Source: Candidatus Komeilibacteria bacterium (GTDB lineage Bacteria > Patescibacteriota > Patescibacteriia > UBA1558). Taken from it: 64,000 nucleotides of DNA. The translations under genes were made by a program, and so were the position numbers. Within the stretch, counting starts at the first letter, position 1, and each line of letters opens with the position of its first letter. Shown here in pieces: positions 1 to 64,000 of this stretch. The notes below the pieces were generated by a model that saw only the letters and a program-made list of their open reading frames with translations, ran no database searches and was not told where the DNA came from. The DNA lies in NCBI GenBank assembly GCA_048538275.1, contig JBLYPW010000001.1, positions 113,248 to 177,247 on the forward strand, read 5' to 3'.

Positions 1-44
1 GACCACATCGTAAGTGCATAAAAAATCCAAAAATTTTGAAATTG

Positions 45-215
45 TAAATTGGCGGTGTTTTTTGATTGATGTTCGAACTTTTTTTGAGCAAAATCCGAAC
101 TCCGAATTTTAAAATCCAATCGCTCGGGCGGGCAAAAAGGAAGGGGGTTGGGGGGAAGGAATTTTTGCCCGCCCTCGCTTTCCGATTCCAATTTGTTTCC
201 GCCGCCGAATTTCGT
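45..215. repeat. att-like site: 10-bp core aaattggcgg (46-55) followed by ~160-bp arm A (56-215); inverted copy of 4277-4446
   Basis: The reverse complement of 56-215 matches 4277-4436 almost base for base. The core decamer recurs at 4437-4446 (rc) and 6177-6186. Confidence 0.8.
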
Positions 216-238
216 GCCAACGAAGTTGGCGCGCCACA

Positions 239-1540
239 TTATTTCTCTTTCTGAATAAAATCTACCAATGCTTCCCTATCTACAATTTTTTCATTTCTCA
301 TAGCAAGATTCTTTAATTTGAACATTTTTGTCTTCACTTCTTCATCGCCAATACAAATGATAAAAGGTATACTTTGCTTTTCTGCGGTTTTAATTTGTGC
401 AGGAATTTTTCTGTTGGTGTAATCAACAGCAACATTTATACCTTGTTTTCGAAGATAACCTACCAGTTCATCTGTAAACTGATCAAATTCCTCTTTCAGA
501 CGACAAATGTAAAGCTTGGTAGTGGATTGATATTTTGGTAGCAAGTCATAAGTTTCTATATAATCACGAATGGTTACATCGCCCATACCAAATCCAACGC
601 CCGGAACTTTTTCAGCACCGAAAATTGCCACCAAATCATCATAACGTCCACCGCCAAATAGTGAACGGTTATTTATAGGATTTGTATCAAACACTTCAAA
701 AACTGTTCCAGTATAGTAATCAAAACCGCGTATCAACGAAGGATCAAAAATATAATTTTTGATTTTCTTTTCTAAAAGAAGTTTTTGAAGTGTTTGTAAT
801 TCTTTTACCCCAATATTTTCTGAAAATTCCTTTGGTATTTCAGAAATTTTTTTGCAATCCAAAAACTTGATCAATTTGTTAGTTCTATCACCCAAAAATT
901 TTTCGGCTTGTAAAATAAATTCTTTTGCTTCGATTTTTTCTTTCTTATCAATCAGCTTGGTTAATTGATAACCGCTTTCTTTTTCTAAACCAAAATAATC
1001 ATTAACTAAGTAATTAATTAGTTTTCTACTATTAAGGCGAATAATGAAGTTTTCATCTTTTGCGCCAAAAGTCCGCATAACATCATAAGCGACAGAAATA
1101 ATTTCTGCGTCCGCTTCAACATTATCAATGCCAAAAAGATCAACATTAAGTTGCCAATGTTCGCGCAATCGTCCGCGTTGCGGTCTTTCATAACGAAAAA
1201 GATTTGGTATTGAATACCACCGCAAAGGAAATGATAATCCTTTTCTTTTATGAGCAATCATACGGGCGATTGTTGGGGTCATTTCTGGTCGTATGGTTAC
1301 ATCTCTGTTGCCTCGATCAATGAAAGAATAAGTTTGTTCGTTTACTATTTCCGAGCCAGTTTTTGCACGATAAATTGCGGTTTCTTCCAAAATTGAAGCT
1401 CCGTATTCAACATAGCCATATTGCTCAACCACTTTTCGCATTGTTGAGAAAATATAGTTTTGCACACCCATATCTTCTGGATAAAAATCCCTCGTTCCAC
1501 GATATGGTTCTGTTGATAGTTTTTGAGAATTATTTTTCAT
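239..1540 (-). CDS. hisS: histidyl-tRNA synthetase (class II aaRS)
   Basis: Motif 2 FRYERPQRGRLREHWQ, motif 3 GGGRYDDL, N-terminal RGTRDFYPED, C-terminal anticodon-binding region; 433 aa. Confidence 0.9.
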   Translation of the reverse strand: MKNNSQKLSTEPYRGTRDFYPEDMGVQNYIFSTMRKVVEQYGYVEYGASILEETAIYRAKTGSEIVNEQTYSFIDRGNRDVTIRPEMTPTIARMIAHKRKGLSFPLRWYSIPNLFRYERPQRGRLREHWQLNVDLFGIDNVEADAEIISVAYDVMRTFGAKDENFIIRLNSRKLINYLVNDYFGLEKESGYQLTKLIDKKEKIEAKEFILQAEKFLGDRTNKLIKFLDCKKISEIPKEFSENIGVKELQTLQKLLLEKKIKNYIFDPSLIRGFDYYTGTVFEVFDTNPINNRSLFGGGRYDDLVAIFGAEKVPGVGFGMGDVTIRDYIETYDLLPKYQSTTKLYICRLKEEFDQFTDELVGYLRKQGINVAVDYTNRKIPAQIKTAEKQSIPFIICIGDEEVKTKMFKLKNLAMRNEKIVDREALVDFIQKEK

Positions 1541-1550
1541 ATAAAATCTT

Positions 1551-2867
1551 TTAACCCTGATGTGTTTTTAATTTTTTGGAAAAAGAATAAAAGTCATCTA
1601 TTTTTATTATATTTTTCTTTCGTCCAATATTAATTTCAGCCATGTAATTGTTATAAAAATTATTTTTAAGAAGAATAAAAACCTTAAATTTTTTTATATT
1701 ATCAGGTTTTTCTCTTATATCTATTTCCGCGACATGTCCTTCTTTCCTTAAAGCATTAACTAATTTTATCACCATTTTATAATCTTTCTTCGGGTTCTCG
1801 CAAGAAACGAATACGCCAGGTTTTTTGGAGGGTAAATTTAAAAGTTTACATTCTTTCAGTTTTTCCATAGTCCCCATATAACCAAATCCAAAACCTATCG
1901 CTGGCAAATTCCTTTCCCCATACATGCTTATTAACCAATCATATCTTCCTCCCCCTGATAACGCACCTAGTTTTTTATTTTTATCAGAAACCTCAAATAT
2001 TATTCCCGTGTAAAAAGAGCCTCGAGCTATTGATAAATCAAGTCTACACATATCGTAAATACCATACCATTTTAAAATCTTTGAAATCTGGGTGAATCTT
2101 TTTAAAATTTGATCGGATTGTTTTGCTATATTTTTATTAACTTGCTTTATCTTTTGTATACAATTGATAATTGACCCGTTTAAGGAAATCATCTTGTATA
2201 TAAAAACAATTTGTTTTTTGGTTAAACCAATGTATTCAAATCTGCTATAAAATTCTTTTTTGCTAATTTTTTCTTTATCATCCACTATTTTAACCGCAGT
2301 ATAACAATCATCTGGTTTCACGCCTGCGAAGAATAAGATATTTTCTAAGAGTTTCCTGTCATTAATACTTATTTCCACTTCTTTGCCCAAACCAAGATTT
2401 TTATAAAGATTTGCGGCACACGCCAATATCTCGGCATCTGCCTCAACGGTATCACGTCCTATTATATCTATATCTGTCTGCCAAAATTCTTTTGCTCTAT
2501 CATTTTTAATTTTATCTTCCTGTCTCCATCGTTTAGATGTATCGTACCAACGAATCGGTAATTCAATTTTTTTTAATTCTTGCACCATCCTAGCTCTCGT
2601 TGGAGTTTGTTCCGGGATAAGTGTAAGATAGTTTTTTTGATTATCAAAAAAACTAAATGTCTGGCTGATTAACCCCTCCGACCAAGGAGGTTTAACTTCA
2701 TACAAACTCCTTCTTTCTATAGATGGGGCACTTATCCTTTCAAAACCGAAGCTCTCTATAGTTTTTTCAACTATATTTTGAACATGCTGCCATTTTATCC
2801 ATTCATCAGGATATATACTTTTAAAACCGTTAATTGATTTTAGATTATTATTACTATTCATGCTCAT
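1551..2867 (-). CDS. HisRS-like paralog with degenerate catalytic motif 2
   Basis: The HisRS fold is recognisable (GGGRYDWL, TLIPEQTPTRARM), but motif 2 reads RWRQEDKIKNDRAKEFWQ rather than the FRYERPQ.GR consensus. Sits tandem to hisS. Confidence 0.7.
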   Translation of the reverse strand: MSMNSNNNLKSINGFKSIYPDEWIKWQHVQNIVEKTIESFGFERISAPSIERRSLYEVKPPWSEGLISQTFSFFDNQKNYLTLIPEQTPTRARMVQELKKIELPIRWYDTSKRWRQEDKIKNDRAKEFWQTDIDIIGRDTVEADAEILACAANLYKNLGLGKEVEISINDRKLLENILFFAGVKPDDCYTAVKIVDDKEKISKKEFYSRFEYIGLTKKQIVFIYKMISLNGSIINCIQKIKQVNKNIAKQSDQILKRFTQISKILKWYGIYDMCRLDLSIARGSFYTGIIFEVSDKNKKLGALSGGGRYDWLISMYGERNLPAIGFGFGYMGTMEKLKECKLLNLPSKKPGVFVSCENPKKDYKMVIKLVNALRKEGHVAEIDIREKPDNIKKFKVFILLKNNFYNNYMAEINIGRKKNIIKIDDFYSFSKKLKTHQG

Positions 2868-3882
2868 GGAATAACTTGATTTTTTTCATAAAATTAACAA
2901 TTTTTTCGTTATTCTCTTTTTTAATTAAGTACCGACCAATAAGAGAAACGATAATCATGCCGGTTACAACTTTCCATCTATAACCAGCATATATATTCCA
3001 AATTTTTGCCATACCAAGCTCCATAAGATATGGCCAAGTAATAATGGCTGTAAGGGCGATAATTAATCCTGTCGTTTTTCCAGCACCAATTTTTTTGGTT
3101 AGGTATTGCATAGCGACAGTCGCACTTCCTATAGTAGAAACTGCTAATGCAAAAATAACAACTAAAAGTAAGATGCCTAAAAACAAAGTTGGTTTAAAAA
3201 ATAAGCCAGTTAGTACAACAAAAGTCATGTATAATCCAAACCAAAAACCACCCCAAAGACTGAGTCTTATTTGGTTTTCTTTTTGCTCAAACCTTTGCCA
3301 CATCATAGGATCGGTGAACACTCCGGTTATAATACCTAATAATCCTAAGGGGAATACCCACTTAATCCCAGCTTCTGTTATGAGCTGTAAATTGGGGTTA
3401 ATCGTAAAATTACTTATTATAATAGAAGAAACTGCCAGCAAGACAACCGCAGAAATTTGTAAAGAATAGTATCCTAAATCAGATAAAACACTTCCTCTTA
3501 AGCCATATTTATAAATAAATAATAAAATAGCTAAAGATAAAAATATAATGGAAGGCACGCTAAAACTATTATCTATAAAATGAAAAGACGCCACATCATG
3601 ACCGCCCCCTAATCCTATAAGTAGGGCCTGCATATTCATAATGATGGCCATCGCCGCAATAAATAATGAAAATAAAATTAAAGGAATAAAATTGATCCAT
3701 TTCTCAAACCCTCTAATTTTTACTTTCATGTAGCCAAATAATGGCATAGCCAAGATATTACCAATAACCCAAACAAGGGCTGGAACTATACCATAAGTAT
3801 ACATAAAAGCTATTGTTGCTATCATGCTTACACCCCAAGACCACGAAGCGCCAAGGCTTATTCCAACTCTGCGGTAACTCAT
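2854..3882 (-). CDS. polytopic integral membrane protein, unknown function
   Basis: About 9-10 hydrophobic helices in the translation; overlaps the upstream gene by 14 nt. Confidence 0.5.
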   Translation of the reverse strand: MSYRRVGISLGASWSWGVSMIATIAFMYTYGIVPALVWVIGNILAMPLFGYMKVKIRGFEKWINFIPLILFSLFIAAMAIIMNMQALLIGLGGGHDVASFHFIDNSFSVPSIIFLSLAILLFIYKYGLRGSVLSDLGYYSLQISAVVLLAVSSIIISNFTINPNLQLITEAGIKWVFPLGLLGIITGVFTDPMMWQRFEQKENQIRLSLWGGFWFGLYMTFVVLTGLFFKPTLFLGILLLVVIFALAVSTIGSATVAMQYLTKKIGAGKTTGLIIALTAIITWPYLMELGMAKIWNIYAGYRWKVVTGMIIVSLIGRYLIKKENNEKIVNFMKKIKLFHEHE

Positions 3883-3951
3883 TTCTGTTATGTTGTCTTG
3901 ACTGTCTTTTCTTTTAAAAAGCTTTTCTAAAATTATATTTTTTTAAAATTA

Positions 3952-4158
3952 TTATTTTATTAAGTCCTCAATTGAAACGCCCAGCGCTTTGGCAATTTCT
4001 GCCATAGTTTGAACACTCGGCTTATTAACTGTTCCACTTTCGACCTTCATAAGCGTTGTATATTTAATATCCGCTTTCTTGGCTAAATCATCTTGGGTTA
4101 AGCCAAGTTTGACACGCATTTTTTTGATATTTTCACTAATTATTTTTCCACTTGTCAT
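3952..4158 (-). CDS. XRE-family helix-turn-helix transcriptional regulator
   Basis: LGLTQDDLAKKADIKYTTLMKVESG...IAKALGVSIEDL is a typical Cro/C1 HTH; 68 aa. Confidence 0.75.
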   Translation of the reverse strand: MTSGKIISENIKKMRVKLGLTQDDLAKKADIKYTTLMKVESGTVNKPSVQTMAEIAKALGVSIEDLIK

Positions 4159-4276
4159 ATAAATAAAGTTTTGGTAGTATTATAGTATATAAGGTTATTA
4201 CCCTTATTGTTATACTACCAAATAAAATGAAAATAATCAAACAAATTTATTGGCGGCGCATTTCGCAAAGCGAAAT

Positions 4277-4566
4277 ACGAAATTCGGCGGCGGAAACAAA
4301 TTGGAATCGGAAAGCGAGGGCGGGCAAAAATTCCTTCCCCCCAACCCCCTTCCTTTTTGCCCGCCCGAGCGATTGGATTTTAAAATTCGGAGTTCGGATT
4401 TTGCTCAAAAAAAGTTCGAACATCAATCAAAAAACACCGCCAATTTTCACTTTTTGTGAAATCGTAAGAAACAGCCTCGGCGCAAAGCGCCTCGGCATGG
4501 TATTTTTCCGCAATTTTGAAGTCATTTTTGAAATCCAAAACCAAAGTGCGGTCGGCAATACGGAAA
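4277..4566. repeat. internal inverted att-like site: arm A (4277-4436) - core (4437-4446) - arm B (4447-4566)
   Basis: Arm A is the reverse complement of 56-215. Arm B is the reverse complement of 6058-6177 and, on the minus strand, encodes the recombinase C-terminal peptide SNFRIADRTLVLDFKNDFKIAEKYHAEALCAEAVSYDFTKSENW. Confidence 0.8.
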
Positions 4567-4684
4567 TTCGCCGTGCAAAGCACGGGCAAAATGAAATTTT
4601 GCAAACCAATCTTTTTTCTTTCGCTTTCAGCGAAAGGTTGAGCGTATTTTTCTTTGATTGCCCAAAAACTAATTTCAAAACAAT

Positions 4685-6250
4685 ATGGACAACATAAATT
4701 TACAAACCAAAAAGATTTTTCTCTATGCTCGTAAATCCACGGACGAACCCGAAAGGCAGGTTTTGAGCATTGAAGCGCAAATGTTTGAGTTGCGGGAATT
4801 TGCCAAAAAAGAGGGTTTGAATATCGTCCGTGAATTTGTGGAAAGCAAAACCGCCAAAGAACCAGGCAGAGAGATTTTTAATGACATGATCGCAAGCATA
4901 GAGAAAAATGAAGCCGAAGGAATTTTAGCGTGGCACCCTGACCGCCTTGCTCGTAATTCCATAGACGGCGGACGAATAATTTATTTGGTGGATACTGGAA
5001 AAATTACCACGCTAAAATTTCCCACTTTTTGGTTTGATCCGACACCGCAGGGAAAATTTATGTTATCCATTGCTTTTGGGCAATCAAAATATTATGTGGA
5101 TAATCTTTCGGAAAACATAAAGAGGGGTATTCGCCAGAAATTGCGAAATGGAATATGGCCCGCTTGGGCGCCACTTGGCTATATAAACGACAAAAACGCC
5201 CGCTGTATCGCCGTGGATAAAGAAAATGCAAAGTATATCAAGCGGGCATTTGAAATGTACGCGACTGGCGAATACCCCCTCGCTCAAATCCGAAAGATTA
5301 TCAATTCCTTGGGCTTGGTTGGCAAGAAAGGCAAAAAGCTTTCCGTCTCAAATTATCAGTATATGCTCAAGAATAAAATCTATTATGGAATGATTGAATA
5401 TAACGGTGAAATGTATGACGGAAAGCATGAACCGATTATCACAAAGAAACTTTTTGATTCCGTTCAAGAAGTGATGGCGAACAAGAGCAAACCAAAATCG
5501 CCAAAACTCAAACCTTATGTTTTTAGAGGATTTTTCCGTTGTGGAGAGTGCGGTTGTTTCATTACTACCGAAACACAAAAAGGACACAATTATTTGCGTT
5601 GCACCAAACGGAAAAATCCTTGCACACAAAAATATGTCCGCGAGGAAATCATCACTTCTCAAATAAAGGAAGAAATCAAAAAAGTTTCTTTGTCTTCCGC
5701 TTGGGCAAACGCTTCAATCAATTATTTTGAAAATGAAAAAATGAAAATTGCCCAAGCGGAAAGCTCTTTCGCCCAAAAAGCGAGAGATGAGCTTGTGGAA
5801 ATAGAAACAAAGCTTGATCGTTTGCTTGATTTACAACTGGACGGCAATTTGTCGCAAGCGGAATATACCGCTAAAAAGCACAAGCTCATTCTCGCTAAAA
5901 AAGATATGGAAGAAAAAATCACCGCTTTTGGGCGAAAGAGCAATAATCGGTTCGAACTTGCCATTGCCTTTCTAAAAGAAGCCAATCAAGCCGAAAAATA
6001 CGCTCAACAAGAAAATCCCGAAAGGATTCGGGATTTTCTCAAAAAGATTGGTTCGAACTTCCGTATTGCCGACCGCACTTTGGTTTTGGATTTCAAAAAT
6101 GACTTCAAAATTGCGGAAAAATACCATGCCGAGGCGCTTTGCGCCGAGGCTGTTTCTTACGATTTCACAAAAAGTGAAAATTGGCGGAGGAGGCGGGATT
6201 CGAACCCGCGATACCTTGCGGTATGCCTGCACTCCAAGCAGGTGCACTAG
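4685..6250 (+). CDS. large serine recombinase (resolvase/invertase N-domain + recombinase domain + zinc ribbon)
   Basis: N-terminal YARKSTDEPERQVLSIEAQ (catalytic Ser region), recombinase domain, CGECG..C zinc ribbon. The 3' end runs through repeat B into tRNA-Ser antisense. Confidence 0.85.
   Translation: MDNINLQTKKIFLYARKSTDEPERQVLSIEAQMFELREFAKKEGLNIVREFVESKTAKEPGREIFNDMIASIEKNEAEGILAWHPDRLARNSIDGGRIIYLVDTGKITTLKFPTFWFDPTPQGKFMLSIAFGQSKYYVDNLSENIKRGIRQKLRNGIWPAWAPLGYINDKNARCIAVDKENAKYIKRAFEMYATGEYPLAQIRKIINSLGLVGKKGKKLSVSNYQYMLKNKIYYGMIEYNGEMYDGKHEPIITKKLFDSVQEVMANKSKPKSPKLKPYVFRGFFRCGECGCFITTETQKGHNYLRCTKRKNPCTQKYVREEIITSQIKEEIKKVSLSSAWANASINYFENEKMKIAQAESSFAQKARDELVEIETKLDRLLDLQLDGNLSQAEYTAKKHKLILAKKDMEEKITAFGRKSNNRFELAIAFLKEANQAEKYAQQENPERIRDFLKKIGSNFRIADRTLVLDFKNDFKIAEKYHAEALCAEAVSYDFTKSENWRRRRDSNPRYLAVCLHSKQVH
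6058..6186. repeat. arm B plus core aaattggcgg directly abutting the tRNA-Ser 3' end (attR-like)
   Basis: Reverse complement of 4437-4566; the core overlaps the tRNA acceptor 3' strand. Confidence 0.8.
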
Positions 6251-6269
6251 ACCACTATGCGACCCCTCC
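6182..6269 (-). tRNA. tRNA-Ser (anticodon GGA), class II with long variable arm, CCA encoded
   Basis: rc = GGAGGGGTCGCATAGTGGTCTAGTGCACCTGCTTGGAGTGCAGG...GCGGGTTCGAATCCCGCCTCCTCCGCCA. Manual fold gives a 7-bp acceptor stem, anticodon loop TTGGAGT, variable hairpin and T-loop TTCGAAT. Confidence 0.85.
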
Positions 6270-6333
6270 GCAGGGAATAATACTTTTAAAAACGTTAGAA
6301 TTATAGCAAAATGCGAAGAAAAATCAAGTCTTA

Positions 6334-7020
6334 TTAATTCTTCGCCAGTACCAGCGCCCAGACTGCTCGGGCGTTGTTTTGTTTGAGTAGTTTAGCTTGT
6401 TCATCAAGCGTGGCGCCGGTGGTAATAACGTCGTCTATTAAAATGATAGTTTGATCGGCTAGGTCAATATTTTTACTAATACTAAAGCTATTAGCGACAT
6501 TGATCAGGCGTTGCTGGCGATTGAGGTTGGCCTGATGATCATTGTATTTTTTACGGTGGAGAATATTTGTTTTGACTGGTATTTTCAGCGCTAAACCAAA
6601 ATGATTTGCCAGTAGCTCAGCTTGGTTAAAGCCGCGTTCATTATAACGTCGGCGATGTAAGGGTGTAGGGATAATCAAACAATTATCTGGCATGTCTATA
6701 TTTTGGTATCGTTGGATTAATAATTGTGCCAGCGGCACGGCCAACTGAGAATGGTATTGGTATTTGAAGGCGTGAATCACTTTATCTAAACCACCATCCA
6801 GATAAGTAGCGCTGACTAGAATTTTGTCCAACGATGTTTGGTTGGCACAGGCAGTGCATAAAATTTGTTGATCTTGAGCTTTATCGCAGAGCGGGCAGAT
6901 AAGGGGGCGTTTTTTAATTTTATACTGACAATCATCACACCAATTGGTATTGTTTTGTCCACAAACAGCGCAAGTAGGCGGAAATAGCCAGTGAATAAGG
7001 TAAGCGAGTGGATTGAACAT
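6334..7020 (-). CDS. comF: ComF-family protein (zinc finger + phosphoribosyltransferase domain)
   Basis: N-terminal CAVCG...CDDC and CPLC..C cysteine pairs; PRTase motif IILIDDVITTGATL. Confidence 0.8.
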   Translation of the reverse strand: MFNPLAYLIHWLFPPTCAVCGQNNTNWCDDCQYKIKKRPLICPLCDKAQDQQILCTACANQTSLDKILVSATYLDGGLDKVIHAFKYQYHSQLAVPLAQLLIQRYQNIDMPDNCLIIPTPLHRRRYNERGFNQAELLANHFGLALKIPVKTNILHRKKYNDHQANLNRQQRLINVANSFSISKNIDLADQTIILIDDVITTGATLDEQAKLLKQNNARAVWALVLAKN

Positions 7021-7093
7021 AAGATTATATTAATAATAAAAAAAACAGAGTCGCATAATCAACGACCCTGTTTTAATAAATGTAAAAATTAAC

Positions 7094-9622
7094 TTAGGTA
7101 ATGGATATTTTGTTTTTTTGTACGCCGATTTTTAAAAGTTTGGCTGCGGTCATTTCTTCACTTAATAATTTATCAGCCAAAGGCGCTTCTACGTATTCTT
7201 GGATGGCGCGACGGATGCCACGTGCTCCCTGATCAGGAGAGAAGCCTTTACGGACAATGAATTCAAAAGTATTTTTGGTAACTTGTGCTTTCAGGTTTTG
7301 TGCATGCAGGCGGGCTAACAACTCTTCTACTTGTAGCTTGGCAATCTTTTGTAAGGCTACTTTATCCAGTGGTTGGAATATAATAACATCATCAATGCGA
7401 TTTAAGAATTCAGGACGAAACTGATCGTGTAGGCTATGCTCAATGCGTCGGCTAAGCTCTCGCCAAGCGGTCGCTTGTTTTTGTTGCTGATCATCATCGC
7501 TGCTAAAACCAAGGGCAGCCTGTTTGTTGAATTCTTCTAAACCAATATTGGAGGTCATTATAATAATAGTGTTTTTAAAATTGATAGTTTTACCGGTGGC
7601 ATCAGTTAACTGGCCGTCTTCTAATACTGGTAATAGTAAATTATAGACATCGGGATGAGCTTTTTCTATTTCATCAAAAAGAACAACGGAGTATGGCTGA
7701 TGTTTGACTGAATCGGTCAAAGTGCCTTGCTCTTTATAGCCAACATAACCGGCTGGCGCGCCAATCAGTTTAGAGATATTAAAGCGTTCGGAAAATTCAG
7801 ACATATCTACGCGAATCAAAGCATCTTCACGACCAAAAAATTGGCGCGCTAGTACTTTGGCGGTTTCGGTTTTACCAACGCCAGATGGCCCTAAGAATAT
7901 AAAAGAGCCAATCGGACGGTGTGGGTTGGACAGACCAGTACGCGAACGGCGTATGCTTTGCGCAATGGCTTTTAAGGCCGGATCTTGCCCGATAATATCT
8001 TTGCGCAGTTCGTCTTCCAAGTGTAGCAGACGTTCTTTTTCTGATAAAGCTAGGTCTTTGACAGGTATGCGAGTCATGCGAGATATTACATCAGCAATAT
8101 CGTGCTTGGTGATGGTGCCTAAACTTTTTTTATTAATCAATTCGCTTTGGTTTTTGAGTTGTTCTAGTTTTTTTAGATATTCGCTTTCTTTTTCTTTGAG
8201 AGCTAAGGCATGACTGAATTCTTCTTGCATGATAGCCTGTTCTTTTTCTTTAATAATTTTATTGAGTTTTTGTTCGTAGTTACGGATGGTTTTGGCACGA
8301 CCATCTTTAGTTGCTTCTACTTTAAGTTTGGAAGCAGCTTCGTCAATCAAATCAATTGCCTTATCTGGTAAATATTTATCTTGCAAATAGCGCATGCTCA
8401 TATCCACGGCGGCTGTTAAAGCCGCGTCATCAATTTTGACATGATGATATTTCTCATAATTTTTGCGCAAGCCACGTAAGATTTCTATAGTTTCGTCGCG
8501 AGTAGATTCAATGACCATGATGGGCTGAAAGCGACGTTCAAAGGCGGCATCACTGGCGATGTATTTTTTATATTCTTCTGGTGTGGTCGCGCCTACGCAA
8601 CGCAGATGACCTCGTGCTAATTCCGGTTTTAGCAAATTAGCAGCGTCAAGCGTGCCACCGGCCGAGCCAGCACCCATGAGGTTATGAATTTCGTCAATAA
8701 AGAGAATAATATTTTTATCTTTTTTAACTTCTTTAATAATTTTCTTGATGCGGTTTTCAAATTCACCCCGATAGATAGTGCCAGCGATAGCCGAACCCAA
8801 GTCTAAACTAAGAATACGTTTGTTCACCAGTACATCTGGTACTTTACCTTCACTAATACGCTTGGCCAGACCTTCAATGATGGCTGTCTTACCAACGCCG
8901 GGGTCACCCAGTAGAATGGGGTTATTTTTAGTGCGACGGGAAAGGATCTGAATAAGGCGTTCAATCTCCCTGTCGCGACCAATGACCGGATCAATTTCGT
9001 CTTGTATTTTTTCATCAGTCAGGTCTATAGCATAAGTGTTGAGAGCAGATTCTTGGTTATTATTGTTACCGGCCATTATTTTTTCTAGTTCATTGGCTGC
9101 AAAATCATTATCGTCATATTCTTCTTCACTATTTGTTTTATTGCCAGATAGGTCAGGGAATTTGGAAGTACTTTTTAGTACAGCTTCTAGATGAGTGCGT
9201 AATTGACTAGGCTGAACATTTTTACTACCTAAAAATTTTAGTAAATTCCCATCTTGACTATCTATTAGACTATAGAGTAAATGTTCGGTACCGATATAGC
9301 GGTGATTGAAACGATAGGCGGTAGTAGCAGCGTTTTCTATAATTTTTTGGGTATTGTTGGTTAGGGTAGGCACGATACCTTCGTCTAATTCTCCTTTATT
9401 ATTGAGTATAGTTAAAATATCCTTGGCTTCTTCACCAGAAAATTTATTTTTAGCCAGAATATCCGCGCCAATAGAGCCTTGTTCTACTGTTATGGCATAG
9501 AGTAAATGAAGCGGCTCAACATTTTTATTGCGTAGACTAATAGCTAATTCTTGTGCTGTTATAAGGATTTTTTTGAAATGAGAAGTGAATTTCTCAAAAG
9601 CGTCATTCAAATCGTTTTCCAT
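7094..9622 (-). CDS. clpC: Clp/Hsp100 ATPase with two AAA+ modules (ClpC-type, short middle domain)
   Basis: Clp_N repeats; Walker A sites GDPGVGKTAI and GPSGVGKTETAK; sensor and R-finger regions; 842 aa. Confidence 0.85.
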   Translation of the reverse strand: MENDLNDAFEKFTSHFKKILITAQELAISLRNKNVEPLHLLYAITVEQGSIGADILAKNKFSGEEAKDILTILNNKGELDEGIVPTLTNNTQKIIENAATTAYRFNHRYIGTEHLLYSLIDSQDGNLLKFLGSKNVQPSQLRTHLEAVLKSTSKFPDLSGNKTNSEEEYDDNDFAANELEKIMAGNNNNQESALNTYAIDLTDEKIQDEIDPVIGRDREIERLIQILSRRTKNNPILLGDPGVGKTAIIEGLAKRISEGKVPDVLVNKRILSLDLGSAIAGTIYRGEFENRIKKIIKEVKKDKNIILFIDEIHNLMGAGSAGGTLDAANLLKPELARGHLRCVGATTPEEYKKYIASDAAFERRFQPIMVIESTRDETIEILRGLRKNYEKYHHVKIDDAALTAAVDMSMRYLQDKYLPDKAIDLIDEAASKLKVEATKDGRAKTIRNYEQKLNKIIKEKEQAIMQEEFSHALALKEKESEYLKKLEQLKNQSELINKKSLGTITKHDIADVISRMTRIPVKDLALSEKERLLHLEDELRKDIIGQDPALKAIAQSIRRSRTGLSNPHRPIGSFIFLGPSGVGKTETAKVLARQFFGREDALIRVDMSEFSERFNISKLIGAPAGYVGYKEQGTLTDSVKHQPYSVVLFDEIEKAHPDVYNLLLPVLEDGQLTDATGKTINFKNTIIIMTSNIGLEEFNKQAALGFSSDDDQQQKQATAWRELSRRIEHSLHDQFRPEFLNRIDDVIIFQPLDKVALQKIAKLQVEELLARLHAQNLKAQVTKNTFEFIVRKGFSPDQGARGIRRAIQEYVEAPLADKLLSEEMTAAKLLKIGVQKNKISIT

Positions 9623-9870
9623 AGATAAAGTTTATTATAGTCTTATTAAAAAAGTATATTATATTATCAAGAATTGTCAATTTTAGCAAGTCAGAATAGA
9701 TAAAAAAACCTCCTCGGGAGTGATCCCGAGAAAGTATGGCGAATAAAGATTAAGCAGAGGAGGGTCACTAGATTTAAAAATGGTGGTAACGAACAAAGCT
9801 TGCAATCGTATTCAAGACTTTTGAGTCACGGCAATGCTTATAAGTTAAGGTAAAAACTTGTTGGATAAAT

Positions 9871-11130
9871 ATGTTTAATATCGACTATTGTGAGGATAGA
9901 TTGTATAATAGTTCTATGAATCAACGATATTTTTTTATTTTTGGTAATCATCCGGCTTTGGCAATGGCGGAAATTTTGGCAGTAGCTAGAGCAGATAAGA
10001 TTGACTTGACTATTGATTATAGCAATGACGAATTTGTTATTCTTTCCAGCGATAAAGATATTGGTATAGATTTTTTTGATCAGTTGGGTGGGAGTCAAAA
10101 ATATGGCGAGATCAAGGCAATGGACCATGATGTTGAAACTGATGGTTGGCCGCAGTGGTTACAGCCAAATAGTAAAGAGGAGAGATTTAATTTTGGTATA
10201 TCCCTTTATGGTCAGACAGCAAAAGCAAAACAACAGCCACTTTTCAAGCTTGGCTTAACAGAGAAGAAGCGGTGGCGTCAGGCTGGTTTTAGCGTACGCT
10301 TGGTGCAATCGCGTGAGCCGGCCTTATCCAGCGTGATTGTTAAAAAAGAAAATATTATCACTAAAGGTGCGGAGCTGGTGTGCTTATTGGCAGATGATTT
10401 GTCTTGGCTAGGGCAGACTTTGGCGGTACAAGATTTTGACAATTTTAGCCGACGTGATTATGGGAAGCCAGCACGCGATAGTCATAGTGGCATGTTGCCA
10501 CCTAAGTTGGCACGCATGATGTTAAATGTTAGCAGTGGGGATAAGGACAAAATCTTATTGGATCCTTTTTGTGGATCGGGCACTATTTTATTGGAAGCAA
10601 TGTCATTGGATTGGTATAAAATACAAGGTAGTGATCAGAGTGCCAAGGCAGTGGCTGATACCATTCAAAATACAAATTGGTATAAAGAAGATATTAATTA
10701 TCAAGGAGAATTATCCGTTAGACAATTGACAGTAGAAAATTTAGTAGAGCATTGGTCTGGTGATAGATTGCATACGGTTGTGACTGAGCCTTATTTGGGA
10801 CCGCCGCATACTCGTCCCTTGCCGGAGCAGGTAGCGGCTGATTTGGTAGCAGAGCTTACAGCTTTATATCAGCGGGCATTAGGTTCCTTGGCGCAGATTA
10901 TGCCGGCCGGCGCCGTCTTAGTGATGATAATCCCGGTTTTGTCCGGTCAGCGTAATATGCATTATTTGTCTTTGGCAAAGATTGCCTCATCTGAGCAATG
11001 GCATCTGGCTTGGCCTGGTCAAAGTCAATGGGAGCATTTATCTTCTTGGCAGGGCGAGCGACAGAGTTTTTTGTATAAACGTTCTCATCAGGTAGTGCAA
11101 AGAGAAATTGTGCGCTGGCGGCGTTTATAA
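9871..11130 (+). CDS. putative SAM-dependent RNA methyltransferase (UPF0020/RlmL-Trm11-like)
   Basis: Motif I LDPFCGSGTILLEAM and a later TEPYLGPP (DPPY-like). The true start may be the internal Met (MNQRYFF). Confidence 0.5.
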   Translation: MFNIDYCEDRLYNSSMNQRYFFIFGNHPALAMAEILAVARADKIDLTIDYSNDEFVILSSDKDIGIDFFDQLGGSQKYGEIKAMDHDVETDGWPQWLQPNSKEERFNFGISLYGQTAKAKQQPLFKLGLTEKKRWRQAGFSVRLVQSREPALSSVIVKKENIITKGAELVCLLADDLSWLGQTLAVQDFDNFSRRDYGKPARDSHSGMLPPKLARMMLNVSSGDKDKILLDPFCGSGTILLEAMSLDWYKIQGSDQSAKAVADTIQNTNWYKEDINYQGELSVRQLTVENLVEHWSGDRLHTVVTEPYLGPPHTRPLPEQVAADLVAELTALYQRALGSLAQIMPAGAVLVMIIPVLSGQRNMHYLSLAKIASSEQWHLAWPGQSQWEHLSSWQGERQSFLYKRSHQVVQREIVRWRRL

Positions 11131-11187
11131 AACTATTGTCTCTGAAGATAGTTTTGTGTTATAATTTAAGGGTTAAAACCCTTTTTT

Positions 11188-12264
11188 ATGAATGAATTTA
11201 TCGTTAAAGAATACGCCGTTAAAGATAAACAAGGTAATTTTAAAATTTGGCAAAAAGGCCGCTTGCGTGATTATCATGAATGGTTAACGGAACAAGCTAG
11301 TTTAGCCGCAGCAGAAAATAGCGATAGTCGGGCTATGCTTGATACTGGCATGGAAGAGCCGCGTTTAGCTCCGCCGCCACCTGTTATTATCGCACCCACA
11401 CCGGCGATAAAGAAGTTTAGTCTGGATAAGATTGTAGACAAACTGAATGCTAAGTACCAATGGCAGTGGGACAATGAAGATTTAGCTACTTTTAAAAAAT
11501 TATTGTTTTCTTATTTTCGCGATGTACGAGAAGCTTCTGATTTACGTCAGCTTTTAGAACGTAAATTAGCTGGCTCCGGTGGAGTTCTAGCCAATACAGA
11601 TTTGGATGATTTATTGCATAATATTAAGAAAATCAACGCCCAGATTAAAGCTGCTAAAGGCCAAGTGATAAGTTTGGATAATGAAAGTAAGCGTTTGCAG
11701 TCAGAGCCGAGTGTCCAAGCTAAAATCGCGCAAGCGCAAGCTGAAGCACGTCAGCAAATCGCCCAAGATATGAATCGTGGTCGGGCGCCGATAGAGCAGG
11801 CAGCTAAGCAGACTAATGAGCCGGAATTTGTAGTGCCAGATAAACCGGTTAAAGATCATGGTTGGCATTTGTTTAAAAAACGAGAAGCTACTGTGCCAGC
11901 TGGCAAAGTAGCAATGCAAGAAGTTGCTAGTTTTAGTAAGTTAGTGGGGCCGGTAGATGAATTACGCCAATTATCTTTGTCTGTCTGGCGACGCTTGGGA
12001 CCTGATTCCACTACCATTATTAATAAAATAAAACAGCGTATAGAAAGCTTAGGAGCAGATTCATTGGCAAAGCGTTTGGCGGCTATCAAAGCCTGGCAAG
12101 CGAGCGCAGTATATAAAGAATATGTTGATTTGGGGCGAGCTAGTTTGGAGGAAGGCTTGCCAGTAGATACTATTATACAAAGGCGTCAGAGTGCTGGACA
12201 AGAAACGCTTACGGTACAGGAATTTTCCGCCATTTCTGATCTAAATGGACAATTACGTTTTTAA
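11188..12264 (+). CDS. hypothetical soluble protein, first gene of the T4SS-like cluster
   Basis: 358-aa ORF with no TM segment and no motif I recognise; co-directional and tightly spaced with the downstream genes. Confidence 0.45.
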   Translation: MNEFIVKEYAVKDKQGNFKIWQKGRLRDYHEWLTEQASLAAAENSDSRAMLDTGMEEPRLAPPPPVIIAPTPAIKKFSLDKIVDKLNAKYQWQWDNEDLATFKKLLFSYFRDVREASDLRQLLERKLAGSGGVLANTDLDDLLHNIKKINAQIKAAKGQVISLDNESKRLQSEPSVQAKIAQAQAEARQQIAQDMNRGRAPIEQAAKQTNEPEFVVPDKPVKDHGWHLFKKREATVPAGKVAMQEVASFSKLVGPVDELRQLSLSVWRRLGPDSTTIINKIKQRIESLGADSLAKRLAAIKAWQASAVYKEYVDLGRASLEEGLPVDTIIQRRQSAGQETLTVQEFSAISDLNGQLRF

Positions 12265-12267
12265 GTT

Positions 12268-12723
12268 ATGCAAAAGTTTATTGTTCCCCAATTTATTGAT
12301 GTAGAAAGTAAAATAATCGGGCCTATCACCACTCGTCAATTTGTTATTACTCTAGTGGGCTTATTATTTGGCTTTATTGCTTATAAATTGTCAGATTTTA
12401 CTTTATTTTTTTTGGAGGCAATCATCATATTTGTTATAGTGGCAGCCTTTGCTTTTGTAAAAGTCAACGCCGCTCCTTTTCATGTTTTTTTACTAAATTT
12501 TTTAAAAACTTCTTTTGCTCCCAATTTAAGAGTATGGAAAAGAGAAAAATGGCAAGCGACCGCTAAAAAAGAAGAGGATAAAAAAGAAGATGAGCCAGAG
12601 CATCCGCCGCGTCGTAGATTAACGGCCTCACGCTTATCCGAGCTAGCTTTGATTATAGATACCGGCGGCGCTTATAGTGGTGAGGATATTATCAATTCAC
12701 AAAGTCAAGATAATGAAAAATAA
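12268..12723 (+). CDS. small 2-TM membrane protein (VirB3/PrgI-like position)
   Basis: Two hydrophobic helices. It sits 2 genes upstream of the VirB4 ATPase (13397..15253), with only the 226-aa ORF at 12713-13393 between them. Confidence 0.35.
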   Translation: MQKFIVPQFIDVESKIIGPITTRQFVITLVGLLFGFIAYKLSDFTLFFLEAIIIFVIVAAFAFVKVNAAPFHVFLLNFLKTSFAPNLRVWKREKWQATAKKEEDKKEDEPEHPPRRRLTASRLSELALIIDTGGAYSGEDIINSQSQDNEK

Positions 12724-13393
12724 AAAAGCTAAAAATCAAGGTTTGCCTAGTACGGAAAAATATTTATTTGCGGAAACGGTACGTGACGACACCGTAGTTT
12801 TGAAAAATGGCGGATTGCGAGCAATATTGATGACTTCTTCTATAAACTTTGCTTTGAAAAGCGAAGATGAACAGCAAGGTATTTTGCAAGGGTATGTTTC
12901 TTTGTTGAATTCTATTGATTTTCCTTTGCAGATTGTAGTGCAGTCTCGTCCTTTAAAGATTGATAACTATTTATCAAGCATGGATAAGCGGATGACGGAA
13001 ATTGATAATGAACTTTTACGCGTACAGCTACAGGATTATAAAAAATATATCACTGAGCTTTTAAGTCTAGGTGATATTATGAGTAAAAAGTTTTACTTGG
13101 TTGTGCCCTATGAGCCGGGAGGCGGAGGGGGAAAGAAGAATTTTTGGACACAAGTAACAGAAGTATTTTCTTCTCGTTCCATTATAAATCTTAGTCGCAA
13201 ACAGTTTAATGAATATAAAGATGAATTAGAGCGTCGTGTTAGCTTGGTCATGGCTGGCCTAAATAATATGGGCTTATCATCAGTTCGTTTGGATACGCAA
13301 GGCCTGATTGAATTACTTTATAACAGCTACAATCCATTGATATCCAATTGGCAAAAATTACCAGACATTAATGAGTTGAATTTAGAAAAATAA
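12713..13393 (+). CDS. hypothetical protein, T4SS-associated
   Basis: The ORF track starts at a GTG (12677); an ATG at 12713 (MKNKKAKNQ) is the more plausible start. The size is roughly what the short downstream VirB4 lacks at its N-terminus. That is inference only. Confidence 0.4.
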   Translation: MKNKKAKNQGLPSTEKYLFAETVRDDTVVLKNGGLRAILMTSSINFALKSEDEQQGILQGYVSLLNSIDFPLQIVVQSRPLKIDNYLSSMDKRMTEIDNELLRVQLQDYKKYITELLSLGDIMSKKFYLVVPYEPGGGGGKKNFWTQVTEVFSSRSIINLSRKQFNEYKDELERRVSLVMAGLNNMGLSSVRLDTQGLIELLYNSYNPLISNWQKLPDINELNLEK

Positions 13394-13396
13394 ATT

Positions 13397-15253
13397 ATGC
13401 GTATTCCTAACCAAACTAATAAAATAATGAGTAGTGAGGCGCCGGAAAGTCAATCTCAAGATAAGGAGCTTTTACAGGCAGAAAAAACTTTTCGGGAGGG
13501 CATGACAACGGTGCGAGAATTAGTCGCCCCTTCTAGTATGAAGGTGGATAAAGACAATTTACGATTGGGACAAAAATATGTACGCACAGTTTTTGTTATT
13601 AATTACCCGCGTTATATCAGCTTAGGGTGGTTTACACCGATTATCAATTTGAATGCAGAATTAGACATAGCTATGTATTTTTATCCGGTGGAATCAAAAG
13701 TAGTGCTTAAGCAGTTGAAAAATAAAGTTGGTGCTTTGGAGGCGGAGATAGTAGCAGATTCGGAAAAGGGCGCGCCACGAGATCCGATGAAAGAGACAGC
13801 TTTACGAGATATTGAAAGCTTACGTGATGATTTGACGCAGGGGATTGAGAAATTTTTCCAATTTGCTCTTTATGTCACAATTTATGCCGATAATGTTGAA
13901 GAATTAGATCAATTGAACGATCAAGTAGAGTCTATTATTGGTGCCAAATTAGTAATGTCAAAAAGAGCTTTGTATCAAGCAGAACAGGGTTTTAATTCTA
14001 GTTTGCCTTTGGGTAATGACGAATTGATGATATCCAATAATTTAAACTCCTCACCGGCGGCTGCTTCTTTTCCTTTTATTTCCTCTGATTTAACTTCGGA
14101 TAGCGGCATTCTTTATGGCATCAATCGTCACAATAATAGTTTGATAATTTTTGACAGATTTTCTTTACAAAACGCAAACTCTTGTGTATTTGCAACTTCT
14201 GGCGCGGGCAAAAGCTATGCCGTAAAATTGGAAGCTTTGCGCAGCTTGATGATGGGTACCGATGTTATTATTATTGATCCAGAAAGTGAGTATAAATATT
14301 TGGCCGACGCCGTGGGAGGCACTTATATTAATATTTCTTTAAACTCTGATAGCAAGTTAAATCCTTTTGATTTGCCCCGGGGAGTGGGTGGAGAATCCAA
14401 AGCGGCAGACATTATTCGTAGCGCTATTATCACTATCAAGGGTTTGTTGAAAATCATGCTGGGAGAGTTTACTCATCAGGAAGATTCTTTATTGGATAGA
14501 GCTATTTTAGAAACTTATGCCAAAAAAGATATTGGACCGGATAGTGATTTATCTAATGTGGAGCCGCCGATTTTAAGCGATTTAGAACAAATATTATCTG
14601 GTATGGAGGGTGGTGAAGACTTAGCCCTACGTTTGAAAAAATATACCGAAGGTACTTTTTCTGGTTTGCTCAACAATTTTACTAATGTGGATATGAACAA
14701 TCAGCTAGTTGTCTTTTCGGTGCGAGATTTAGAGGATGAGTTGCGTCCGATTGGGGTTTATACGATTGTAAACTATATCTGGAATATAGTACGTTCGCAA
14801 ATGAAAAAACGTATTTTAGTGATTGATGAAGCGTGGTGGTTGATGCAGCATGAAGACTCCGCCAAGTTTATTTTTGCTTTGGTTAAACGTTGTCGCAAAT
14901 ATTATTTGGGCGTTACTACTATCACTCAAGATGTTAATGATTTTTTGGGCAACAAATATGGTCGCGCCATTGTGACTAATTCGGCTTTACAAATATTATT
15001 AAAACAATCTTCGGCTGCCATTGATAATGTTCAGAAAACATTTATGTTGACGGAGGGGGAAAAATATTTACTTTTGGAGGGTGGCGTTGGTACGGGTATA
15101 TTTTTTGCCGGTAGTAAGCATGCTGCCATCCAAGTAGTGGCATCTTATGCAGAGGATCAAATTATTACTTCCGACCCACGTCAGTTATTAGAAATTGAGG
15201 AGGCAAAAAAGGAATTTGCTGCCGATCAAAAAGCTAAACAAAATAATGCTTAA
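13397..15253 (+). CDS. virB4: VirB4/TrbE/CagE-family type IV secretion ATPase
   Basis: Walker A FATSGAGKSY; Walker B ILVIDEAWW (the DEAW signature); N-terminal LGQKYVRTVFVINYPRYISLGW typical of VirB4. Confidence 0.8.
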   Translation: MRIPNQTNKIMSSEAPESQSQDKELLQAEKTFREGMTTVRELVAPSSMKVDKDNLRLGQKYVRTVFVINYPRYISLGWFTPIINLNAELDIAMYFYPVESKVVLKQLKNKVGALEAEIVADSEKGAPRDPMKETALRDIESLRDDLTQGIEKFFQFALYVTIYADNVEELDQLNDQVESIIGAKLVMSKRALYQAEQGFNSSLPLGNDELMISNNLNSSPAAASFPFISSDLTSDSGILYGINRHNNSLIIFDRFSLQNANSCVFATSGAGKSYAVKLEALRSLMMGTDVIIIDPESEYKYLADAVGGTYINISLNSDSKLNPFDLPRGVGGESKAADIIRSAIITIKGLLKIMLGEFTHQEDSLLDRAILETYAKKDIGPDSDLSNVEPPILSDLEQILSGMEGGEDLALRLKKYTEGTFSGLLNNFTNVDMNNQLVVFSVRDLEDELRPIGVYTIVNYIWNIVRSQMKKRILVIDEAWWLMQHEDSAKFIFALVKRCRKYYLGVTTITQDVNDFLGNKYGRAIVTNSALQILLKQSSAAIDNVQKTFMLTEGEKYLLLEGGVGTGIFFAGSKHAAIQVVASYAEDQIITSDPRQLLEIEEAKKEFAADQKAKQNNA

Positions 15254-15264
15254 TTTATAAATAT

Positions 15265-15834
15265 ATGTATTGGACACGTAGAAAAATGATAATAATAGGA
15301 GCGGTGATTCTTTTGGTCATTATTGTATTGATTGTATTGTGGTTTGTTTTACGTTCCAGCCAACCTAATGATAATGGTTTGAACAATGGTCCTCAAGTGT
15401 ATGACTCTAGTAATGCCGATCAGGTTGTTTTACCCAGTCTGCCCAGCAAGACAGAGGTGTCACCGCTAAGTCAGGGAGCAGCCACTTTAGCGCGTAATTT
15501 TGTTGAACGTTATCTAAGTTTTTCCAATGATGCTTGGGGCTCTAATTTGAGCATTTTGCAAAGCCAGATGTCAGTTGTGATGCAACAGACTAGTGAGCAG
15601 GATCTGCGTAATTGGCAAAACCAATACCCGGCGGGAAGTTTTTATGGGGTTAGCACTAAGGTATTAAGTCAAGAACAGCTTAGCGCGAGTGAAGATTATT
15701 ATTCTGCCCGTTTGACGGTCCAACAAGAAGAGACCGCCGGCAGCGAAGTTAGTATTAGCCGCCATCAGTATGATATTAAAATGCGGCAAGCTCAAGGAGA
15801 ATGGTATGTTAATGATTTAATTAAGGTTGACTAA
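15265..15834 (+). CDS. bitopic membrane protein (N-terminal TM + extracytoplasmic domain; VirB8-like topology)
   Basis: Single N-terminal TM helix followed by a ~150-aa soluble domain. Confidence 0.4.
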   Translation: MYWTRRKMIIIGAVILLVIIVLIVLWFVLRSSQPNDNGLNNGPQVYDSSNADQVVLPSLPSKTEVSPLSQGAATLARNFVERYLSFSNDAWGSNLSILQSQMSVVMQQTSEQDLRNWQNQYPAGSFYGVSTKVLSQEQLSASEDYYSARLTVQQEETAGSEVSISRHQYDIKMRQAQGEWYVNDLIKVD

Positions 15835-16073
15835 TGTCAGAAGATAAGGCAGAGCAATTTAGGGATGAGATGGCTAGTGCCCGGCAGGCTGCTCAGCATC
15901 AATCAGCCACTTCGGCGGCAGTTGATATTGCAAAAGATCAGATCAAGAAGCGCGCCACCCGACAAATATTGATCTGGGTCGGGGGCGTGGTGGCGGCGGT
16001 ATTGCCTTGGGTGTTATTAATATTATTTATCTTAGCTATCATAATAGGCGTGTATAATGAATATATTTCTTAA
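15834..16073 (+). CDS. small tail-anchored membrane protein
   Basis: 79 aa with a C-terminal hydrophobic helix; start codon overlaps the upstream stop. Confidence 0.35.
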   Translation: MSEDKAEQFRDEMASARQAAQHQSATSAAVDIAKDQIKKRATRQILIWVGGVVAAVLPWVLLILFILAIIIGVYNEYIS

Positions 16074-16076
16074 TAT

Positions 16077-17309
16077 ATGATGAACGATCGGACAAAAAAA
16101 ATATTATTTATTGTAGGTTTTGTTATTATTACAATTTTATTAGCTTGGGCTTTGTATAGTTTATTTTTTAGTAGTTCGGTTATTGATAATGTTCCGGTTA
16201 ACAATGCTAATCAGCCGGTTGGCGGTTTGCCTTCTATAAATAATGGTGGGACAAATCGAGTGACGCAGCCAAGTAATAATATTGCTAATCAGAGTGGTTA
16301 TTCGGGTTTGCCATCTACTGGTGTATCTGCTCAGACAGCAAAACCAATAAGCGAGATAACTGACCAACCTGTACAGTCGGTCACAGTTGGTTCACAAGGA
16401 GAGGTGGCTTGGTATGATCAAGGGGATGGCAAGTTTTATAAATTACAAAGTGGTCAGGTACAAAGCATGAGTGATAAAACATTTCCGCAGGCAGAAGCGG
16501 TTAGTTGGTCACCACAGGCTGATAAAGCAATAGTGGAATATCCCGACGGCTATAATATACTTTACGATTTTGTTAAACAAAAACAGATTAGCTTGCCTAA
16601 GGAGATGACTGATTTTACTTTTTCTGGCAGTGGTCAGCAGATTGCTGCTAAGGTAGTTACCGACAATCCTGATAATAATTGGATTGTAACTGCCAATTAT
16701 GACGGTAGCGGATTGCAGTTTATAGAGCATATCGGCGACAAGAGCCGGGATGTACAAATGGATTGGTCGCCAGCTGGCGAGATAATTGCTACTTATCGGG
16801 AGGGCGTGGATTTTGAAAGACAAGAGGTTTATCCCATTGGTCAATCAGGTTCTAATATTAAATCACTGAAAACAGATGGTAGAGGATTTGTCAGTAAGTG
16901 GTCACCGCAAGGTAATTTGATTGTTTATAGCGTGTATAATAGTTTTAGCGGTTATCGGCCGGTATTATACGTGGCGGATATGGGTGGTGATTGGACTGGT
17001 TCTTATTATTTGAATTTAGGATTGCAGAGTTGGCCGGATAAGTGCGTTTTTAATTCTACTAGTCAAAAGTTGTATTGCGCCGTACCTGATGATTTACCTG
17101 AGTTATCCGGTATTTATCCGGAACTGGCCGATGATAGTAGCGATATTTTTTATGAAATTAACTTATCTACTGGCAATAAGCGTATATTACCTCTTGCCAC
17201 TGGTTCGGATAAAGTGCAAGCAACAGATTTGCGTTTGTCTGCTAATGAGGATAAACTATATTTTATTAACAAAGAAACAGGGCGTTTGACGGAAATTAAT
17301 TTGCGTTAG
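16077..17309 (+). CDS. membrane-anchored beta-propeller (PD40/TolB-like repeat) protein
   Basis: N-terminal TM; repeated WSPxGxxI/V motifs (MDWSPAGEIIATY, KWSPQGNLIVYSV, VSWSPQADKAIVEY). Confidence 0.45.
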   Translation: MMNDRTKKILFIVGFVIITILLAWALYSLFFSSSVIDNVPVNNANQPVGGLPSINNGGTNRVTQPSNNIANQSGYSGLPSTGVSAQTAKPISEITDQPVQSVTVGSQGEVAWYDQGDGKFYKLQSGQVQSMSDKTFPQAEAVSWSPQADKAIVEYPDGYNILYDFVKQKQISLPKEMTDFTFSGSGQQIAAKVVTDNPDNNWIVTANYDGSGLQFIEHIGDKSRDVQMDWSPAGEIIATYREGVDFERQEVYPIGQSGSNIKSLKTDGRGFVSKWSPQGNLIVYSVYNSFSGYRPVLYVADMGGDWTGSYYLNLGLQSWPDKCVFNSTSQKLYCAVPDDLPELSGIYPELADDSSDIFYEINLSTGNKRILPLATGSDKVQATDLRLSANEDKLYFINKETGRLTEINLR

Positions 17310-17332
17310 ACGTTGGACCAGGGGACAGCATT

Positions 17333-18496
17333 ATGTTCAAAAAAAATAGAGCAAATAAATTTATCACAGGTGTATTAGCTGGTTTTTTATTGCTGTTTGG
17401 CTTGGTTTGGTTTAGTGCGATTGGGCAAGCCGCTAATGAAGGCATAAAATTTGTACCGCAGACTACTATACCGGGTGTTACCAAAGCTGGCGATACAAAT
17501 TTTACAGTAACGCCGGATACATTAGGAAACTATATTAATGCTATATATCAATACGGCGTGGGTGTTGTTGCAGTCTTAGCGGTGGTAATGATCATGTTGG
17601 GTGGTTTTAAGTGGATATTTTCTGGCGGTAGTGCCGAGCGCATAAGCTCTGCCAAAGGTACTATTACTAATGCAATTGTTGGTTTGATTTTGGTGTTGAC
17701 TTCTTGGTTATTGTTATCCACTATCAATCCGGCCTTAGTTGTTTTCCCTTCTTTACAAGCGCCAAAACCTAATCTTGTAGCCGGCGACTGCCCGATGTTG
17801 TTAAAAGATAATAACTTTGTTCGACAGTGTAGCGATTTTAATAATATAGGAGATTATTTGAAGACGACGGAGAGTGCTAAAACCATTCAAGACTATTGTC
17901 TTGATCAAGACGCGCAAGCGGCCTGCGGATTGCCAAAAAAGCTTTGTTATTGGGATGACGGTGAAAATTTATGCGCCTCCATAGTAGAGAAAGAATGTGC
18001 TACTGCTTCTGATTGCCAATTTAATGATGAAACCTTTATTTGTGAGAAAAAAACTAATCATTGTTCGCTCGGAGTAGAGGGGTCTTATTGTCTGAGGAAT
18101 GACGAATGTACGAGTGAATCCAATTTAATTTGTGCTTTCGGTGAGTGTGTTAAAGACGGAGATCATGGTTTTTTTAATGGAACTTGGAGACCAGAAACAG
18201 AGTGGCAAACAGGAATAGATTGTCCACCCGGTTATGTGGGGGAGACTGATTCAGATTCTCCTGATGGTGGTGGTAATTGTATAAGAAGAGCCCCTCTGTG
18301 TGATATTCAGCAGGATTGTTTTTCTAATTCTGGTGATTATATTGGTTGGACAGATAGCGCTATGACTCTTCTAAAGAATGATTGCGGGACTGAGGGCGAT
18401 GTCAAAAGATGTGATTGCGATTCAGATAAAGGATGTAGCTCAGGGAGATGTATCAATACGCGAAACGGGCAAAATGATGTATGTTATCCAGACTAG
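17333..18496 (+). CDS. T4SS pilin-like N-terminal domain fused to a cysteine-rich extracellular domain
   Basis: Signal/TM segment, then two adjacent hydrophobic helices (GVGVVAVLAVVMIMLGGFKW and AIVGLILVLTSWLLLSTI), then a ~250-aa region with more than 30 Cys. Confidence 0.4.
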   Translation: MFKKNRANKFITGVLAGFLLLFGLVWFSAIGQAANEGIKFVPQTTIPGVTKAGDTNFTVTPDTLGNYINAIYQYGVGVVAVLAVVMIMLGGFKWIFSGGSAERISSAKGTITNAIVGLILVLTSWLLLSTINPALVVFPSLQAPKPNLVAGDCPMLLKDNNFVRQCSDFNNIGDYLKTTESAKTIQDYCLDQDAQAACGLPKKLCYWDDGENLCASIVEKECATASDCQFNDETFICEKKTNHCSLGVEGSYCLRNDECTSESNLICAFGECVKDGDHGFFNGTWRPETEWQTGIDCPPGYVGETDSDSPDGGGNCIRRAPLCDIQQDCFSNSGDYIGWTDSAMTLLKNDCGTEGDVKRCDCDSDKGCSSGRCINTRNGQNDVCYPD

Positions 18497-18759
18497 CGGG
18501 AGATTATTTGATATTAATTTAGATTTGTCATCATTTATAATTTTAAGATAAAAGGGTCGTTTTTATAGGCGAGTCCCTTTTATTATGTCTAAAAAATGAC
18601 AATTTTATTAAGACCTGTATTAAAATATTTATCGTCGGAGAAGGGTGATAGATTCTATTTTTTATAGATAATGAATATTGTGTACTTTTGTTCAGTAAGT
18701 TATTAAACAAATCAAGCGTAGTTTAAGTTTAAGAAAAAATGTTGTAGCCATTATGAGAT

Positions 18760-18787
18760 TTGACAACCAGTCAATACAGCTTATAAT
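18760..18787 (+). promoter_or_regulatory. sigma-70-type promoter (TTGACA-16 nt-TATAAT) immediately upstream of radA
   Basis: Perfect -35 TTGACA (18760-18765) and -10 TATAAT (18782-18787). The radA ATG begins 7 nt after the -10 with no Shine-Dalgarno, implying a leaderless mRNA. Confidence 0.4.
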
Positions 18788-18793
18788 AGATTT

Positions 18794-20128
18794 ATGACTA
18801 ATAAGAATGTAACAATTTTTGCTTGCAGTAAATGTGGCGCCCAGTACCCAAAGTGGACCGGGCGCTGTTTGGAATGCGGCAGTTGGGGTACGGTAACGGA
18901 AGAAAATAGCAGTCCCGCCGGTAAAGTTGAGCAAAAGATAGATAATAAAAGAGCGCAAGCGCCCGTAGCTTTGTCTACTTTAACGAGTGGTGATTTGAGC
19001 AGAATTTCTAGTGGTTTTTCTGAATTAGATCGTGTTTTGGGTGGTGGCTTAATTAGTGGTAGTATGATTTTATTGGGCGGTGATCCCGGCATTGGTAAAT
19101 CCACTTTGGCTTTGCAATTAGCCGGCAATATAAAGGAAGCTTTATATGTGTCTGCTGAAGAGTCCGGTGGTCAGGTTAGTCAGCGATGGCAGCGTTTGGG
19201 AAAGGGAAAAGATATAAAATTTTTAAATAGCAATAACTTGGAGGATATTATCGCCACTATCAGTAAAGAAAAGCCATCATTGGTGGTGATAGATTCAATT
19301 CAAACGATTTATTCTGAGGTGGTTAGCGGTGAGGCGGGTAATATCAGTCAGGTGCGGGCTTGTACCGTTCAGCTATTAAGTTTCGCTAAGCAGCTGGATA
19401 TAACAATTGTTATTATTGGTCACGTCACCAAAGAAGGAGTGATGGCTGGCCCCAAGACTTTGGAGCATTTGGTGGACACGGTATTATATTTGGAAGGTGA
19501 TAAGTATCAACAGTATCGTTTATTGCGGGCAGTTAAGAACCGTTTTGGGCAGACCGGTGAAGTGGCTTTATGGGAAATGGCGGCTAAAGGTTTACAGCAA
19601 ATTACCAATCCCTCTGCTTTATTATGGTCGGATAAAAAAGTAGCCGGCGCAGTTGGCACGGCCATGGTAGAGGGTAGTCGGGTATTATTGGTGGAAGTTC
19701 AGGCCTTGGTAAATAAAACCAGTTTTGGTTATCCTCGGCGGTTGGCTTCCGGTTTTTCTAATCAGCGACTAGAGGTTATATTAGCGGTATTGGCTAAAAA
19801 GTTAAAATTACCTTTGTCCAATTATGATGTTTATATAAATATTGCCGGTGGCCTACAATTACGTGAGCCGGCACTTGATTTGGCGGTAGCAGCAGCAATT
19901 ATGTCGGCTTATTATGATAAGCCTTTTCCGTCCAGCAGTATTATATTTGGCGAAATTGGCTTGTCCGGTGAATTACGAGCAGTGGTAAAGACTAAGTCGC
20001 GTGTTAAAGAAGCTTTACGGTTGGGAGTGGAGCGGGTTTATTTACCTACCTTACCTAAAGAGGTGAGGGCCAATAAACAACTTATGAGTTTGGCGGATTT
20101 GTCAGCCGTGGTAAAGCTTTTTAAGTAA
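18794..20128 (+). CDS. radA: DNA repair protein RadA/Sms
   Basis: N-terminal C4 zinc finger CSKCG...CLECGSW; RecA-like Walker A GDPGIGKST; Lon-protease-like C-terminal domain. Confidence 0.9.
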   Translation: MTNKNVTIFACSKCGAQYPKWTGRCLECGSWGTVTEENSSPAGKVEQKIDNKRAQAPVALSTLTSGDLSRISSGFSELDRVLGGGLISGSMILLGGDPGIGKSTLALQLAGNIKEALYVSAEESGGQVSQRWQRLGKGKDIKFLNSNNLEDIIATISKEKPSLVVIDSIQTIYSEVVSGEAGNISQVRACTVQLLSFAKQLDITIVIIGHVTKEGVMAGPKTLEHLVDTVLYLEGDKYQQYRLLRAVKNRFGQTGEVALWEMAAKGLQQITNPSALLWSDKKVAGAVGTAMVEGSRVLLVEVQALVNKTSFGYPRRLASGFSNQRLEVILAVLAKKLKLPLSNYDVYINIAGGLQLREPALDLAVAAAIMSAYYDKPFPSSSIIFGEIGLSGELRAVVKTKSRVKEALRLGVERVYLPTLPKEVRANKQLMSLADLSAVVKLFK

Positions 20129-20143
20129 ATAGTTATTTAATTT

Positions 20144-20180
20144 AAAAAAACCCACCGAGTAAGACCCGGTGGGAGGTTTT
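20144..20180. terminator. bidirectional rho-independent terminator between radA and the convergent downstream gene
   Basis: Stem cccaccg/cggtggg, flanked by an A7 run on one side and a T-rich run on the other. Confidence 0.6.
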
Positions 20181-20189
20181 GTTGATTTT

Positions 20190-20618
20190 TCAGTCCTTGC
20201 GCCCATTGTTTTTGAGCTTTTCTTGCTCTTTGCAATGAGCATGCTTGGTGGCAATTGGAGTGGTAATGATCCTTTCCCACTCAATGACCTTGTTGCATTG
20301 AGTACAGATTCCGAACTTTTCGGTTTCTATACTTTCCAGGGCCACTTGTAGCCTATGCAAATATTCATATGCACGGTGCGTGGCATGAGCATTGAGCGTT
20401 TTTGAAAACGCTTGGTTTTCATCACGCTCGTTTTGGAGGACATATTCTTCTTTGGCAAAGTTTATGTCATCCTGACGGTCCTGGGCATCATCATAGATTT
20501 TCTGGCGGACCTGTTGTTTCCAATCACTGGGCCAGCCATTGGCTTCGCGAATGTCGTGAATGTCGTTGAAGTTGGACGAAGCTGTTTGCGGTGTAGCCGC
20601 TGTAATTACTTCTGACAT
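20190..20618 (-). CDS. DksA/TraR-family zinc-finger protein (putative)
   Basis: C-terminal CTQC-x19-HAHC zinc-finger-like motif after a coiled-coil region; 142 aa. Confidence 0.45.
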   Translation of the reverse strand: MSEVITAATPQTASSNFNDIHDIREANGWPSDWKQQVRQKIYDDAQDRQDDINFAKEEYVLQNERDENQAFSKTLNAHATHRAYEYLHRLQVALESIETEKFGICTQCNKVIEWERIITTPIATKHAHCKEQEKLKNNGRKD

Positions 20619-20781
20619 AAGAATTCCTCTTATTTTTTGGTGTTATTTTCTTGCCTTGTTCAATCCAGAAAATAACCTCAGTCAGTAGCAATGGAAATCA
20701 ATTCCCATAAAAGTCCCTCCTATCCTGCACAAGTTAAAAGAACAATATATATAAAGTAGCAAGAATTTATTTTTTTGTCAA

Positions 20782-22863
20782 CTACTCAAGGTGGATTGTA
20801 TTCTGTATTTGGTTTATTTTTTTTGCTATTAAAGGATGTTTTTTTAATTTCTTGTCATCGTTTAGTATATCTTGGACAGCGTTTTGGGCTTCTTTGACCA
20901 GGGTGATATTAGTAATGGCCTGGTAAAGTAAATTATTCATAAAGCCTGATTGTGTATCACCATAAAATTCACCAGCACCACGTTGCTTTAAATCGGCTTC
21001 CGCTAAAGCAAAGCCATCATTAGTGCGTACCAAAGTCTGTAATCGTTCTAGAGTGCGGGGAGAATTGTTATTACTCAATAAAAAGCAATAAGCTTGATTG
21101 TCACCTCGGCCTACGCGTCCGCGAAATTGGTGTAGTTGGGCTAAACCAAAACGGTCAGCACCTTCTATCATCATGATCGTGGCATTGGGTACGTCAACCC
21201 CAACCTCTATGACGGAAGTGGCTACTAAGATGTTAATTTTGTTAGCTTGGAAGTCAGCCATGACTTTGGCTTTGTCCTCGGCTTTTAATTTTCCATGCAG
21301 CAAAGCAACGGAACGGTGTGGGAATATTTCTTCGTTGAGATGTTTATATTCGGCAGTAACAGATTTTACGCCCAATTTATCTGATTCATCAATTAAAGGG
21401 CAAACGACAAATACCTGATGTCCGGCGTCTAGCTGTTTGTTTATAAATTCATAAGTAACTCGTCTTTGTTGATCGGTGACTAATTTTGTGATTATCGGTT
21501 TGCGGCCAGCCGGTTTGGTTTTTAGAAGTGAGATATTTAGATTGCCATAGATAGCCAATGCCAAGGTGCGGGGGATTGGCGTGGCAGTCAAGGATAGAAA
21601 GTGTGGCATAGTGTCGGGGTCACCGGATTGTTCTTGTAATTGTTGGCGTTGTTTGACGCCAAAGCGATGTTGTTCATCCACTATTACTAAGCCTAAATTG
21701 GCGAAATTTATATTTTTTTGAATGAGGGCATGAGTACCGATAATAAAGTTAATTTCTCCTTTAGATAAGGCTTTACTTATAGCGACTTTGCTGATATTTT
21801 TTGCTTTTGTTTGCCCGGCTATTAGCCGTTGATTTTGTGTTATTAGTCCGTATTGCCAAGGCACAGAGGGCCATAATTTACAAATAGTTTGCCAATGTTG
21901 TTCTGCTAAGATAGCGGTTGGCGCCATCAGAGCTACTTGATAACCGTTAATAATTGCATCATAGGCTGCCAAAGCTGCTACTACAGTTTTACCGGAGCCG
22001 ACATCACCATTGAGCAATCTGTTCATGGGTTGGCCGCTATTCATATCTTTGATGATTTCCCAGCCAGCTCTTTTTTGATCCGGAGTTAGCTGGAAGGGAA
22101 GACTATCAACAAATTCCTTTATCTCTTTTTGTTTGAATTCAATAGCTGGTGCCGTTTGTTCTGCTAGCTGATTTTTGATGAGTTGATTTTGTAATTGGAG
22201 TAAAAATATTTGATTGAATTGTAGGCGGCGGCGAGCATCTAGCATATTATCATTGTCGTCTGGAAAATGAATTTGCATTAATGCTTCTCGTAGATTCAAT
22301 AAATGATATTTTTGACGAATGTCAGCGGGCAGCCAATCTTTTATTTGTGTAATAGCTGGTAAACAGCTTTTGACTATAAAGCGTAGTTGTTTCTGGGTTA
22401 GTTTTTCTGTACTACTATAAATTGGTACTAGGCGCCCGGTGTGCGTAGTTTGTTCTTGAGCTTTTTCATAAGAAGGATTATTCATTTGGCGACCCAGTAG
22501 ATCGCCAGCTACTTTACCAGCCAATAAAATATCATCACCGATTTTGAAAGTTTTTGTTATATAAGGTTGATTAAACCACACTACTTTTAGTGAACCGCTG
22601 TCATCGTTGACTAAGGCTTCAGTGATAGTGAGTTTGCGATGACGGGCGCGACGATTGGCGAGTAGTTCAATGCGGGCACGTACTGTAGTGAGTTCATCAA
22701 TATTTAAGTCCGCTATCGGTTTTATTTGACTAAAATCGTCATAACGTACTGGCAGGTGCCAAAGCATATCTGCTACGGTATTGATGCCAATTTTTTTTAA
22801 GCGCGTGGCAATAGTTTTTCCCACGCGATTGACGGATTCTACTTTTGTTTCTAAAGTTAACAT
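20782..22863 (-). CDS. recG: ATP-dependent DNA helicase RecG
   Basis: N-terminal wedge domain; helicase motifs GDVGSGKT, DEQHRFGV, LSLTATPIPRTLA; 693 aa. Confidence 0.9.
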   Translation of the reverse strand: MLTLETKVESVNRVGKTIATRLKKIGINTVADMLWHLPVRYDDFSQIKPIADLNIDELTTVRARIELLANRRARHRKLTITEALVNDDSGSLKVVWFNQPYITKTFKIGDDILLAGKVAGDLLGRQMNNPSYEKAQEQTTHTGRLVPIYSSTEKLTQKQLRFIVKSCLPAITQIKDWLPADIRQKYHLLNLREALMQIHFPDDNDNMLDARRRLQFNQIFLLQLQNQLIKNQLAEQTAPAIEFKQKEIKEFVDSLPFQLTPDQKRAGWEIIKDMNSGQPMNRLLNGDVGSGKTVVAALAAYDAIINGYQVALMAPTAILAEQHWQTICKLWPSVPWQYGLITQNQRLIAGQTKAKNISKVAISKALSKGEINFIIGTHALIQKNINFANLGLVIVDEQHRFGVKQRQQLQEQSGDPDTMPHFLSLTATPIPRTLALAIYGNLNISLLKTKPAGRKPIITKLVTDQQRRVTYEFINKQLDAGHQVFVVCPLIDESDKLGVKSVTAEYKHLNEEIFPHRSVALLHGKLKAEDKAKVMADFQANKINILVATSVIEVGVDVPNATIMMIEGADRFGLAQLHQFRGRVGRGDNQAYCFLLSNNNSPRTLERLQTLVRTNDGFALAEADLKQRGAGEFYGDTQSGFMNNLLYQAITNITLVKEAQNAVQDILNDDKKLKKHPLIAKKINQIQNTIHLE

Positions 22864-22968
22864 ATCATAATTGTAGCAAAATAATAGGTAAAAAAATAGG
22901 CTAGCTACAGGTTTATTGTTGGATATCCAAATTTAAGGTAAACTAAATATAGTTATTAGTTTTATTTT

Positions 22969-23727
22969 ATGTATTCAACAAATATCGATTATAAAAAATT
23001 GTATGATAGGGTAGGTGGTTTGATTGGCTGGGATTTTAGTAATTTACAGGTTGAAACAGAAGACAAAAAGTGGAATTTTTATAAAGAGGTCGTAGCCAAA
23101 GCAAAATCTAATTTTCGGTTATTGGATATTGGTACAGGGGGCGGGGAGGCGGTTTTAAAAATTAGAAATAATTTTACTGAAATAATTGGTATTGATTTTT
23201 CTGTAAATATGATAATGACTGCGAAGGCAAATTTGAAAAAAAGCAAAGCGACTAATGTCATTTTCAAACTTATGGATGCTAAACAATTAGAATTTCAAGA
23301 TAATTATTTTGATATAGTATCTGATCGGCATTGTGAGTTTTCGGCTTTTGAAATAGCTAGAGTATTAAAGCCGGGCGGTTATTTTTTAACTCAACAGGTT
23401 AGCGAGGGTGATAAATTGAATATTAAGCAAGCTTTTGGTCGAGGACAGGACTGGGGGGTGAAGGAAGGCATAGCTATGAAAAAATATATTACAAAACTTA
23501 AAACTGCTGGGTTTGTTAATATCAAGGTTTATACTTATAATGTCAAGGAATGGTATAAGAGCGCAGAAGATCTAATATTTTTATTAAGGCATACTCCGAT
23601 TATTCCAAATTTTGGTAAAAAACCAGAAGATTTTGCGGTATTAGATCGCTTTATAGCAGATAATAGTAGTCAGAGCGGTATTTTGACTAACTCTAAGAGA
23701 TATATGTTAATAGCACGGCTTGCATAA
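22969..23727 (+). CDS. class I SAM-dependent methyltransferase
   Basis: Motif I LLDIGTGGGEAVL and the motif II/III spacing typical of Methyltransf_11/25. Confidence 0.7.
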   Translation: MYSTNIDYKKLYDRVGGLIGWDFSNLQVETEDKKWNFYKEVVAKAKSNFRLLDIGTGGGEAVLKIRNNFTEIIGIDFSVNMIMTAKANLKKSKATNVIFKLMDAKQLEFQDNYFDIVSDRHCEFSAFEIARVLKPGGYFLTQQVSEGDKLNIKQAFGRGQDWGVKEGIAMKKYITKLKTAGFVNIKVYTYNVKEWYKSAEDLIFLLRHTPIIPNFGKKPEDFAVLDRFIADNSSQSGILTNSKRYMLIARLA

Positions 23728-23811
23728 GTGTGAGCAGATTGACCGGTGTTGTGCTTTTGTTGTGTTGTTGATGATTTGGTATATAGAATATTTGTTATAA
23801 AAGGCATAATT

Positions 23812-23840
23812 AAAAAAGAGAGATGCTCTCTTTTTTATTT
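23812..23840 (+). terminator. rho-independent terminator downstream of the methyltransferase gene
   Basis: Hairpin aagagag-atg-ctctctt followed by a T6 run. Confidence 0.5.
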
Positions 23841-24278
23841 TCAGTTATTTAGTCATTGAGCGGTAGTAAATGACTGACCAGGGTTGATTCATGAGTCAGC
23901 GCAGTTTGTTAGCTTGTTATTTTTTTGATATTTTTTAAAATTGTAGAAACCAGCGGGTATTATTGGAAGGCGGTTTCATGTGCTTATGTTTTGTAGTTAG
24001 TTCATCAATATTCAAGTTGTCTATTTGTTTTAATACATGAACATAATATATAAGTTTATGATTAGCACTCAATAGCTTCTATTTGCTTAATGGCCTTTAT
24101 GTTTAAGTTTTAGTGAGGGCGAATGGTGGAGAGAGATTTTTAGCGCTTCCTCTTAACTTTGTTCAGAGTTGTCTTGTTCAGGTCAGCAGCTCACTTACCA
24201 TCGGCAACTTAGCTAATATTTGCTTGGTTCGCTTCTGTCCGCCCGTCAGACGGGTCCCGTTTGAATTCCTGTTCTAAA

Positions 24279-24314
24279 AGAACGCGCCCCATACGATAGT
24301 ATGGGGCGCGTTCT
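24279..24314 (-). terminator. strong hairpin (13-bp perfect stem) immediately 3' of tRNA-Ser(GCU)
   Basis: Stem agaacgcgcccca/tggggcgcgttct directly abutting the tRNA CCA end, followed on the minus strand by TTTT. Confidence 0.6.
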
Positions 24315-24316
24315 TC

Positions 24317-24410
24317 TGGCGGAGAGAGAGGGATTCGAACCCTCGCGCCGGCTAAACACCGACCTAACGGTTTAGCAAACCGTCCCCTTCAGCCGCTTGG
24401 GTATCTCTCC
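24317..24410 (-). tRNA. tRNA-Ser (anticodon GCU), class II, CCA encoded
   Basis: rc = GGAGAGATACCCAAGCGGCTGAAGGGGACGGTTTGCTAAACCGT...GAGGGTTCGAATCCCTCTCTCTCCGCCA. Anticodon loop TTGCTAA; long variable arm. Confidence 0.85.
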
Positions 24411-24800
24411 ACGTCCTAGTCACTCTTCGCCGCTCCATGTTTCAGGTCAAGCCTGAACCATTCCGCTTAACTCAGAGTGCCTACTCCTTGCTGCTCATTC
24501 CTTACCCTTCGCTTTGCTCAGGGTCAAGCAACTCGCAGGGTTGATATACTTTGTCACTCTTCGCCGCTACGTCGTAGTCGGGTTTCGCCACTGCGTGCGA
24601 CAGATCAAGTCTGTCTCACTGCGTTTGACTCAACCACGCCTACTCCTTGCTGGTCGTGACTTAACCATTCACTTCGTTCATGGCCCAAGTCACTCCCAGT
24701 TTTTTTCAGTTTGATCGGGTTTCGCCACTGCGTGCGACAGATCAAGTCTGTCTCACTGCGTTTGACTCAACCACGCCTACTCCTTGCCTCGCACGTTTAT
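24411..24800. repeat. repeat family in the tRNA leader region: a ~104-nt unit at 24553-24656, a partial copy at 24716-24787, and a ~44-nt unit at 24500-24543
   Basis: 24553-24656 is identical to 25349-25452. The 24-nt acgtcctagtcactcttcgccgct abuts the tRNA 5' end here and again at 25341. Confidence 0.7.
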
Positions 24801-24939
24801 TTTTCGTTTTGCTTTACTTGCTTAGAACCAAGCAATGCTCGGGAGGATTATTTATATTTTTTTCCAGGCTACTTTGTTTTTTTAGCACTTTTCTTTGATT
24901 TATTCCTGGTCATTATATCAAAGCTTTAGCGCAGGTAAA

Positions 24940-25029
24940 TGGCGGAGAGGGTGGGATTCGAACCCACGGAACCCGTGAAGGTTCAACAGTTTTCAAGACT
25001 GTCGCATTCGACCACTCTGCCACCTCTCC
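24940..25029 (-). tRNA. tRNA-Ser (anticodon UGA), class II, CCA encoded
   Basis: rc = GGAGAGGTGGCAGAGTGGTCGAATGCGACAGTCTTGAAAACTGTTGAACCTTCACGGGTTCCGTGGGTTCGAATCCCACCCTCTCCGCCA. Confidence 0.85.
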
Positions 25030-25304
25030 CGAATGTATTTTCTACCTTGGCCACTTTTTAGAAATATTTCCCTTTGTCTAGCTTCTGTATAGGTGATGTA
25101 TGTTTCATAGAATAATATTTTCCATGGTCTCTTTGTTTTTGTCGATTTTGTCTTCCCGGCGTTATGAGATTTTAATCTGGTTGCAGGACTGTTTTCCCGA
25201 GATGACCCTATGTAGATATTATTATCATTATTAATTAATGTGTAAGTGCAAGGCATATTTTTGTGAATAGTTTTTCCGCCTGAGGCGGACCCGCCTCTGG
25301 CGGG

Positions 25305-25341
25305 CAAGACTGTCGCATTCGACCACTCTGCCACCTCTCCA
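25305..25341 (-). pseudogene. 5'-half fragment of tRNA-Ser(UGA) (positions 1-35), truncated inside the anticodon
   Basis: A 35/35 match to the 5' part of the 24940-25029 tRNA ends at G35. It is followed on the minus strand by two GC hairpins (cccgcc/ggcggg and tccgcc/ggcgga) instead of the rest of the tRNA. Confidence 0.6.
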
Positions 25342-25520
25342 CGTCCTAGTCACTCTTCGCCGCTACGTCGTAGTCGGGTTTCGCCACTGCGTGCGACAGA
25401 TCAAGTCTGTCTCACTGCGTTTGACTCAACCACGCCTACTCCTTGCTGGTCGCCTGGTCATATGAGGCTCGTTCCTTACCCTTCGTTCTGCTTAGGGTCA
25501 AGCAACTCGCCGGGTTTTTC
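25341..25520. repeat. second copy of the tRNA-leader repeat units (104-nt unit 25349-25452; 44-nt unit 25476-25518)
   Basis: Near-identical to 24553-24656 and 24500-24543. Confidence 0.7.
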
Positions 25521-25609
25521 TTAATTAGTCTAGATTGATTATTTTTCTAGAATGTAAAGCCTTATTAAGGGTATAAAATCTTTAGGCAGTATAATATTTT
25601 TACCCATCA

Positions 25610-26164
25610 TTGTCAATATGTGATAAAGATACTATAATAGTGATAGATAAATATATGGCAAAAGGTGAAAAACAGTATGTAGATGAACAGTATGTGGGGC
25701 AGGAGATTATGTCTTGGGCTGTTCCTGAATACCCGCGATATCAGCGTGATTTGCGCTGGTATGTTATAGCTGTCATTGTGGCTATTTTATTTTTATTATA
25801 CTCCGTGCTGACGGCCAATCTTTTATTTGGTTTGATTATAATTATGGCGGCGGTAACTATTTTCTACTTTGATCGTCATCAAGCGCCCATGGTTGATTTT
25901 GTTATTACCAATCAAGGTTTTAAATTGCATGATAAGTTTTATGAATTTAGTGGAGTTAAATCTTTTTATATAATTTTTGAACCGCCGCATGTACAAAGTT
26001 TGTTTATTGAATTTAATAATAGTTTGCGACCGCGTTTAAATATTCCTTTACAAGACCACGATCCTTCATCTGTGCGTAAAGTATTGAAAGAATATTTAAA
26101 GGAGGACTTGGAAAGAGAAGGCGAGCCTATTAGCGAGGCTTTGGGTAGAATATTTAAGTTATAA
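25610..26164 (+). CDS. hypothetical 2-TM membrane protein
   Basis: Two adjacent hydrophobic helices (VIAVIVAILFLLYSVL and LLFGLIIIMAAVTIF); no motif I recognise. Confidence 0.4.
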   Translation: MSICDKDTIIVIDKYMAKGEKQYVDEQYVGQEIMSWAVPEYPRYQRDLRWYVIAVIVAILFLLYSVLTANLLFGLIIIMAAVTIFYFDRHQAPMVDFVITNQGFKLHDKFYEFSGVKSFYIIFEPPHVQSLFIEFNNSLRPRLNIPLQDHDPSSVRKVLKEYLKEDLEREGEPISEALGRIFKL

Positions 26165-26249
26165 TCCAAATTTTTTAACGAGGTTGACAATTGCACTTTT
26201 TTATTTTACACTTCTCAAAGTTCGGGAAGTTTTTTTAATCAATATTAAT

Positions 26250-26326
26250 GTCCTCATAGCTCAACTGGATAGAGCGTCAGCTTGCGGTGCTGAAGGTTGG
26301 AGGTTCGAGTCCTCCTGAGGACGCCA
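26250..26326 (+). tRNA. tRNA-Arg with anticodon GCG, CCA encoded
   Basis: GTCCTCA acceptor pairing with TGAGGAC; anticodon stem TCAGC/GCTGA with loop TTGCGGT; T-loop TTCGAGT. C35 and G36 are consistent with Arg identity. Confidence 0.8.
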
Positions 26327-26349
26327 TTTATATATAAAAACCCGGCTCT

Positions 26350-26667
26350 TTATTGGGAGTCGAGTTTTTTTGTATTTTTTATTTGGCCATTGGGAGTGAA
26401 AATATATCTCACCCAGAGCGATTGCATGATAATAGCACCATTAGGTAAAGTGCGGATGATTTTTTTATTATCCAGATCTAGTACACGATTGTGAATTTTG
26501 GGATAATTATCATTTGGTCGATTAACCAGTTCAATGGAAAATGACCAGTGATTGCCATTTTCATAAGTTTGCCATTTTACCACCCAGCCCTCCTTGTCCG
26601 GCTCGGTATGTAGCAAATTTTTGATTTGGCAATACCAGCCGATGATATTGAGGTTTGACGGTAACAT
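26350..26667 (-). CDS. hypothetical small protein
   Basis: 105-aa ORF with no recognisable motif. Confidence 0.35.
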   Translation of the reverse strand: MLPSNLNIIGWYCQIKNLLHTEPDKEGWVVKWQTYENGNHWSFSIELVNRPNDNYPKIHNRVLDLDNKKIIRTLPNGAIIMQSLWVRYIFTPNGQIKNTKKLDSQ

Positions 26668-26819
26668 AAAGAGCTCCTTGTTTTTGTACGATTCCTCTTA
26701 TATTGTAACGAATTGAGCGAGGAAGTCAAAAATGTTATTTTATCTTTGAATTTAGTATAATAATGTTACCTTTCATGATTTTTTTCGTATTATTAAGTAG
26801 AAAGGGAATTTAAGTAATA

Positions 26820-27386
26820 ATGGTGAATTTTATGTCCGAGGCTGCCATCATCAAAGCTTGTCAGCAAGGCGATAGCGAGCAATTTACACTTTTATATGAT
26901 AAATATGTCAGCGCGATTTATAAGTTTGTTTATTATCGCGTCAGTCACCGTGAGGTGGCAGAGGATTTGACTAGCCAAATCTGGCTTAAAGTTTTAGATC
27001 GGCTGGATCAATATAAAATAAAAAATAGTAGTTTTAGCGCTTGGCTATATCGTATAGCTCGCAATGCCGTAATAGATTATTATCGTACTAGCCGTCAAGA
27101 ATTTGATATAAGTACTATGGAATTGAGTAGTAAAGAGGACTTACAAAGGGAAGCAGAAATAAAAGATAGTTTAAACAGGGTGCAAAAATATTTACAAGAG
27201 TTGCCGGACGATATGCGTGACATTGTTATTATGCGTTTGTGGGATCAGCTTTCCTATGAAGAAATTGCTGGTATTATGGATAAATCAGAAGCTAGTTGTA
27301 AAATGATGATGTCGCGTGCTTTGCAGAAAATTCGTGCTCAAGGATTATTAGTTTTATTATTTATTTCTTTATTATTAAATAATTAA
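26820..27386 (+). CDS. ECF-type sigma-70 family sigma factor
   Basis: Region 2 (YKFVYYRV...AEDLTSQIWLKV, WLYRIARNAVIDYYR) and region 4 HTH (LSYEEIAGIMDKSEASCKMMMSRALQKIR). Confidence 0.8.
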   Translation: MVNFMSEAAIIKACQQGDSEQFTLLYDKYVSAIYKFVYYRVSHREVAEDLTSQIWLKVLDRLDQYKIKNSSFSAWLYRIARNAVIDYYRTSRQEFDISTMELSSKEDLQREAEIKDSLNRVQKYLQELPDDMRDIVIMRLWDQLSYEEIAGIMDKSEASCKMMMSRALQKIRAQGLLVLLFISLLLNN

Positions 27387-27396
27387 TTTTATTTTT

Positions 27397-28938
27397 ATGA
27401 CAGATAATATAAAAAATATTTTAGAGGATCTCTATATTATTGATGATAAATTACGTCAGTATGAAAAGCAGTTAATTCCTATTGTTAAAGAGTTATTAGC
27501 TGCAAAGCCACAACTCGTAGCTGATAAGGAGTGGCAGGAGAATTTGCGTGGGCAGCTGTGGGAGCGTTTGCAAAATAAGCAATCCGGTTATTCAGTTGGT
27601 TATCGTTTTGGGTGGCAAAAAATGTTTTATGGTCTGGGTGGTTTAGCTTTATTAATATTATTGGTAGTGCCTTGGTATGGTTCCAATCAATCGGTTATTT
27701 TGGAGGAGTGGACGGCTCAGCCTCAGTTTACCGCTTTAAATGCCAAGGCATTTGGAAGTTTTGTTAGTAATGTAGATCTGAGTGCTGATGGGAGAGGTTC
27801 GGCGGCGGAGAGTGACAATAATAGTGTAGCACCAGCTGGATATGGTGGCGGTGGTGGTGATATGGCCCAGCCTATGATGGTAGAGGGAAAGATGATAATG
27901 CCACGAGAAATCAATAAATACAATTTTGTTTATGAGGGTGAAGCATTAGATTTGTCCGCACCTATGGTAAAAGTATTGCGACGAGTAAAAGGTGATCAAG
28001 TGGCCCAACAATTAGCCGGTTGGCTCGCTTCCGTTAAATTTGAGAACTTGGACTTAAGCTCTTTTAAGCAAACCAAAGTTCAGCAGTTAACATTAGTTGA
28101 AGACAGACCATTTGGTTATTCTATGAATTTGGATTTTATCAACGGTAATGTATATATTGGTCAATATTGGGAGCAATGGCAAGAAGCCAGTGTTTGTCAG
28201 GATGATGCTTGTTGGCAAGCAAGACGATTGCATGAGGAAGATGTGCCAGCCGATGATGTTTTGATTGGTTTGGCCAATAGCTGGTTAGCGCAGCGTAATA
28301 TAGATATGAGTGCTTATGGACAGCCGAGCGTGGAGAATGAATGGCGTAGGTTTTATTTACTGACTGATAATAAAGCGGATTATTATATACCGGAAGTAAT
28401 ATCAGTAATTTATCCTTTGCAGCTGGAAGGAAAGACTGTATATGATCAGGGTGGTAATGTTTATGGATTGCGCGTGCCTATCAACATCATAAATAATAAG
28501 GTGGCTGGCGTTTCTGGATTGTCTACTCAACAATATGAAAGTAGTGATTATCCGGCGATCACCGATAGCGAGGCGGTATTGCAATTGGCCGCGCGAGGCG
28601 GTATGCAACATTATTATTATCCAGATAATGCTACCACGGTGGATGTAAAATTAGGCACTCCATATGTTGGTTATGTTCAATATTGGAATTATCAAAATAA
28701 TATAAGTGAAGAATTTTATGTGCCAGCCTTGATTTTCCCAATCACAGAAATCCCAGATGACATAAATTTTTATCAGAAAAAAGTGGTAGTACCATTAGCG
28801 CAAGATATGTTTGATAGGTTTGCTTCATATCCTAAAGACGAGCCACCGGTACGTATCATGGAAATGGGTTCGGCTGATGATATTGAAGCATTGTCTCCAG
28901 CAGACTTGCCAGTAGCGGAAGAAACAATCATTGAATAA
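27397..28938 (+). CDS. putative anti-sigma factor (cytoplasmic N-terminus, one TM, large extracytoplasmic domain)
   Basis: Immediately downstream of the ECF sigma gene; single TM helix FYGLGGLALLILLVVPWYG; topology typical of anti-sigma partners. Confidence 0.45.
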   Translation: MTDNIKNILEDLYIIDDKLRQYEKQLIPIVKELLAAKPQLVADKEWQENLRGQLWERLQNKQSGYSVGYRFGWQKMFYGLGGLALLILLVVPWYGSNQSVILEEWTAQPQFTALNAKAFGSFVSNVDLSADGRGSAAESDNNSVAPAGYGGGGGDMAQPMMVEGKMIMPREINKYNFVYEGEALDLSAPMVKVLRRVKGDQVAQQLAGWLASVKFENLDLSSFKQTKVQQLTLVEDRPFGYSMNLDFINGNVYIGQYWEQWQEASVCQDDACWQARRLHEEDVPADDVLIGLANSWLAQRNIDMSAYGQPSVENEWRRFYLLTDNKADYYIPEVISVIYPLQLEGKTVYDQGGNVYGLRVPINIINNKVAGVSGLSTQQYESSDYPAITDSEAVLQLAARGGMQHYYYPDNATTVDVKLGTPYVGYVQYWNYQNNISEEFYVPALIFPITEIPDDINFYQKKVVVPLAQDMFDRFASYPKDEPPVRIMEMGSADDIEALSPADLPVAEETIIE

Positions 28939-29082
28939 ACAAAGCAAACGGTTTTAAGATGGCCCTCGTTTTTCCCCTTGTTTGCTAGTTTAGAATAAAA
29001 CAGCTCTATTTTTTTAGGGCTGTTTGTTTTATAATAAAAATGTTTTGCTAAACTTGTGTTTTTATGGTAAAAATAGAGCAGT

Positions 29083-30876
29083 ATGAATGACCAAACACAA
29101 TTAATTAAAGATCGCGTAGATATAGCTGATTTATTGCAGGAATATATCAAGTTAACTCCTGCCGGAGTTAATAATTTTAAGGCATTGTGTCCATTTCATA
29201 GTGAAAAAACACCTTCTTTAATGGTATCACGCGATAAACAAATTTGGCATTGTTTTGGTTGTGGAGAAGGGGGAGATATATTTTCTTGGGTACAAAAAAT
29301 AGAAGGGATTGATTTTCCTGAGGCTTTGCGTATATTGGCGAAAAAAGCCAATGTTCAGCTGGAATTCAGATCTGTTGATCCGCAGGTGGCTAGCAATAAA
29401 ACCAAATTATATGATATTAACAGAGCAGCTGCTGAGTATTGGCATGATTTATTACAAAAGGATAAAGCGGCTCAGCCGGTGCGAGATTATTTATCTCAAC
29501 GAGAAGTAAGTGAGGCAACGGTTGAAACTTGGCAACTAGGGTGGAGTCGGGACAGCTGGGATGACTTGTTACAGTATTTAACAGCGCAAGGGTTTGCGGA
29601 AAATGATATTTTTGACGCTGGCTTAATTACTCGTTCGGATAAAAAAAATAGCTACTATGATCGTTTTCGTAATCGTTTGCTTTTTCCCATTACTGATCAT
29701 CACGGCCAGATTGTTGGGTTTAGTGGACGAACTATGGCGGATGATACCGCTAAGTATATCAATACCCCCCAAACTCTCATTTATAATAAGAGCAGGGTAT
29801 TATATGGTTTGGATAAAACTAAAACAGCCATTCGTAAACAGCAATATGCTATTTTAGTGGAAGGTAATATGGACGTTATTAGTGTCTGGCAAGCCGGTAC
29901 GCAAAATGTAATCGGTGTTTCTGGCACTGCTTTGACAAGTGAGCAAATTGCCTTATTAAAACGTTATACTAATAATGTTATGATTGCTTTTGACGCCGAT
30001 AGTGCTGGCCAAAAAGCCGCTTTGCGTGGTTTGGATTTGGCTTGGCAGGCTGGTTTGAATGTTAAGATTATTGCCTTAAGCACTGGCAAAGATCCAGATG
30101 AGTGCATTCGGACAGATAAACAAGTGTGGTTGGACGCAATCAAAAATGCCGTGGGTATTATGGATTATTATTTTCAAGTAGTGCTGAAGGATTTGGATTT
30201 ACAGCGCAGTGATCATAAGAAACAGGCGGCAGCAGAATTATTACCTATTATTGCACGCTTGCCCGATGCTATTGATCGGGCGCATTATTTACAAAAATTG
30301 GCGGATATATTATCCGTGGGAATCAATATTTTGGAAGATAAAATCAATAATTTGCGTAACAATATAAAGACACCCGGTCAAGCAAGGCAAGAACCAGAAG
30401 CTACTCCCAAGCTGCCGGCTGACAGCATGCGACAATTGAGTGAACGCATCTTAGCCTTATTGTTGTGGCAACCGGTTAAAATAGGCGTAGTGATAGATGA
30501 TTTATTGCCGGATGATTTTTTGGATGATACTTGGCGCAATATTTACAAACAACTGGTTATTTATTATAATAAGGAAGATTCTAAGCAATCATCAGACTTG
30601 AGTAAGTTCTTAATAGCAGAGAATAATGAGTGGCAGGAGCCGATCGGGACATTAGAATTATTAGCGGCTAAGGATTTTGGTAGTTTGACAGATTTGGAGG
30701 TAGAACGTGAGCTTTCCCAGTTGGTTAAAAGATTGCGCAGAGAGGCATTGCATAGAAAAAATGAATTATTAAATCAGCAGCTAAAACAAGCGGAACAAAT
30801 GAATGATGAGGTCAAAGTTAATGAATTAACGGAGCAACTGAATAAAAATATTCAAGCTATTCATAATTTATCGTGA
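29083..30876 (+). CDS. dnaG: DNA primase
   Basis: CHC2 zinc finger CPFHSEKTPS...HCFGCGEGGD; Toprim EGNMDV...DAD; positioned upstream of rpoD in the conserved operon. Confidence 0.9.
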   Translation: MNDQTQLIKDRVDIADLLQEYIKLTPAGVNNFKALCPFHSEKTPSLMVSRDKQIWHCFGCGEGGDIFSWVQKIEGIDFPEALRILAKKANVQLEFRSVDPQVASNKTKLYDINRAAAEYWHDLLQKDKAAQPVRDYLSQREVSEATVETWQLGWSRDSWDDLLQYLTAQGFAENDIFDAGLITRSDKKNSYYDRFRNRLLFPITDHHGQIVGFSGRTMADDTAKYINTPQTLIYNKSRVLYGLDKTKTAIRKQQYAILVEGNMDVISVWQAGTQNVIGVSGTALTSEQIALLKRYTNNVMIAFDADSAGQKAALRGLDLAWQAGLNVKIIALSTGKDPDECIRTDKQVWLDAIKNAVGIMDYYFQVVLKDLDLQRSDHKKQAAAELLPIIARLPDAIDRAHYLQKLADILSVGINILEDKINNLRNNIKTPGQARQEPEATPKLPADSMRQLSERILALLLWQPVKIGVVIDDLLPDDFLDDTWRNIYKQLVIYYNKEDSKQSSDLSKFLIAENNEWQEPIGTLELLAAKDFGSLTDLEVERELSQLVKRLRREALHRKNELLNQQLKQAEQMNDEVKVNELTEQLNKNIQAIHNLS

Positions 30877-30934
30877 TTATAAATAAGAACAATTTTATTA
30901 ATTAACGGTACTTTTTAGTACCAATTTTATATTT

Positions 30935-32305
30935 ATGGCGTCCAAGAAAAAAACCGTCAAAAGCGGTGGGACAACTAAAAAAACCAAGACAGCCGCTAAG
31001 CGGAAGTCTACCAGCACAGCCCGACCAGCGCGGGGTGTGAAAAAAACTCGTGGTAAAGCTACTGCCGGCAAAACCAAACGCCGTGTCAGAGCTACCAAAA
31101 AAGTTAGTCAAGCCAAATCCAAGGCTAAAGTAAAAAAAGTAGTAAAAAAGGCAAAAGCCAAGCCCAAGGCAAAGGCCAAGCTCAGGGCAAAAGCCAAGCC
31201 CAAGGCTAAAAAAGTGATCAAAGCAGTAGCGCAAGATGAGCCAATTATTTATCCGGATCCGTCTAATTTAGAGCAGTTGGTACAGAATGGACGTTTGCGC
31301 GGTTTTGTAACGGAAGATGAGGTAGTTTATGCTTTTCGTAATGTAGAAGAGTATATTTTAGATTATGAGGATTTCCTAGATAGGTTGGACGATAATGGTG
31401 TCGGTGTTGTTATACCGGAGGGCGGTATTTTGGATATGGAGATGAATAAGGATTTGGATAAATTGGCGGATTTGATTGATTTGTCGGCCGATTCTATTCA
31501 GATGTATTTACGAGAAATTGGCCGTGTACCTTTATTGACCACGGATGAAGAAGTGCAGTTAGCTAAACGTAAGGAAAGGGGAGATGTGGAAGCGCGTGCT
31601 CGCTTGATTACTTCTAATTTACGTTTAGTAGTATCTATTGCTAAGAAATTTGTTGGTCGTAATTTATCATTATTGGATTTGATTCAAGAGGGTAATATTG
31701 GTTTATTTAGAGCGGTAGAAAAATTTGATTATCGCAAGGGTTATAAATTTTCTACTTATGCTACTTGGTGGATTCGTCAGGCTATCACGCGTGCTTTAGC
31801 AGACCAGTCTCGTACTATTCGCATCCCCGTACATATGGTAGAGACTATCAATCGTTTTCAACAAGTAGAACGGCAATTGATTCAGGATCTGGGACGAGAG
31901 CCGTTGCCGGAAGAAATTTCTGCGGAAATGGGAGAAGATATTGATAAAGTACGGCAGATTATAAAAATTTCTCAGGAAACGGTTTCCTTGGAAACTTCAG
32001 TAGGGGAAGATGATGAAGATAGCACTTTGGGTGACTTTATTGAAGATGATAAAACCATTACTCCGGATCGGGTGGCAGCCTTGCAATTGTTAAAAGACCA
32101 TGTCAAGGCTATTATCAGCGAATTGACTCCACGGGAACAAAAAATATTGGAAATGAGATTTGGTTTGGATGATGGTGTGGCCCATACTTTAGAAGAAGTA
32201 GGACAAGAATTTGGTGTAACACGTGAGCGTATTCGGCAGATTGAAGCCAAAGCTTTGGAAAAGATTCAATCGCATATTGGTATGCGTAAATTGCAGGATT
32301 ATTAG
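30935..32305 (+). CDS. rpoD: primary sigma factor RpoD with an unusual ~100-aa lysine/alanine-rich basic N-terminal extension
   Basis: Regions 1.2, 2 ([15 protein letters not shown]), 3 and 4 ([23 protein letters not shown]) are canonical. The N-terminus is [10 protein letters not shown]...[10 protein letters not shown] low-complexity sequence. Confidence 0.9.
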
Positions 32306-32330
32306 TTTAGTCATAATTATATAATAGGTA

Positions 32331-32353
32331 GCCCGCCGGGGCGGGTTTGGTTT
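32331..32353 (+). terminator. rho-independent terminator after rpoD
   Basis: Hairpin cccgcc-gg-ggcggg followed by tttggttt. Confidence 0.55.
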
Positions 32354-32360
32354 ATCAAAT

Positions 32361-32394
32361 CAAAAAAATACACCCACCGAGCATGCTCGGTGGG
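32361..32394 (-). terminator. rho-independent terminator for the convergent minus-strand gene
   Basis: Stem cccaccgagc/gctcggtggg, with a T7 run on the minus strand. Confidence 0.55.
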
Positions 32395-32416
32395 TAGATA
32401 TAAAATTATTGTTTTT

Positions 32417-33130
32417 TTAATCATCACAAATATCAAATCCCGCTTCATACATTTTTCCTAGACCGCATAATATTTGCTCTGTGCTGATATCTTGCGGATG
32501 AGACAACATGGCTGGATCAATGCATTCTGTTAACAGATAAGCATATTCTTGATCGGTCATACCATCATAAAGAAAGTTTAGCATATTTTTGACATCTTGG
32601 CGTAAGCCAGTGAGTCTATGCAGGCGCAATGCTTTATGAATGGAGGTTTGTGCAAAACTGGCCGCTAGCATATCTCTTTTTTTGATCGCTTCTGACCAGC
32701 GCTGGACCAGGCTATTGACAGCATCGGCGCCATTGAGCGCGTCAATAAAAGTCAGTAGCAAGGCTTTGACAAAGTAGAATTTTACCGGATCATTAGCTAT
32801 ATCTATCCATTCGCAGGGAATATATTCTTGCTGTAAATTGGACTGGATTTCGCTATAAAATGACCGAAACAGATTGATAATTTTCTGGCAGGTATATTCT
32901 TCATGCCAATCTATTTGCAATTCTTGGCTGACATTATAGAAAATACGCAGGTGGCCGTGCATGTGTCGCAGAATGGCGATAACATCTAAATTTGTATTCG
33001 CCTTGCTCAGGTGATAAACGGTATTATCCCTCCTCCGTTTTATTTTTTGATAAAAGAGCGTTATCAGTATTTCTGGAAAATCCTTGCTCAACGGTTTGAT
33101 TCTTATATAATCATTGCGATGAGATGACAT
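32417..33130 (-). CDS. hypothetical protein
   Basis: 237-aa ORF bracketed by terminators; no motif I recognise. Confidence 0.4.
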   Translation of the reverse strand: MSSHRNDYIRIKPLSKDFPEILITLFYQKIKRRRDNTVYHLSKANTNLDVIAILRHMHGHLRIFYNVSQELQIDWHEEYTCQKIINLFRSFYSEIQSNLQQEYIPCEWIDIANDPVKFYFVKALLLTFIDALNGADAVNSLVQRWSEAIKKRDMLAASFAQTSIHKALRLHRLTGLRQDVKNMLNFLYDGMTDQEYAYLLTECIDPAMLSHPQDISTEQILCGLGKMYEAGFDICDD

Positions 33131-33208
33131 CTTTCCCTCCTAGATTGTAATGTTCATACCTTTAATTGTAGACATTGTCTCTAGTAAAGTCAATAAAAGA
33201 AAAACCCG

Positions 33209-33655
33209 CTAAGTTTTAGCGGGTTTGGTTTCGTCTGTATTTTCATTGGTTGTGTTATCAGCATTTATAACAATGCATACAGTGGTAAGAATCGGTATAG
33301 ACCAATAACGCCAGGTCAGCAAGTAGTCGGCTGTGTCTGATAGTAGTAAATAATAATGTAGTCGTGCAATTTGTGTGATGAAGATAGGTGCTGCCATAAT
33401 CAGCAAGGGCAAAGTTAAGTTGCGCCAGCCTATTATTTTTTCCTTCATCAGTATCCATAACATTGCCAAGGTAAAACCGACTAGTAAGCTGCTCAATACC
33501 GTCCAGAAATTTAATCCAGTAAAGCGCCAGTCAATATTTGTACAGTACATGTACCCTTGTGATATTATGTAGCCAGCCATTAAGCTTGCAGCAATCAAGC
33601 TGATTATTAATGCAAGCTCCCAAGACCCCATTCCAATTCTTTTGATGGTTATCAC
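33209..33655 (-). CDS. hypothetical polytopic membrane protein
   Basis: Four predicted TM helices. Confidence 0.4.
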   Translation of the reverse strand: MITIKRIGMGSWELALIISLIAASLMAGYIISQGYMYCTNIDWRFTGLNFWTVLSSLLVGFTLAMLWILMKEKIIGWRNLTLPLLIMAAPIFITQIARLHYYLLLSDTADYLLTWRYWSIPILTTVCIVINADNTTNENTDETKPAKT

Positions 33656-33808
33656 ATTTCCCTCCCTTTATGTGAATTGTTGATATGTGCTAGAGATTAT
33701 AATTTACTGCCACAGGGCTGTTTTGTCAATGTTTATAAATAACCGGATTTATACTTGATTTTCTTTAAAGTTTATATTATACTGTCTCAAGTCAATATAT
33801 TGGCATAT

Positions 33809-33883
33809 TCCGCGGTAGCTCAGCGGTAGAGCAGTTGACTGTTAATCAATTGGTCGTCGGTTCGAATCCGACCCGCGGAGCCA
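33809..33883 (+). tRNA. tRNA-Asn (anticodon GUU), CCA encoded
   Basis: TCCGCGG acceptor pairing with CCGCGGA; anticodon stem GTTGA/TCAAT with loop CTGTTAA; T-loop TTCGAAT. Confidence 0.85.
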
Positions 33884-35431
33884 TGTGAGACGAAGCGAGT
33901 TTAATGACTCGTTTTTTCTCTTATCTAAGCCATTTTCATGTAGTTCAAAAGTGGAATTTAGACGAGGCATCCATTTAAGTAAAAATTCAAAAGACGGTGT
34001 GCATTTTGTAGCTAGTTTAAGGTCTTTTAATTCAAAGTTCAAAAATATTTCACTTAAAATTTCTCTTTTCATTTCTGTGCTTGTTTTAGGATTTAAATAA
34101 TCTTTTTTAGCATTGAAAGCCAAATCGTGAATAGCGACAGCTTCTTTGTAAAAGTCTATAGTATTGTCATTTAGTTTTTTAATCTTTTTCTTGATTAATT
34201 TTTCAGTTGCTGAATACTCCTCAAACTTTTTATTATAAAATTCAAGAGTTATGTTTTTGTCTATTTTATCCTCATAAATAGATTCTAGCCTTTGTTCTGT
34301 TTTCTTAAGTTCAATATTATAAGTTTTCATTTGTGTTTCTTTGTATTCTTTTTGATCGGCAAAACTATCTTTTAAGTTTTTTTCAAGCCAATTTAAAACC
34401 CTTTCATTTTGAGGTGAAATCTTATCAAACAAAGGTAGTATCATTTCTTCCAAATCTTCCTGTCTAATATACTTTTTTTGAGAACAAGGTTTATATCTAT
34501 TACAATAGCCATACCAATGGCCTTTTTGTTTTGCCCATGTTATTGTTCCGCCACATTCACCACATTTTATTTTACCTTTAAATACTGGTAGGTGTTTGCT
34601 ATATCGTGGAGCATTAATCTGTCTTGTGATTTTACTTTGCACTTTATCAAACAATTCCTCGGTTATTATAGCCTTTTGTTTGCCTTGATATATTTTATTA
34701 TTCCACCTTAATTTGCCACAATAGAAAGGTTCTAATAAAAAACGGTGCATAGAGCTTTTGCCAACAGCTTTACCATTTCTTGACCTCAGTCCTTTGTCAT
34801 ACATAACTTCACATAGCTTTTTAAGCGAATAATTGCCTGTAGAATAAAGTTTAAACATTATTTTGATATATGGAGCCACTTCGTCATTTATGACGTGTAT
34901 TTTGTGTCCTTTTTCGCCTATGGTTTTGTAGCCAATCGGTGGTTTTGTTGGTAGCCAGCCCTCTTCAATTTTAGCTTTTTGTCCCTTTTTAACTTCTTCA
35001 CTTAAATTGTCTATATAGTTTTTTGCAAATAAAATTCTAATACCCCAATTAAGCTTTTCTTGTGATCTGGAGTCTTTATGCATAATGAGGCTATCTTTAA
35101 CTAGGTGAACTTTTCGCTCGCCGTCTTGTTTGAGCCAACTGTCAACTGCAACCATATCTTTAAAGTTTCTAGTTAAGCGGTCAGCTTTTTCACAAACAAT
35201 AATCTTGAGTTTTTTATCTTTTATATATTTCAACATCTCACCGAATTTATCTCGTTGTTTTTCGCCGCTTGCACTTTCAGATATTTTAAAAATCTTTTCA
35301 ATTACTAATTCTTTTTTATAACAATATTCTTTCAAGTATTTTTCTTGAGCAGGCAAAGAATATCCAGTTTCTTCTTGTTCTTTACTAGATACTCGACAAA
35401 ATATTATACATTTTTGTTTATTGTTTTCCAT
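33842..35431 (-). CDS. large serine recombinase (integrase of the inovirus-like element)
   Basis: N-terminal IIFCRVSSKEQEETGYSLPAQ (catalytic Ser), recombinase domain, CGECGG..C zinc ribbon. The C-terminal SDSNRRPID is encoded antisense to the tRNA-Asn T-arm (the tRNA extends from position 33842 to 33883). Confidence 0.85.
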   Translation of the reverse strand: MENNKQKCIIFCRVSSKEQEETGYSLPAQEKYLKEYCYKKELVIEKIFKISESASGEKQRDKFGEMLKYIKDKKLKIIVCEKADRLTRNFKDMVAVDSWLKQDGERKVHLVKDSLIMHKDSRSQEKLNWGIRILFAKNYIDNLSEEVKKGQKAKIEEGWLPTKPPIGYKTIGEKGHKIHVINDEVAPYIKIMFKLYSTGNYSLKKLCEVMYDKGLRSRNGKAVGKSSMHRFLLEPFYCGKLRWNNKIYQGKQKAIITEELFDKVQSKITRQINAPRYSKHLPVFKGKIKCGECGGTITWAKQKGHWYGYCNRYKPCSQKKYIRQEDLEEMILPLFDKISPQNERVLNWLEKNLKDSFADQKEYKETQMKTYNIELKKTEQRLESIYEDKIDKNITLEFYNKKFEEYSATEKLIKKKIKKLNDNTIDFYKEAVAIHDLAFNAKKDYLNPKTSTEMKREILSEIFLNFELKDLKLATKCTPSFEFLLKWMPRLNSTFELHENGLDKRKNESLNSLRLTWLRGSDSNRRPID

Positions 35432-35753
35432 AGATTTTCTTTAATATAAAAAGGGACGGTCGTAGCAACCCAACAGAATAAAGCAAAAGCTATATTTGTC
35501 AGTACGAACCGCCCCTTAATAGGGACAAATATATAATAAAAGCCTTTGCGTTTAATATTCTTAGTTGAGTTGCATTTATATATTATCATACTCATTTATT
35601 TATGCAAATTGCGTATTCTTAATTCTTTAAGCAAACTAAAGTAATCAACAAGTCCATTAGCTATTTCAGAGGCTTCTTCAAAACTTAAATCATCATCAAA
35701 TTCTTCTTTGACGATTAATTGAAATTCAATTATTGATTCTTTAGATAACATTT

Positions 35754-36530
35754 TTATAGGTGATTAAAGAATATACTTTTATCAAAGACACCAAATCTAA
35801 AAGGTATAAACTCTAAGGAATAAGCTTTGTATTCAACTTCGCCAGTCCATTCAGATTCAAATATCTTTTCAAAGACAGGTTTTACAGTATTTAAAAACTT
35901 CTCTAAAAACCTTATAGCCCAATAGCCCATAAGTTCTATGGCTTTTTTTAATGTTTGTGAGTGAAAGAATTTCTTTTTGCCAAAAGTTCTATCATCAAAC
36001 ATATCTTTACTTAAATACTTACAAACATAAGCTCCAATATTATTTACATTATTAATTTCATTAACCCTAATAAAACCCTGTCCCCAAACAAACTCAAGTT
36101 CAGATATTTCCATAAAAGGTAGCCTGCAGAGCAAATGATAATGAACAGCTCCTCTTTTTTGAAACTCAGGTACAGCTAAATATTCAAAGTCAGGGTATTT
36201 ATACAAAATACGCTTAACAAACTGATTAAATATATAATTAGCTTCTTTTAGTGAGGTAATATTCTTAGCAAAGGTTAAAGTCATGAATTTGTTTAATTGG
36301 GGGTTGGCGTTGGTTAATCGTCTTATCTCTGTTTTTGTTCGATTAAGTGAAAATATTGCTTTTTGTTTCTTTATTTCTAATTGCTTGAAAGCATTTAATT
36401 GTATGGGCTCTTTTTGAGTATTATTATTGTTATCTTTCTTTTTATAGTCTCGCCAGACCGGTTTTTTATACTTAAATACTTCAACTTGTTTGCCAGATAC
36501 CACAATTTTGAGATTGTAGGTATTTGCCAT
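35754..36530 (-). CDS. rolling-circle replication initiator (HUH endonuclease Rep)
   Basis: Motif 1 FMTLTF, motif 2 GAVHYHLL (HuH), motif 3 GAYVCKYLSKD (catalytic Tyr-x-x-Lys). Confidence 0.75.
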   Translation of the reverse strand: MANTYNLKIVVSGKQVEVFKYKKPVWRDYKKKDNNNNTQKEPIQLNAFKQLEIKKQKAIFSLNRTKTEIRRLTNANPQLNKFMTLTFAKNITSLKEANYIFNQFVKRILYKYPDFEYLAVPEFQKRGAVHYHLLCRLPFMEISELEFVWGQGFIRVNEINNVNNIGAYVCKYLSKDMFDDRTFGKKKFFHSQTLKKAIELMGYWAIRFLEKFLNTVKPVFEKIFESEWTGEVEYKAYSLEFIPFRFGVFDKSIFFNHL

Positions 36531-36690
36531 AACTGTTTTTCGTTAGATGTGTGGTTATAATCGAGTTAAGATATTGGCGTTATTTTTATATCATTTTAAG
36601 CAATCTTTTTTGCCGTCGGTGCGGGCATTCCCGCCGGACAAAAAAGCTTGCCCTTAATAAAGTGAATTATTAAAAACATGCTTAAAATAA

Positions 36691-37359
36691 TCATTTGTCT
36701 TTTATTGGTATTAGCCCAGTATTATCATTGGAATATTCTTTATTGTATTGGCGATAATATGGGAATTCGGGATACTTGATAAAATTTACCGCTTCATGAG
36801 TGTTGTAGCAGTTGGCTTTTTGTTTATTAAATAAAAAGAACCGTCTTTTAACTGCTCGTCTACGCAGGTTATCATCTTTTAAATCTTGCAGTTCAAAATA
36901 AGAGACCATAAAAAGCTTATTAAAGAGATTTCTTACTTCGGCAAAGTGTTGCCCTAGATCTCTTATTCTTTTATCTATGTTTGAAGTATGCTGAACACCA
37001 GCCCAAATATCTAAAGGGATGATTTGCCCTTTATCATTTTTTTTAACATCATGCCTATGAGCTGAGAATTTTTGTTTAGCAGACGGTGGCATTTCTTGCC
37101 ATTCCCGAGAGTCAAAATATCCTTGGGCTTCATCAATAAATATTTGTCCGCCTTTTATGTGTAGGAGTTCTGGTATTTCAGACCAAAAGAATACCTTACC
37201 TAGTGTTTCTTTTTTTATCTTTTTCTTTTCTATATATGCTGAAAAATCTAGTTTCCAATTAGCATAAACATCATAGCCTTTTAAAAACATAGAAAGCGCC
37301 TGATAAGTCATATACAGAGTTTTACCAGCCCCGGGTTTGCCTGTAATAATAGTAATCAT
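36691..37359 (-). CDS. Zot-like P-loop NTPase (inovirus pI assembly ATPase-like)
   Basis: N-terminal Walker A MITIITGKPGAGKT; Walker B IFIDEAQ; Zot-family arrangement. Confidence 0.65.
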   Translation of the reverse strand: MITIITGKPGAGKTLYMTYQALSMFLKGYDVYANWKLDFSAYIEKKKIKKETLGKVFFWSEIPELLHIKGGQIFIDEAQGYFDSREWQEMPPSAKQKFSAHRHDVKKNDKGQIIPLDIWAGVQHTSNIDKRIRDLGQHFAEVRNLFNKLFMVSYFELQDLKDDNLRRRAVKRRFFLFNKQKANCYNTHEAVNFIKYPEFPYYRQYNKEYSNDNTGLIPIKDK

Positions 37360-37361
37360 AA

Positions 37362-37604
37362 TTATCTAATTAGAGTGGCTAGCTTCATAATCAGGGTAAT
37401 AATAAGTAGGGTCATTTCAATAATAAAGACAGCTAGTAGTATTTTAAAAAGCGTAACCACAGGAAAGATTAAATCTATCTTGGCAATAGTTGGAGTAATT
37501 ACAGCAAAAGCATTATTAACAGCAGTTAAAATACTGCTATCGGTATTTGCTTCAGGAAGTAGGTTAAATATTTTTATTAAGATTGTTTCTAAAGTATCAA
37601 GCAT
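37362..37604 (-). CDS. small hydrophobic protein (pVI-like minor coat, putative)
   Basis: 80 aa made of two or three TM helices, lying between the pIII-like and Zot-like genes. Confidence 0.35.
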   Translation of the reverse strand: MLDTLETILIKIFNLLPEANTDSSILTAVNNAFAVITPTIAKIDLIFPVVTLFKILLAVFIIEMTLLIITLIMKLATLIR

Positions 37605-37609
37605 ATTAT

Positions 37610-39280
37610 TTATTCATTATCGCTAAATAAATGAGTAATGCGAAAGATTACATACATAGCAAAGATCAGCCATAAGATAGCTACCACATAAGGTCTTATG
37701 GACTGCGTAAAGGAAATAACTCTTTCATCATCAAAGGAGAAAACAGGGACATCAAGATCATACTCGCCATTATCTGAAACAGACTTAAAAGTTATGTTTA
37801 AAGCGTCAGGCGAGGCTTGACCAAAGTCATAATTAAACAAGTTAGTAAAGCCGTCGTAAAAAGCAAAGTAATAGGCAAAAACCACCTTTGTTTTTAAAGT
37901 ATTTACGAGTCTTGGAAAGAAATAGCCGTCGCTTTCACTGTAGATAAAGTCTAAATCTGAGACACGAACAGAAAAGGGATATTGTCTTTTTACAACAGAA
38001 TCATCAAGAAGTTGCACAATATAATGATAACGAGTACTAGAGGCTTCTAAATTAACAGTGTGATTACTTGTATCTGTCATATTAGATAAATTTTCAGTGT
38101 AATAGTTTTCATCAAGTAAGGTTCCGTCATCAAGATATTGCTTAATGTTAAAGGTAAGAAAGGAAAGTCTGTCAGCAGGATAAGTAAAGTTAAAAGTAAC
38201 ATCTGTATTAGTTGTTCCGTTTGGTAAAAGAAGTGCTTGATCAAAGTCTGGGCTGGCAATTTCTATGTCATAACCGGAGTAATAATCCATATTCTGATAC
38301 CAAACTTCACCCTCATCATAAACAAGATCAAAGTCATGAACGCCCACCATATACATTAGGTCATCATAATTTACGCAATCAGTAGATATACTATCTATTT
38401 CACGAGCAATAATAAAATCTTGCCCACGAGCTTTGAATATCTCACCACTAAACTGGTTATCTACACAATCTATGTTATAGACAATACTATCAAAGCCAGT
38501 ACAAGAATTAGTAAGCCCAATCCTATTTACGCCATTAGTAGGACAATAACCCGATACTGTAGTTATGAAGTCAGCCAGTAAATACTCATCTTGCTCGGGA
38601 CTTGCAATGTAAAATGCAGGTAATGACGGATCACTATAAAGCATATAGTATAAATCTAGGAAGCTAGGTTCTGTTCTGGTACCAACTTGTGAAAAGGTAA
38701 ACTTTTCAATAGAACAAGAACCGCTACAACTATAGCCGACTATCTCTGGCGTAGTATTACCACCAATAGCTGAAATAGTGTAATAAGCCCCATAGTCATT
38801 TATTATAAGACCCCAATCACTATCATTTATTCCAGTAAGTAGAGATATTACTTGTGTTTGATCAAAGTAATAGGTTTTACCAATAACAGACAACTCGCCA
38901 CCATTGGCTTCATTAAACTCTATTAAGAATACAGTTGAATTAACATTATCTCGTATAGTCATGCGCCATGCAGACCCTGTGGCAGTTGTTTTAAAGTGTC
39001 CACCTAAATACCAAGTACTAGCATAACTGCTCAGATCTGCTGACGGATCATAACTAGCAGTATATACAGTTGAAGCAGTAGCCCAGTTATGTAAGTATTT
39101 ATCACTGCCATTTTCTACAATCAAGGCGCCATTTGAACTTGTCCAATTATTTTGGTTATTTACATTACCGGTTATATAATCTGCAAAGTCTGTATTAAAT
39201 GGATCGTGAACAGCCTGAGCATTTGGGATAAAGATAAAGAAAGCAAGACAAAGAAATATTGTTAAGTATAGTTTTTTCAT
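37610..39280 (-). CDS. pIII-like adsorption/minor coat protein (signal peptide, large exposed domain, C-terminal membrane anchor)
   Basis: N-terminal signal MKKLYLTIFLCLAFFIFIPNAQA; C-terminal TM VVAILWLIFAMYVIFRI; located directly downstream of the major coat gene. Confidence 0.45.
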   Translation of the reverse strand: MKKLYLTIFLCLAFFIFIPNAQAVHDPFNTDFADYITGNVNNQNNWTSSNGALIVENGSDKYLHNWATASTVYTASYDPSADLSSYASTWYLGGHFKTTATGSAWRMTIRDNVNSTVFLIEFNEANGGELSVIGKTYYFDQTQVISLLTGINDSDWGLIINDYGAYYTISAIGGNTTPEIVGYSCSGSCSIEKFTFSQVGTRTEPSFLDLYYMLYSDPSLPAFYIASPEQDEYLLADFITTVSGYCPTNGVNRIGLTNSCTGFDSIVYNIDCVDNQFSGEIFKARGQDFIIAREIDSISTDCVNYDDLMYMVGVHDFDLVYDEGEVWYQNMDYYSGYDIEIASPDFDQALLLPNGTTNTDVTFNFTYPADRLSFLTFNIKQYLDDGTLLDENYYTENLSNMTDTSNHTVNLEASSTRYHYIVQLLDDSVVKRQYPFSVRVSDLDFIYSESDGYFFPRLVNTLKTKVVFAYYFAFYDGFTNLFNYDFGQASPDALNITFKSVSDNGEYDLDVPVFSFDDERVISFTQSIRPYVVAILWLIFAMYVIFRITHLFSDNE

Positions 39281-39342
39281 TGTAGTTTTTATTTAATGCA
39301 AGTTAAGGGGCTAAAAGAAATAGCCCCTTTTCCTGCAATATG

Positions 39343-39616
39343 CTATCTCATGAAGCGTCGCGTTAAGCGCCACACAAAGCCGATAGAAAAGATGATCACA
39401 CCAACAATAACAATGTTTACGATATTGGCAGTTATTACACCGACAATATTTTCTTTCATTGTATCTACCACACTAGCGGTAGTTGCTGCGACATCTGTAT
39501 CGACTACGGCGAAAGCACTTGAGCCAAGTGCTAGTCCACTGGCAACAGCCAAGGACAAGGCAGTTAGCCTAGCATTGCTTTTTGAGAGAAAGCCTTTAAG
39601 TTTGGTCAACATAGTC
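39343..39616 (-). CDS. inovirus major coat protein (pVIII-like)
   Basis: From the internal Met: signal MLTKLKGFLSKSNARLTALSLAVASGLALGSSAFA, an amphipathic acidic segment, a TM helix IVGVITANIVNIVIVGVIIFSIGFV, and a basic tail WRLTRRFMR. The 39675 start in the ORF track is unlikely. Confidence 0.55.
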
Positions 39617-39622
39617 TCTTTT

Positions 39623-40042
39623 TTAAGAATTAAGTTTTTTAACGAATAACAATAGCACGCCGACCATTGTTCCAATTACCAAACCAAGTACAATCGCTTT
39701 AGCAAAGACAATGGCAATAATTAAGAAATTGTCTAAGTAGCACGAATTGTTTAGTAAGATGTAATCTGAACACATACTATTTGCCCGACATTATTGTTAA
39801 AAAAATGCTCAAGACTATGTAAAGGACAAGAGGGAAAACCAGCCCTAGGCCAATTCCTGAAAATAAATTGTTTACCATTCCGGCCATATTTAGGATTTGA
39901 AAATAATTAAGATTATGATGAGTATTAGCAGTCCGAACAAAACCGCAAATGACACGGTAAGCAGTTGGCTAAAAAAGTTGATTAAATCCAACGCATTATC
40001 TGTCAATGTATAGGTATTATCTAGGGTGGTTATAAAATCCAT
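39623..40042 (-). other. three tandem tiny hydrophobic ORFs (50, 36 and 50 aa) below the ORF-track cutoff; candidate pVII/pIX-like minor coat genes
   Basis: Minus-strand ORFs at 39890-40042 (MDFITTLDNTYT...LILIIILIIFKS), 39777-39887 (MAGMVNNLFSGIGLGLVFPLVLYIVLSIFLTIMSGK) and 39623-39775 (MCSDYILLNNS...LLLFVKKLNS). Each has one TM helix. Confidence 0.3.
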
Positions 40043-40047
40043 TGCTT

Positions 40048-40311
40048 TTACTCTTTATTGGGGATGTAATAATCCGCAAAAGCCCTTTTTCTTTTCTTGT
40101 CCTGAATGTAATAAGGGAATATTTCTACATCAAGGGTAATAAGATCGCCTTGTTTACCGATTTTAAGATTCATATCCCGAATATTTACTTTCACGGGATA
40201 TAGACTATTCTCGGGTTCTATATACACAAGACGACTTTGGCCTTGAGTTCCGTCTTTACGAGTAAAGTCCCTTATTTCCTCTCTTTTAATTTTGCCTGTA
40301 AGTTTAAACAT
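40048..40311 (-). CDS. small basic protein, possible ssDNA-binding protein (gV-like) of the filamentous phage
   Basis: 87 aa, which is the size of gV, and a position at the element edge. No motif proof. Confidence 0.3.
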   Translation of the reverse strand: MFKLTGKIKREEIRDFTRKDGTQGQSRLVYIEPENSLYPVKVNIRDMNLKIGKQGDLITLDVEIFPYYIQDKKRKRAFADYYIPNKE

Positions 40312-40324
40312 AAGTTTTGGCTTT

Positions 40325-40351
40325 TTAATTGATTTAAGTTCGCAATCGACC
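40325..40351 (+). repeat. degenerate tRNA-Asn 3'-end-like sequence; candidate distal att site of the prophage
   Basis: ttaattgatttaagttcgcaatcgacc resembles ttaatcaattggtcgtcggttcgaatccgacc of tRNA-Asn, in the same orientation, just beyond the last phage-like gene. Confidence 0.3.
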
Positions 40352-40428
40352 TTTTAATATTTTGCGATTATGTTTCTAGCTTAAACTAACAAAGTTCTGA
40401 AAAGTTCTGTAAACTTTTTTCAGAATAT

Positions 40429-40453
40429 TAAAAAAGCCCCGTGTTAAGGGGCT
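40429..40453 (-). terminator. rho-independent terminator
   Basis: Stem agcccc/ggggct with loop gtgttaa, followed on the minus strand by a T6 run. Confidence 0.5.
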
Positions 40454-40555
40454 TTAAGGGTATTATTTTTCAGAATTTTATCTTATTTTATTAACATTAA
40501 TTTTTTTTATGTAATTATTTAAATCGAATTTTTTAATTAAAAACATATTTCTATT

Positions 40556-41080
40556 TTAATTGTAGCTGTCAATTATTCCATCAATACCATCAAAATAAAA
40601 ACATGAGGGCGTCTTGTTGCTATAACACGCTTGATATTCATCACCAGACCCATAATTAGATTTATTTAAGGAGTTTGGTTCACCCATAATTTCTTTTAAC
40701 ATATCAAATGTCATTCCAATCCAGATTTTATCTTTTACAATTTTTTCACAGTCATCTTTAAGCCATTCAGTGTTTTTTTGACAAATTTTACCCGCTTCAG
40801 TATTATCATACCATTCCAAACCCTCGGTCGTTTTAAGCCATTTTAAATATTCTGCTTCCTTTTCCTGGCGTTCAACAAATTCATTATAACCACTGACGTT
40901 AAAAAGGACATTGTAAGTACCCCACCCAATTAGTCCAATAATAATTAAAACAACCCAAACGCTTGCAGGCGTTTTTTTCTTCGGTTCTTTTTTTTCTTGC
41001 TTGTTTAAAAATTCTCCGCAATATTTACACTTAATAGCATTATCATTTATTTCTTCAGCGCAATAGGGACATTTTTTCAT
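40556..41080 (-). CDS. zinc-ribbon membrane protein with extracytoplasmic domain, hypothetical
   Basis: N-terminal CPYC...CKYCG, a single TM, and a Cys-containing C-terminal domain. Confidence 0.4.
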   Translation of the reverse strand: MKKCPYCAEEINDNAIKCKYCGEFLNKQEKKEPKKKTPASVWVVLIIIGLIGWGTYNVLFNVSGYNEFVERQEKEAEYLKWLKTTEGLEWYDNTEAGKICQKNTEWLKDDCEKIVKDKIWIGMTFDMLKEIMGEPNSLNKSNYGSGDEYQACYSNKTPSCFYFDGIDGIIDSYN

Positions 41081-41117
41081 ATATTTATTGATTAATATCT
41101 GGGTTTTTATAAAAGTT

Positions 41118-41540
41118 TCAAGCTAGTTTTTTTAGACGCCTCATTATTTTGCCCATATCTTCAATATCAGCTTTGTTTAGTATTGCGCCATCTTCATACA
41201 ATGTATGTATTAATTTGGCTATTAATTCTTCCAGTTCTCCATCTACGTAAAACAATATGTCTCCTAAGTCTTTTTTTATATCAATTTCACTTTCAGCAAA
41301 ATAACGACTTGCCATTATTCCTGAATTTTTAAATAAATCTTCTGGAAACATACCTTCATTTGCCATTATTTTTCCCATGGCTATATATAATTGTTTATAT
41401 ACTCTTCTGAAAATTACTAATTTCGTTTCAAATATTTTTAACTTTTTACTTATATAATATTGAAAAATCATTCCGATGAGCACGCCAACAATAGAGCCAA
41501 TTCCAAGTTGTATAAAAAAGGCAGTAATTGTTTCTAGCAT
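41118..41540 (-). CDS. hypothetical membrane protein
   Basis: 140-aa ORF with an N-terminal TM helix (FIQLGIGSIVGVLIGMIF); no motif I recognise. Confidence 0.35.
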   Translation of the reverse strand: MLETITAFFIQLGIGSIVGVLIGMIFQYYISKKLKIFETKLVIFRRVYKQLYIAMGKIMANEGMFPEDLFKNSGIMASRYFAESEIDIKKDLGDILFYVDGELEELIAKLIHTLYEDGAILNKADIEDMGKIMRRLKKLA

Positions 41541-41595
41541 ATATTTATTGATTAATAAACTTATTTGCTTTAATCATATATAAAAATTGATGTTT

Positions 41596-42402
41596 TTATA
41601 GGTATTTTTTATTTAATTTTATTTTACCCTTTATACCGGTATTATATTTCAGAAAACTTTTTATGTCTATAATTTGTTGTATCTTGGTATTTATCTCATT
41701 ACAAGTATTGTGGTATTTTTTCCAGTTGTTTTTATCTTTGGTATATTCAAGGTCAGCAAATTCATCCTCAGCTATTTCAGCATAATAAAAGTCATCTTTC
41801 AGATTATCTTTATTGGTTATAAAGATATATTTAAGTATTTTATGAGCATTGGTAATTTTATTTTGTTTGCTAATAGGTACTTTTTTACCTTTGATATATA
41901 AAATGCTTTTAATTTCATCAAAATAGGTTTTCTCATCTTTATCGTTTGAAGTAATAAAGACTTTTTGATCAAGCTGGTCAAATACTTCACTATTTACCAC
42001 CTTAAAAGAAAGTTCAAGCATTTGTTTAGAATATGGTTTTGAGAAAAGTTTACGAAGCGAGTCAAATTCTTGCTTTTCTTTAAGACAGCAAGCTTTTACC
42101 TTTTTCATCTTGCCATGGATTATTTCAAGGTTTTTGTAATATATCCAAAACTCACTAGAAAAGAGAGCTTGTCCCTCAACATCTAGGAATTTATCCTCAT
42201 CAAGCAGTTCATCGGGTTTACCTATGAATTTAGCAGTGCTATCAAAAATATCTTGTAAAATATCTTTAATTAAGGGGTCTGAGTTTAAAAAACGAATATA
42301 CTTATACACAATAACAAAACGCTGAAAAATGTTTGTCTCAATCGAAAAAAGACGAGCAAACTCGTTCATCTTTTCTTTGATATTTCGAGCATGATTCATC
42401 AT
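41596..42402 (-). CDS. hypothetical protein (accessory island)
   Basis: 268 aa; no recognisable motifs; very AT-rich. Confidence 0.4.
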   Translation of the reverse strand: MMNHARNIKEKMNEFARLFSIETNIFQRFVIVYKYIRFLNSDPLIKDILQDIFDSTAKFIGKPDELLDEDKFLDVEGQALFSSEFWIYYKNLEIIHGKMKKVKACCLKEKQEFDSLRKLFSKPYSKQMLELSFKVVNSEVFDQLDQKVFITSNDKDEKTYFDEIKSILYIKGKKVPISKQNKITNAHKILKYIFITNKDNLKDDFYYAEIAEDEFADLEYTKDKNNWKKYHNTCNEINTKIQQIIDIKSFLKYNTGIKGKIKLNKKYL

Positions 42403-42634
42403 GATTTTGGCATGGGTCGTTTAGCATATTTCTTATCTATAAGTATAGAGGAAAATGTCTCATCTGAACAATTAGGCTATTAATAAGGAGTTTTTAAAGC
42501 ATAGCCCTTTACGGTGTGAATAAGTATTGTTTTAGCTAATTATATTTTTTGACTTTTTGGCTTATTTAAGGGATAATAAAGAGGATTTTATAATAAATAC
42601 ATTCTAACATTCAACGATAAGTTTCATATAAATT

Positions 42635-44404
42635 ATGGCAAAAAAAGATTATACAAATTGGAATAGAAAAGACTTAATCAAAGAGATTGAGCAGCTTCGC
42701 AAACGCAAAAAATATGGGCTTGTTTGGGAAAACAAACCGGAAAATGTTGTTGAGCAATGTAAAACAGAATTGCCAGTTTTGAAAGAAGTCAAAGACAAAG
42801 AAATAACTACCGACCCTGAAAAGCCAGTGAATTTATTGATTGAGGGCGACAACTATCATGCCCTTTCAGTTTTAAATTACACACACAAAGGTAAAATTGA
42901 TGTGATTTACATTGATCCGCCGTATAATACGGGAAATAAGGATTTCGTTTATAACGATCAATATGTTGATAAAGAAGATGCCTATCGACATAGTAAATGG
43001 ATCTCATTCATGGAAAAAAGACTCTCTCTCGCAAAACCATTACTGAAAACAAATGGAGCAATTTTTGTATCAATTGACGATAATGAGTACCCAAGATTAA
43101 TGATGTTAATGGAAGAAATTTTTGGAGAAAACAAACTAAAAACCGTTTGTGTGAAAATGTCAGAAGCTACTGGTGTTAAAATGGCTAGTGTAATTAAAAA
43201 TGGCAGAATCCCCAAATTAAAAGAATATTTAGTTATAGCAAAAAGAAATGGGATAAAAGATTTATATTTAGAAAAACTACCTAAAGAGCAGTGGGATAGC
43301 GAATATAAAACAATTATCCTAAATACTACAGAGAAAGAAATAAATAAAATCAAAGAAATAAGAGATGACGAGGAAAGAACCGAGGAAGATATTAATTTTT
43401 GTAATAAAAAAATAAGCAGATGGAAAACCTGCTCATTATCTGAATATTTCTCACAAAACAATATCTCAAAAAAAGAGCAGGATGATTTTAAATATAAAAA
43501 TGCGTGGAGAATACTGCAAATTGCCACACTAACAGGTGGTTCTAGAGATAAGGCTGCTGACATTAAAAATAGTTTTTCGAAAGAAGTGCCTGCTTTTTTC
43601 TGTTTAACAACACCACAAAAGAAAATGTATTTGATAAGCGGAACTTTTAATCATGAAACAAAACTTCCCCGATGCAAAGTTTTATTTGCAGATGATTATT
43701 TAACTATACACCCCGGTGATTTTTGGACAGACATAAAAACAACTGGCTTAGATAATGAGGGTGGCGTTGATTTCAGAAATGGTAAAAAGCCAATAAAATT
43801 ATTAGAAAAAGTAGTTAAAACTTACGAAAACAAAAATATTACTGTTTTAGATTTTTTTGCAGGTTCAGGAACATCTGCGGAGGCGGTCTTAAAACTAAAT
43901 AATGAAGATAAAGGAAACAGAAAGTTTATTTTATGTAGTTATAACGAAGAAAATGGAAATGGGAAAATTGTTGATGAATATTGTTATCCAAGAGTAGAAA
44001 AAGCTATCCGTGGCTATAACACCAAAAAAGGTTATGGTGGAAATCTTAAATATTACAAAACTGCTTTTGTTCCAGCCGAACCAACAGACAAAAACAAAAT
44101 TGCAATGACCGAAAAAGCAACGGAAATGCTTTGTGTAAAAGAAGATACTTTTGAAGAAGTAAAATCAACAAAGCAATATAAAATTTTTCGAAATAAGAAA
44201 CGATATACCGGGATTGTTTTCGATCATCAAGCGATAGATAATTTTAAAAAGGAAATTGTAAAAATTGACGGCAAATTCAGTCTTTATATTTTCTCGCTCG
44301 GCGATGATACTTTTGACGAGGAGTTTGAAGATATGAAGAAAAAAGTAAAATTATCACCAATACCGGAAGCGATACTACGAGTTTATCGCAGAATATTTAA
44401 ATAA
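42635..44404 (+). CDS. mod: type III restriction-modification methyltransferase (Mod; beta-class N6-adenine MTase)
   Basis: Motif IV IYIDPPYNTGNKDF lies N-terminal to motif I FFAGSGTSAEA (beta-class order). Confidence 0.8.
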   Translation: MAKKDYTNWNRKDLIKEIEQLRKRKKYGLVWENKPENVVEQCKTELPVLKEVKDKEITTDPEKPVNLLIEGDNYHALSVLNYTHKGKIDVIYIDPPYNTGNKDFVYNDQYVDKEDAYRHSKWISFMEKRLSLAKPLLKTNGAIFVSIDDNEYPRLMMLMEEIFGENKLKTVCVKMSEATGVKMASVIKNGRIPKLKEYLVIAKRNGIKDLYLEKLPKEQWDSEYKTIILNTTEKEINKIKEIRDDEERTEEDINFCNKKISRWKTCSLSEYFSQNNISKKEQDDFKYKNAWRILQIATLTGGSRDKAADIKNSFSKEVPAFFCLTTPQKKMYLISGTFNHETKLPRCKVLFADDYLTIHPGDFWTDIKTTGLDNEGGVDFRNGKKPIKLLEKVVKTYENKNITVLDFFAGSGTSAEAVLKLNNEDKGNRKFILCSYNEENGNGKIVDEYCYPRVEKAIRGYNTKKGYGGNLKYYKTAFVPAEPTDKNKIAMTEKATEMLCVKEDTFEEVKSTKQYKIFRNKKRYTGIVFDHQAIDNFKKEIVKIDGKFSLYIFSLGDDTFDEEFEDMKKKVKLSPIPEAILRVYRRIFK

Positions 44405-44415
44405 TTGGAAAAACT

Positions 44416-46629
44416 ATGCAACTAAAAGATTATCAAACTACGGCTATAAAAAAACTCCTCACCAGAAGCAAGGAATTGCTGGCACAAAGTGGCGAGAAGA
44501 AAGTTATTTTCAAAGCTCCGACTGGATCGGGCAAAACCATAATGACGGCGGAATTTTTGAAGCAACTCATTGACGACAAAGAAATCAAAACCCCCCTTTC
44601 GTTTATTTGGACTGCTCCAAGAAAATTACACACACAAAGCAAGGAAAAGCTGGAAAAGTATTATGAAGATACAAGAGCTTTGGAATGTTCCGACTTTGAA
44701 GATTTGACCGACAAACAAATTGGCGAAAATGAAATTTTGTTTTTGAATTGGGAAAGCATAAACAAAAAAGACAAAAATACAATTGTAAAAGAGAATGAGA
44801 AAGAATTTTACCTCGGCAAGATTGTTGAGAATACAAAGGAAGAAGGACGAGAAATCGTCTTGATTATTGACGAAAGTCATCACCATGCCACAAGCGAAAT
44901 CTCGCAAGATTTAATTTCAGATATCGCCCCACGACTAACGATTGAAGTTTCCGCTACTCCTGTTATTTCAAATCCAGACGAGATTGTTTCTGTGCCTTTA
45001 GAAGATGTAAAACTGGAAGGGATGATAAAAAAATCAGTTGTTCTTAATCCAAATTTTAAAAATGTTTTATCTGGCGACAGCTTAAAAACCAAGCTTGCTG
45101 ACGGAACTGATGCAATGGTGCTTGAAGAAGCACTAAAGAAACGAGAAGAAATCGCAAAAGCATACAAAGAAGCAGGAATTGATATAAACCCGCTTTTACT
45201 TATCCAGCTACCAGACCGAAAAACACAAGCGGAAGATCAAGTCAAAAATGATGTTGTGCGGATTTTGAAAGATAAATACGGAATGACAACGGAAAACGGT
45301 AGACTAGCGATTTACTTATCAGAAGAAAAAGAAAATCTTGAGAATATCGCAAAAAATAATCACGAAACTGAAGTTTTGATTTTTAAGCAAGCAATCGCCT
45401 TAGGTTGGGATTGTCCTCGCGCTCAAGTTTTGGTGCTTTTCAGAGATTGGAAAAGTCTTACATTTTCGGTCCAAACAGTCGGGCGAATTATGCGTATGCC
45501 CGAGCCAGACACAGGTCACTACAAACAAGAAATATTGAATCACGGCTTTGTGTTTACAAATCTTGCTGATATTGAAATCAAGGAAGACATGGCAAGAAGC
45601 TATGTAACGATATATACCAGCCAAAGAATTGAAAGCTACAAGCCAATCAAATTAGAATCTGTTTACCGCTTGCGACAACGAGAAAAGACTCGTTTAAGTC
45701 CGAAATTTATCAATATCTTTTTAGATGAGGCTAAAAAGTACGATCTCGAAAAGAAAATTGAAACCAAAGGACAAAAACTGGAACTGTCTTTAATTTCTGA
45801 TTACGAGGCGGAAGGCGTTGATAAATTGGCAAACGAGGAAATCAAAGGCGAAGCCAAAATCAACACTGAAAACGAAGCTGATTTACAAAAGCTATATGAC
45901 TTTTTTGTAAAGAATAATCTATCGCCTTTTTATCCCGAAGATCGCTCAATCGGCAGACTGAAAGAAGCGATTTATTACTTTTTCAGAATGCGCCTTGGCA
46001 TGGAATACACCGACCGTTTTGCTGAAATCATCAATATTGTATTAAGTCCGAAAAATAGCCAACATTTTATAAATGTTATTGATAGCACCAAAGAAAAATA
46101 TATTGCCGAAACTCAAAAACGAGAAGCAGAACTGCAAAAATCAGCTGACTGGGAATTGCCTGAAATGTTGAACTATGGCGGAAACTTTACGGAGTTTAAA
46201 ACCAAATTATCAGCAATGAAGCCGTTTTATTACGACAACAAATGGAAAACTGAAGAAGCATTTATCAAATTTCTTGAAAAATCAGATCAAATTGAATGGT
46301 GGTTTAAAAACGGCGACCGAGACGCTACATTTTTTGCCGTGCCCTATGTTGAAAATGACGAGCAAAAACCTTTTTATGTTGATTTCATTGTAAAATATAA
46401 AGACGGAAAAATTGCTTTGTTTGATACGAAAAGCGGAAACACAATCAAAGACGCACGAGAAAAAAGCGATGGTTTGCAGGAATATACAAAAAAGAACAAA
46501 AACATTACCGGTGGAATTATGGCAAACACAAATTCCAAAGATTTTTCTGGTCGCTGGATGTGCTACAAGGGACAAGGAAATGAACTTAATCCTGATGACT
46601 TTTCTAATTGGGAATTGTTGGAAGTATAA
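44416..46629 (+). CDS. res: type III restriction enzyme Res subunit (SF2 helicase + PD-(D/E)xK nuclease)
   Basis: Helicase motif I KAPTGSGKT; motif II IIDESHH; C-terminal VDFIVKYKDG...FDTK nuclease motif. Confidence 0.8.
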   Translation: MQLKDYQTTAIKKLLTRSKELLAQSGEKKVIFKAPTGSGKTIMTAEFLKQLIDDKEIKTPLSFIWTAPRKLHTQSKEKLEKYYEDTRALECSDFEDLTDKQIGENEILFLNWESINKKDKNTIVKENEKEFYLGKIVENTKEEGREIVLIIDESHHHATSEISQDLISDIAPRLTIEVSATPVISNPDEIVSVPLEDVKLEGMIKKSVVLNPNFKNVLSGDSLKTKLADGTDAMVLEEALKKREEIAKAYKEAGIDINPLLLIQLPDRKTQAEDQVKNDVVRILKDKYGMTTENGRLAIYLSEEKENLENIAKNNHETEVLIFKQAIALGWDCPRAQVLVLFRDWKSLTFSVQTVGRIMRMPEPDTGHYKQEILNHGFVFTNLADIEIKEDMARSYVTIYTSQRIESYKPIKLESVYRLRQREKTRLSPKFINIFLDEAKKYDLEKKIETKGQKLELSLISDYEAEGVDKLANEEIKGEAKINTENEADLQKLYDFFVKNNLSPFYPEDRSIGRLKEAIYYFFRMRLGMEYTDRFAEIINIVLSPKNSQHFINVIDSTKEKYIAETQKREAELQKSADWELPEMLNYGGNFTEFKTKLSAMKPFYYDNKWKTEEAFIKFLEKSDQIEWWFKNGDRDATFFAVPYVENDEQKPFYVDFIVKYKDGKIALFDTKSGNTIKDAREKSDGLQEYTKKNKNITGGIMANTNSKDFSGRWMCYKGQGNELNPDDFSNWELLEV

Positions 46630-48389
46630 TTATGAGAGTAAAATATCTTACAATTCGGAATTTTCGTGGCATAGACAAATTGGAGAATTTGGAAATTTCT
46701 AATTTGAATACTTTTGTCGGAAAAAATGATGCTGGCAAATCAGCAATCCTTAGAGCTTTAGCGTGTTTTTTTGACGTCAAGAAATTTGATATAAAAGATG
46801 TTTTTAAGGGAAAACAAGATAATGACGTAACTTCCATAGAAATATCTTTTGAACCGTCAGTTGAAATTGATGATCTTGCTTTAGACAGTAGAAAACTGAT
46901 TACGATCAAAAAAGAATTTGTCGTTGTTAATGGTAAAGCAAAATCATCTGAATACTACCTATCTAATGACTACATTGATGAAAAGTATCAAAATCTTTGG
47001 AATAAAAAGGAACAAGATTTAAATCAAATTATTTCTGATCTTGGAGAGGAACCAAACAAATCAGGACGAGGTAAGAAAAATATAATTCGAATAGATCAAA
47101 TTAAAACGGCACTCGCAAGAAATATTAGAACGGACACCTACCATGAACTTGAAGACTTTTTAAAAAACATTGAAAAAACCTACAAAATCAGTTTACCTGA
47201 ATACTCCCTTTTTGACGCCGAGCAAGATTTGAATATTGAAGCGACAAATTTTCAATCTCAATTTAAGCCGATTATTTCAGCATATTTTGAAACTACAAAG
47301 GACAAAACCGCAGAAATTGAGAAGGGTCTTAAACAAGACTTGGCGACTGAATTTGAAGAGATTAGAAAGTATATGACAAAAAATGTTTCTGGGTTGAAAA
47401 AACTTAATCCTACAACGGATTTTGATTGGTCCAAATCGTTAAAAAAGTTTGATTTAAACTTGGAATTTGAGGGTCAAAATTTTGATGTTCCAATTTCTCA
47501 TAAAGGCACCGGCTTTAAAAGATTGTTAATGGTTGCGTATTTTGAATATTTAGCAAACAAGAAAAGCATAAAAAATCAAATTTTCGCCATTGAAGAGCCG
47601 GAAACATATCTTCACCCCTCTGCACAGCAAGACCTTCTAAACTCTATTGTAAGAATTTCTGAAGATTCACAGTTTTTTCTAACAACACATTCACCGGTTT
47701 TTGCTGGAGCAACTGACGGAAAAAATTCAATTTTAGTTATAAAAGATGAACTTGGTATATCTCATTATTCAAGAGAGGAACAAGATATTATAGATCAAAT
47801 TATAAATGAACTGGGAATAAGACCAGACTACAATCTCTTAAAAGAAATTAAGTATTTAATTTTTGTCGAGGGTGTAGACGACATTCACTTTTTAAAAACA
47901 TACGCAAAAACCGTACTAAATAAAGATTTGGAAAATGACAAGATACTTTGTGTTATTGGTGGTGGCGGATCATTAAAAAATTATGCAGACCTTAATTTAT
48001 TTAAAAAACTAAAAGGCAATAATCTTTATTCCGTGATGGTTGATGGGGATGACCAGTCAAACGGAAAAGCTAAATGGTGCGAAAGAATAAAAGCTAAATG
48101 CGATGAAGATACAGCTGATTTTAAGAAATTGAGTAAGAGAGAAATTGAAAATTATTGTCATCCTCAGGCAATATGTAGAAAATGCACAGATTTAGATATT
48201 TCTAAAATTGCCATTCAAGATGACACTGACGTTGCAAAACACCTGAAAGAGATAGGTTTAGTAAAGAATTTTAAAAATGATCTAAATATTGAAGTTTTTA
48301 ATGAAATGACAAAAGAAGAGTGGGAGCAAACAGATTCAAATAATGAAGTTAAAGTTTTTATCGAAGCAATATACACAAAAATATCATGA
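46608..48389 (+). CDS. OLD-family nuclease (N-terminal ABC-type ATPase + C-terminal Toprim)
   Basis: Walker [16 protein letters not shown]; ABC signature/D-loop region [19 protein letters not shown]; Toprim-like [11 protein letters not shown] and MVDGDD. Overlaps res by 22 nt. The start may be the internal MRVKYL (46632). Confidence 0.7.
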
Positions 48390-49645
48390 ACGAAATAATA
48401 TGTCCAAAATGTAAAAAAGTTTTCAAAGTCGATGAGGCTGGTTTTGCTGATATACTAAAACAGGTGCGCGACCATAAATTTGAAGAAGAGTTACAGGAAC
48501 GATTAAGCATTGCTGAAAAAGAAAAAGAAAATGCTATTAAATTAGCTGAATCTAATCTAAAAAATACATTACAAGAGGAGTTAACGAAGAAAGATAAGGA
48601 GCTATCAGAATTAAGAGTCGAAAAGGATCGTAATCTTGCGGAACAATTGGCAAAAAAAGAAGCCGAGCTCACCCAAATGAAATCAAAGATTGATAAGGCA
48701 GAAGTAGAGCAAAAACTCAGTGTCACTCAAGCAGTTAATACAGTAGAAAAAGAACGAGATGATCTTAGGGTTAAATTGCAAAGTAAAGAACAAGAAATAC
48801 AACTTCGAGAGGTTTCATTAAAAGAAAAATATGAAAATGAATTAAAAACAAAGGACGAAGTTATTGAGAGGTATAAAGACATGAAGCTAAAGCTTTCTAC
48901 CAAAATGGTTGGCGAAACTTTAGAGCAACACTGTGAAACAGAATTCAATAAATTACGTGCTACTGCCTTTCAAAAAGCTTATTTTGAAAAAGATAATGAT
49001 GCTAGTAGTGGTAGTAAGGGGGATTATATTTATCGCGAAACTGATGAAGCAAAAAATGAAATTATCTCTATTATGTTTGAAATGAAAAATGAGGGAGATG
49101 AAACTGCTACAAAAAAACGAAATGAAGACTTTTTAAAAGAATTAGATAAAGATCGTACCGAGAAAAAATGTGAATACGCAGTTCTTGTTTCGCTTTTAGA
49201 GGCAGATAGTGAATACTATAATACTGGTATTGTTGATGTTTCTCATAAATATCCAAAGATGTATGTTGTCCGACCACAATTTTTTATTCCTATTATTACA
49301 TTGCTTCGTAATGCTTCTTTGAAATCAATGCAATATAAAACAGAGTTAGCGATAGTAAAAGCACAAAACATTGATGTAACTAATTTTGAAAATCAACTTA
49401 ATGATTTTCGTGATTCATTTGGTCGGAATTGGCGCTTAGCTTCAGAAAAATTTGCAACCGCTATTGATAGTATTGATAAATCAATTGCTCAGTTACAAAA
49501 AACAAAAGAAAACCTCTTACGATCAGAAGATAATTTAAGAATTGCAAACAACAAAGCAGACGAATTAACAGTAAAAAAATTAACAAGAGGTAATCCCACA
49601 ATGACAGCTAAATTCGCAGAGATTAATGAAATTGACAAAAAATAA
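48386..49645 (+). CDS. zinc-ribbon + long coiled-coil protein (DUF2130-like), operonic with the OLD-family gene
   Basis: N-terminal [10 protein letters not shown] zinc ribbon and extended heptad-rich sequence. Family assignment is from memory only. The start overlaps the upstream stop by 4 nt. Confidence 0.45.
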
Positions 49646-49950
49646 TATTATCTATAATTTATTTAGCTTGAATCAGCAAAAATAGTTCTAAAGTCGTCCC
49701 GGTATGCGAGCCAAGAGAAACGATGCTATTTAAGTATCGTTTTTCTTTTTTAACTTGGCTCGATTTTTTTTGTGGCTTTTTTATAGTTGCCTTTGCTCTA
49801 CCCGTCCAGCGTGCATTTCGCGCGACCAAGCTGCGTCATAAATTCTCAATGGACAATAAAAACAGCTCAACTTTTTGAGGTGTTTTTGAGTTTACATTGT
49901 GGAGGACAGGGTGTATTATGATAGGGTAAATTAATCATTTATATGCAAAT

Positions 49951-51456
49951 ATGGAACATACTAGTAGTAGTAAATTGAGCAAAAACTTAATTTTGGAACT
50001 TTTATTTAGTACGGGTTTAGCTATTTTTTGGGTTATTTTTTTATGGAATTTTTGGGATAAAGGAGTTTATGTTTTAGGTTTTAATGCCACTATTTTTGGC
50101 TTTATTTTTTTACTTTTATTTATTTGGGTCTTGTATAGAAAAAATTATTATATAAAAAATGATTTGTTTTGGATTATTCCTATCGGGTTAATTTTTTTGA
50201 GTTATTCTTTATATGATAATCCTTTTTTGAAAATGATTAGTTTAGTGGTCACGCCTATTATGTTGGTGCTTTTTTATAATCAAGCTTTCTGGCCTGATAA
50301 AAAAACCAAACTTTGGGATTTGACCTTTATTTTTAGAATTATTGGTAGGTTTTTTTCTTTTCTGCCAAAACTCAGTCAAACAGCACGGCTTTATTTAAGC
50401 TTACTCATGCCTGTTAACAAAGCTAAGCAGAGCATTATAGTTAGAATTATCGGCGGGATTATTTTATTTTTAATAATTGCCCTAACGGTTTTTATCCCGC
50501 TTTTGTCATCAGCCGATCTGATGTTTGCTGATAAAATGCAAGCTATAAATGAGTGGTTTTTGCATATATTTTCTTCGCTTTTTGTTTATAAATTATTAGT
50601 TGTTCTAGCATTGATGCTGGTATTTTTTTCCGCCTTGCAAGCCTGGGGTAGAAAATTTGATTATCAAGCCAAAGAAGAATTTGATACTAAGATTGATTCC
50701 ATTATATCCGGCATCGTCTTGGGCGGTATTCTTTGTTTATATTTATTATTCTTAGGAGTGCAAATAAACCGCTTATGGATTGGGGCGCTACCTTTTGATT
50801 TTCAAGAAACAGAAAGTTTAGTAAAGAGTGGTTTTTGGCAATTACTAGTTTTATCTATTATCAATATTTTAATATATTTTACTACCTACAGAAAAACCAC
50901 ACTATGGGTACAAAGAATATTAACGGTCTTTACAGTCGCGTCATTATTTTTATTGATTTCCGCGGGCTATCGTATGGGGCTTTATATTACTTATTATGGG
51001 CTTAGTTATGAAAAGTTTTTTGCTTCTTATACCGTCATCTATTGTGCTATTTTATTTATTTGGTTGATTATTCAGTTATTTCTCAAACGGGGAGCTAATA
51101 TATTGAAGTTTATAATAATTCTTTTTCTGTGGATGTATGCTTTAGTTAGCATTGCTCCGGTTGAACAATTTATATTACGTAGCAATATTGCCTTGAGCCA
51201 AGTTAATGGATCAAGAATTAGATTGTTTGAACTGACAATGTTATCGCCAGATATTCTTTCTTTGGTGAAAAAATATGAACAACGAGGATTATTACAAGAG
51301 AATGTTGGTTATCTTTCTCGGGAAAAAGAAAATAAAACTAATGATAAGTTTGATTGGCATCCGTGGATTGAGCGTCAAGAAAAAACAATAGCAGATAAAG
51401 TTTGGTATGAAAAAAATTTCACCAATGTTTTATACTCAATAAATAACGATCAATAA
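49951..51456 (+). CDS. polytopic membrane protein (about 12 TM), hypothetical
   Basis: 501-aa ORF with about 12 evenly spaced hydrophobic helices. Confidence 0.45.
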   Translation: MEHTSSSKLSKNLILELLFSTGLAIFWVIFLWNFWDKGVYVLGFNATIFGFIFLLLFIWVLYRKNYYIKNDLFWIIPIGLIFLSYSLYDNPFLKMISLVVTPIMLVLFYNQAFWPDKKTKLWDLTFIFRIIGRFFSFLPKLSQTARLYLSLLMPVNKAKQSIIVRIIGGIILFLIIALTVFIPLLSSADLMFADKMQAINEWFLHIFSSLFVYKLLVVLALMLVFFSALQAWGRKFDYQAKEEFDTKIDSIISGIVLGGILCLYLLFLGVQINRLWIGALPFDFQETESLVKSGFWQLLVLSIINILIYFTTYRKTTLWVQRILTVFTVASLFLLISAGYRMGLYITYYGLSYEKFFASYTVIYCAILFIWLIIQLFLKRGANILKFIIILFLWMYALVSIAPVEQFILRSNIALSQVNGSRIRLFELTMLSPDILSLVKKYEQRGLLQENVGYLSREKENKTNDKFDWHPWIERQEKTIADKVWYEKNFTNVLYSINNDQ

Positions 51457-51460
51457 TGCA

Positions 51461-52351
51461 TTGCTGCTCAATATGAAAAAACCAATCATAATTTTAATCA
51501 TTATACTTGCGTTGATTACTTTAGTTGCGTTGTATTGGTTTGTGAGAGGTGATGCCTGTTTGACTCAGCCACCATATTTTAATTGTCATATACAAAATAA
51601 GTTTGCGGAAATAGATGCCGAATTTAACAATTTATCAGGCCAAATTTTAAGTTTAAACGAGCCATCTATTTTTAATATTGATAAATATGATGGTATATTT
51701 TCTTTTGATCATATAGGAGAAGATACAGATGTTGGTGTTGGTTGGACTAGAATAATGCAAAATGAGGAGATTAGGGATTCTTTGGGGTTTTATACCAATT
51801 ATATTGATCCTATACTGACGCCTTTGACCGAAAATACATTGATAGGTTCGGCATGGCAATGGCCAAAAGATAGTAAACTGTATAATGGGCCATTTTTTAA
51901 TTATTATTTGGACTTTAGTAGACGACAAACTACTGTGCTACCCACCAAAGGCAAATTAATGGCCAAGTCATCAGATGGTAAAAAAGTTGTTTTTTTGGAG
52001 AGTGAATGTGTCAAAAATCCCGCTGTTATGGAAATAGATCATAGCTGTAATAATAAAAATTTAAGTTTAAGGTTAATTACCTTGCCTCCTGTGAATGATG
52101 GCTATTTTATTACACATTTTGAAGCGACAAAATTACTTGATTTTAATCATATTATTTTTTCTCCCGACGATACGAGATTAGTCATAGAGGCCAAAATTGA
52201 AGCCATGGACTATGACACGCCCACCGCATATTGGAATTTGTTTATCATTGATACTGAAAACGGAGAAATTATTAAACAAAATAATAGATTATCAAAGAGT
52301 AGATATGAGCATGTTTTTTGGTCTGATAATGTTAATATAATTTATTGGTAA
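51461..52351 (+). CDS. hypothetical secreted/membrane-anchored protein
   Basis: N-terminal TM; no motifs. Confidence 0.4.
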   Translation: MLLNMKKPIIILIIILALITLVALYWFVRGDACLTQPPYFNCHIQNKFAEIDAEFNNLSGQILSLNEPSIFNIDKYDGIFSFDHIGEDTDVGVGWTRIMQNEEIRDSLGFYTNYIDPILTPLTENTLIGSAWQWPKDSKLYNGPFFNYYLDFSRRQTTVLPTKGKLMAKSSDGKKVVFLESECVKNPAVMEIDHSCNNKNLSLRLITLPPVNDGYFITHFEATKLLDFNHIIFSPDDTRLVIEAKIEAMDYDTPTAYWNLFIIDTENGEIIKQNNRLSKSRYEHVFWSDNVNIIYW

Positions 52352-52448
52352 ATTGATGATTATGTCGCCTGTCAATAATGCGCTTTTTTGTTTATATTAG
52401 AAAAGTTTATTATAATGACGGTGTAGTAAATAATTAATTTATTATTTT

Positions 52449-52916
52449 ATGAAGTTAAAAGTAGGTGATCAGGCACCGGATTTTTCGGCACTTGATCAAA
52501 AAGGTGAGGAACATAAGTTGGCCGATTATAAGGGTCGGTGGCTATTATTATATTTTTATCCCAAAGATGATACGCCCGGGTGCACGACTGAGGCTTGTAC
52601 TATCAGAGACAATTATGCGGATTTTAAGAAAATTAAAGCTGTGGTATTAGGCGTGAGCGTAGATAATGTTGCCAGTCATGTTAAGTTTGTCCATAAATAT
52701 AAATTACCTTTTATTTTATTGGCGGATGAAGATAAAGTAATTGTGAAGGCTTATGGCGCTTGGGGTAAAAAGAAATTTATGGGTCGTGAATATATGGGTA
52801 CTAGCCGTATTTCTTTTTTGATTGATCCGCAGGGTAAGATTGCTAAAATTTATGATCCAGTGAAACCAGCTAAACACGCCGCAGAAGTATTGGCTGATTT
52901 AGAAGAATTGGTTTAG
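52449..52916 (+). CDS. bcp: thiol peroxidase Bcp (peroxiredoxin Q)
   Basis: FYPKDDTPGCTTEAC peroxidatic Cys motif; 155 aa. Confidence 0.85.
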   Translation: MKLKVGDQAPDFSALDQKGEEHKLADYKGRWLLLYFYPKDDTPGCTTEACTIRDNYADFKKIKAVVLGVSVDNVASHVKFVHKYKLPFILLADEDKVIVKAYGAWGKKKFMGREYMGTSRISFLIDPQGKIAKIYDPVKPAKHAAEVLADLEELV

Positions 52917-53198
52917 TGATTTTGGGGCAAGATGACAAATTGAATAAGTAAGTAGTTGCTTGCCATTATTATGACATTTTTATTTGATCTAGTTTTATTG
53001 GGTAGCAAGAGAATTGGTCTGCAATGTTTTGTGATTTATGATAATGTTTTTATTTGGTTTTTAAATTGTTAGCAGGGAGGGCAGCGTTGGGAAAGAAAAA
53101 AGAAGATCATATAATTATTGCTAAGCGATTAGTCTTCTCTTGGTTTTCAAAAACCCTTCGTCAAGGCGAAGGGTTTTTCATTTACTGATCAGTTTGAT

Positions 53199-54563
53199 TT
53201 AGGCAGCTTGGTCAATCAGCTTTTCAACTGCATCTATTAAATCGCGATCGCTATAATAAAGATAGAGCTGATCGGTCCAATCCGGATCATTGATATTGAT
53301 GGTCGGATCTACGCCTCGGCCTTCAATCGGCTGATTATCATCACGCAAGGTAACACTATTGACTAAAAACATTTTATAAGTTTCAGTGTCACTGATTTGA
53401 TTATCAATATCATAAACAGCCTCAATCGTACCCCAGCCACGTGATGTAGTGCCGACTAAAACACCCACATTATATTTTTTTAAAGTGGCGGCCATTACCT
53501 CAGCAGAAGATTGACCTAGCTCGTCTTGAAGAATGACGACTTTTTTGTAAGGCACCAAACTAGCCAACCAGGTGGTTTTGGTTTTATAGGGGGTATATTC
53601 ACCTTGATGATAGAATTCAAAAGCTAGATTATTGGGCCCGATAAATGGTCCCAGCAAATAAGGCATAATATCAATAGAGCCGCCGACATTACCGCGCAAG
53701 TCCAAAATCAGGCTGTGTAATTCTGTATGATCGGCAAAACTATCCGCCACTTGTTTTAATTCATTGGGTGTGGTGGGGGAAATTTTCTTAATGCTCAAAT
53801 GAAGTATATCCGGTTTTATTATTTTGCCGTAGACAGTCGCTTCCACGCCACTTTGATCATAAGTTTGGCGAGAAGATTCTTGTGTGAGGGTTTCTTGCGC
53901 GCGCTGCACTTTTTCCAGGTCTGTCTGGGCGGCTTGTTTGGTAGCTTCGTCTGCATTTGGATTGTTTATGGTTTGTTGTAGTGCATTGGCTTTGCTTTGG
54001 GCGGCGCTGGCGATTTGTTTTTCGTCAGCGTTTTTATCTACCCCGATAGTATCATACAGGTTGGTTTCCGGGTCAATATTTTTAACATTATTCCAAAGAG
54101 CGGTTTCTTTTTGCGTAGTATATAGACCACTGCGTCCGGTTGGTTGTAAATTGTATAATACAATAGTGGCTAAGTTAACGCTGAATTCTTGCTTGGCTTT
54201 TTTATCTGGTAATTGTTCTATAATTTGATCCAACATGATACGCAGACCGGTTTTGTCATTGGCAATAGTGACCTCTGGTTCGTGATCCAGCTTGGCCGCG
54301 CCCAGTTTATAAAGATTGAATAATTGTTCGTCACTAATTTTTTCCCAGTAGTTGGCTTGGATTTTATCATAAATCTCTGTTAAGAAGGCCACGTAGGGAT
54401 TAACTTGCTGCTCATTAATATTATGATTCCATAAATTTGTCGGCCACTGTAGCTGACGAGATAATAAAAAACCACTGCTGAGCAAGCCCAGAATGATAAG
54501 CGCGCCAATGATCCATTGCCAGTGACGAGCAATATGCCTTTGTTTATTCCAAGTTATTCGCAT
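53199..54563 (-). CDS. S41-family C-terminal processing peptidase-like protein
   Basis: N-terminal TM; LILDLRGNVGGS motif; GQSSAEVMAA (Ser region) and LVGTTSRGWG. Confidence 0.6.
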   Translation of the reverse strand: MRITWNKQRHIARHWQWIIGALIILGLLSSGFLLSRQLQWPTNLWNHNINEQQVNPYVAFLTEIYDKIQANYWEKISDEQLFNLYKLGAAKLDHEPEVTIANDKTGLRIMLDQIIEQLPDKKAKQEFSVNLATIVLYNLQPTGRSGLYTTQKETALWNNVKNIDPETNLYDTIGVDKNADEKQIASAAQSKANALQQTINNPNADEATKQAAQTDLEKVQRAQETLTQESSRQTYDQSGVEATVYGKIIKPDILHLSIKKISPTTPNELKQVADSFADHTELHSLILDLRGNVGGSIDIMPYLLGPFIGPNNLAFEFYHQGEYTPYKTKTTWLASLVPYKKVVILQDELGQSSAEVMAATLKKYNVGVLVGTTSRGWGTIEAVYDIDNQISDTETYKMFLVNSVTLRDDNQPIEGRGVDPTININDPDWTDQLYLYYSDRDLIDAVEKLIDQAA

Positions 54564-54963
54564 GGTTTATATTATAGTATAAAATAATAATCTTTGCCAT
54601 GCGTGGGCTTTTTTTGTAATCAATTGTATAATGAAAATATGAAGAAAAGATTGTTCAACTTCTGTTTTGTTTAGCCAGCTGATAAAATATTATTGGATAT
54701 GAAAAAAAGCGGTTTTGGTAGCAGTCATGGAAATGGTGGCATCGCTAAAATTAGCGAGGGATATTATCAGTATTGCTCAGCGGCAAGCAGAGGAAAGTCA
54801 GGCAATAAAGTCGCAATGGTTTTTTTGCCCGAAATTACTTGTATTCAGCTGTAATGGGATGATAAACTGTGTTTACCTTTGTATTTGCAGAGTAAAAAGT
54901 TTAGAGTTCGTTTTTAGTTTAATGATTAGGATCAGGTGGATCAATATAAAATAAAAGAAGTAG

Positions 54964-55551
54964 ATGAATTATAAAAATAAAATTGTTGATTGGCAGGAGG
55001 CGGCCGGCATTATTAAAAATGGTGGTATTGTTGTTTTACCAACGGATACTTTATACGGTGTGGTAGCCAGCGTTTGGCAGCCGGCCGCCGTAGAACGATT
55101 ATATAAAATCCGCCGGCGACCTTTGGATAAGCCGTGCATTGTATTATTGGGTGAGCAAAGGCAATTATTGGCATTTGATATTCATTTAACTGCCAAACAA
55201 GCAAATTATTTGCGACAATGGTGGCCGGGGGCTGTCAGTGTGGTTTTGCCCTGTGCTGGTGAGAAATGGCAGTATTTACATCGTGGTCAGGACAGTTTGG
55301 CTTTTCGCTGTGTGGCTGATGATAAGCTGCGCCAATGGTTGATTGAAACTGGTCCAATCATCGCGCCCACTGCTAATTTATCAAATCAATCGCCAAGCTT
55401 AACCATCGCTCAAGCAATGGACTATTTTTCTGATCAGGTAGATGGTTATGTTGATGCAGGAAGGAGAGAGGGCCATCCTTCTACTGTGATCAGTTTATTT
55501 ACTGATAAGCCTCAGATTTTAAGACCGGGGGCAATAAAATTGAATTTATGA
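54964..55551 (+). CDS. tsaC: L-threonylcarbamoyladenylate synthase (YrdC/TsaC)
   Basis: YrdC-domain motifs LPTDTLYGV, KIRRRPLDKP, GPIIAPTANLSNQ. Confidence 0.8.
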   Translation: MNYKNKIVDWQEAAGIIKNGGIVVLPTDTLYGVVASVWQPAAVERLYKIRRRPLDKPCIVLLGEQRQLLAFDIHLTAKQANYLRQWWPGAVSVVLPCAGEKWQYLHRGQDSLAFRCVADDKLRQWLIETGPIIAPTANLSNQSPSLTIAQAMDYFSDQVDGYVDAGRREGHPSTVISLFTDKPQILRPGAIKLNL

Positions 55552-56474
55552 ATAATAGACTGTGGAATATAGATTTATTGAAATTTATTGCCATTATAAT
55601 GATGGTGATTGATCATATTATGATTAGTACTGTGGGACAGCTCAGTAATCCCTGGCAATTATTATATTTTAGTTTTGTGCCTTTGTGTCAAATGGCTTTT
55701 TTATTGTCTTCTGGCTATTTATTAGCTCGTTTGTGGCAGCCGGGACGTTGGCGCTGGTATGCTTGGCGGGCAGCTGAATTAGCCTTGTTGTTTATTGGTA
55801 TGAGCTGGGCGGTAGGCGAGAGCTTACTTGGCTCTCAGTCTATTTTAATGTCCTTTGCTTTAAGTATTGTGATAGTAATGCCTTTTTTACAATGGCATAA
55901 GATACCGTGGTTGTGGTGGGTAATAGCTTTATTTATAGGTTTGGATATATTAATGTGGCAACAAGGTGGTCATGGTTGGGGTCAGGCGTGGTTATCTGAT
56001 TATAGTTATCCGGTCAATTCTTATGGTTTGTATTTTATTCTGGGCGCATTGTTGGCCCATTATCAAGATCGTTGGCGGGCTTGGTGGCATAAAAAATCGG
56101 TGGGTCTGTTAGCTTTAGCTTTATTGTGTTTTTATCCACTGTTCTTTTTTTCCGGAATTATTATCAATAAATATAATTTGTATTGGCATTTGCCTTGGTT
56201 AGTGGCAGTTAGTACTTATTTGGGGTGGTATGCCATTTATCATTGGCCGACAACTACGCCACGTGGTTGGGGCTGGATTAGCCGCGTGGCCGATGCTTTG
56301 TTGTGGATTTATGTTGTTCATTATATTGTCTTATTTGGCTGGGCCACAAAGCATGATTGGCAATGGTGGCAAGCCAGTTTGGCGGTCTTGTTCATTATTA
56401 TAGTATTATCTTATACAAAAAAAGCCTGGCTACAATGGCGCCAGGCCAGAAAACATATTTTAGCGGCTAGCTAA
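55548..56474 (+). CDS. Trp-rich polytopic membrane protein (TraX-like N-terminal motif, putative)
   Basis: N-terminal LLKFIAIIMMVIDHI resembles the TraX-family start; about 8 TM. Confidence 0.35.
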   Translation: MNNRLWNIDLLKFIAIIMMVIDHIMISTVGQLSNPWQLLYFSFVPLCQMAFLLSSGYLLARLWQPGRWRWYAWRAAELALLFIGMSWAVGESLLGSQSILMSFALSIVIVMPFLQWHKIPWLWWVIALFIGLDILMWQQGGHGWGQAWLSDYSYPVNSYGLYFILGALLAHYQDRWRAWWHKKSVGLLALALLCFYPLFFFSGIIINKYNLYWHLPWLVAVSTYLGWYAIYHWPTTTPRGWGWISRVADALLWIYVVHYIVLFGWATKHDWQWWQASLAVLFIIIVLSYTKKAWLQWRQARKHILAAS

Positions 56475-57145
56475 TCATTAATACTAGCGCGGAAGATGTC
56501 TTCGTCCGGTTTGTGTGGTAAATGACGAATGCTATTGATATAATTTACCTTGATAAATCCATCTTTATCAATCGCAACTTTGGAAACAGATGATTCATAA
56601 ATTTCCATAGAAAGAAAGCCAATTACATCGGCATTGATAATGCTGGTAAGCATAGCGCGAATCATATTGCCATGACAAAACACGGCAATTTTTTTATTGC
56701 GATGGCGGCGCCAAAGTTTAGCTAGTTCGCGGCGCATTTTGGTTTGCACTTTGTCTAGCTGTTTGTCCAGACGGCGATAGCTATGCATTGTACGGTGACG
56801 ATTATTTTCTTGTACATTAAAATATTTTATTTTTTGCCATTCCGTCCAATCAAATTCATTGAGATTTTTATTGATATTGATACGATGATGAAAATCGCGC
56901 GTGGCTATAGCAGCGGTTTCTTGAGCGCGTTGTAAATTGCTGCTATAGATGATCTGCGGGTCAACTTTTAGTAAACGCTTGCGTAGGAGGCGGCTTTGTT
57001 GCTGTCCCAATTTTGATAAGGGCATAGCTTTATCGCCGACAATATTTTTTTGGGTATAGTCAGGATGACCGTGGCGAATTAAATAGATCTCCGTATAGGG
57101 TCCGGTAGCAGCTGGTTTATTGGTTTGGCGAGAGGATGTGGGCAT
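56471..57145 (-). CDS. histidine phosphatase family protein (PGAM-like)
   Basis: N-terminal RHG motif (IYLIRHGHPDY) and QRAQETA. Confidence 0.65.
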   Translation of the reverse strand: MPTSSRQTNKPAATGPYTEIYLIRHGHPDYTQKNIVGDKAMPLSKLGQQQSRLLRKRLLKVDPQIIYSSNLQRAQETAAIATRDFHHRININKNLNEFDWTEWQKIKYFNVQENNRHRTMHSYRRLDKQLDKVQTKMRRELAKLWRRHRNKKIAVFCHGNMIRAMLTSIINADVIGFLSMEIYESSVSKVAIDKDGFIKVNYINSIRHLPHKPDEDIFRASIND

Positions 57146-57204
57146 ATGAAAATTAACATTTAACTTTTATATTATAATGTATAATAGGTAATTTGAGAAA
57201 TTTA

Positions 57205-58358
57205 TTAGGAGGTTAGAATATGTTTTATAGCTTGTTGGTAACGATTGATCGGCTCGGTATGATAATTATTCATCATAAATTCACGAATAGACTGGCTTAA
57301 TTTAGGATGATTAAGTTGATATTGTAGGCATTTTATTAAACTTTTAGCATCATTGGATGATAATAGTAATGAAGGGGCAACTTGTTTGATAATACTTGGC
57401 GTTGCGCCGACCCGAGTGCCTATCACCGGTAAACCGGCAGCCATAGCTTCTAAAGTAGCCAAGCCAAGACCCTCATAAGCCAAAGTGGGGAGAATGAAAC
57501 AGCTGGCTTGTTGGTAGTTTTTTTCAACTCTGCTTCGCTGAGAGCGCCTGTTAATTTAATATTATTATCCAGCTGTAGAGAATGGATTATTTTTTTTAAT
57601 TTATTATAGAGATAACCCTCTCCGACAATGATAAGGTGAGCTTGGGGCCAGATTTTTACCACTTCAGTCCAGGCATTGATGAGCCATTCTAGACCCATGC
57701 GCGGAACCAAACGGCGAACAGTTAAACAATTTATTTCTGAATTATCATTGGGCATAATATTGAAATATTCCGAGCTGACCGCATAAGGCATTAGTGTTAT
57801 TTTGTCCGGATTGACAGTGGGGAAGTGTTGCATTATTAAATGACGTGAGTATTCAGATAGAACCCAGATATTATTACTCTGGTTTAATAATTGTTTTTCC
57901 CAATGTTTTATTATATTAGCAAAGTGGGGCCGAGCAATGGTTGCTAAGCAGCGTTTTGTGATATTGCCGTGTTGCGCTTGATCCAATCCTTGATAGGCTA
58001 TTTCCAAAGCCGTGGAAGCGTGGAACATATAAATAAAGGGAATATTGCTTTTCAGTGATAACCAAGATTTTCCCAACACCGGGTGTTGAATTATCACCAG
58101 GTCAGGTTGCCAGTCACGGACGATTTGAATAAGTGGTTTTCTGCTATTATAAAAATGCGCCCAACTTTGATGAGAGCTAGCAGGGTAATATTGTATAGGA
58201 AAATTATGCTGGCTCGGTTTTTCATAATTAGCCACAGTCAAAACCTGAACCGTGTTGTCGGCTGCTTGCAGCCAGTCCGCCTGTTGAGCAGCTACTTTAG
58301 CCGATCCGCCCCGGCGCGCCGGCCATAATTCTTGGGTTAAAATTAAGATTTTTTTCAT
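57205..58358 (-). pseudogene. GT4-family glycosyltransferase interrupted by a +/-1 frameshift in an A7 homopolymer (57528-57534)
   Basis: The 302-aa ORF carries the N-terminal domain. The 92-aa ORF carries the C-terminal YEGLGLATLEAMAAGLPVIGT motif in another frame. Reading across the A-run restores ...EKNYQQASCFILPTLAYEGLG.... Confidence 0.65.
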
Positions 58359-58379
58359 CTTTATAGAGGGTTTTTAATA

Positions 58380-59174
58380 TTTTTAAGCGCTGGATTAGTT
58401 ACTGGTGTGTAAATTTGGGTAGTTTCTAATATTCTGATAGCCAAGCAACTCTTAAACATAGCGGATAGCAATGCCATTTTTTAATAAATGAGTGGTAAAA
58501 GAATGTCTGAGAGAATGAAAAATACCATTTTTTCTTATACCTGAATTGGGTCAGGCACTCACGAAAATTTTTTGTGCCGTTCTTGCAGTTAGTTTTTCAC
58601 CCCATTCGCTTTCAAAGACAAGATCGTTAGCTGATTTTTCAGTAATTCAATTTTTCAAACTATCAACTAAACTTTTTGGCATTATACTTATTCGGTCTTT
58701 TTGTCCTTTTGCTTATCTAATATACATTATTAGTTCTTCAAAATCTAAATCTTTTACTTTCAGTGTAATAACTTAGCTTACTCGTAATTCTGACCCGTAA
58801 GCAAGCGATAATAGAAGTTGGTGTTTAGTATTTTTGGGAGATTCTAAAATTCTGCTTAGTTCACTTTGAGATAAAACAGTAGGTAAATTTTTTGGTTTTT
58901 TCGCTGATTGAATTTCAATTTTTTGTAAATTTTTAACTATGTTGCGATAGTAAAACTTGATAGCGTTTAAAAATAAGTTTTTGCTTTGGGGTGAAATGTG
59001 TTTTTGTTCACAGTGAAGCAAAAAGTTCTTAATGTTTTCCTGATCAAGTTCCGTAAAATTATTACCTTGGAAAGAAAAATATTGCTGCAAGCCATAGAGG
59101 TAATTTTTCATGGTTTTGGGGCTGTAACTTTTGATCTTTATTTCTTGTTCAGTCTTTTGCAAGTTGGATTGCAT
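58380..59174 (-). pseudogene. decayed XerC/XerD-like tyrosine recombinase
   Basis: An intact N-terminal SAM-like domain ORF (58773-59174) ends ...LAYGSELRVS. Downstream frames carry the box II HSLRHSFTTHLLKNGIAIRYV* and LETTQIYTPV remnants in two different frames, with stops between them. Confidence 0.6.
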
Positions 59175-59597
59175 AATAGGTTTATTATAAGTATAATTAG
59201 CTTGATATTATGTAAAAGGAGCTTATCATTATTTCATATAATATACAAATTATTGCTTAATTATGAAAATAATTCGTATAATAACCAGTTAGCCAAAATT
59301 ATTAGGCAAATTTTTATTTTTTTTCGCACTAAAACAAAAATACTTAAATATGCTAAAATTATCATTTGGTATAAAGATGGTTTCTTTACTTTTGGTTTGT
59401 TAATATTTAAGAATGGTTTTTAAATAAAAAAATAAAATAAAAATTTGCCCCAATAATAACTAGCTATTGCCCAATTGTTTTAAAAAAATTTTCAAATTTC
59501 TTTAATTATTTTAAGATTTTTTTAAAATTTTTTGAAAAGAAAACGCCACCGAAGTTCCTAATGGAAAATGATGGCGTTTTTTTAGAACGAAATGATT

Positions 59598-59813
59598 TCA
59601 GTTGAAATGAGAGTTGGGTGCAACATATTTGGAAACTTTGCACTGGATGATCCCACCTGCACATAAAACCATTGCGCCAACTGTTCGCGCGATAGAAAAA
59701 AATGTTCCCTGCGGCCACGTTGGTGCGCTAAAAAGTTCAGCTTGGTGGGTTACGGCGTATGCCGATAAATATACGGTGGTGATTCCAATTAAAAATATGA
59801 GGTATCTCATTTT
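59598..59813 (-). CDS. small membrane protein
   Basis: A strong RBS AAGGAGGAAGAAAAATG precedes MRYLIFLIGITTVYL; two TM helices. The ORF-track start at 59960 is unlikely. Confidence 0.4.
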   Translation of the reverse strand, partial: KMRYLIFLIGITTVYLSAYAVTHQAELFSAPTWPQGTFFSIARTVGAMVLCAGGIIQCKVSKYVAPNSHFN

Positions 59814-60008
59814 TCTTCCTCCTTTGTTAAATGACCATGTATTGTTGAGCATTAGTGTCAACTGGTTATTATACTCCAAACTGATAAAAATGTCAATAGC
59901 ACGCGCTAAAAAATTCGAAAAAGAGCTTATAATAAGGAAATTATATAGATTTTTTGGCAATTTATTTTAGGTCGAACATAGCTTGTGATATAATTTGATC
60001 ATAAAATT

Positions 60009-60209
60009 ATGGAAAATGAACCAAGACATTTATCGCCATTAGAACTGGCGAAGTCAAGAGAGCAATCAGCATTAGAAGAACATGCGCATTTAGTTAAAGC
60101 GCTTGAAGCTAATCCAAAGGACTCGGAACTTCGCGCCAATGTAGATAGAGCTTACGATGCATGGCAAGAAGCCAAACGTCAGACAGCTCAACTTGAAGGT
60201 GAAAAATAA
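60009..60209 (+). CDS. hypothetical small charged protein
   Basis: 66-aa ORF. Confidence 0.3.
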   Translation: MENEPRHLSPLELAKSREQSALEEHAHLVKALEANPKDSELRANVDRAYDAWQEAKRQTAQLEGEK

Positions 60210-60320
60210 ATTGCCAGAAAATACATTGAAGAATAGAAATTCCTGTTTACATCATATGACGGCGTGTATCTGACTTCGCTTAAATTTTCAAATTTTTTTT
60301 ATTAATTATAGAGGTATATC

Positions 60321-61862
60321 ATGAATAAAAAGATTATATTTATATTACTTAGTACAGTTCTGATAAGTTTTATCGCTCTTATAATATTTTTTATTTTTTC
60401 AAATCAATCAGAGCAAAAAACCACTGATAATACTATTGACGTAGACTCTATTGTCACAGAAACTAAAAAAGAAAATTTGCATCCAATGTCAATTGAAAGT
60501 TTGAGAAACAGAGAATATGTTGGTGGTGATTTTATAATTGAGGAAAAATTATCAAACGGAATAAATTATAAGCAATATATCGTGTCCTATAAGTCAGAGG
60601 GCTTAAAAGTTTATGGACTGTTAATGGTACCTTTGGTAAAGAAGCCTAAAAATGGATTCCCTTCAATTGTTTTTGTGCACGGATATATTCCGCCCAAACA
60701 ATATTCTACTACTGAGAGTTATCCAACGTATCCTGCTTATTTAGCAAGGAATGGATTTATTGTTTTCAAACCTGATCTGCGGGGGCATGGCAATTCGGAA
60801 GGGGACGCCGTAGGAGCCCATTTTTCAGAAAAATATGTAGTTGATACGCTTTATGCAATCTCTTATTTAAAAAATTATACAGACGTTGATCCAAACAGAA
60901 TTGGCTATTGGGGACACTCGAATGGAGGTGAAATTGGGCTACGCATGGTTACCATTTCGTCAGATATAAAAGCAGCTTCGTTTTGGGCTGGTGTAGTTGG
61001 TAGTTATGAAGATATGCTTGAAACATATAATGATAAAATAGGCTTTTTAAGAAATGCCTTCAGCGCTAGCCTAGTTATTGAAAATGGGCTACCAAGTGAA
61101 AATCCTAATTTTTGGAATAAACTAGACCCTTATTTGTATTTAAGTGATATACAGGCGCCTATCCAGTTACAGCATGGTACAAAAGATGATAGCGTGCCGA
61201 TTGAACTTTCTTTACGCCTTAAGGAAGAATTGGAAAAATTAAATAAGTCAGTTGAATATTATGAATATATTGGAGATAATCACGATATTAGTAATAATGT
61301 TGACATTGCCTTCCAAAGAACCGTAAATTTTTATAATAAAAACTTGCCAGAAATAAATAACATAATTCATGAGCCGATTAGCAATTCCTTAAAGCGTGTC
61401 ACTAAAAAACCATTTGGCATTAAAATTGACATCGATAATTCGCCGGTGCAGCCGGAAAAATTTTCTGGATATCATACTGGAGTTGATTTTGAAATTTTTA
61501 CTGAGGAAGAAAATTTAGAAACAGATATTTTAGCCATTTGCGTTGGTCCGTTAATTTCAAAAAGACAGATGACTGGTTATGGTGGCGTAGTAGTTCAGCG
61601 GTGTGAAATTAATAATGAACCAGTTACCGTAATTTATGGACATCTCAAATTGGAAAGTATTTCGAACAACTTAGATGATAATTTAGATCAAGGTCAAAAA
61701 ATTGGTATTTTGGGTCAAAGTTTTAGCACCGAGACTGACGGTGAAAGAAAACACTTGCATTTAGGAATTCACCGCGGGGAAAATATTAATTTATTGGGTT
61801 ATGTCCAGGATCCACAAGATTTAGTCAACTGGATTGATTATCAGAGTTTAATAAATAATTAA
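60321..61862 (+). CDS. membrane-anchored fusion: alpha/beta-hydrolase (S9 peptidase-like) domain + C-terminal M23 (LytM) metallopeptidase domain
   Basis: Ser nucleophile GYWGHSNGG and downstream Asp/His regions in the hydrolase half. The M23 half has YHTGVDF, YGHL and HLHLGIHRG. Confidence 0.65.
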   Translation: MNKKIIFILLSTVLISFIALIIFFIFSNQSEQKTTDNTIDVDSIVTETKKENLHPMSIESLRNREYVGGDFIIEEKLSNGINYKQYIVSYKSEGLKVYGLLMVPLVKKPKNGFPSIVFVHGYIPPKQYSTTESYPTYPAYLARNGFIVFKPDLRGHGNSEGDAVGAHFSEKYVVDTLYAISYLKNYTDVDPNRIGYWGHSNGGEIGLRMVTISSDIKAASFWAGVVGSYEDMLETYNDKIGFLRNAFSASLVIENGLPSENPNFWNKLDPYLYLSDIQAPIQLQHGTKDDSVPIELSLRLKEELEKLNKSVEYYEYIGDNHDISNNVDIAFQRTVNFYNKNLPEINNIIHEPISNSLKRVTKKPFGIKIDIDNSPVQPEKFSGYHTGVDFEIFTEEENLETDILAICVGPLISKRQMTGYGGVVVQRCEINNEPVTVIYGHLKLESISNNLDDNLDQGQKIGILGQSFSTETDGERKHLHLGIHRGENINLLGYVQDPQDLVNWIDYQSLINN

Positions 61863-62426
61863 TCTGAAAGAAAACACTACGAGGACGCTGCGCTTTTGAT
61901 TTCTCACTTTTCATAGAACTTCGGATATGCCGAAACTTTATATTCAATTACCGCGCCTACGAAAATTTATATACTTTATATAATTAGTAAAAATATTATG
62001 ATACAAAAAAAATGGATGTTAGGTTTTTTTGGATTCATAGGTTTTCAAGGAATACCTGGAATTATAAATGGGGACTGGTCACAAGCCATTTGGATTGTTT
62101 GGTTTGCATGGTTTTTTTATTTTATACCAAAAAGCAAATAGGTTTGGCGACTTTGAAATTTACCTTCGGGAGTTTGTACTAAATTTCAGTCATTAGGAGA
62201 ATGTGGTAGGAGTTTCAAGGCTCTGTTTGGTCGCACCTTACTTCGCCCGAATTTTTACCTTTCTTTTCTTTTAGAATATAATAAGGAAGCGGAGAAAAAC
62301 ATCGCATACGCTGGAACGTTAGTTGAAATAAATTTTATCTTTAGTGATAATTTCAAGGTTATTGCTGTAAACAACGAAAAAAAATTTAATTTTTTATTTT
62401 TATTAGTTTTGAGAAATCTTCAATAA

Positions 62427-62726
62427 TTGAGCATAAAGGAAAAAAAGATGATTAAAAAAACGATCTCTACTGGTGTGGTGCATAGAGTGCCTCATGATTT
62501 AAAAAAAGTTTTACTAGCCAATCCCGGCGTGCTGCAAAAATGGAATAGCTTAACGCCTCTGGCTCGAAATGAGTGGATTTGTTGGATCACAATCGTCAAA
62601 AAGGATGAGACGAGAAAAAAACACTTAATACGTTTATGCGCAGATATGCGGCAGGGAAAGAAAAGACCATGTTGTTGGCCAGGATGTCCTCATCGCAGAA
62701 AAAATGCAAAAAAATTGTTTAAATAA
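62427..62726 (+). CDS. YdeI/OmpD-associated-like small protein (putative)
   Basis: WNSLTPLARNEWICWITIVKKDETRKKHLIR resembles that family; a Cys cluster lies at the C-terminus. Confidence 0.4.
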   Translation: MSIKEKKMIKKTISTGVVHRVPHDLKKVLLANPGVLQKWNSLTPLARNEWICWITIVKKDETRKKHLIRLCADMRQGKKRPCCWPGCPHRRKNAKKLFK

Positions 62727-63227
62727 AGGCTAAATCAAATCAAACCTTCCTTTTTATAATAAAAGACGCTGGCTATTTAGCCGGCGCCTTATTTTTAAAG
62801 TTTTTACCAAATTCCCCATGGTGGCATGGGGCAGCCAACATTGTAACCCAGAACTGACATTATAAATGGAATGGCGAACGTACCCATGAGAAGGTAGTTA
62901 TAGAGTTTCTGAAATATACCTGTTTTTTCTTTCACGAAGCGAACCTCCCTTGATTATTTTTTGACCTATCTGGTGATGTGCAGGTACCATATGAACGCTG
63001 ATATTAGCATCCTTTAAAGAAACTTAGCAAAAAAGTGTAAAGTTTTCAAGGTAGCTAGACATAACATAAAGGTTAAAGTAAAAATATCAGGGTAGTGATA
63101 TAGGCTATATAGAAAGATATGATAAACACGTTTGACAAATAAATTTCTATTCGCTAAAGTGGGTAGGCTTGTTGTGCAAGCCACATTGTTCTTTAAATAA
63201 TTTTTGTAGAAAGGAGTATTGGCTAAC

Positions 63228-63458
63228 GGGCGCATAGCTCAATGGTAGAGTGCTTTTTGCCTTGATGTGGCTATGAGCATCCATATAGCTTATTATCCGA
63301 AAGCGTCAATCTTTATAGATTGGAGAGTGAGGGAGAATTACCCTCGTGTGGCGATATGCATTCGCTGTGTATCAGTAAATAGTTGCATTGAGGACAGTTA
63401 ATTAACTGTGGTATGAATACTCGGAAAGTGGGTATCGGTTCGAATCCGATTGCGTCCA
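63228..63458 (+). tRNA. candidate tRNA gene interrupted by a ~158-nt intervening sequence at the anticodon-arm position (possible intron)
   Basis: The 5' part GGGCGCATAGCTCAATGGTAGAGTGC is a canonical acceptor + D-arm. The 3' part GAAAGTGGGTATCGGTTCGAATCCGATTGCGTCCA gives a T-arm (ATCGG/CCGAT, loop TTCGAAT) and an acceptor strand that pairs 7/7 with the 5' end. No CCA is encoded, and the anticodon is not resolvable. Confidence 0.4.
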
Positions 63459-63627
63459 CAAGTATTTAGTTGATTGCATTGTTTAAGGGGTAGAATCTTA
63501 TCTGGTCTTCAATCTTGAAGATGCGAATCTTTGAGGTTATTTTGAGTTCTAGGTTGACAATATTTGTATTTAACTGTATAATTTATTGTTGTTTTGTACT
63601 TTGTAAATTACACTAAAAGGAGGAAAA

Positions 63628-64000
63628 ATGACCAGACTGAGAAAAGATCTACTAAGTAAGCTTGGTTTCAAAATAGCTATCTTTGAAGATCAAGAGTCGG
63701 AAATGGCAGCCGCCCGTCATGCCGTAGAGGCGATGGGTTTAATCCCCGTACCCATGCACAGGTTTAATGATTTCAACGATTTCAGCATAAACAATGATTC
63801 TTTATTGATCGGAGTTTTAGCTGATATCCACATTGCTGGCGTGCCAGAAGGTCTGGGTTTGATAACCAATTGCTTGCAATATGATATACCGGTTTGTGCG
63901 GTAACATATGTAAAGGGGCACGATCTTGACAACTGGAAAGGGCCATTGGTCCAGTTATTAAAACAACAAGGCGTGATTTTCTTTACCAGCAAGGTAGATG
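63628..64000 (+). CDS. hypothetical protein, 5' partial (continues beyond the window)
   Basis: A strong RBS AAAGGAGGAAAAATG precedes an open frame running to the window end (MTRLRKDLLSKLGFKIAIFEDQ...). Confidence 0.45.
   Translation, partial: MTRLRKDLLSKLGFKIAIFEDQESEMAAARHAVEAMGLIPVPMHRFNDFNDFSINNDSLLIGVLADIHIAGVPEGLGLITNCLQYDIPVCAVTYVKGHDLDNWKGPLVQLLKQQGVIFFTSKVD

What the first reader, a model, noticed from the sequence alone, without database searches (positions are those of the whole stretch)
63228..63458. tRNA-like gene whose two halves are separated by a ~158-nt intervening sequence
A canonical 5' acceptor + D-arm lies at 63228-63253. A T-arm + 3' acceptor strand lies at about 63421-63458. 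The two pair perfectly as a 7-bp acceptor stem (with one G-U) but are separated by 158 nt where the anticodon arm should be. No CCA is encoded.

This is the architecture of an intron-containing tRNA, but the insert is shorter than typical group I introns, which are about 200 nt or more. Alternatives are a non-canonical intron, a small inserted element, or a degenerate tRNA.
Basis: partly seen in the sequence, partly recalled or inferred. Interest (0 to 1): 0.55.

Follow-up and report, generated by a model that had tools for sequence, protein, structure and literature searches.

The report
tRNA-like gene with unclassified 160-nt insert
A candidate-phylum (Komeilibacteria) bacterium carries a well-formed alanine-type tRNA gene whose anticodon loop is replaced by a folded ~160-base RNA insert that matches no known intron or RNA family; it could be a new small intron or a tRNA-shaped non-coding RNA, and with no relatives found this could not be settled.

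Summary
Positions 63228-63458 (+) hold one split tRNA-like gene. With the gap allowed, Rfam's tRNA model scores it 40.1 bits (E 4e-7). The acceptor stem (7/7 pairs, G3·U70, A73), D-arm, T-arm, variable loop and a 5-bp anticodon stem are all intact. Where 7 loop bases belong there are 166 nt. No CCA is encoded, whereas the five other tRNA genes in the window all encode it.

The "group I intron" reading found no support. RF00028, a profile of 16 bacterial tRNA introns, a custom covariance model and core-motif scans were all negative. The insert has no ORF, terminal repeats or extra copies.

The insert is strongly structured on the + strand: a 15-bp helix with five G·U pairs (p≈0.009) closes a multi-hairpin domain.

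No single excision gives a canonical anticodon arm. The possible anticodons (GCC, GUC) conflict with the alanine-type acceptor stem.

No homologue was found, but only exact-pattern scans were available.

My best guess (about 0.36) is a tRNA-Ala-derived, tRNA-shaped RNA that keeps the insert. The rivals are a novel or miniaturised intron (about 0.3) and a dead gene (about 0.2). The finding is moderately interesting and unresolved.

The parts
63132..63160 (+). Sigma-70-like promoter candidate (TTGACA, 17 nt, TAAAGT) 68 nt upstream of the tRNA 5' end
   Evidence: 10 of 12 consensus matches. This is a consensus match only, not proof of function.
63228..63234 (+). 5' acceptor strand GGGCGCA (G1-G3, with G3 pairing to U70)
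   Evidence: pairs 7/7 with 63451-57.
63237..63251 (+). D-arm: stem GCUC/GAGU (G10·U25), loop AAUGGUA containing G18 G19
   Evidence: Rfam alignment; coordinates.
63253..63257 (+). Anticodon-stem 5' strand CUUUU. G63252 is N26.
   Evidence: It pairs with GAAAG at 63424-28 and can extend to 7-9 bp (63251-59 / 63422-30).
63258..63423 (+). 166-nt insert in place of the 7-nt anticodon loop: no ORF, 41% GC, no match to any Rfam family
   Evidence: no family; only 44- and 48-aa spurious ORFs; no other copy in the window; MFE -49.1 kcal/mol, z -2.6.
63260..63274 (+). Helix A 5' strand, CCUUGAUGUGGCUAU
   Evidence: 15 consecutive pairs with 63379-93, five of them G·U; 0.9% of 2000 dinucleotide shuffles reach 15 bp; the longest stem on the reverse strand is 11 bp.
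63275..63378 (+). Inner multi-hairpin domain. MFE hairpins at 63288-304, 63306-323, 63327-347 and 63353-373. An alternative hairpin at 63350-366 has the loop UAUGCAU.
   Evidence: These are single-sequence predictions only.
63379..63393 (+). Helix A 3' strand, AUAGUUGCAUUGAGG
63394..63409 (+). Perfect 16-nt palindromic hairpin, ACAGUU-AAUU-AACUGU
63410..63423 (+). 14-nt tail GGUAUGAAUACUCG, ending in G next to the anticodon-stem 3' strand. It can pair with 63374-77 (AGUA/UACU) or 63275-85 to give pseudoknot-type folds.
   Evidence: Its resemblance to group I J8/7-P7' is not above chance.
63424..63433 (+). Anticodon-stem 3' strand GAAAG and variable loop UGGGU
63434..63450 (+). T-arm: AUCGG / UUCGAAU / CCGAU
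63451..63458 (+). 3' acceptor strand UGCGUCC (U70 opposite G3) and discriminator A73. The next bases are CAAG, so no CCA is encoded.
   Evidence: All five other tRNA genes in the window encode CCA.

Best explanation
Positions 63228-63458(+) are one gene for a tRNA-shaped RNA derived from a Patescibacteria-type tRNA-Ala.

Shown:
- The tRNA body is complete. It has a 7-bp acceptor stem with the alanine identity set (G3·U70, A73, G2:C71), a canonical D-arm and T-arm, a 5-nt variable loop and a 5-bp anticodon stem.
- The 7-nt anticodon loop is replaced by 166 nt of RNA with no ORF.
- On the + strand that insert folds on its own. A 15-bp G·U-rich helix closes a multi-hairpin junction, followed by a 6-bp hairpin and a 14-nt tail.
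- The insert is not a recognisable group I intron or any other Rfam family.

Inferred, and the mechanism I commit to at modest confidence:
- The insert is not precisely spliced out to make a decoding tRNA. It is kept, or at most trimmed.
- The transcript is cut at its 5' end by RNase P, trimmed at its 3' end and given CCA by the CCA-adding enzyme.
- The tRNA body provides processing signals, stability and possibly charging by AlaRS.
- The inserted domain sits where the anticodon would be, blocks decoding on the ribosome, and is the functional or ligand-binding part.
- In working principle this makes it a tRNA mimic or scaffold, like the tRNA-like domains of tmRNA or of YrlA Y RNAs. It is not a member of either family.
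For: - The exons look like a maintained RNA. Rfam tRNA scores 40.1 bits without any anticodon loop. All stems are perfectly paired and the tertiary-interaction bases are present: U8, A14, G18, G19, A21, A15/U48, G46 and T-loop UUCGAAU.
- The acceptor stem carries the Ala identity set. The nearest tRNAs among 1581 collected are Patescibacteria-type tRNA-Ala(GGC), with the same GGGCNCA/UGNGUCCA acceptor and a CUUCC/GGAAG anticodon stem against CUUUU/GAAAG here. That difference preserves pairing.
- A brute-force search of all single excisions finds none that gives N26 + 5 bp + a 7-nt loop with both U33 and a purine at position 37.
- The only frames with U33 and R37 drop N26 and give anticodon GCC or GUC, which conflicts with G3·U70/A73.
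- The insert has significant + strand-specific structure. Helix A is 15 bp with 5 G·U and no mismatch (p about 0.009), against a longest stem of 11 bp on the reverse strand. Fold z-scores are -2.6 for the insert and -3.3 for the whole gene.
- All group I tests were negative.
- The missing CCA sets this gene apart from the five other tRNAs in the window and six in a related Komeilibacteria genome.
Against: - There is only one sequence. No homologue was found, so there is no covariation and no evidence of conservation.
- No known partner protein is nearby. The window has no SmpB and no Rsr/TROVE protein, and the next gene is an ORFan.
- In this phylum the commonest thing interrupting a tRNA anticodon loop is a group I intron, and divergent ones that escape RF00028 are documented (PMC13011429).
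- A U(-1)/G(omega) pair can be chosen at two junctions. One of them is a U·G wobble inside helix A (U63263·G63390). This is what an intron would show, although about 40% of random cases also offer such a pair (10.1101/2020.01.27.920355).
- No function can be proposed for the inserted domain.
Confidence: 0.36

Rival explanations
1. It is a genuine intron. The insert is excised from the pre-tRNA and the exons are ligated, giving a working tRNA. The excision could be by self-splicing (a miniaturised or very divergent group I-like ribozyme, or a new small ribozyme) or by host enzymes. The most likely junctions are after U63262/U63263 and after G63423/G63424, giving the loop UUGCCUG or UUGCCUU. Alternatively the loop could be UUGCCGG or UUGUCGG.
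For: - The insert sits exactly in the anticodon loop of an otherwise perfect tRNA.
- The host phylum is rich in tRNA group I introns, most without homing endonucleases. Some are too divergent for RF00028 (PMC13011429).
- U(-1)/G(omega) is available at two of the eight junctions, one with a U·G wobble preceded by three exon pairs in helix A.
- The strand order helix A, inner domain, AGUA (63374-77), helix A 3' strand, hairpin, 8-nt linker, UACU (63418-21) can be drawn as P3-[P4-P6]-P7-P3'-P8-J8/7-P7'.
Against: - Four independent tests give no group I signal.
- In the P7 register that matches canonical introns, the G-binding G-C pair is replaced by a C/C mismatch (by inspection).
- There is no room for P1/IGS, P2 or P9 in the canonical order.
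- At 153-165 nt the insert is below the 184-nt minimum of 333 surveyed bacterial tRNA introns.
- Every possible product is non-canonical: either a 4-bp anticodon stem or no N26, and U37 at the junctions that obey U/G.
- Every possible product pairs a Gly or Asp anticodon with an Ala acceptor stem.
- No BHB motif is present.
Confidence: 0.3
2. It is a dead gene. A tRNA-Ala-type gene copy was inactivated by an insertion, for example a former intron that lost its catalytic core or an unrelated piece of DNA, and it has not yet been deleted.
For: - No canonical anticodon loop can be recovered.
- CCA is missing, unlike every other tRNA gene seen in this lineage.
- The gene lies in a poorly conserved region next to an ORFan with no homologue among 5.8 billion proteins. 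Synteny is lost even in the closest relative, which is 78% identical in the flanking peptidase.
- No homologue of the insert was found.
Against: - The 65 exon bases show no decay: all 21 stem pairs and the conserved tertiary bases are intact.
- Helix A keeps 15/15 pairs. All five of its non-Watson-Crick pairs are G·U on the + strand, which suggests selection on the RNA.
- Candidate-phylum genomes are compact and tend to lose pseudogenes quickly. This is general knowledge and was not tested here.
- A promoter-like site lies upstream.
Confidence: 0.2
3. It is an RNase III-type intervening sequence, like those of 23S rRNA. Helix A would be cut by RNase III without religation, leaving a two-piece tRNA-like molecule held together by the acceptor and anticodon stems.
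For: - A long duplex (15 bp, plus the extended 7-9-bp anticodon stem) closes the insert at the tip of a hairpin. This is the geometry of rRNA intervening sequences.
- Short insertions (<200 bp) in candidate-phylum rRNA genes that match neither intron type and have no ORF are frequent. Those authors suggest some are RNase III-cleaved intervening sequences (PMC11270868).
Against: - A tRNA cut there has no anticodon, so cutting does not rescue decoding.
- A 15-bp G·U-rich helix is a marginal RNase III substrate.
- I know of no precedent in tRNA.
Confidence: 0.08
4. It is a very compact tmRNA-like molecule: alanine-charged, with the insert carrying a tag reading frame.
For: - G3·U70/A73, a T-arm and an internal domain in place of the anticodon arm form the tmRNA ground plan.
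Against: - ARAGORN's tmRNA search finds nothing even at relaxed thresholds.
- No Rfam tmRNA model hits beyond the shared T-arm: 10.9 bits against a gathering score of 47.
- The D-arm is a canonical tRNA D-arm, unlike that of tmRNA.
- No plausible tag ORF with a hydrophobic C-terminus is present (translation by inspection frames).
- No smpB gene is in the window.
Confidence: 0.03

Closest known systems
Group I intron-interrupted tRNA genes of Patescibacteria (Nakagawa et al. 2026, PMC13011429; tFind survey, bioRxiv 10.1101/2020.01.27.920355)
   Same: - Same phylum.
- The insert has no ORF and sits in the anticodon loop of an otherwise normal tRNA gene.
- A U(-1)/G(omega) pair is available.
- Standard annotation misses the gene.
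   Different: - There is no group I core by RF00028, a custom covariance model, a profile HMM or motif scans.
- The insert is 153-165 nt, against a known minimum of 184 nt.
- There is no canonical P1/P2/P9.
- The spliced product would be non-canonical and would pair an Ala acceptor stem with a Gly or Asp anticodon.
- An Ala-type host tRNA is not among the Patescibacteria cases in that paper's Table 1.
tmRNA (SsrA)
   Same: - An alanine-identity acceptor stem and T-arm, with a large structured domain where the anticodon arm would be.
- Thought to derive from tRNA-Ala.
   Different: - The D-arm here is canonical.
- There is no tag ORF and no match to any tmRNA model.
- The length is 231 nt.
- CCA is not encoded.
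- There is no smpB neighbour.
YrlA / bacterial Y RNAs (Rfam RF02553)
   Same: - A non-decoding RNA that uses a tRNA-like module (acceptor, D and T arms) joined to a long helix extending from the anticodon-stem position.
   Different: - YrlA is circularly permuted relative to tRNA, with its ends in the long stem.
- RF02553 does not hit this locus, although it readily hits L008 and L223.
- No rsr gene is in the window.
Uncharacterised short insertions and RNase III-type intervening sequences in candidate-phylum rRNA genes (PMC11270868)
   Same: - Same group of organisms.
- Under 200 nt, no ORF, no intron signature.
- Located at the tip of a helix and closed by a long duplex.
   Different: - The host RNA is a tRNA, where removal without ligation destroys the anticodon.
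- Nothing is known about processing here.
Archaeal bulge-helix-bulge tRNA introns
   Same: - A protein-spliced intron in or near the anticodon loop, of comparable size range.
   Different: - No bulge-helix-bulge motif can be drawn at the junctions.
- The host is a bacterium with sigma-70-type promoters and Shine-Dalgarno sites.

Membership tests
tRNA (RF00005) | Cloverleaf body: 7-bp acceptor stem, D-arm with G18 G19, T-arm with UUCRANY loop, variable loop | tested here: met
   40.1 bits against a gathering score of 29, models 1-71 aligned. One search gives the coordinates.
tRNA (RF00005) | 5-bp anticodon stem closing a 7-nt loop with U33 and a purine at position 37 | tested here: not met
   The stem is present, but 166 nt lie between its strands. 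No single excision gives a canonical arm with both U33 and R37.
tRNA-Ala | G3·U70 with A73 (AlaRS identity) and an NGC anticodon | tested here: inconclusive
   The acceptor identity set is present. No junction yields an NGC anticodon in frame. A UGC triplet occurs only in an internal hairpin loop (63350-66) with A at position 33.
Group I intron | Match to the conserved catalytic core (RF00028, or a model specific to bacterial tRNA introns) | tested here: not met
   No hit at E<=10. nhmmer profile: no hit. Custom CM R1 with filters off: no hit on the insert (no independent positive control for R1 was available).
Group I intron | R/S elements forming P7 with the G-binding G-C pair and a bulged A, plus a conserved J8/7 | tested here: not met
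   PSSM scores are reached by 37-91% of shuffles. In the canonical register the G-binding pair is C/C (by inspection).
Group I intron | U(-1) in a U·G wobble of P1, and a terminal omega-G | tested here: inconclusive
   U63263·G63390 and G63423/24 can be chosen. The partner strand lies 127 nt downstream rather than in a 5' P1 hairpin, and chance alone gives such a pair in about 40% of cases.
Group I intron | P3-P7 pseudoknot with P8 between P3' and P7' | tested here: inconclusive
   The topology can be drawn, but with a 4-bp P7, from a single sequence and with no covariation.
Group I intron | Self-splicing with guanosine and Mg2+ | not testable with these tools
   Needs an in vitro assay.
tmRNA | Recognition by tmRNA models, a tag reading frame with a resume codon, and pseudoknots | tested here: not met
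   ARAGORN -m finds nothing. The Rfam permuted-tmRNA model gives 10.9 bits on the T-arm only. No plausible tag ORF.
YrlA Y RNA | RF02553 match, permuted tRNA-like module, rsr neighbourhood | tested here: not met
   No hit, whereas L008 and L223 score 43-65 bits. No TROVE protein in the window.
Archaeal BHB intron | Two 3-nt bulges separated by a 4-bp helix at the splice sites | tested here: not met
   Inspection of all stems of 5 bp or more around the junctions shows no such motif.
RNase III-type intervening sequence | Long duplex closing the insert at a hairpin tip; cleavage without ligation | tested here: inconclusive
   A 15-bp duplex is present. Cleavage is not testable here.
Transposable element / MITE | Terminal inverted repeats, target-site duplication, multiple copies | tested here: not met
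   No other copy in the window. No terminal repeats or duplication at the junctions.

The most novel reading that the evidence does not exclude
The insert is a functional RNA of a new kind, carried on an alanine-type tRNA body. It would be one of two things. Either it is a new, very small self-splicing ribozyme or intron class (about 155-165 nt, below the size of any known group I intron). Or it is a new class of tRNA-mimic non-coding RNA (aminoacylatable, non-decoding) in candidate-phylum bacteria. If it is spliced, the product would be an Ala-accepting tRNA reading glycine (GCC) codons, that is, a natural mistranslating tRNA.
Probability: 0.25. Interest if true: 0.85.

Novelty: new variant of a known kind. 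Interest (0 to 1): 0.5.

Why it matters
Bacterial tRNA genes are known to be interrupted almost only by group I introns, and rarely by group II introns. A well-formed tRNA gene with a structured insert that has no ORF and fails every group I test would point to one of three things:
- a self-splicing core smaller than the known minimum;
- a protein-dependent or otherwise new way of removing tRNA inserts in bacteria;
- a new tRNA-shaped non-coding RNA in the tmRNA/Y-RNA tradition.

It also has a practical side. Default tRNA finders miss the gene, which affects tRNA-based completeness estimates for candidate-phylum genomes. The mismatch between the Ala acceptor stem and the Gly/Asp anticodon would bear on natural mistranslation if the RNA is spliced.

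All of this rests on one sequence. Without expression data or homologues it stays a lead, not a discovery.

Tried and rejected
**Group I intron**
- RF00028 was negative at E<=10 in two small-region searches.
- An nhmmer profile of 16 bacterial tRNA introns taken from PMC13011429 Tables S3-S5 was negative.
- A covariance model R1 from six Patescibacteria introns, run with filters off, gave only noise of 7 bits or less elsewhere and nothing on the insert.
- I noticed an apparent resemblance of the 3' tail (AUGAAUACUC) to the IA-type S element (AUGAGAUAGUC), and of UGUGUA to the R element. I rejected it as evidence because PSSM scans are matched by 37-91% of shuffles.

**Other known RNA families**
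- There were no hits on either strand, including tmRNA, YrlA, small ribozymes and riboswitches.

**Homologue hunting, all without a homologue**
- blastn against phages and plasmids.
- A genome contigs pattern scan, which saturated with tandem-tRNA false positives.
- Two metagenome scans: 0 hits and 46 unrelated hits.
- Seven viral scans.
- Synteny through the flanking peptidase, the downstream ORFan, which hit only itself, and the upstream OmdA gene.
- Exact look-up of spurious ORFs across the locus.
- All DNA scans of the big collections need exact matches, so this absence is weak evidence.

**Other ideas tested and dropped**
- Mobile element or MITE: no terminal repeats, target duplication or extra copies.
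- Two-intron reading with the internal hairpin GGCGA-UAUGCAU-UCGCU as an Ala(UGC) anticodon arm: rejected, because position 33 is A, there is no BHB, and the junctions do not follow U/G.
- Structure prediction of the ORFan neighbour gave pLDDT 42, which is unusable.
- The jumbo-phage locus L184 looked like a second case, but ARAGORN does not call it and it shares no similarity with this insert.

Full report
**1. What is there**

The window comes from a Candidatus Komeilibacteria (Patescibacteria) genome. The flanking peptidase is 100% identical to an NCBI protein of that name on a 487-kb contig, and the upstream OmdA protein is MFW0837543.1.

At 63228-63458(+), Rfam's tRNA model aligns end to end at 40.1 bits (gathering score 29, E 4.1e-7), provided the search region is small. 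It places a 168-nt insertion where model positions 31-39 belong. ARAGORN in intron mode also calls a single tRNA with a 161-nt intron. Default ARAGORN and whole-window cmscan miss it.

Verified parts:
- acceptor strands GGGCGCA / UGCGUCC (7/7 pairs, G3·U70)
- D-arm GCUC-AAUGGUA-GAGU
- G26
- anticodon stem CUUUU / GAAAG
- variable loop UGGGU
- T-arm AUCGG-UUCGAAU-CCGAU
- discriminator A73, followed by CAAG

The usual tertiary-interaction bases are all present. The anticodon stem exists, so the insert replaces only the loop. The T-arm begins at 63434.

CCA is not encoded. All five other tRNA genes in the window, and six in a related Komeilibacteria contig, encode it.

**2. The insert**

Between the two strands of the anticodon stem lie 166 nt (63258-63423; 41% GC against 51% in the exons). 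There is no ORF beyond spurious 44- and 48-codon frames. The window holds no second copy, and there are no terminal repeats or target duplication.

The insert folds well: MFE -49.1 kcal/mol and z = -2.6 for the insert alone, z = -3.3 for the whole gene.

The dominant feature is a 15-bp helix (63260-74 with 63379-93). It has five G·U pairs and no mismatch. Only 0.9% of 2000 dinucleotide shuffles reach that length, and the reverse strand manages only 11 bp. The helix is therefore real and specific to the tRNA strand.

The helix encloses about 104 nt predicted to form three or four hairpins. It is followed by a perfect 16-nt palindromic hairpin (63394-409) and a 14-nt tail ending in G. The anticodon stem can extend inward by two more pairs.

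**3. Is it a group I intron?**

The prior is favourable. About 40% of Patescibacteria genomes carry group I introns. They sit in tRNA anticodon loops, most lack homing endonucleases, and some are too divergent for RF00028 (PMC13011429).

Every test I could run was negative:
- RF00028 gave no hit at E<=10 in 501-nt and 186-nt searches.
- An nhmmer profile of 16 bacterial tRNA introns found nothing.
- A covariance model from six Patescibacteria introns, run with filters off, found nothing on the insert.
- PSSMs of the R and S core elements score no better than shuffles.

By eye the strand order can be drawn as P3-[P4-P6]-P7-P3'-P8-J8/7-P7'. A U·G wobble (U63263·G63390) with a terminal G is also available. 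These points are weak for several reasons:
- The drawing was made after the fact, from one sequence.
- P7 would be only 4 bp, and the canonical G-binding pair would be replaced by C/C.
- There is no room for P1/IGS, P2 or P9 in the canonical order.
- At 153-165 nt the insert is below the 184-nt minimum of 333 surveyed introns.
- About 40% of random cases offer a U/G pair.

**4. What would splicing make?**

A brute-force search over all single excisions finds no product with N26, a 5-bp stem and a 7-nt loop that has both U33 and a purine at 37.

The frames that do give U33 and R37 drop N26, or equivalently leave a 4-bp stem. They yield the loops UUGUCGG (GUC, ARAGORN's call) or UUGCCGG (GCC). 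The junctions that obey U/G yield UUGCCUG or UUGCCUU, with U37.

All of these put a Gly or Asp anticodon on a body whose acceptor stem carries the full alanine identity set. Relative to those, the anticodon stem differs by a change that preserves pairing (CUUCC/GGAAG against CUUUU/GAAAG).

**5. Other known families**

- tmRNA: not found by ARAGORN or Rfam. The D-arm is canonical, there is no tag ORF, and there is no smpB in the window.
- YrlA: no hit here, although the same search readily finds YrlA arrays in L008 and L223. There is no Rsr protein in the window.
- Bulge-helix-bulge motif: none.
- RNase III-type intervening sequence: the geometry (a long duplex at a hairpin tip) is present. Short unclassified insertions without ORFs are common in candidate-phylum rRNA genes (PMC11270868). 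However, cutting without ligation would leave a tRNA with no anticodon.

**6. Homologues**

None was found, despite the following:
- blastn against phages and plasmids;
- one genome scan, two metagenome scans and seven viral pattern scans;
- three synteny routes.

The closest relative in the protein collection is only 78% identical in the flanking peptidase and is not syntenic. The downstream gene is an ORFan. Because the scans of the large collections need exact matches, this absence says little. It does mean there is no covariation evidence for any structure.

**7. Verdict**

The gene is real, and both the tRNA body and the insert look maintained at the RNA level. "Intron-containing tRNA" describes the architecture, but the mechanism is not shown.

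I rank the readings as follows:
- (a) About 0.36: a tRNA-Ala-derived, tRNA-shaped RNA that keeps the insert, working like the tRNA-like modules of tmRNA or YrlA without being a member of either family.
- (b) About 0.30: a novel or miniaturised intron giving an unusual tRNA.
- (c) About 0.20: a recently inactivated gene.
- (d) About 0.08: an RNase III-type intervening sequence.
- (e) About 0.03: a compact tmRNA.

The steps that are shown are the sequence anatomy, the significance of the tRNA match, the helix statistics, the negative family tests and the junction enumeration. The steps that are inferred are transcription, processing, charging and whether the insert is kept or removed.

The case deserves an RNA-level experiment and a sensitive comparative search. 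Until then it is a moderately interesting lead.

Noticed in passing
window 33809-37359: A large serine recombinase gene (33842-35431, minus strand) overlaps the 3' end of tRNA-Asn (33809-33883). It is followed by genes for a Rep (ORF2/G2P) protein and a Zot-like ATPase. This looks like an integrated inovirus-like element at a tRNA gene.
   Followed up: partly
window 4685-6269: A second large serine recombinase (4685-6250, plus strand) overlaps tRNA-Ser(GGA) at 6182-6269 on the opposite strand. This may be another tRNA-associated integration module.
   Followed up: no
window 239-2867: Two adjacent HisRS-like paralogues lie at 239-1540 and 1551-2867. The second lacks the anticodon-binding domain hit, which is HisZ-like.
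   Followed up: no
window 42635-49645: A cluster that looks like a restriction or defence system: N6/N4 DNA methylase, ResIII/SNF2 helicase, an AAA_15/AbiEii-like ATPase and DUF2130.
   Followed up: no
window 63554-64000 (gene continues beyond the window): Directly downstream of the tRNA-like gene, a perfect TTGACA-17-TATAAT promoter drives a 166-aa ORFan (P0122). It has no homologue among 5.8 billion proteins and no Pfam hit. The AlphaFold model is unusable, with pLDDT 42.
   Followed up: partly
window 63156-63182: The 10-mer AAAGTGGGTA (3' strand of the anticodon stem plus the variable loop of the tRNA-like gene, 63425-34) recurs 269 nt upstream at 63156-65. There it is followed by a 5-bp/7-nt-loop hairpin (GGCTT-GTTGTGC-AAGCC) with T-arm-like geometry. 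It could be chance, since about 0.8 such repeats are expected, or a decayed tRNA 3' fragment.
   Followed up: no
L211 5656-5872; L228 455-678; L199, L200, L208, L237 (metagenome contigs): These contigs hold nested tRNA genes: a complete tRNA gene lies inside the intervening sequence of another tRNA gene, sometimes two levels deep. Complementary leader and trailer sequences (for example CACCCCGTTAGAT / ATCTAACGGGG) recall archaeal split or multi-intron tRNAs.
   Followed up: no
L008 34-784 (Nannocystis sp. RBIL2) and L223 508-640: L008 holds four tandem YrlA (Y RNA-like) genes scoring 50-65 bits, just under the gathering score of 69. Their tRNA-like modules mimicked an Ala-type tRNA with a 190-nt insert in my pattern scan.
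   Followed up: partly
L047 3739-3962 (Flavobacterium jejuense): An Ala-type (G3·U70) acceptor and D-arm are separated by about 150 nt from an anticodon-arm-like hairpin, a T-arm and a matching 3' acceptor strand. The spacer contains an extra T-arm-like hairpin. No tRNA, YrlA or intron model hits it.
   Followed up: no
L184 (jumbo-phage contig IMGVR_UViG_3300044712_001937), minus strand about 1411-1616: tRNA-like halves with a 7/7 complementary acceptor stem (GGGGAUA/UAUCCCU) and a CAU triplet after the D-arm are separated by about 150 nt. Neither ARAGORN nor Rfam calls it, and it is not similar to the insert studied here.
   Followed up: partly
L124 1810-1950 and L125 1547-1690 (viral contigs): Phage tRNA arrays in which tRNA-like 5' halves (acceptor plus D-arm) are followed by 60-200 nt of non-tRNA sequence sharing the motif CGATTTTCAGCCGTT before a T-arm.
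   Followed up: no
window 24320-24375 and 24943-24994 (+): The Rfam model 'Plastid-psbl-rps4' hits the strand antisense to two tRNA-Ser genes at 41-46 bits, below its gathering score of 68. These are almost certainly artefacts of tRNA complementarity.
   Followed up: no
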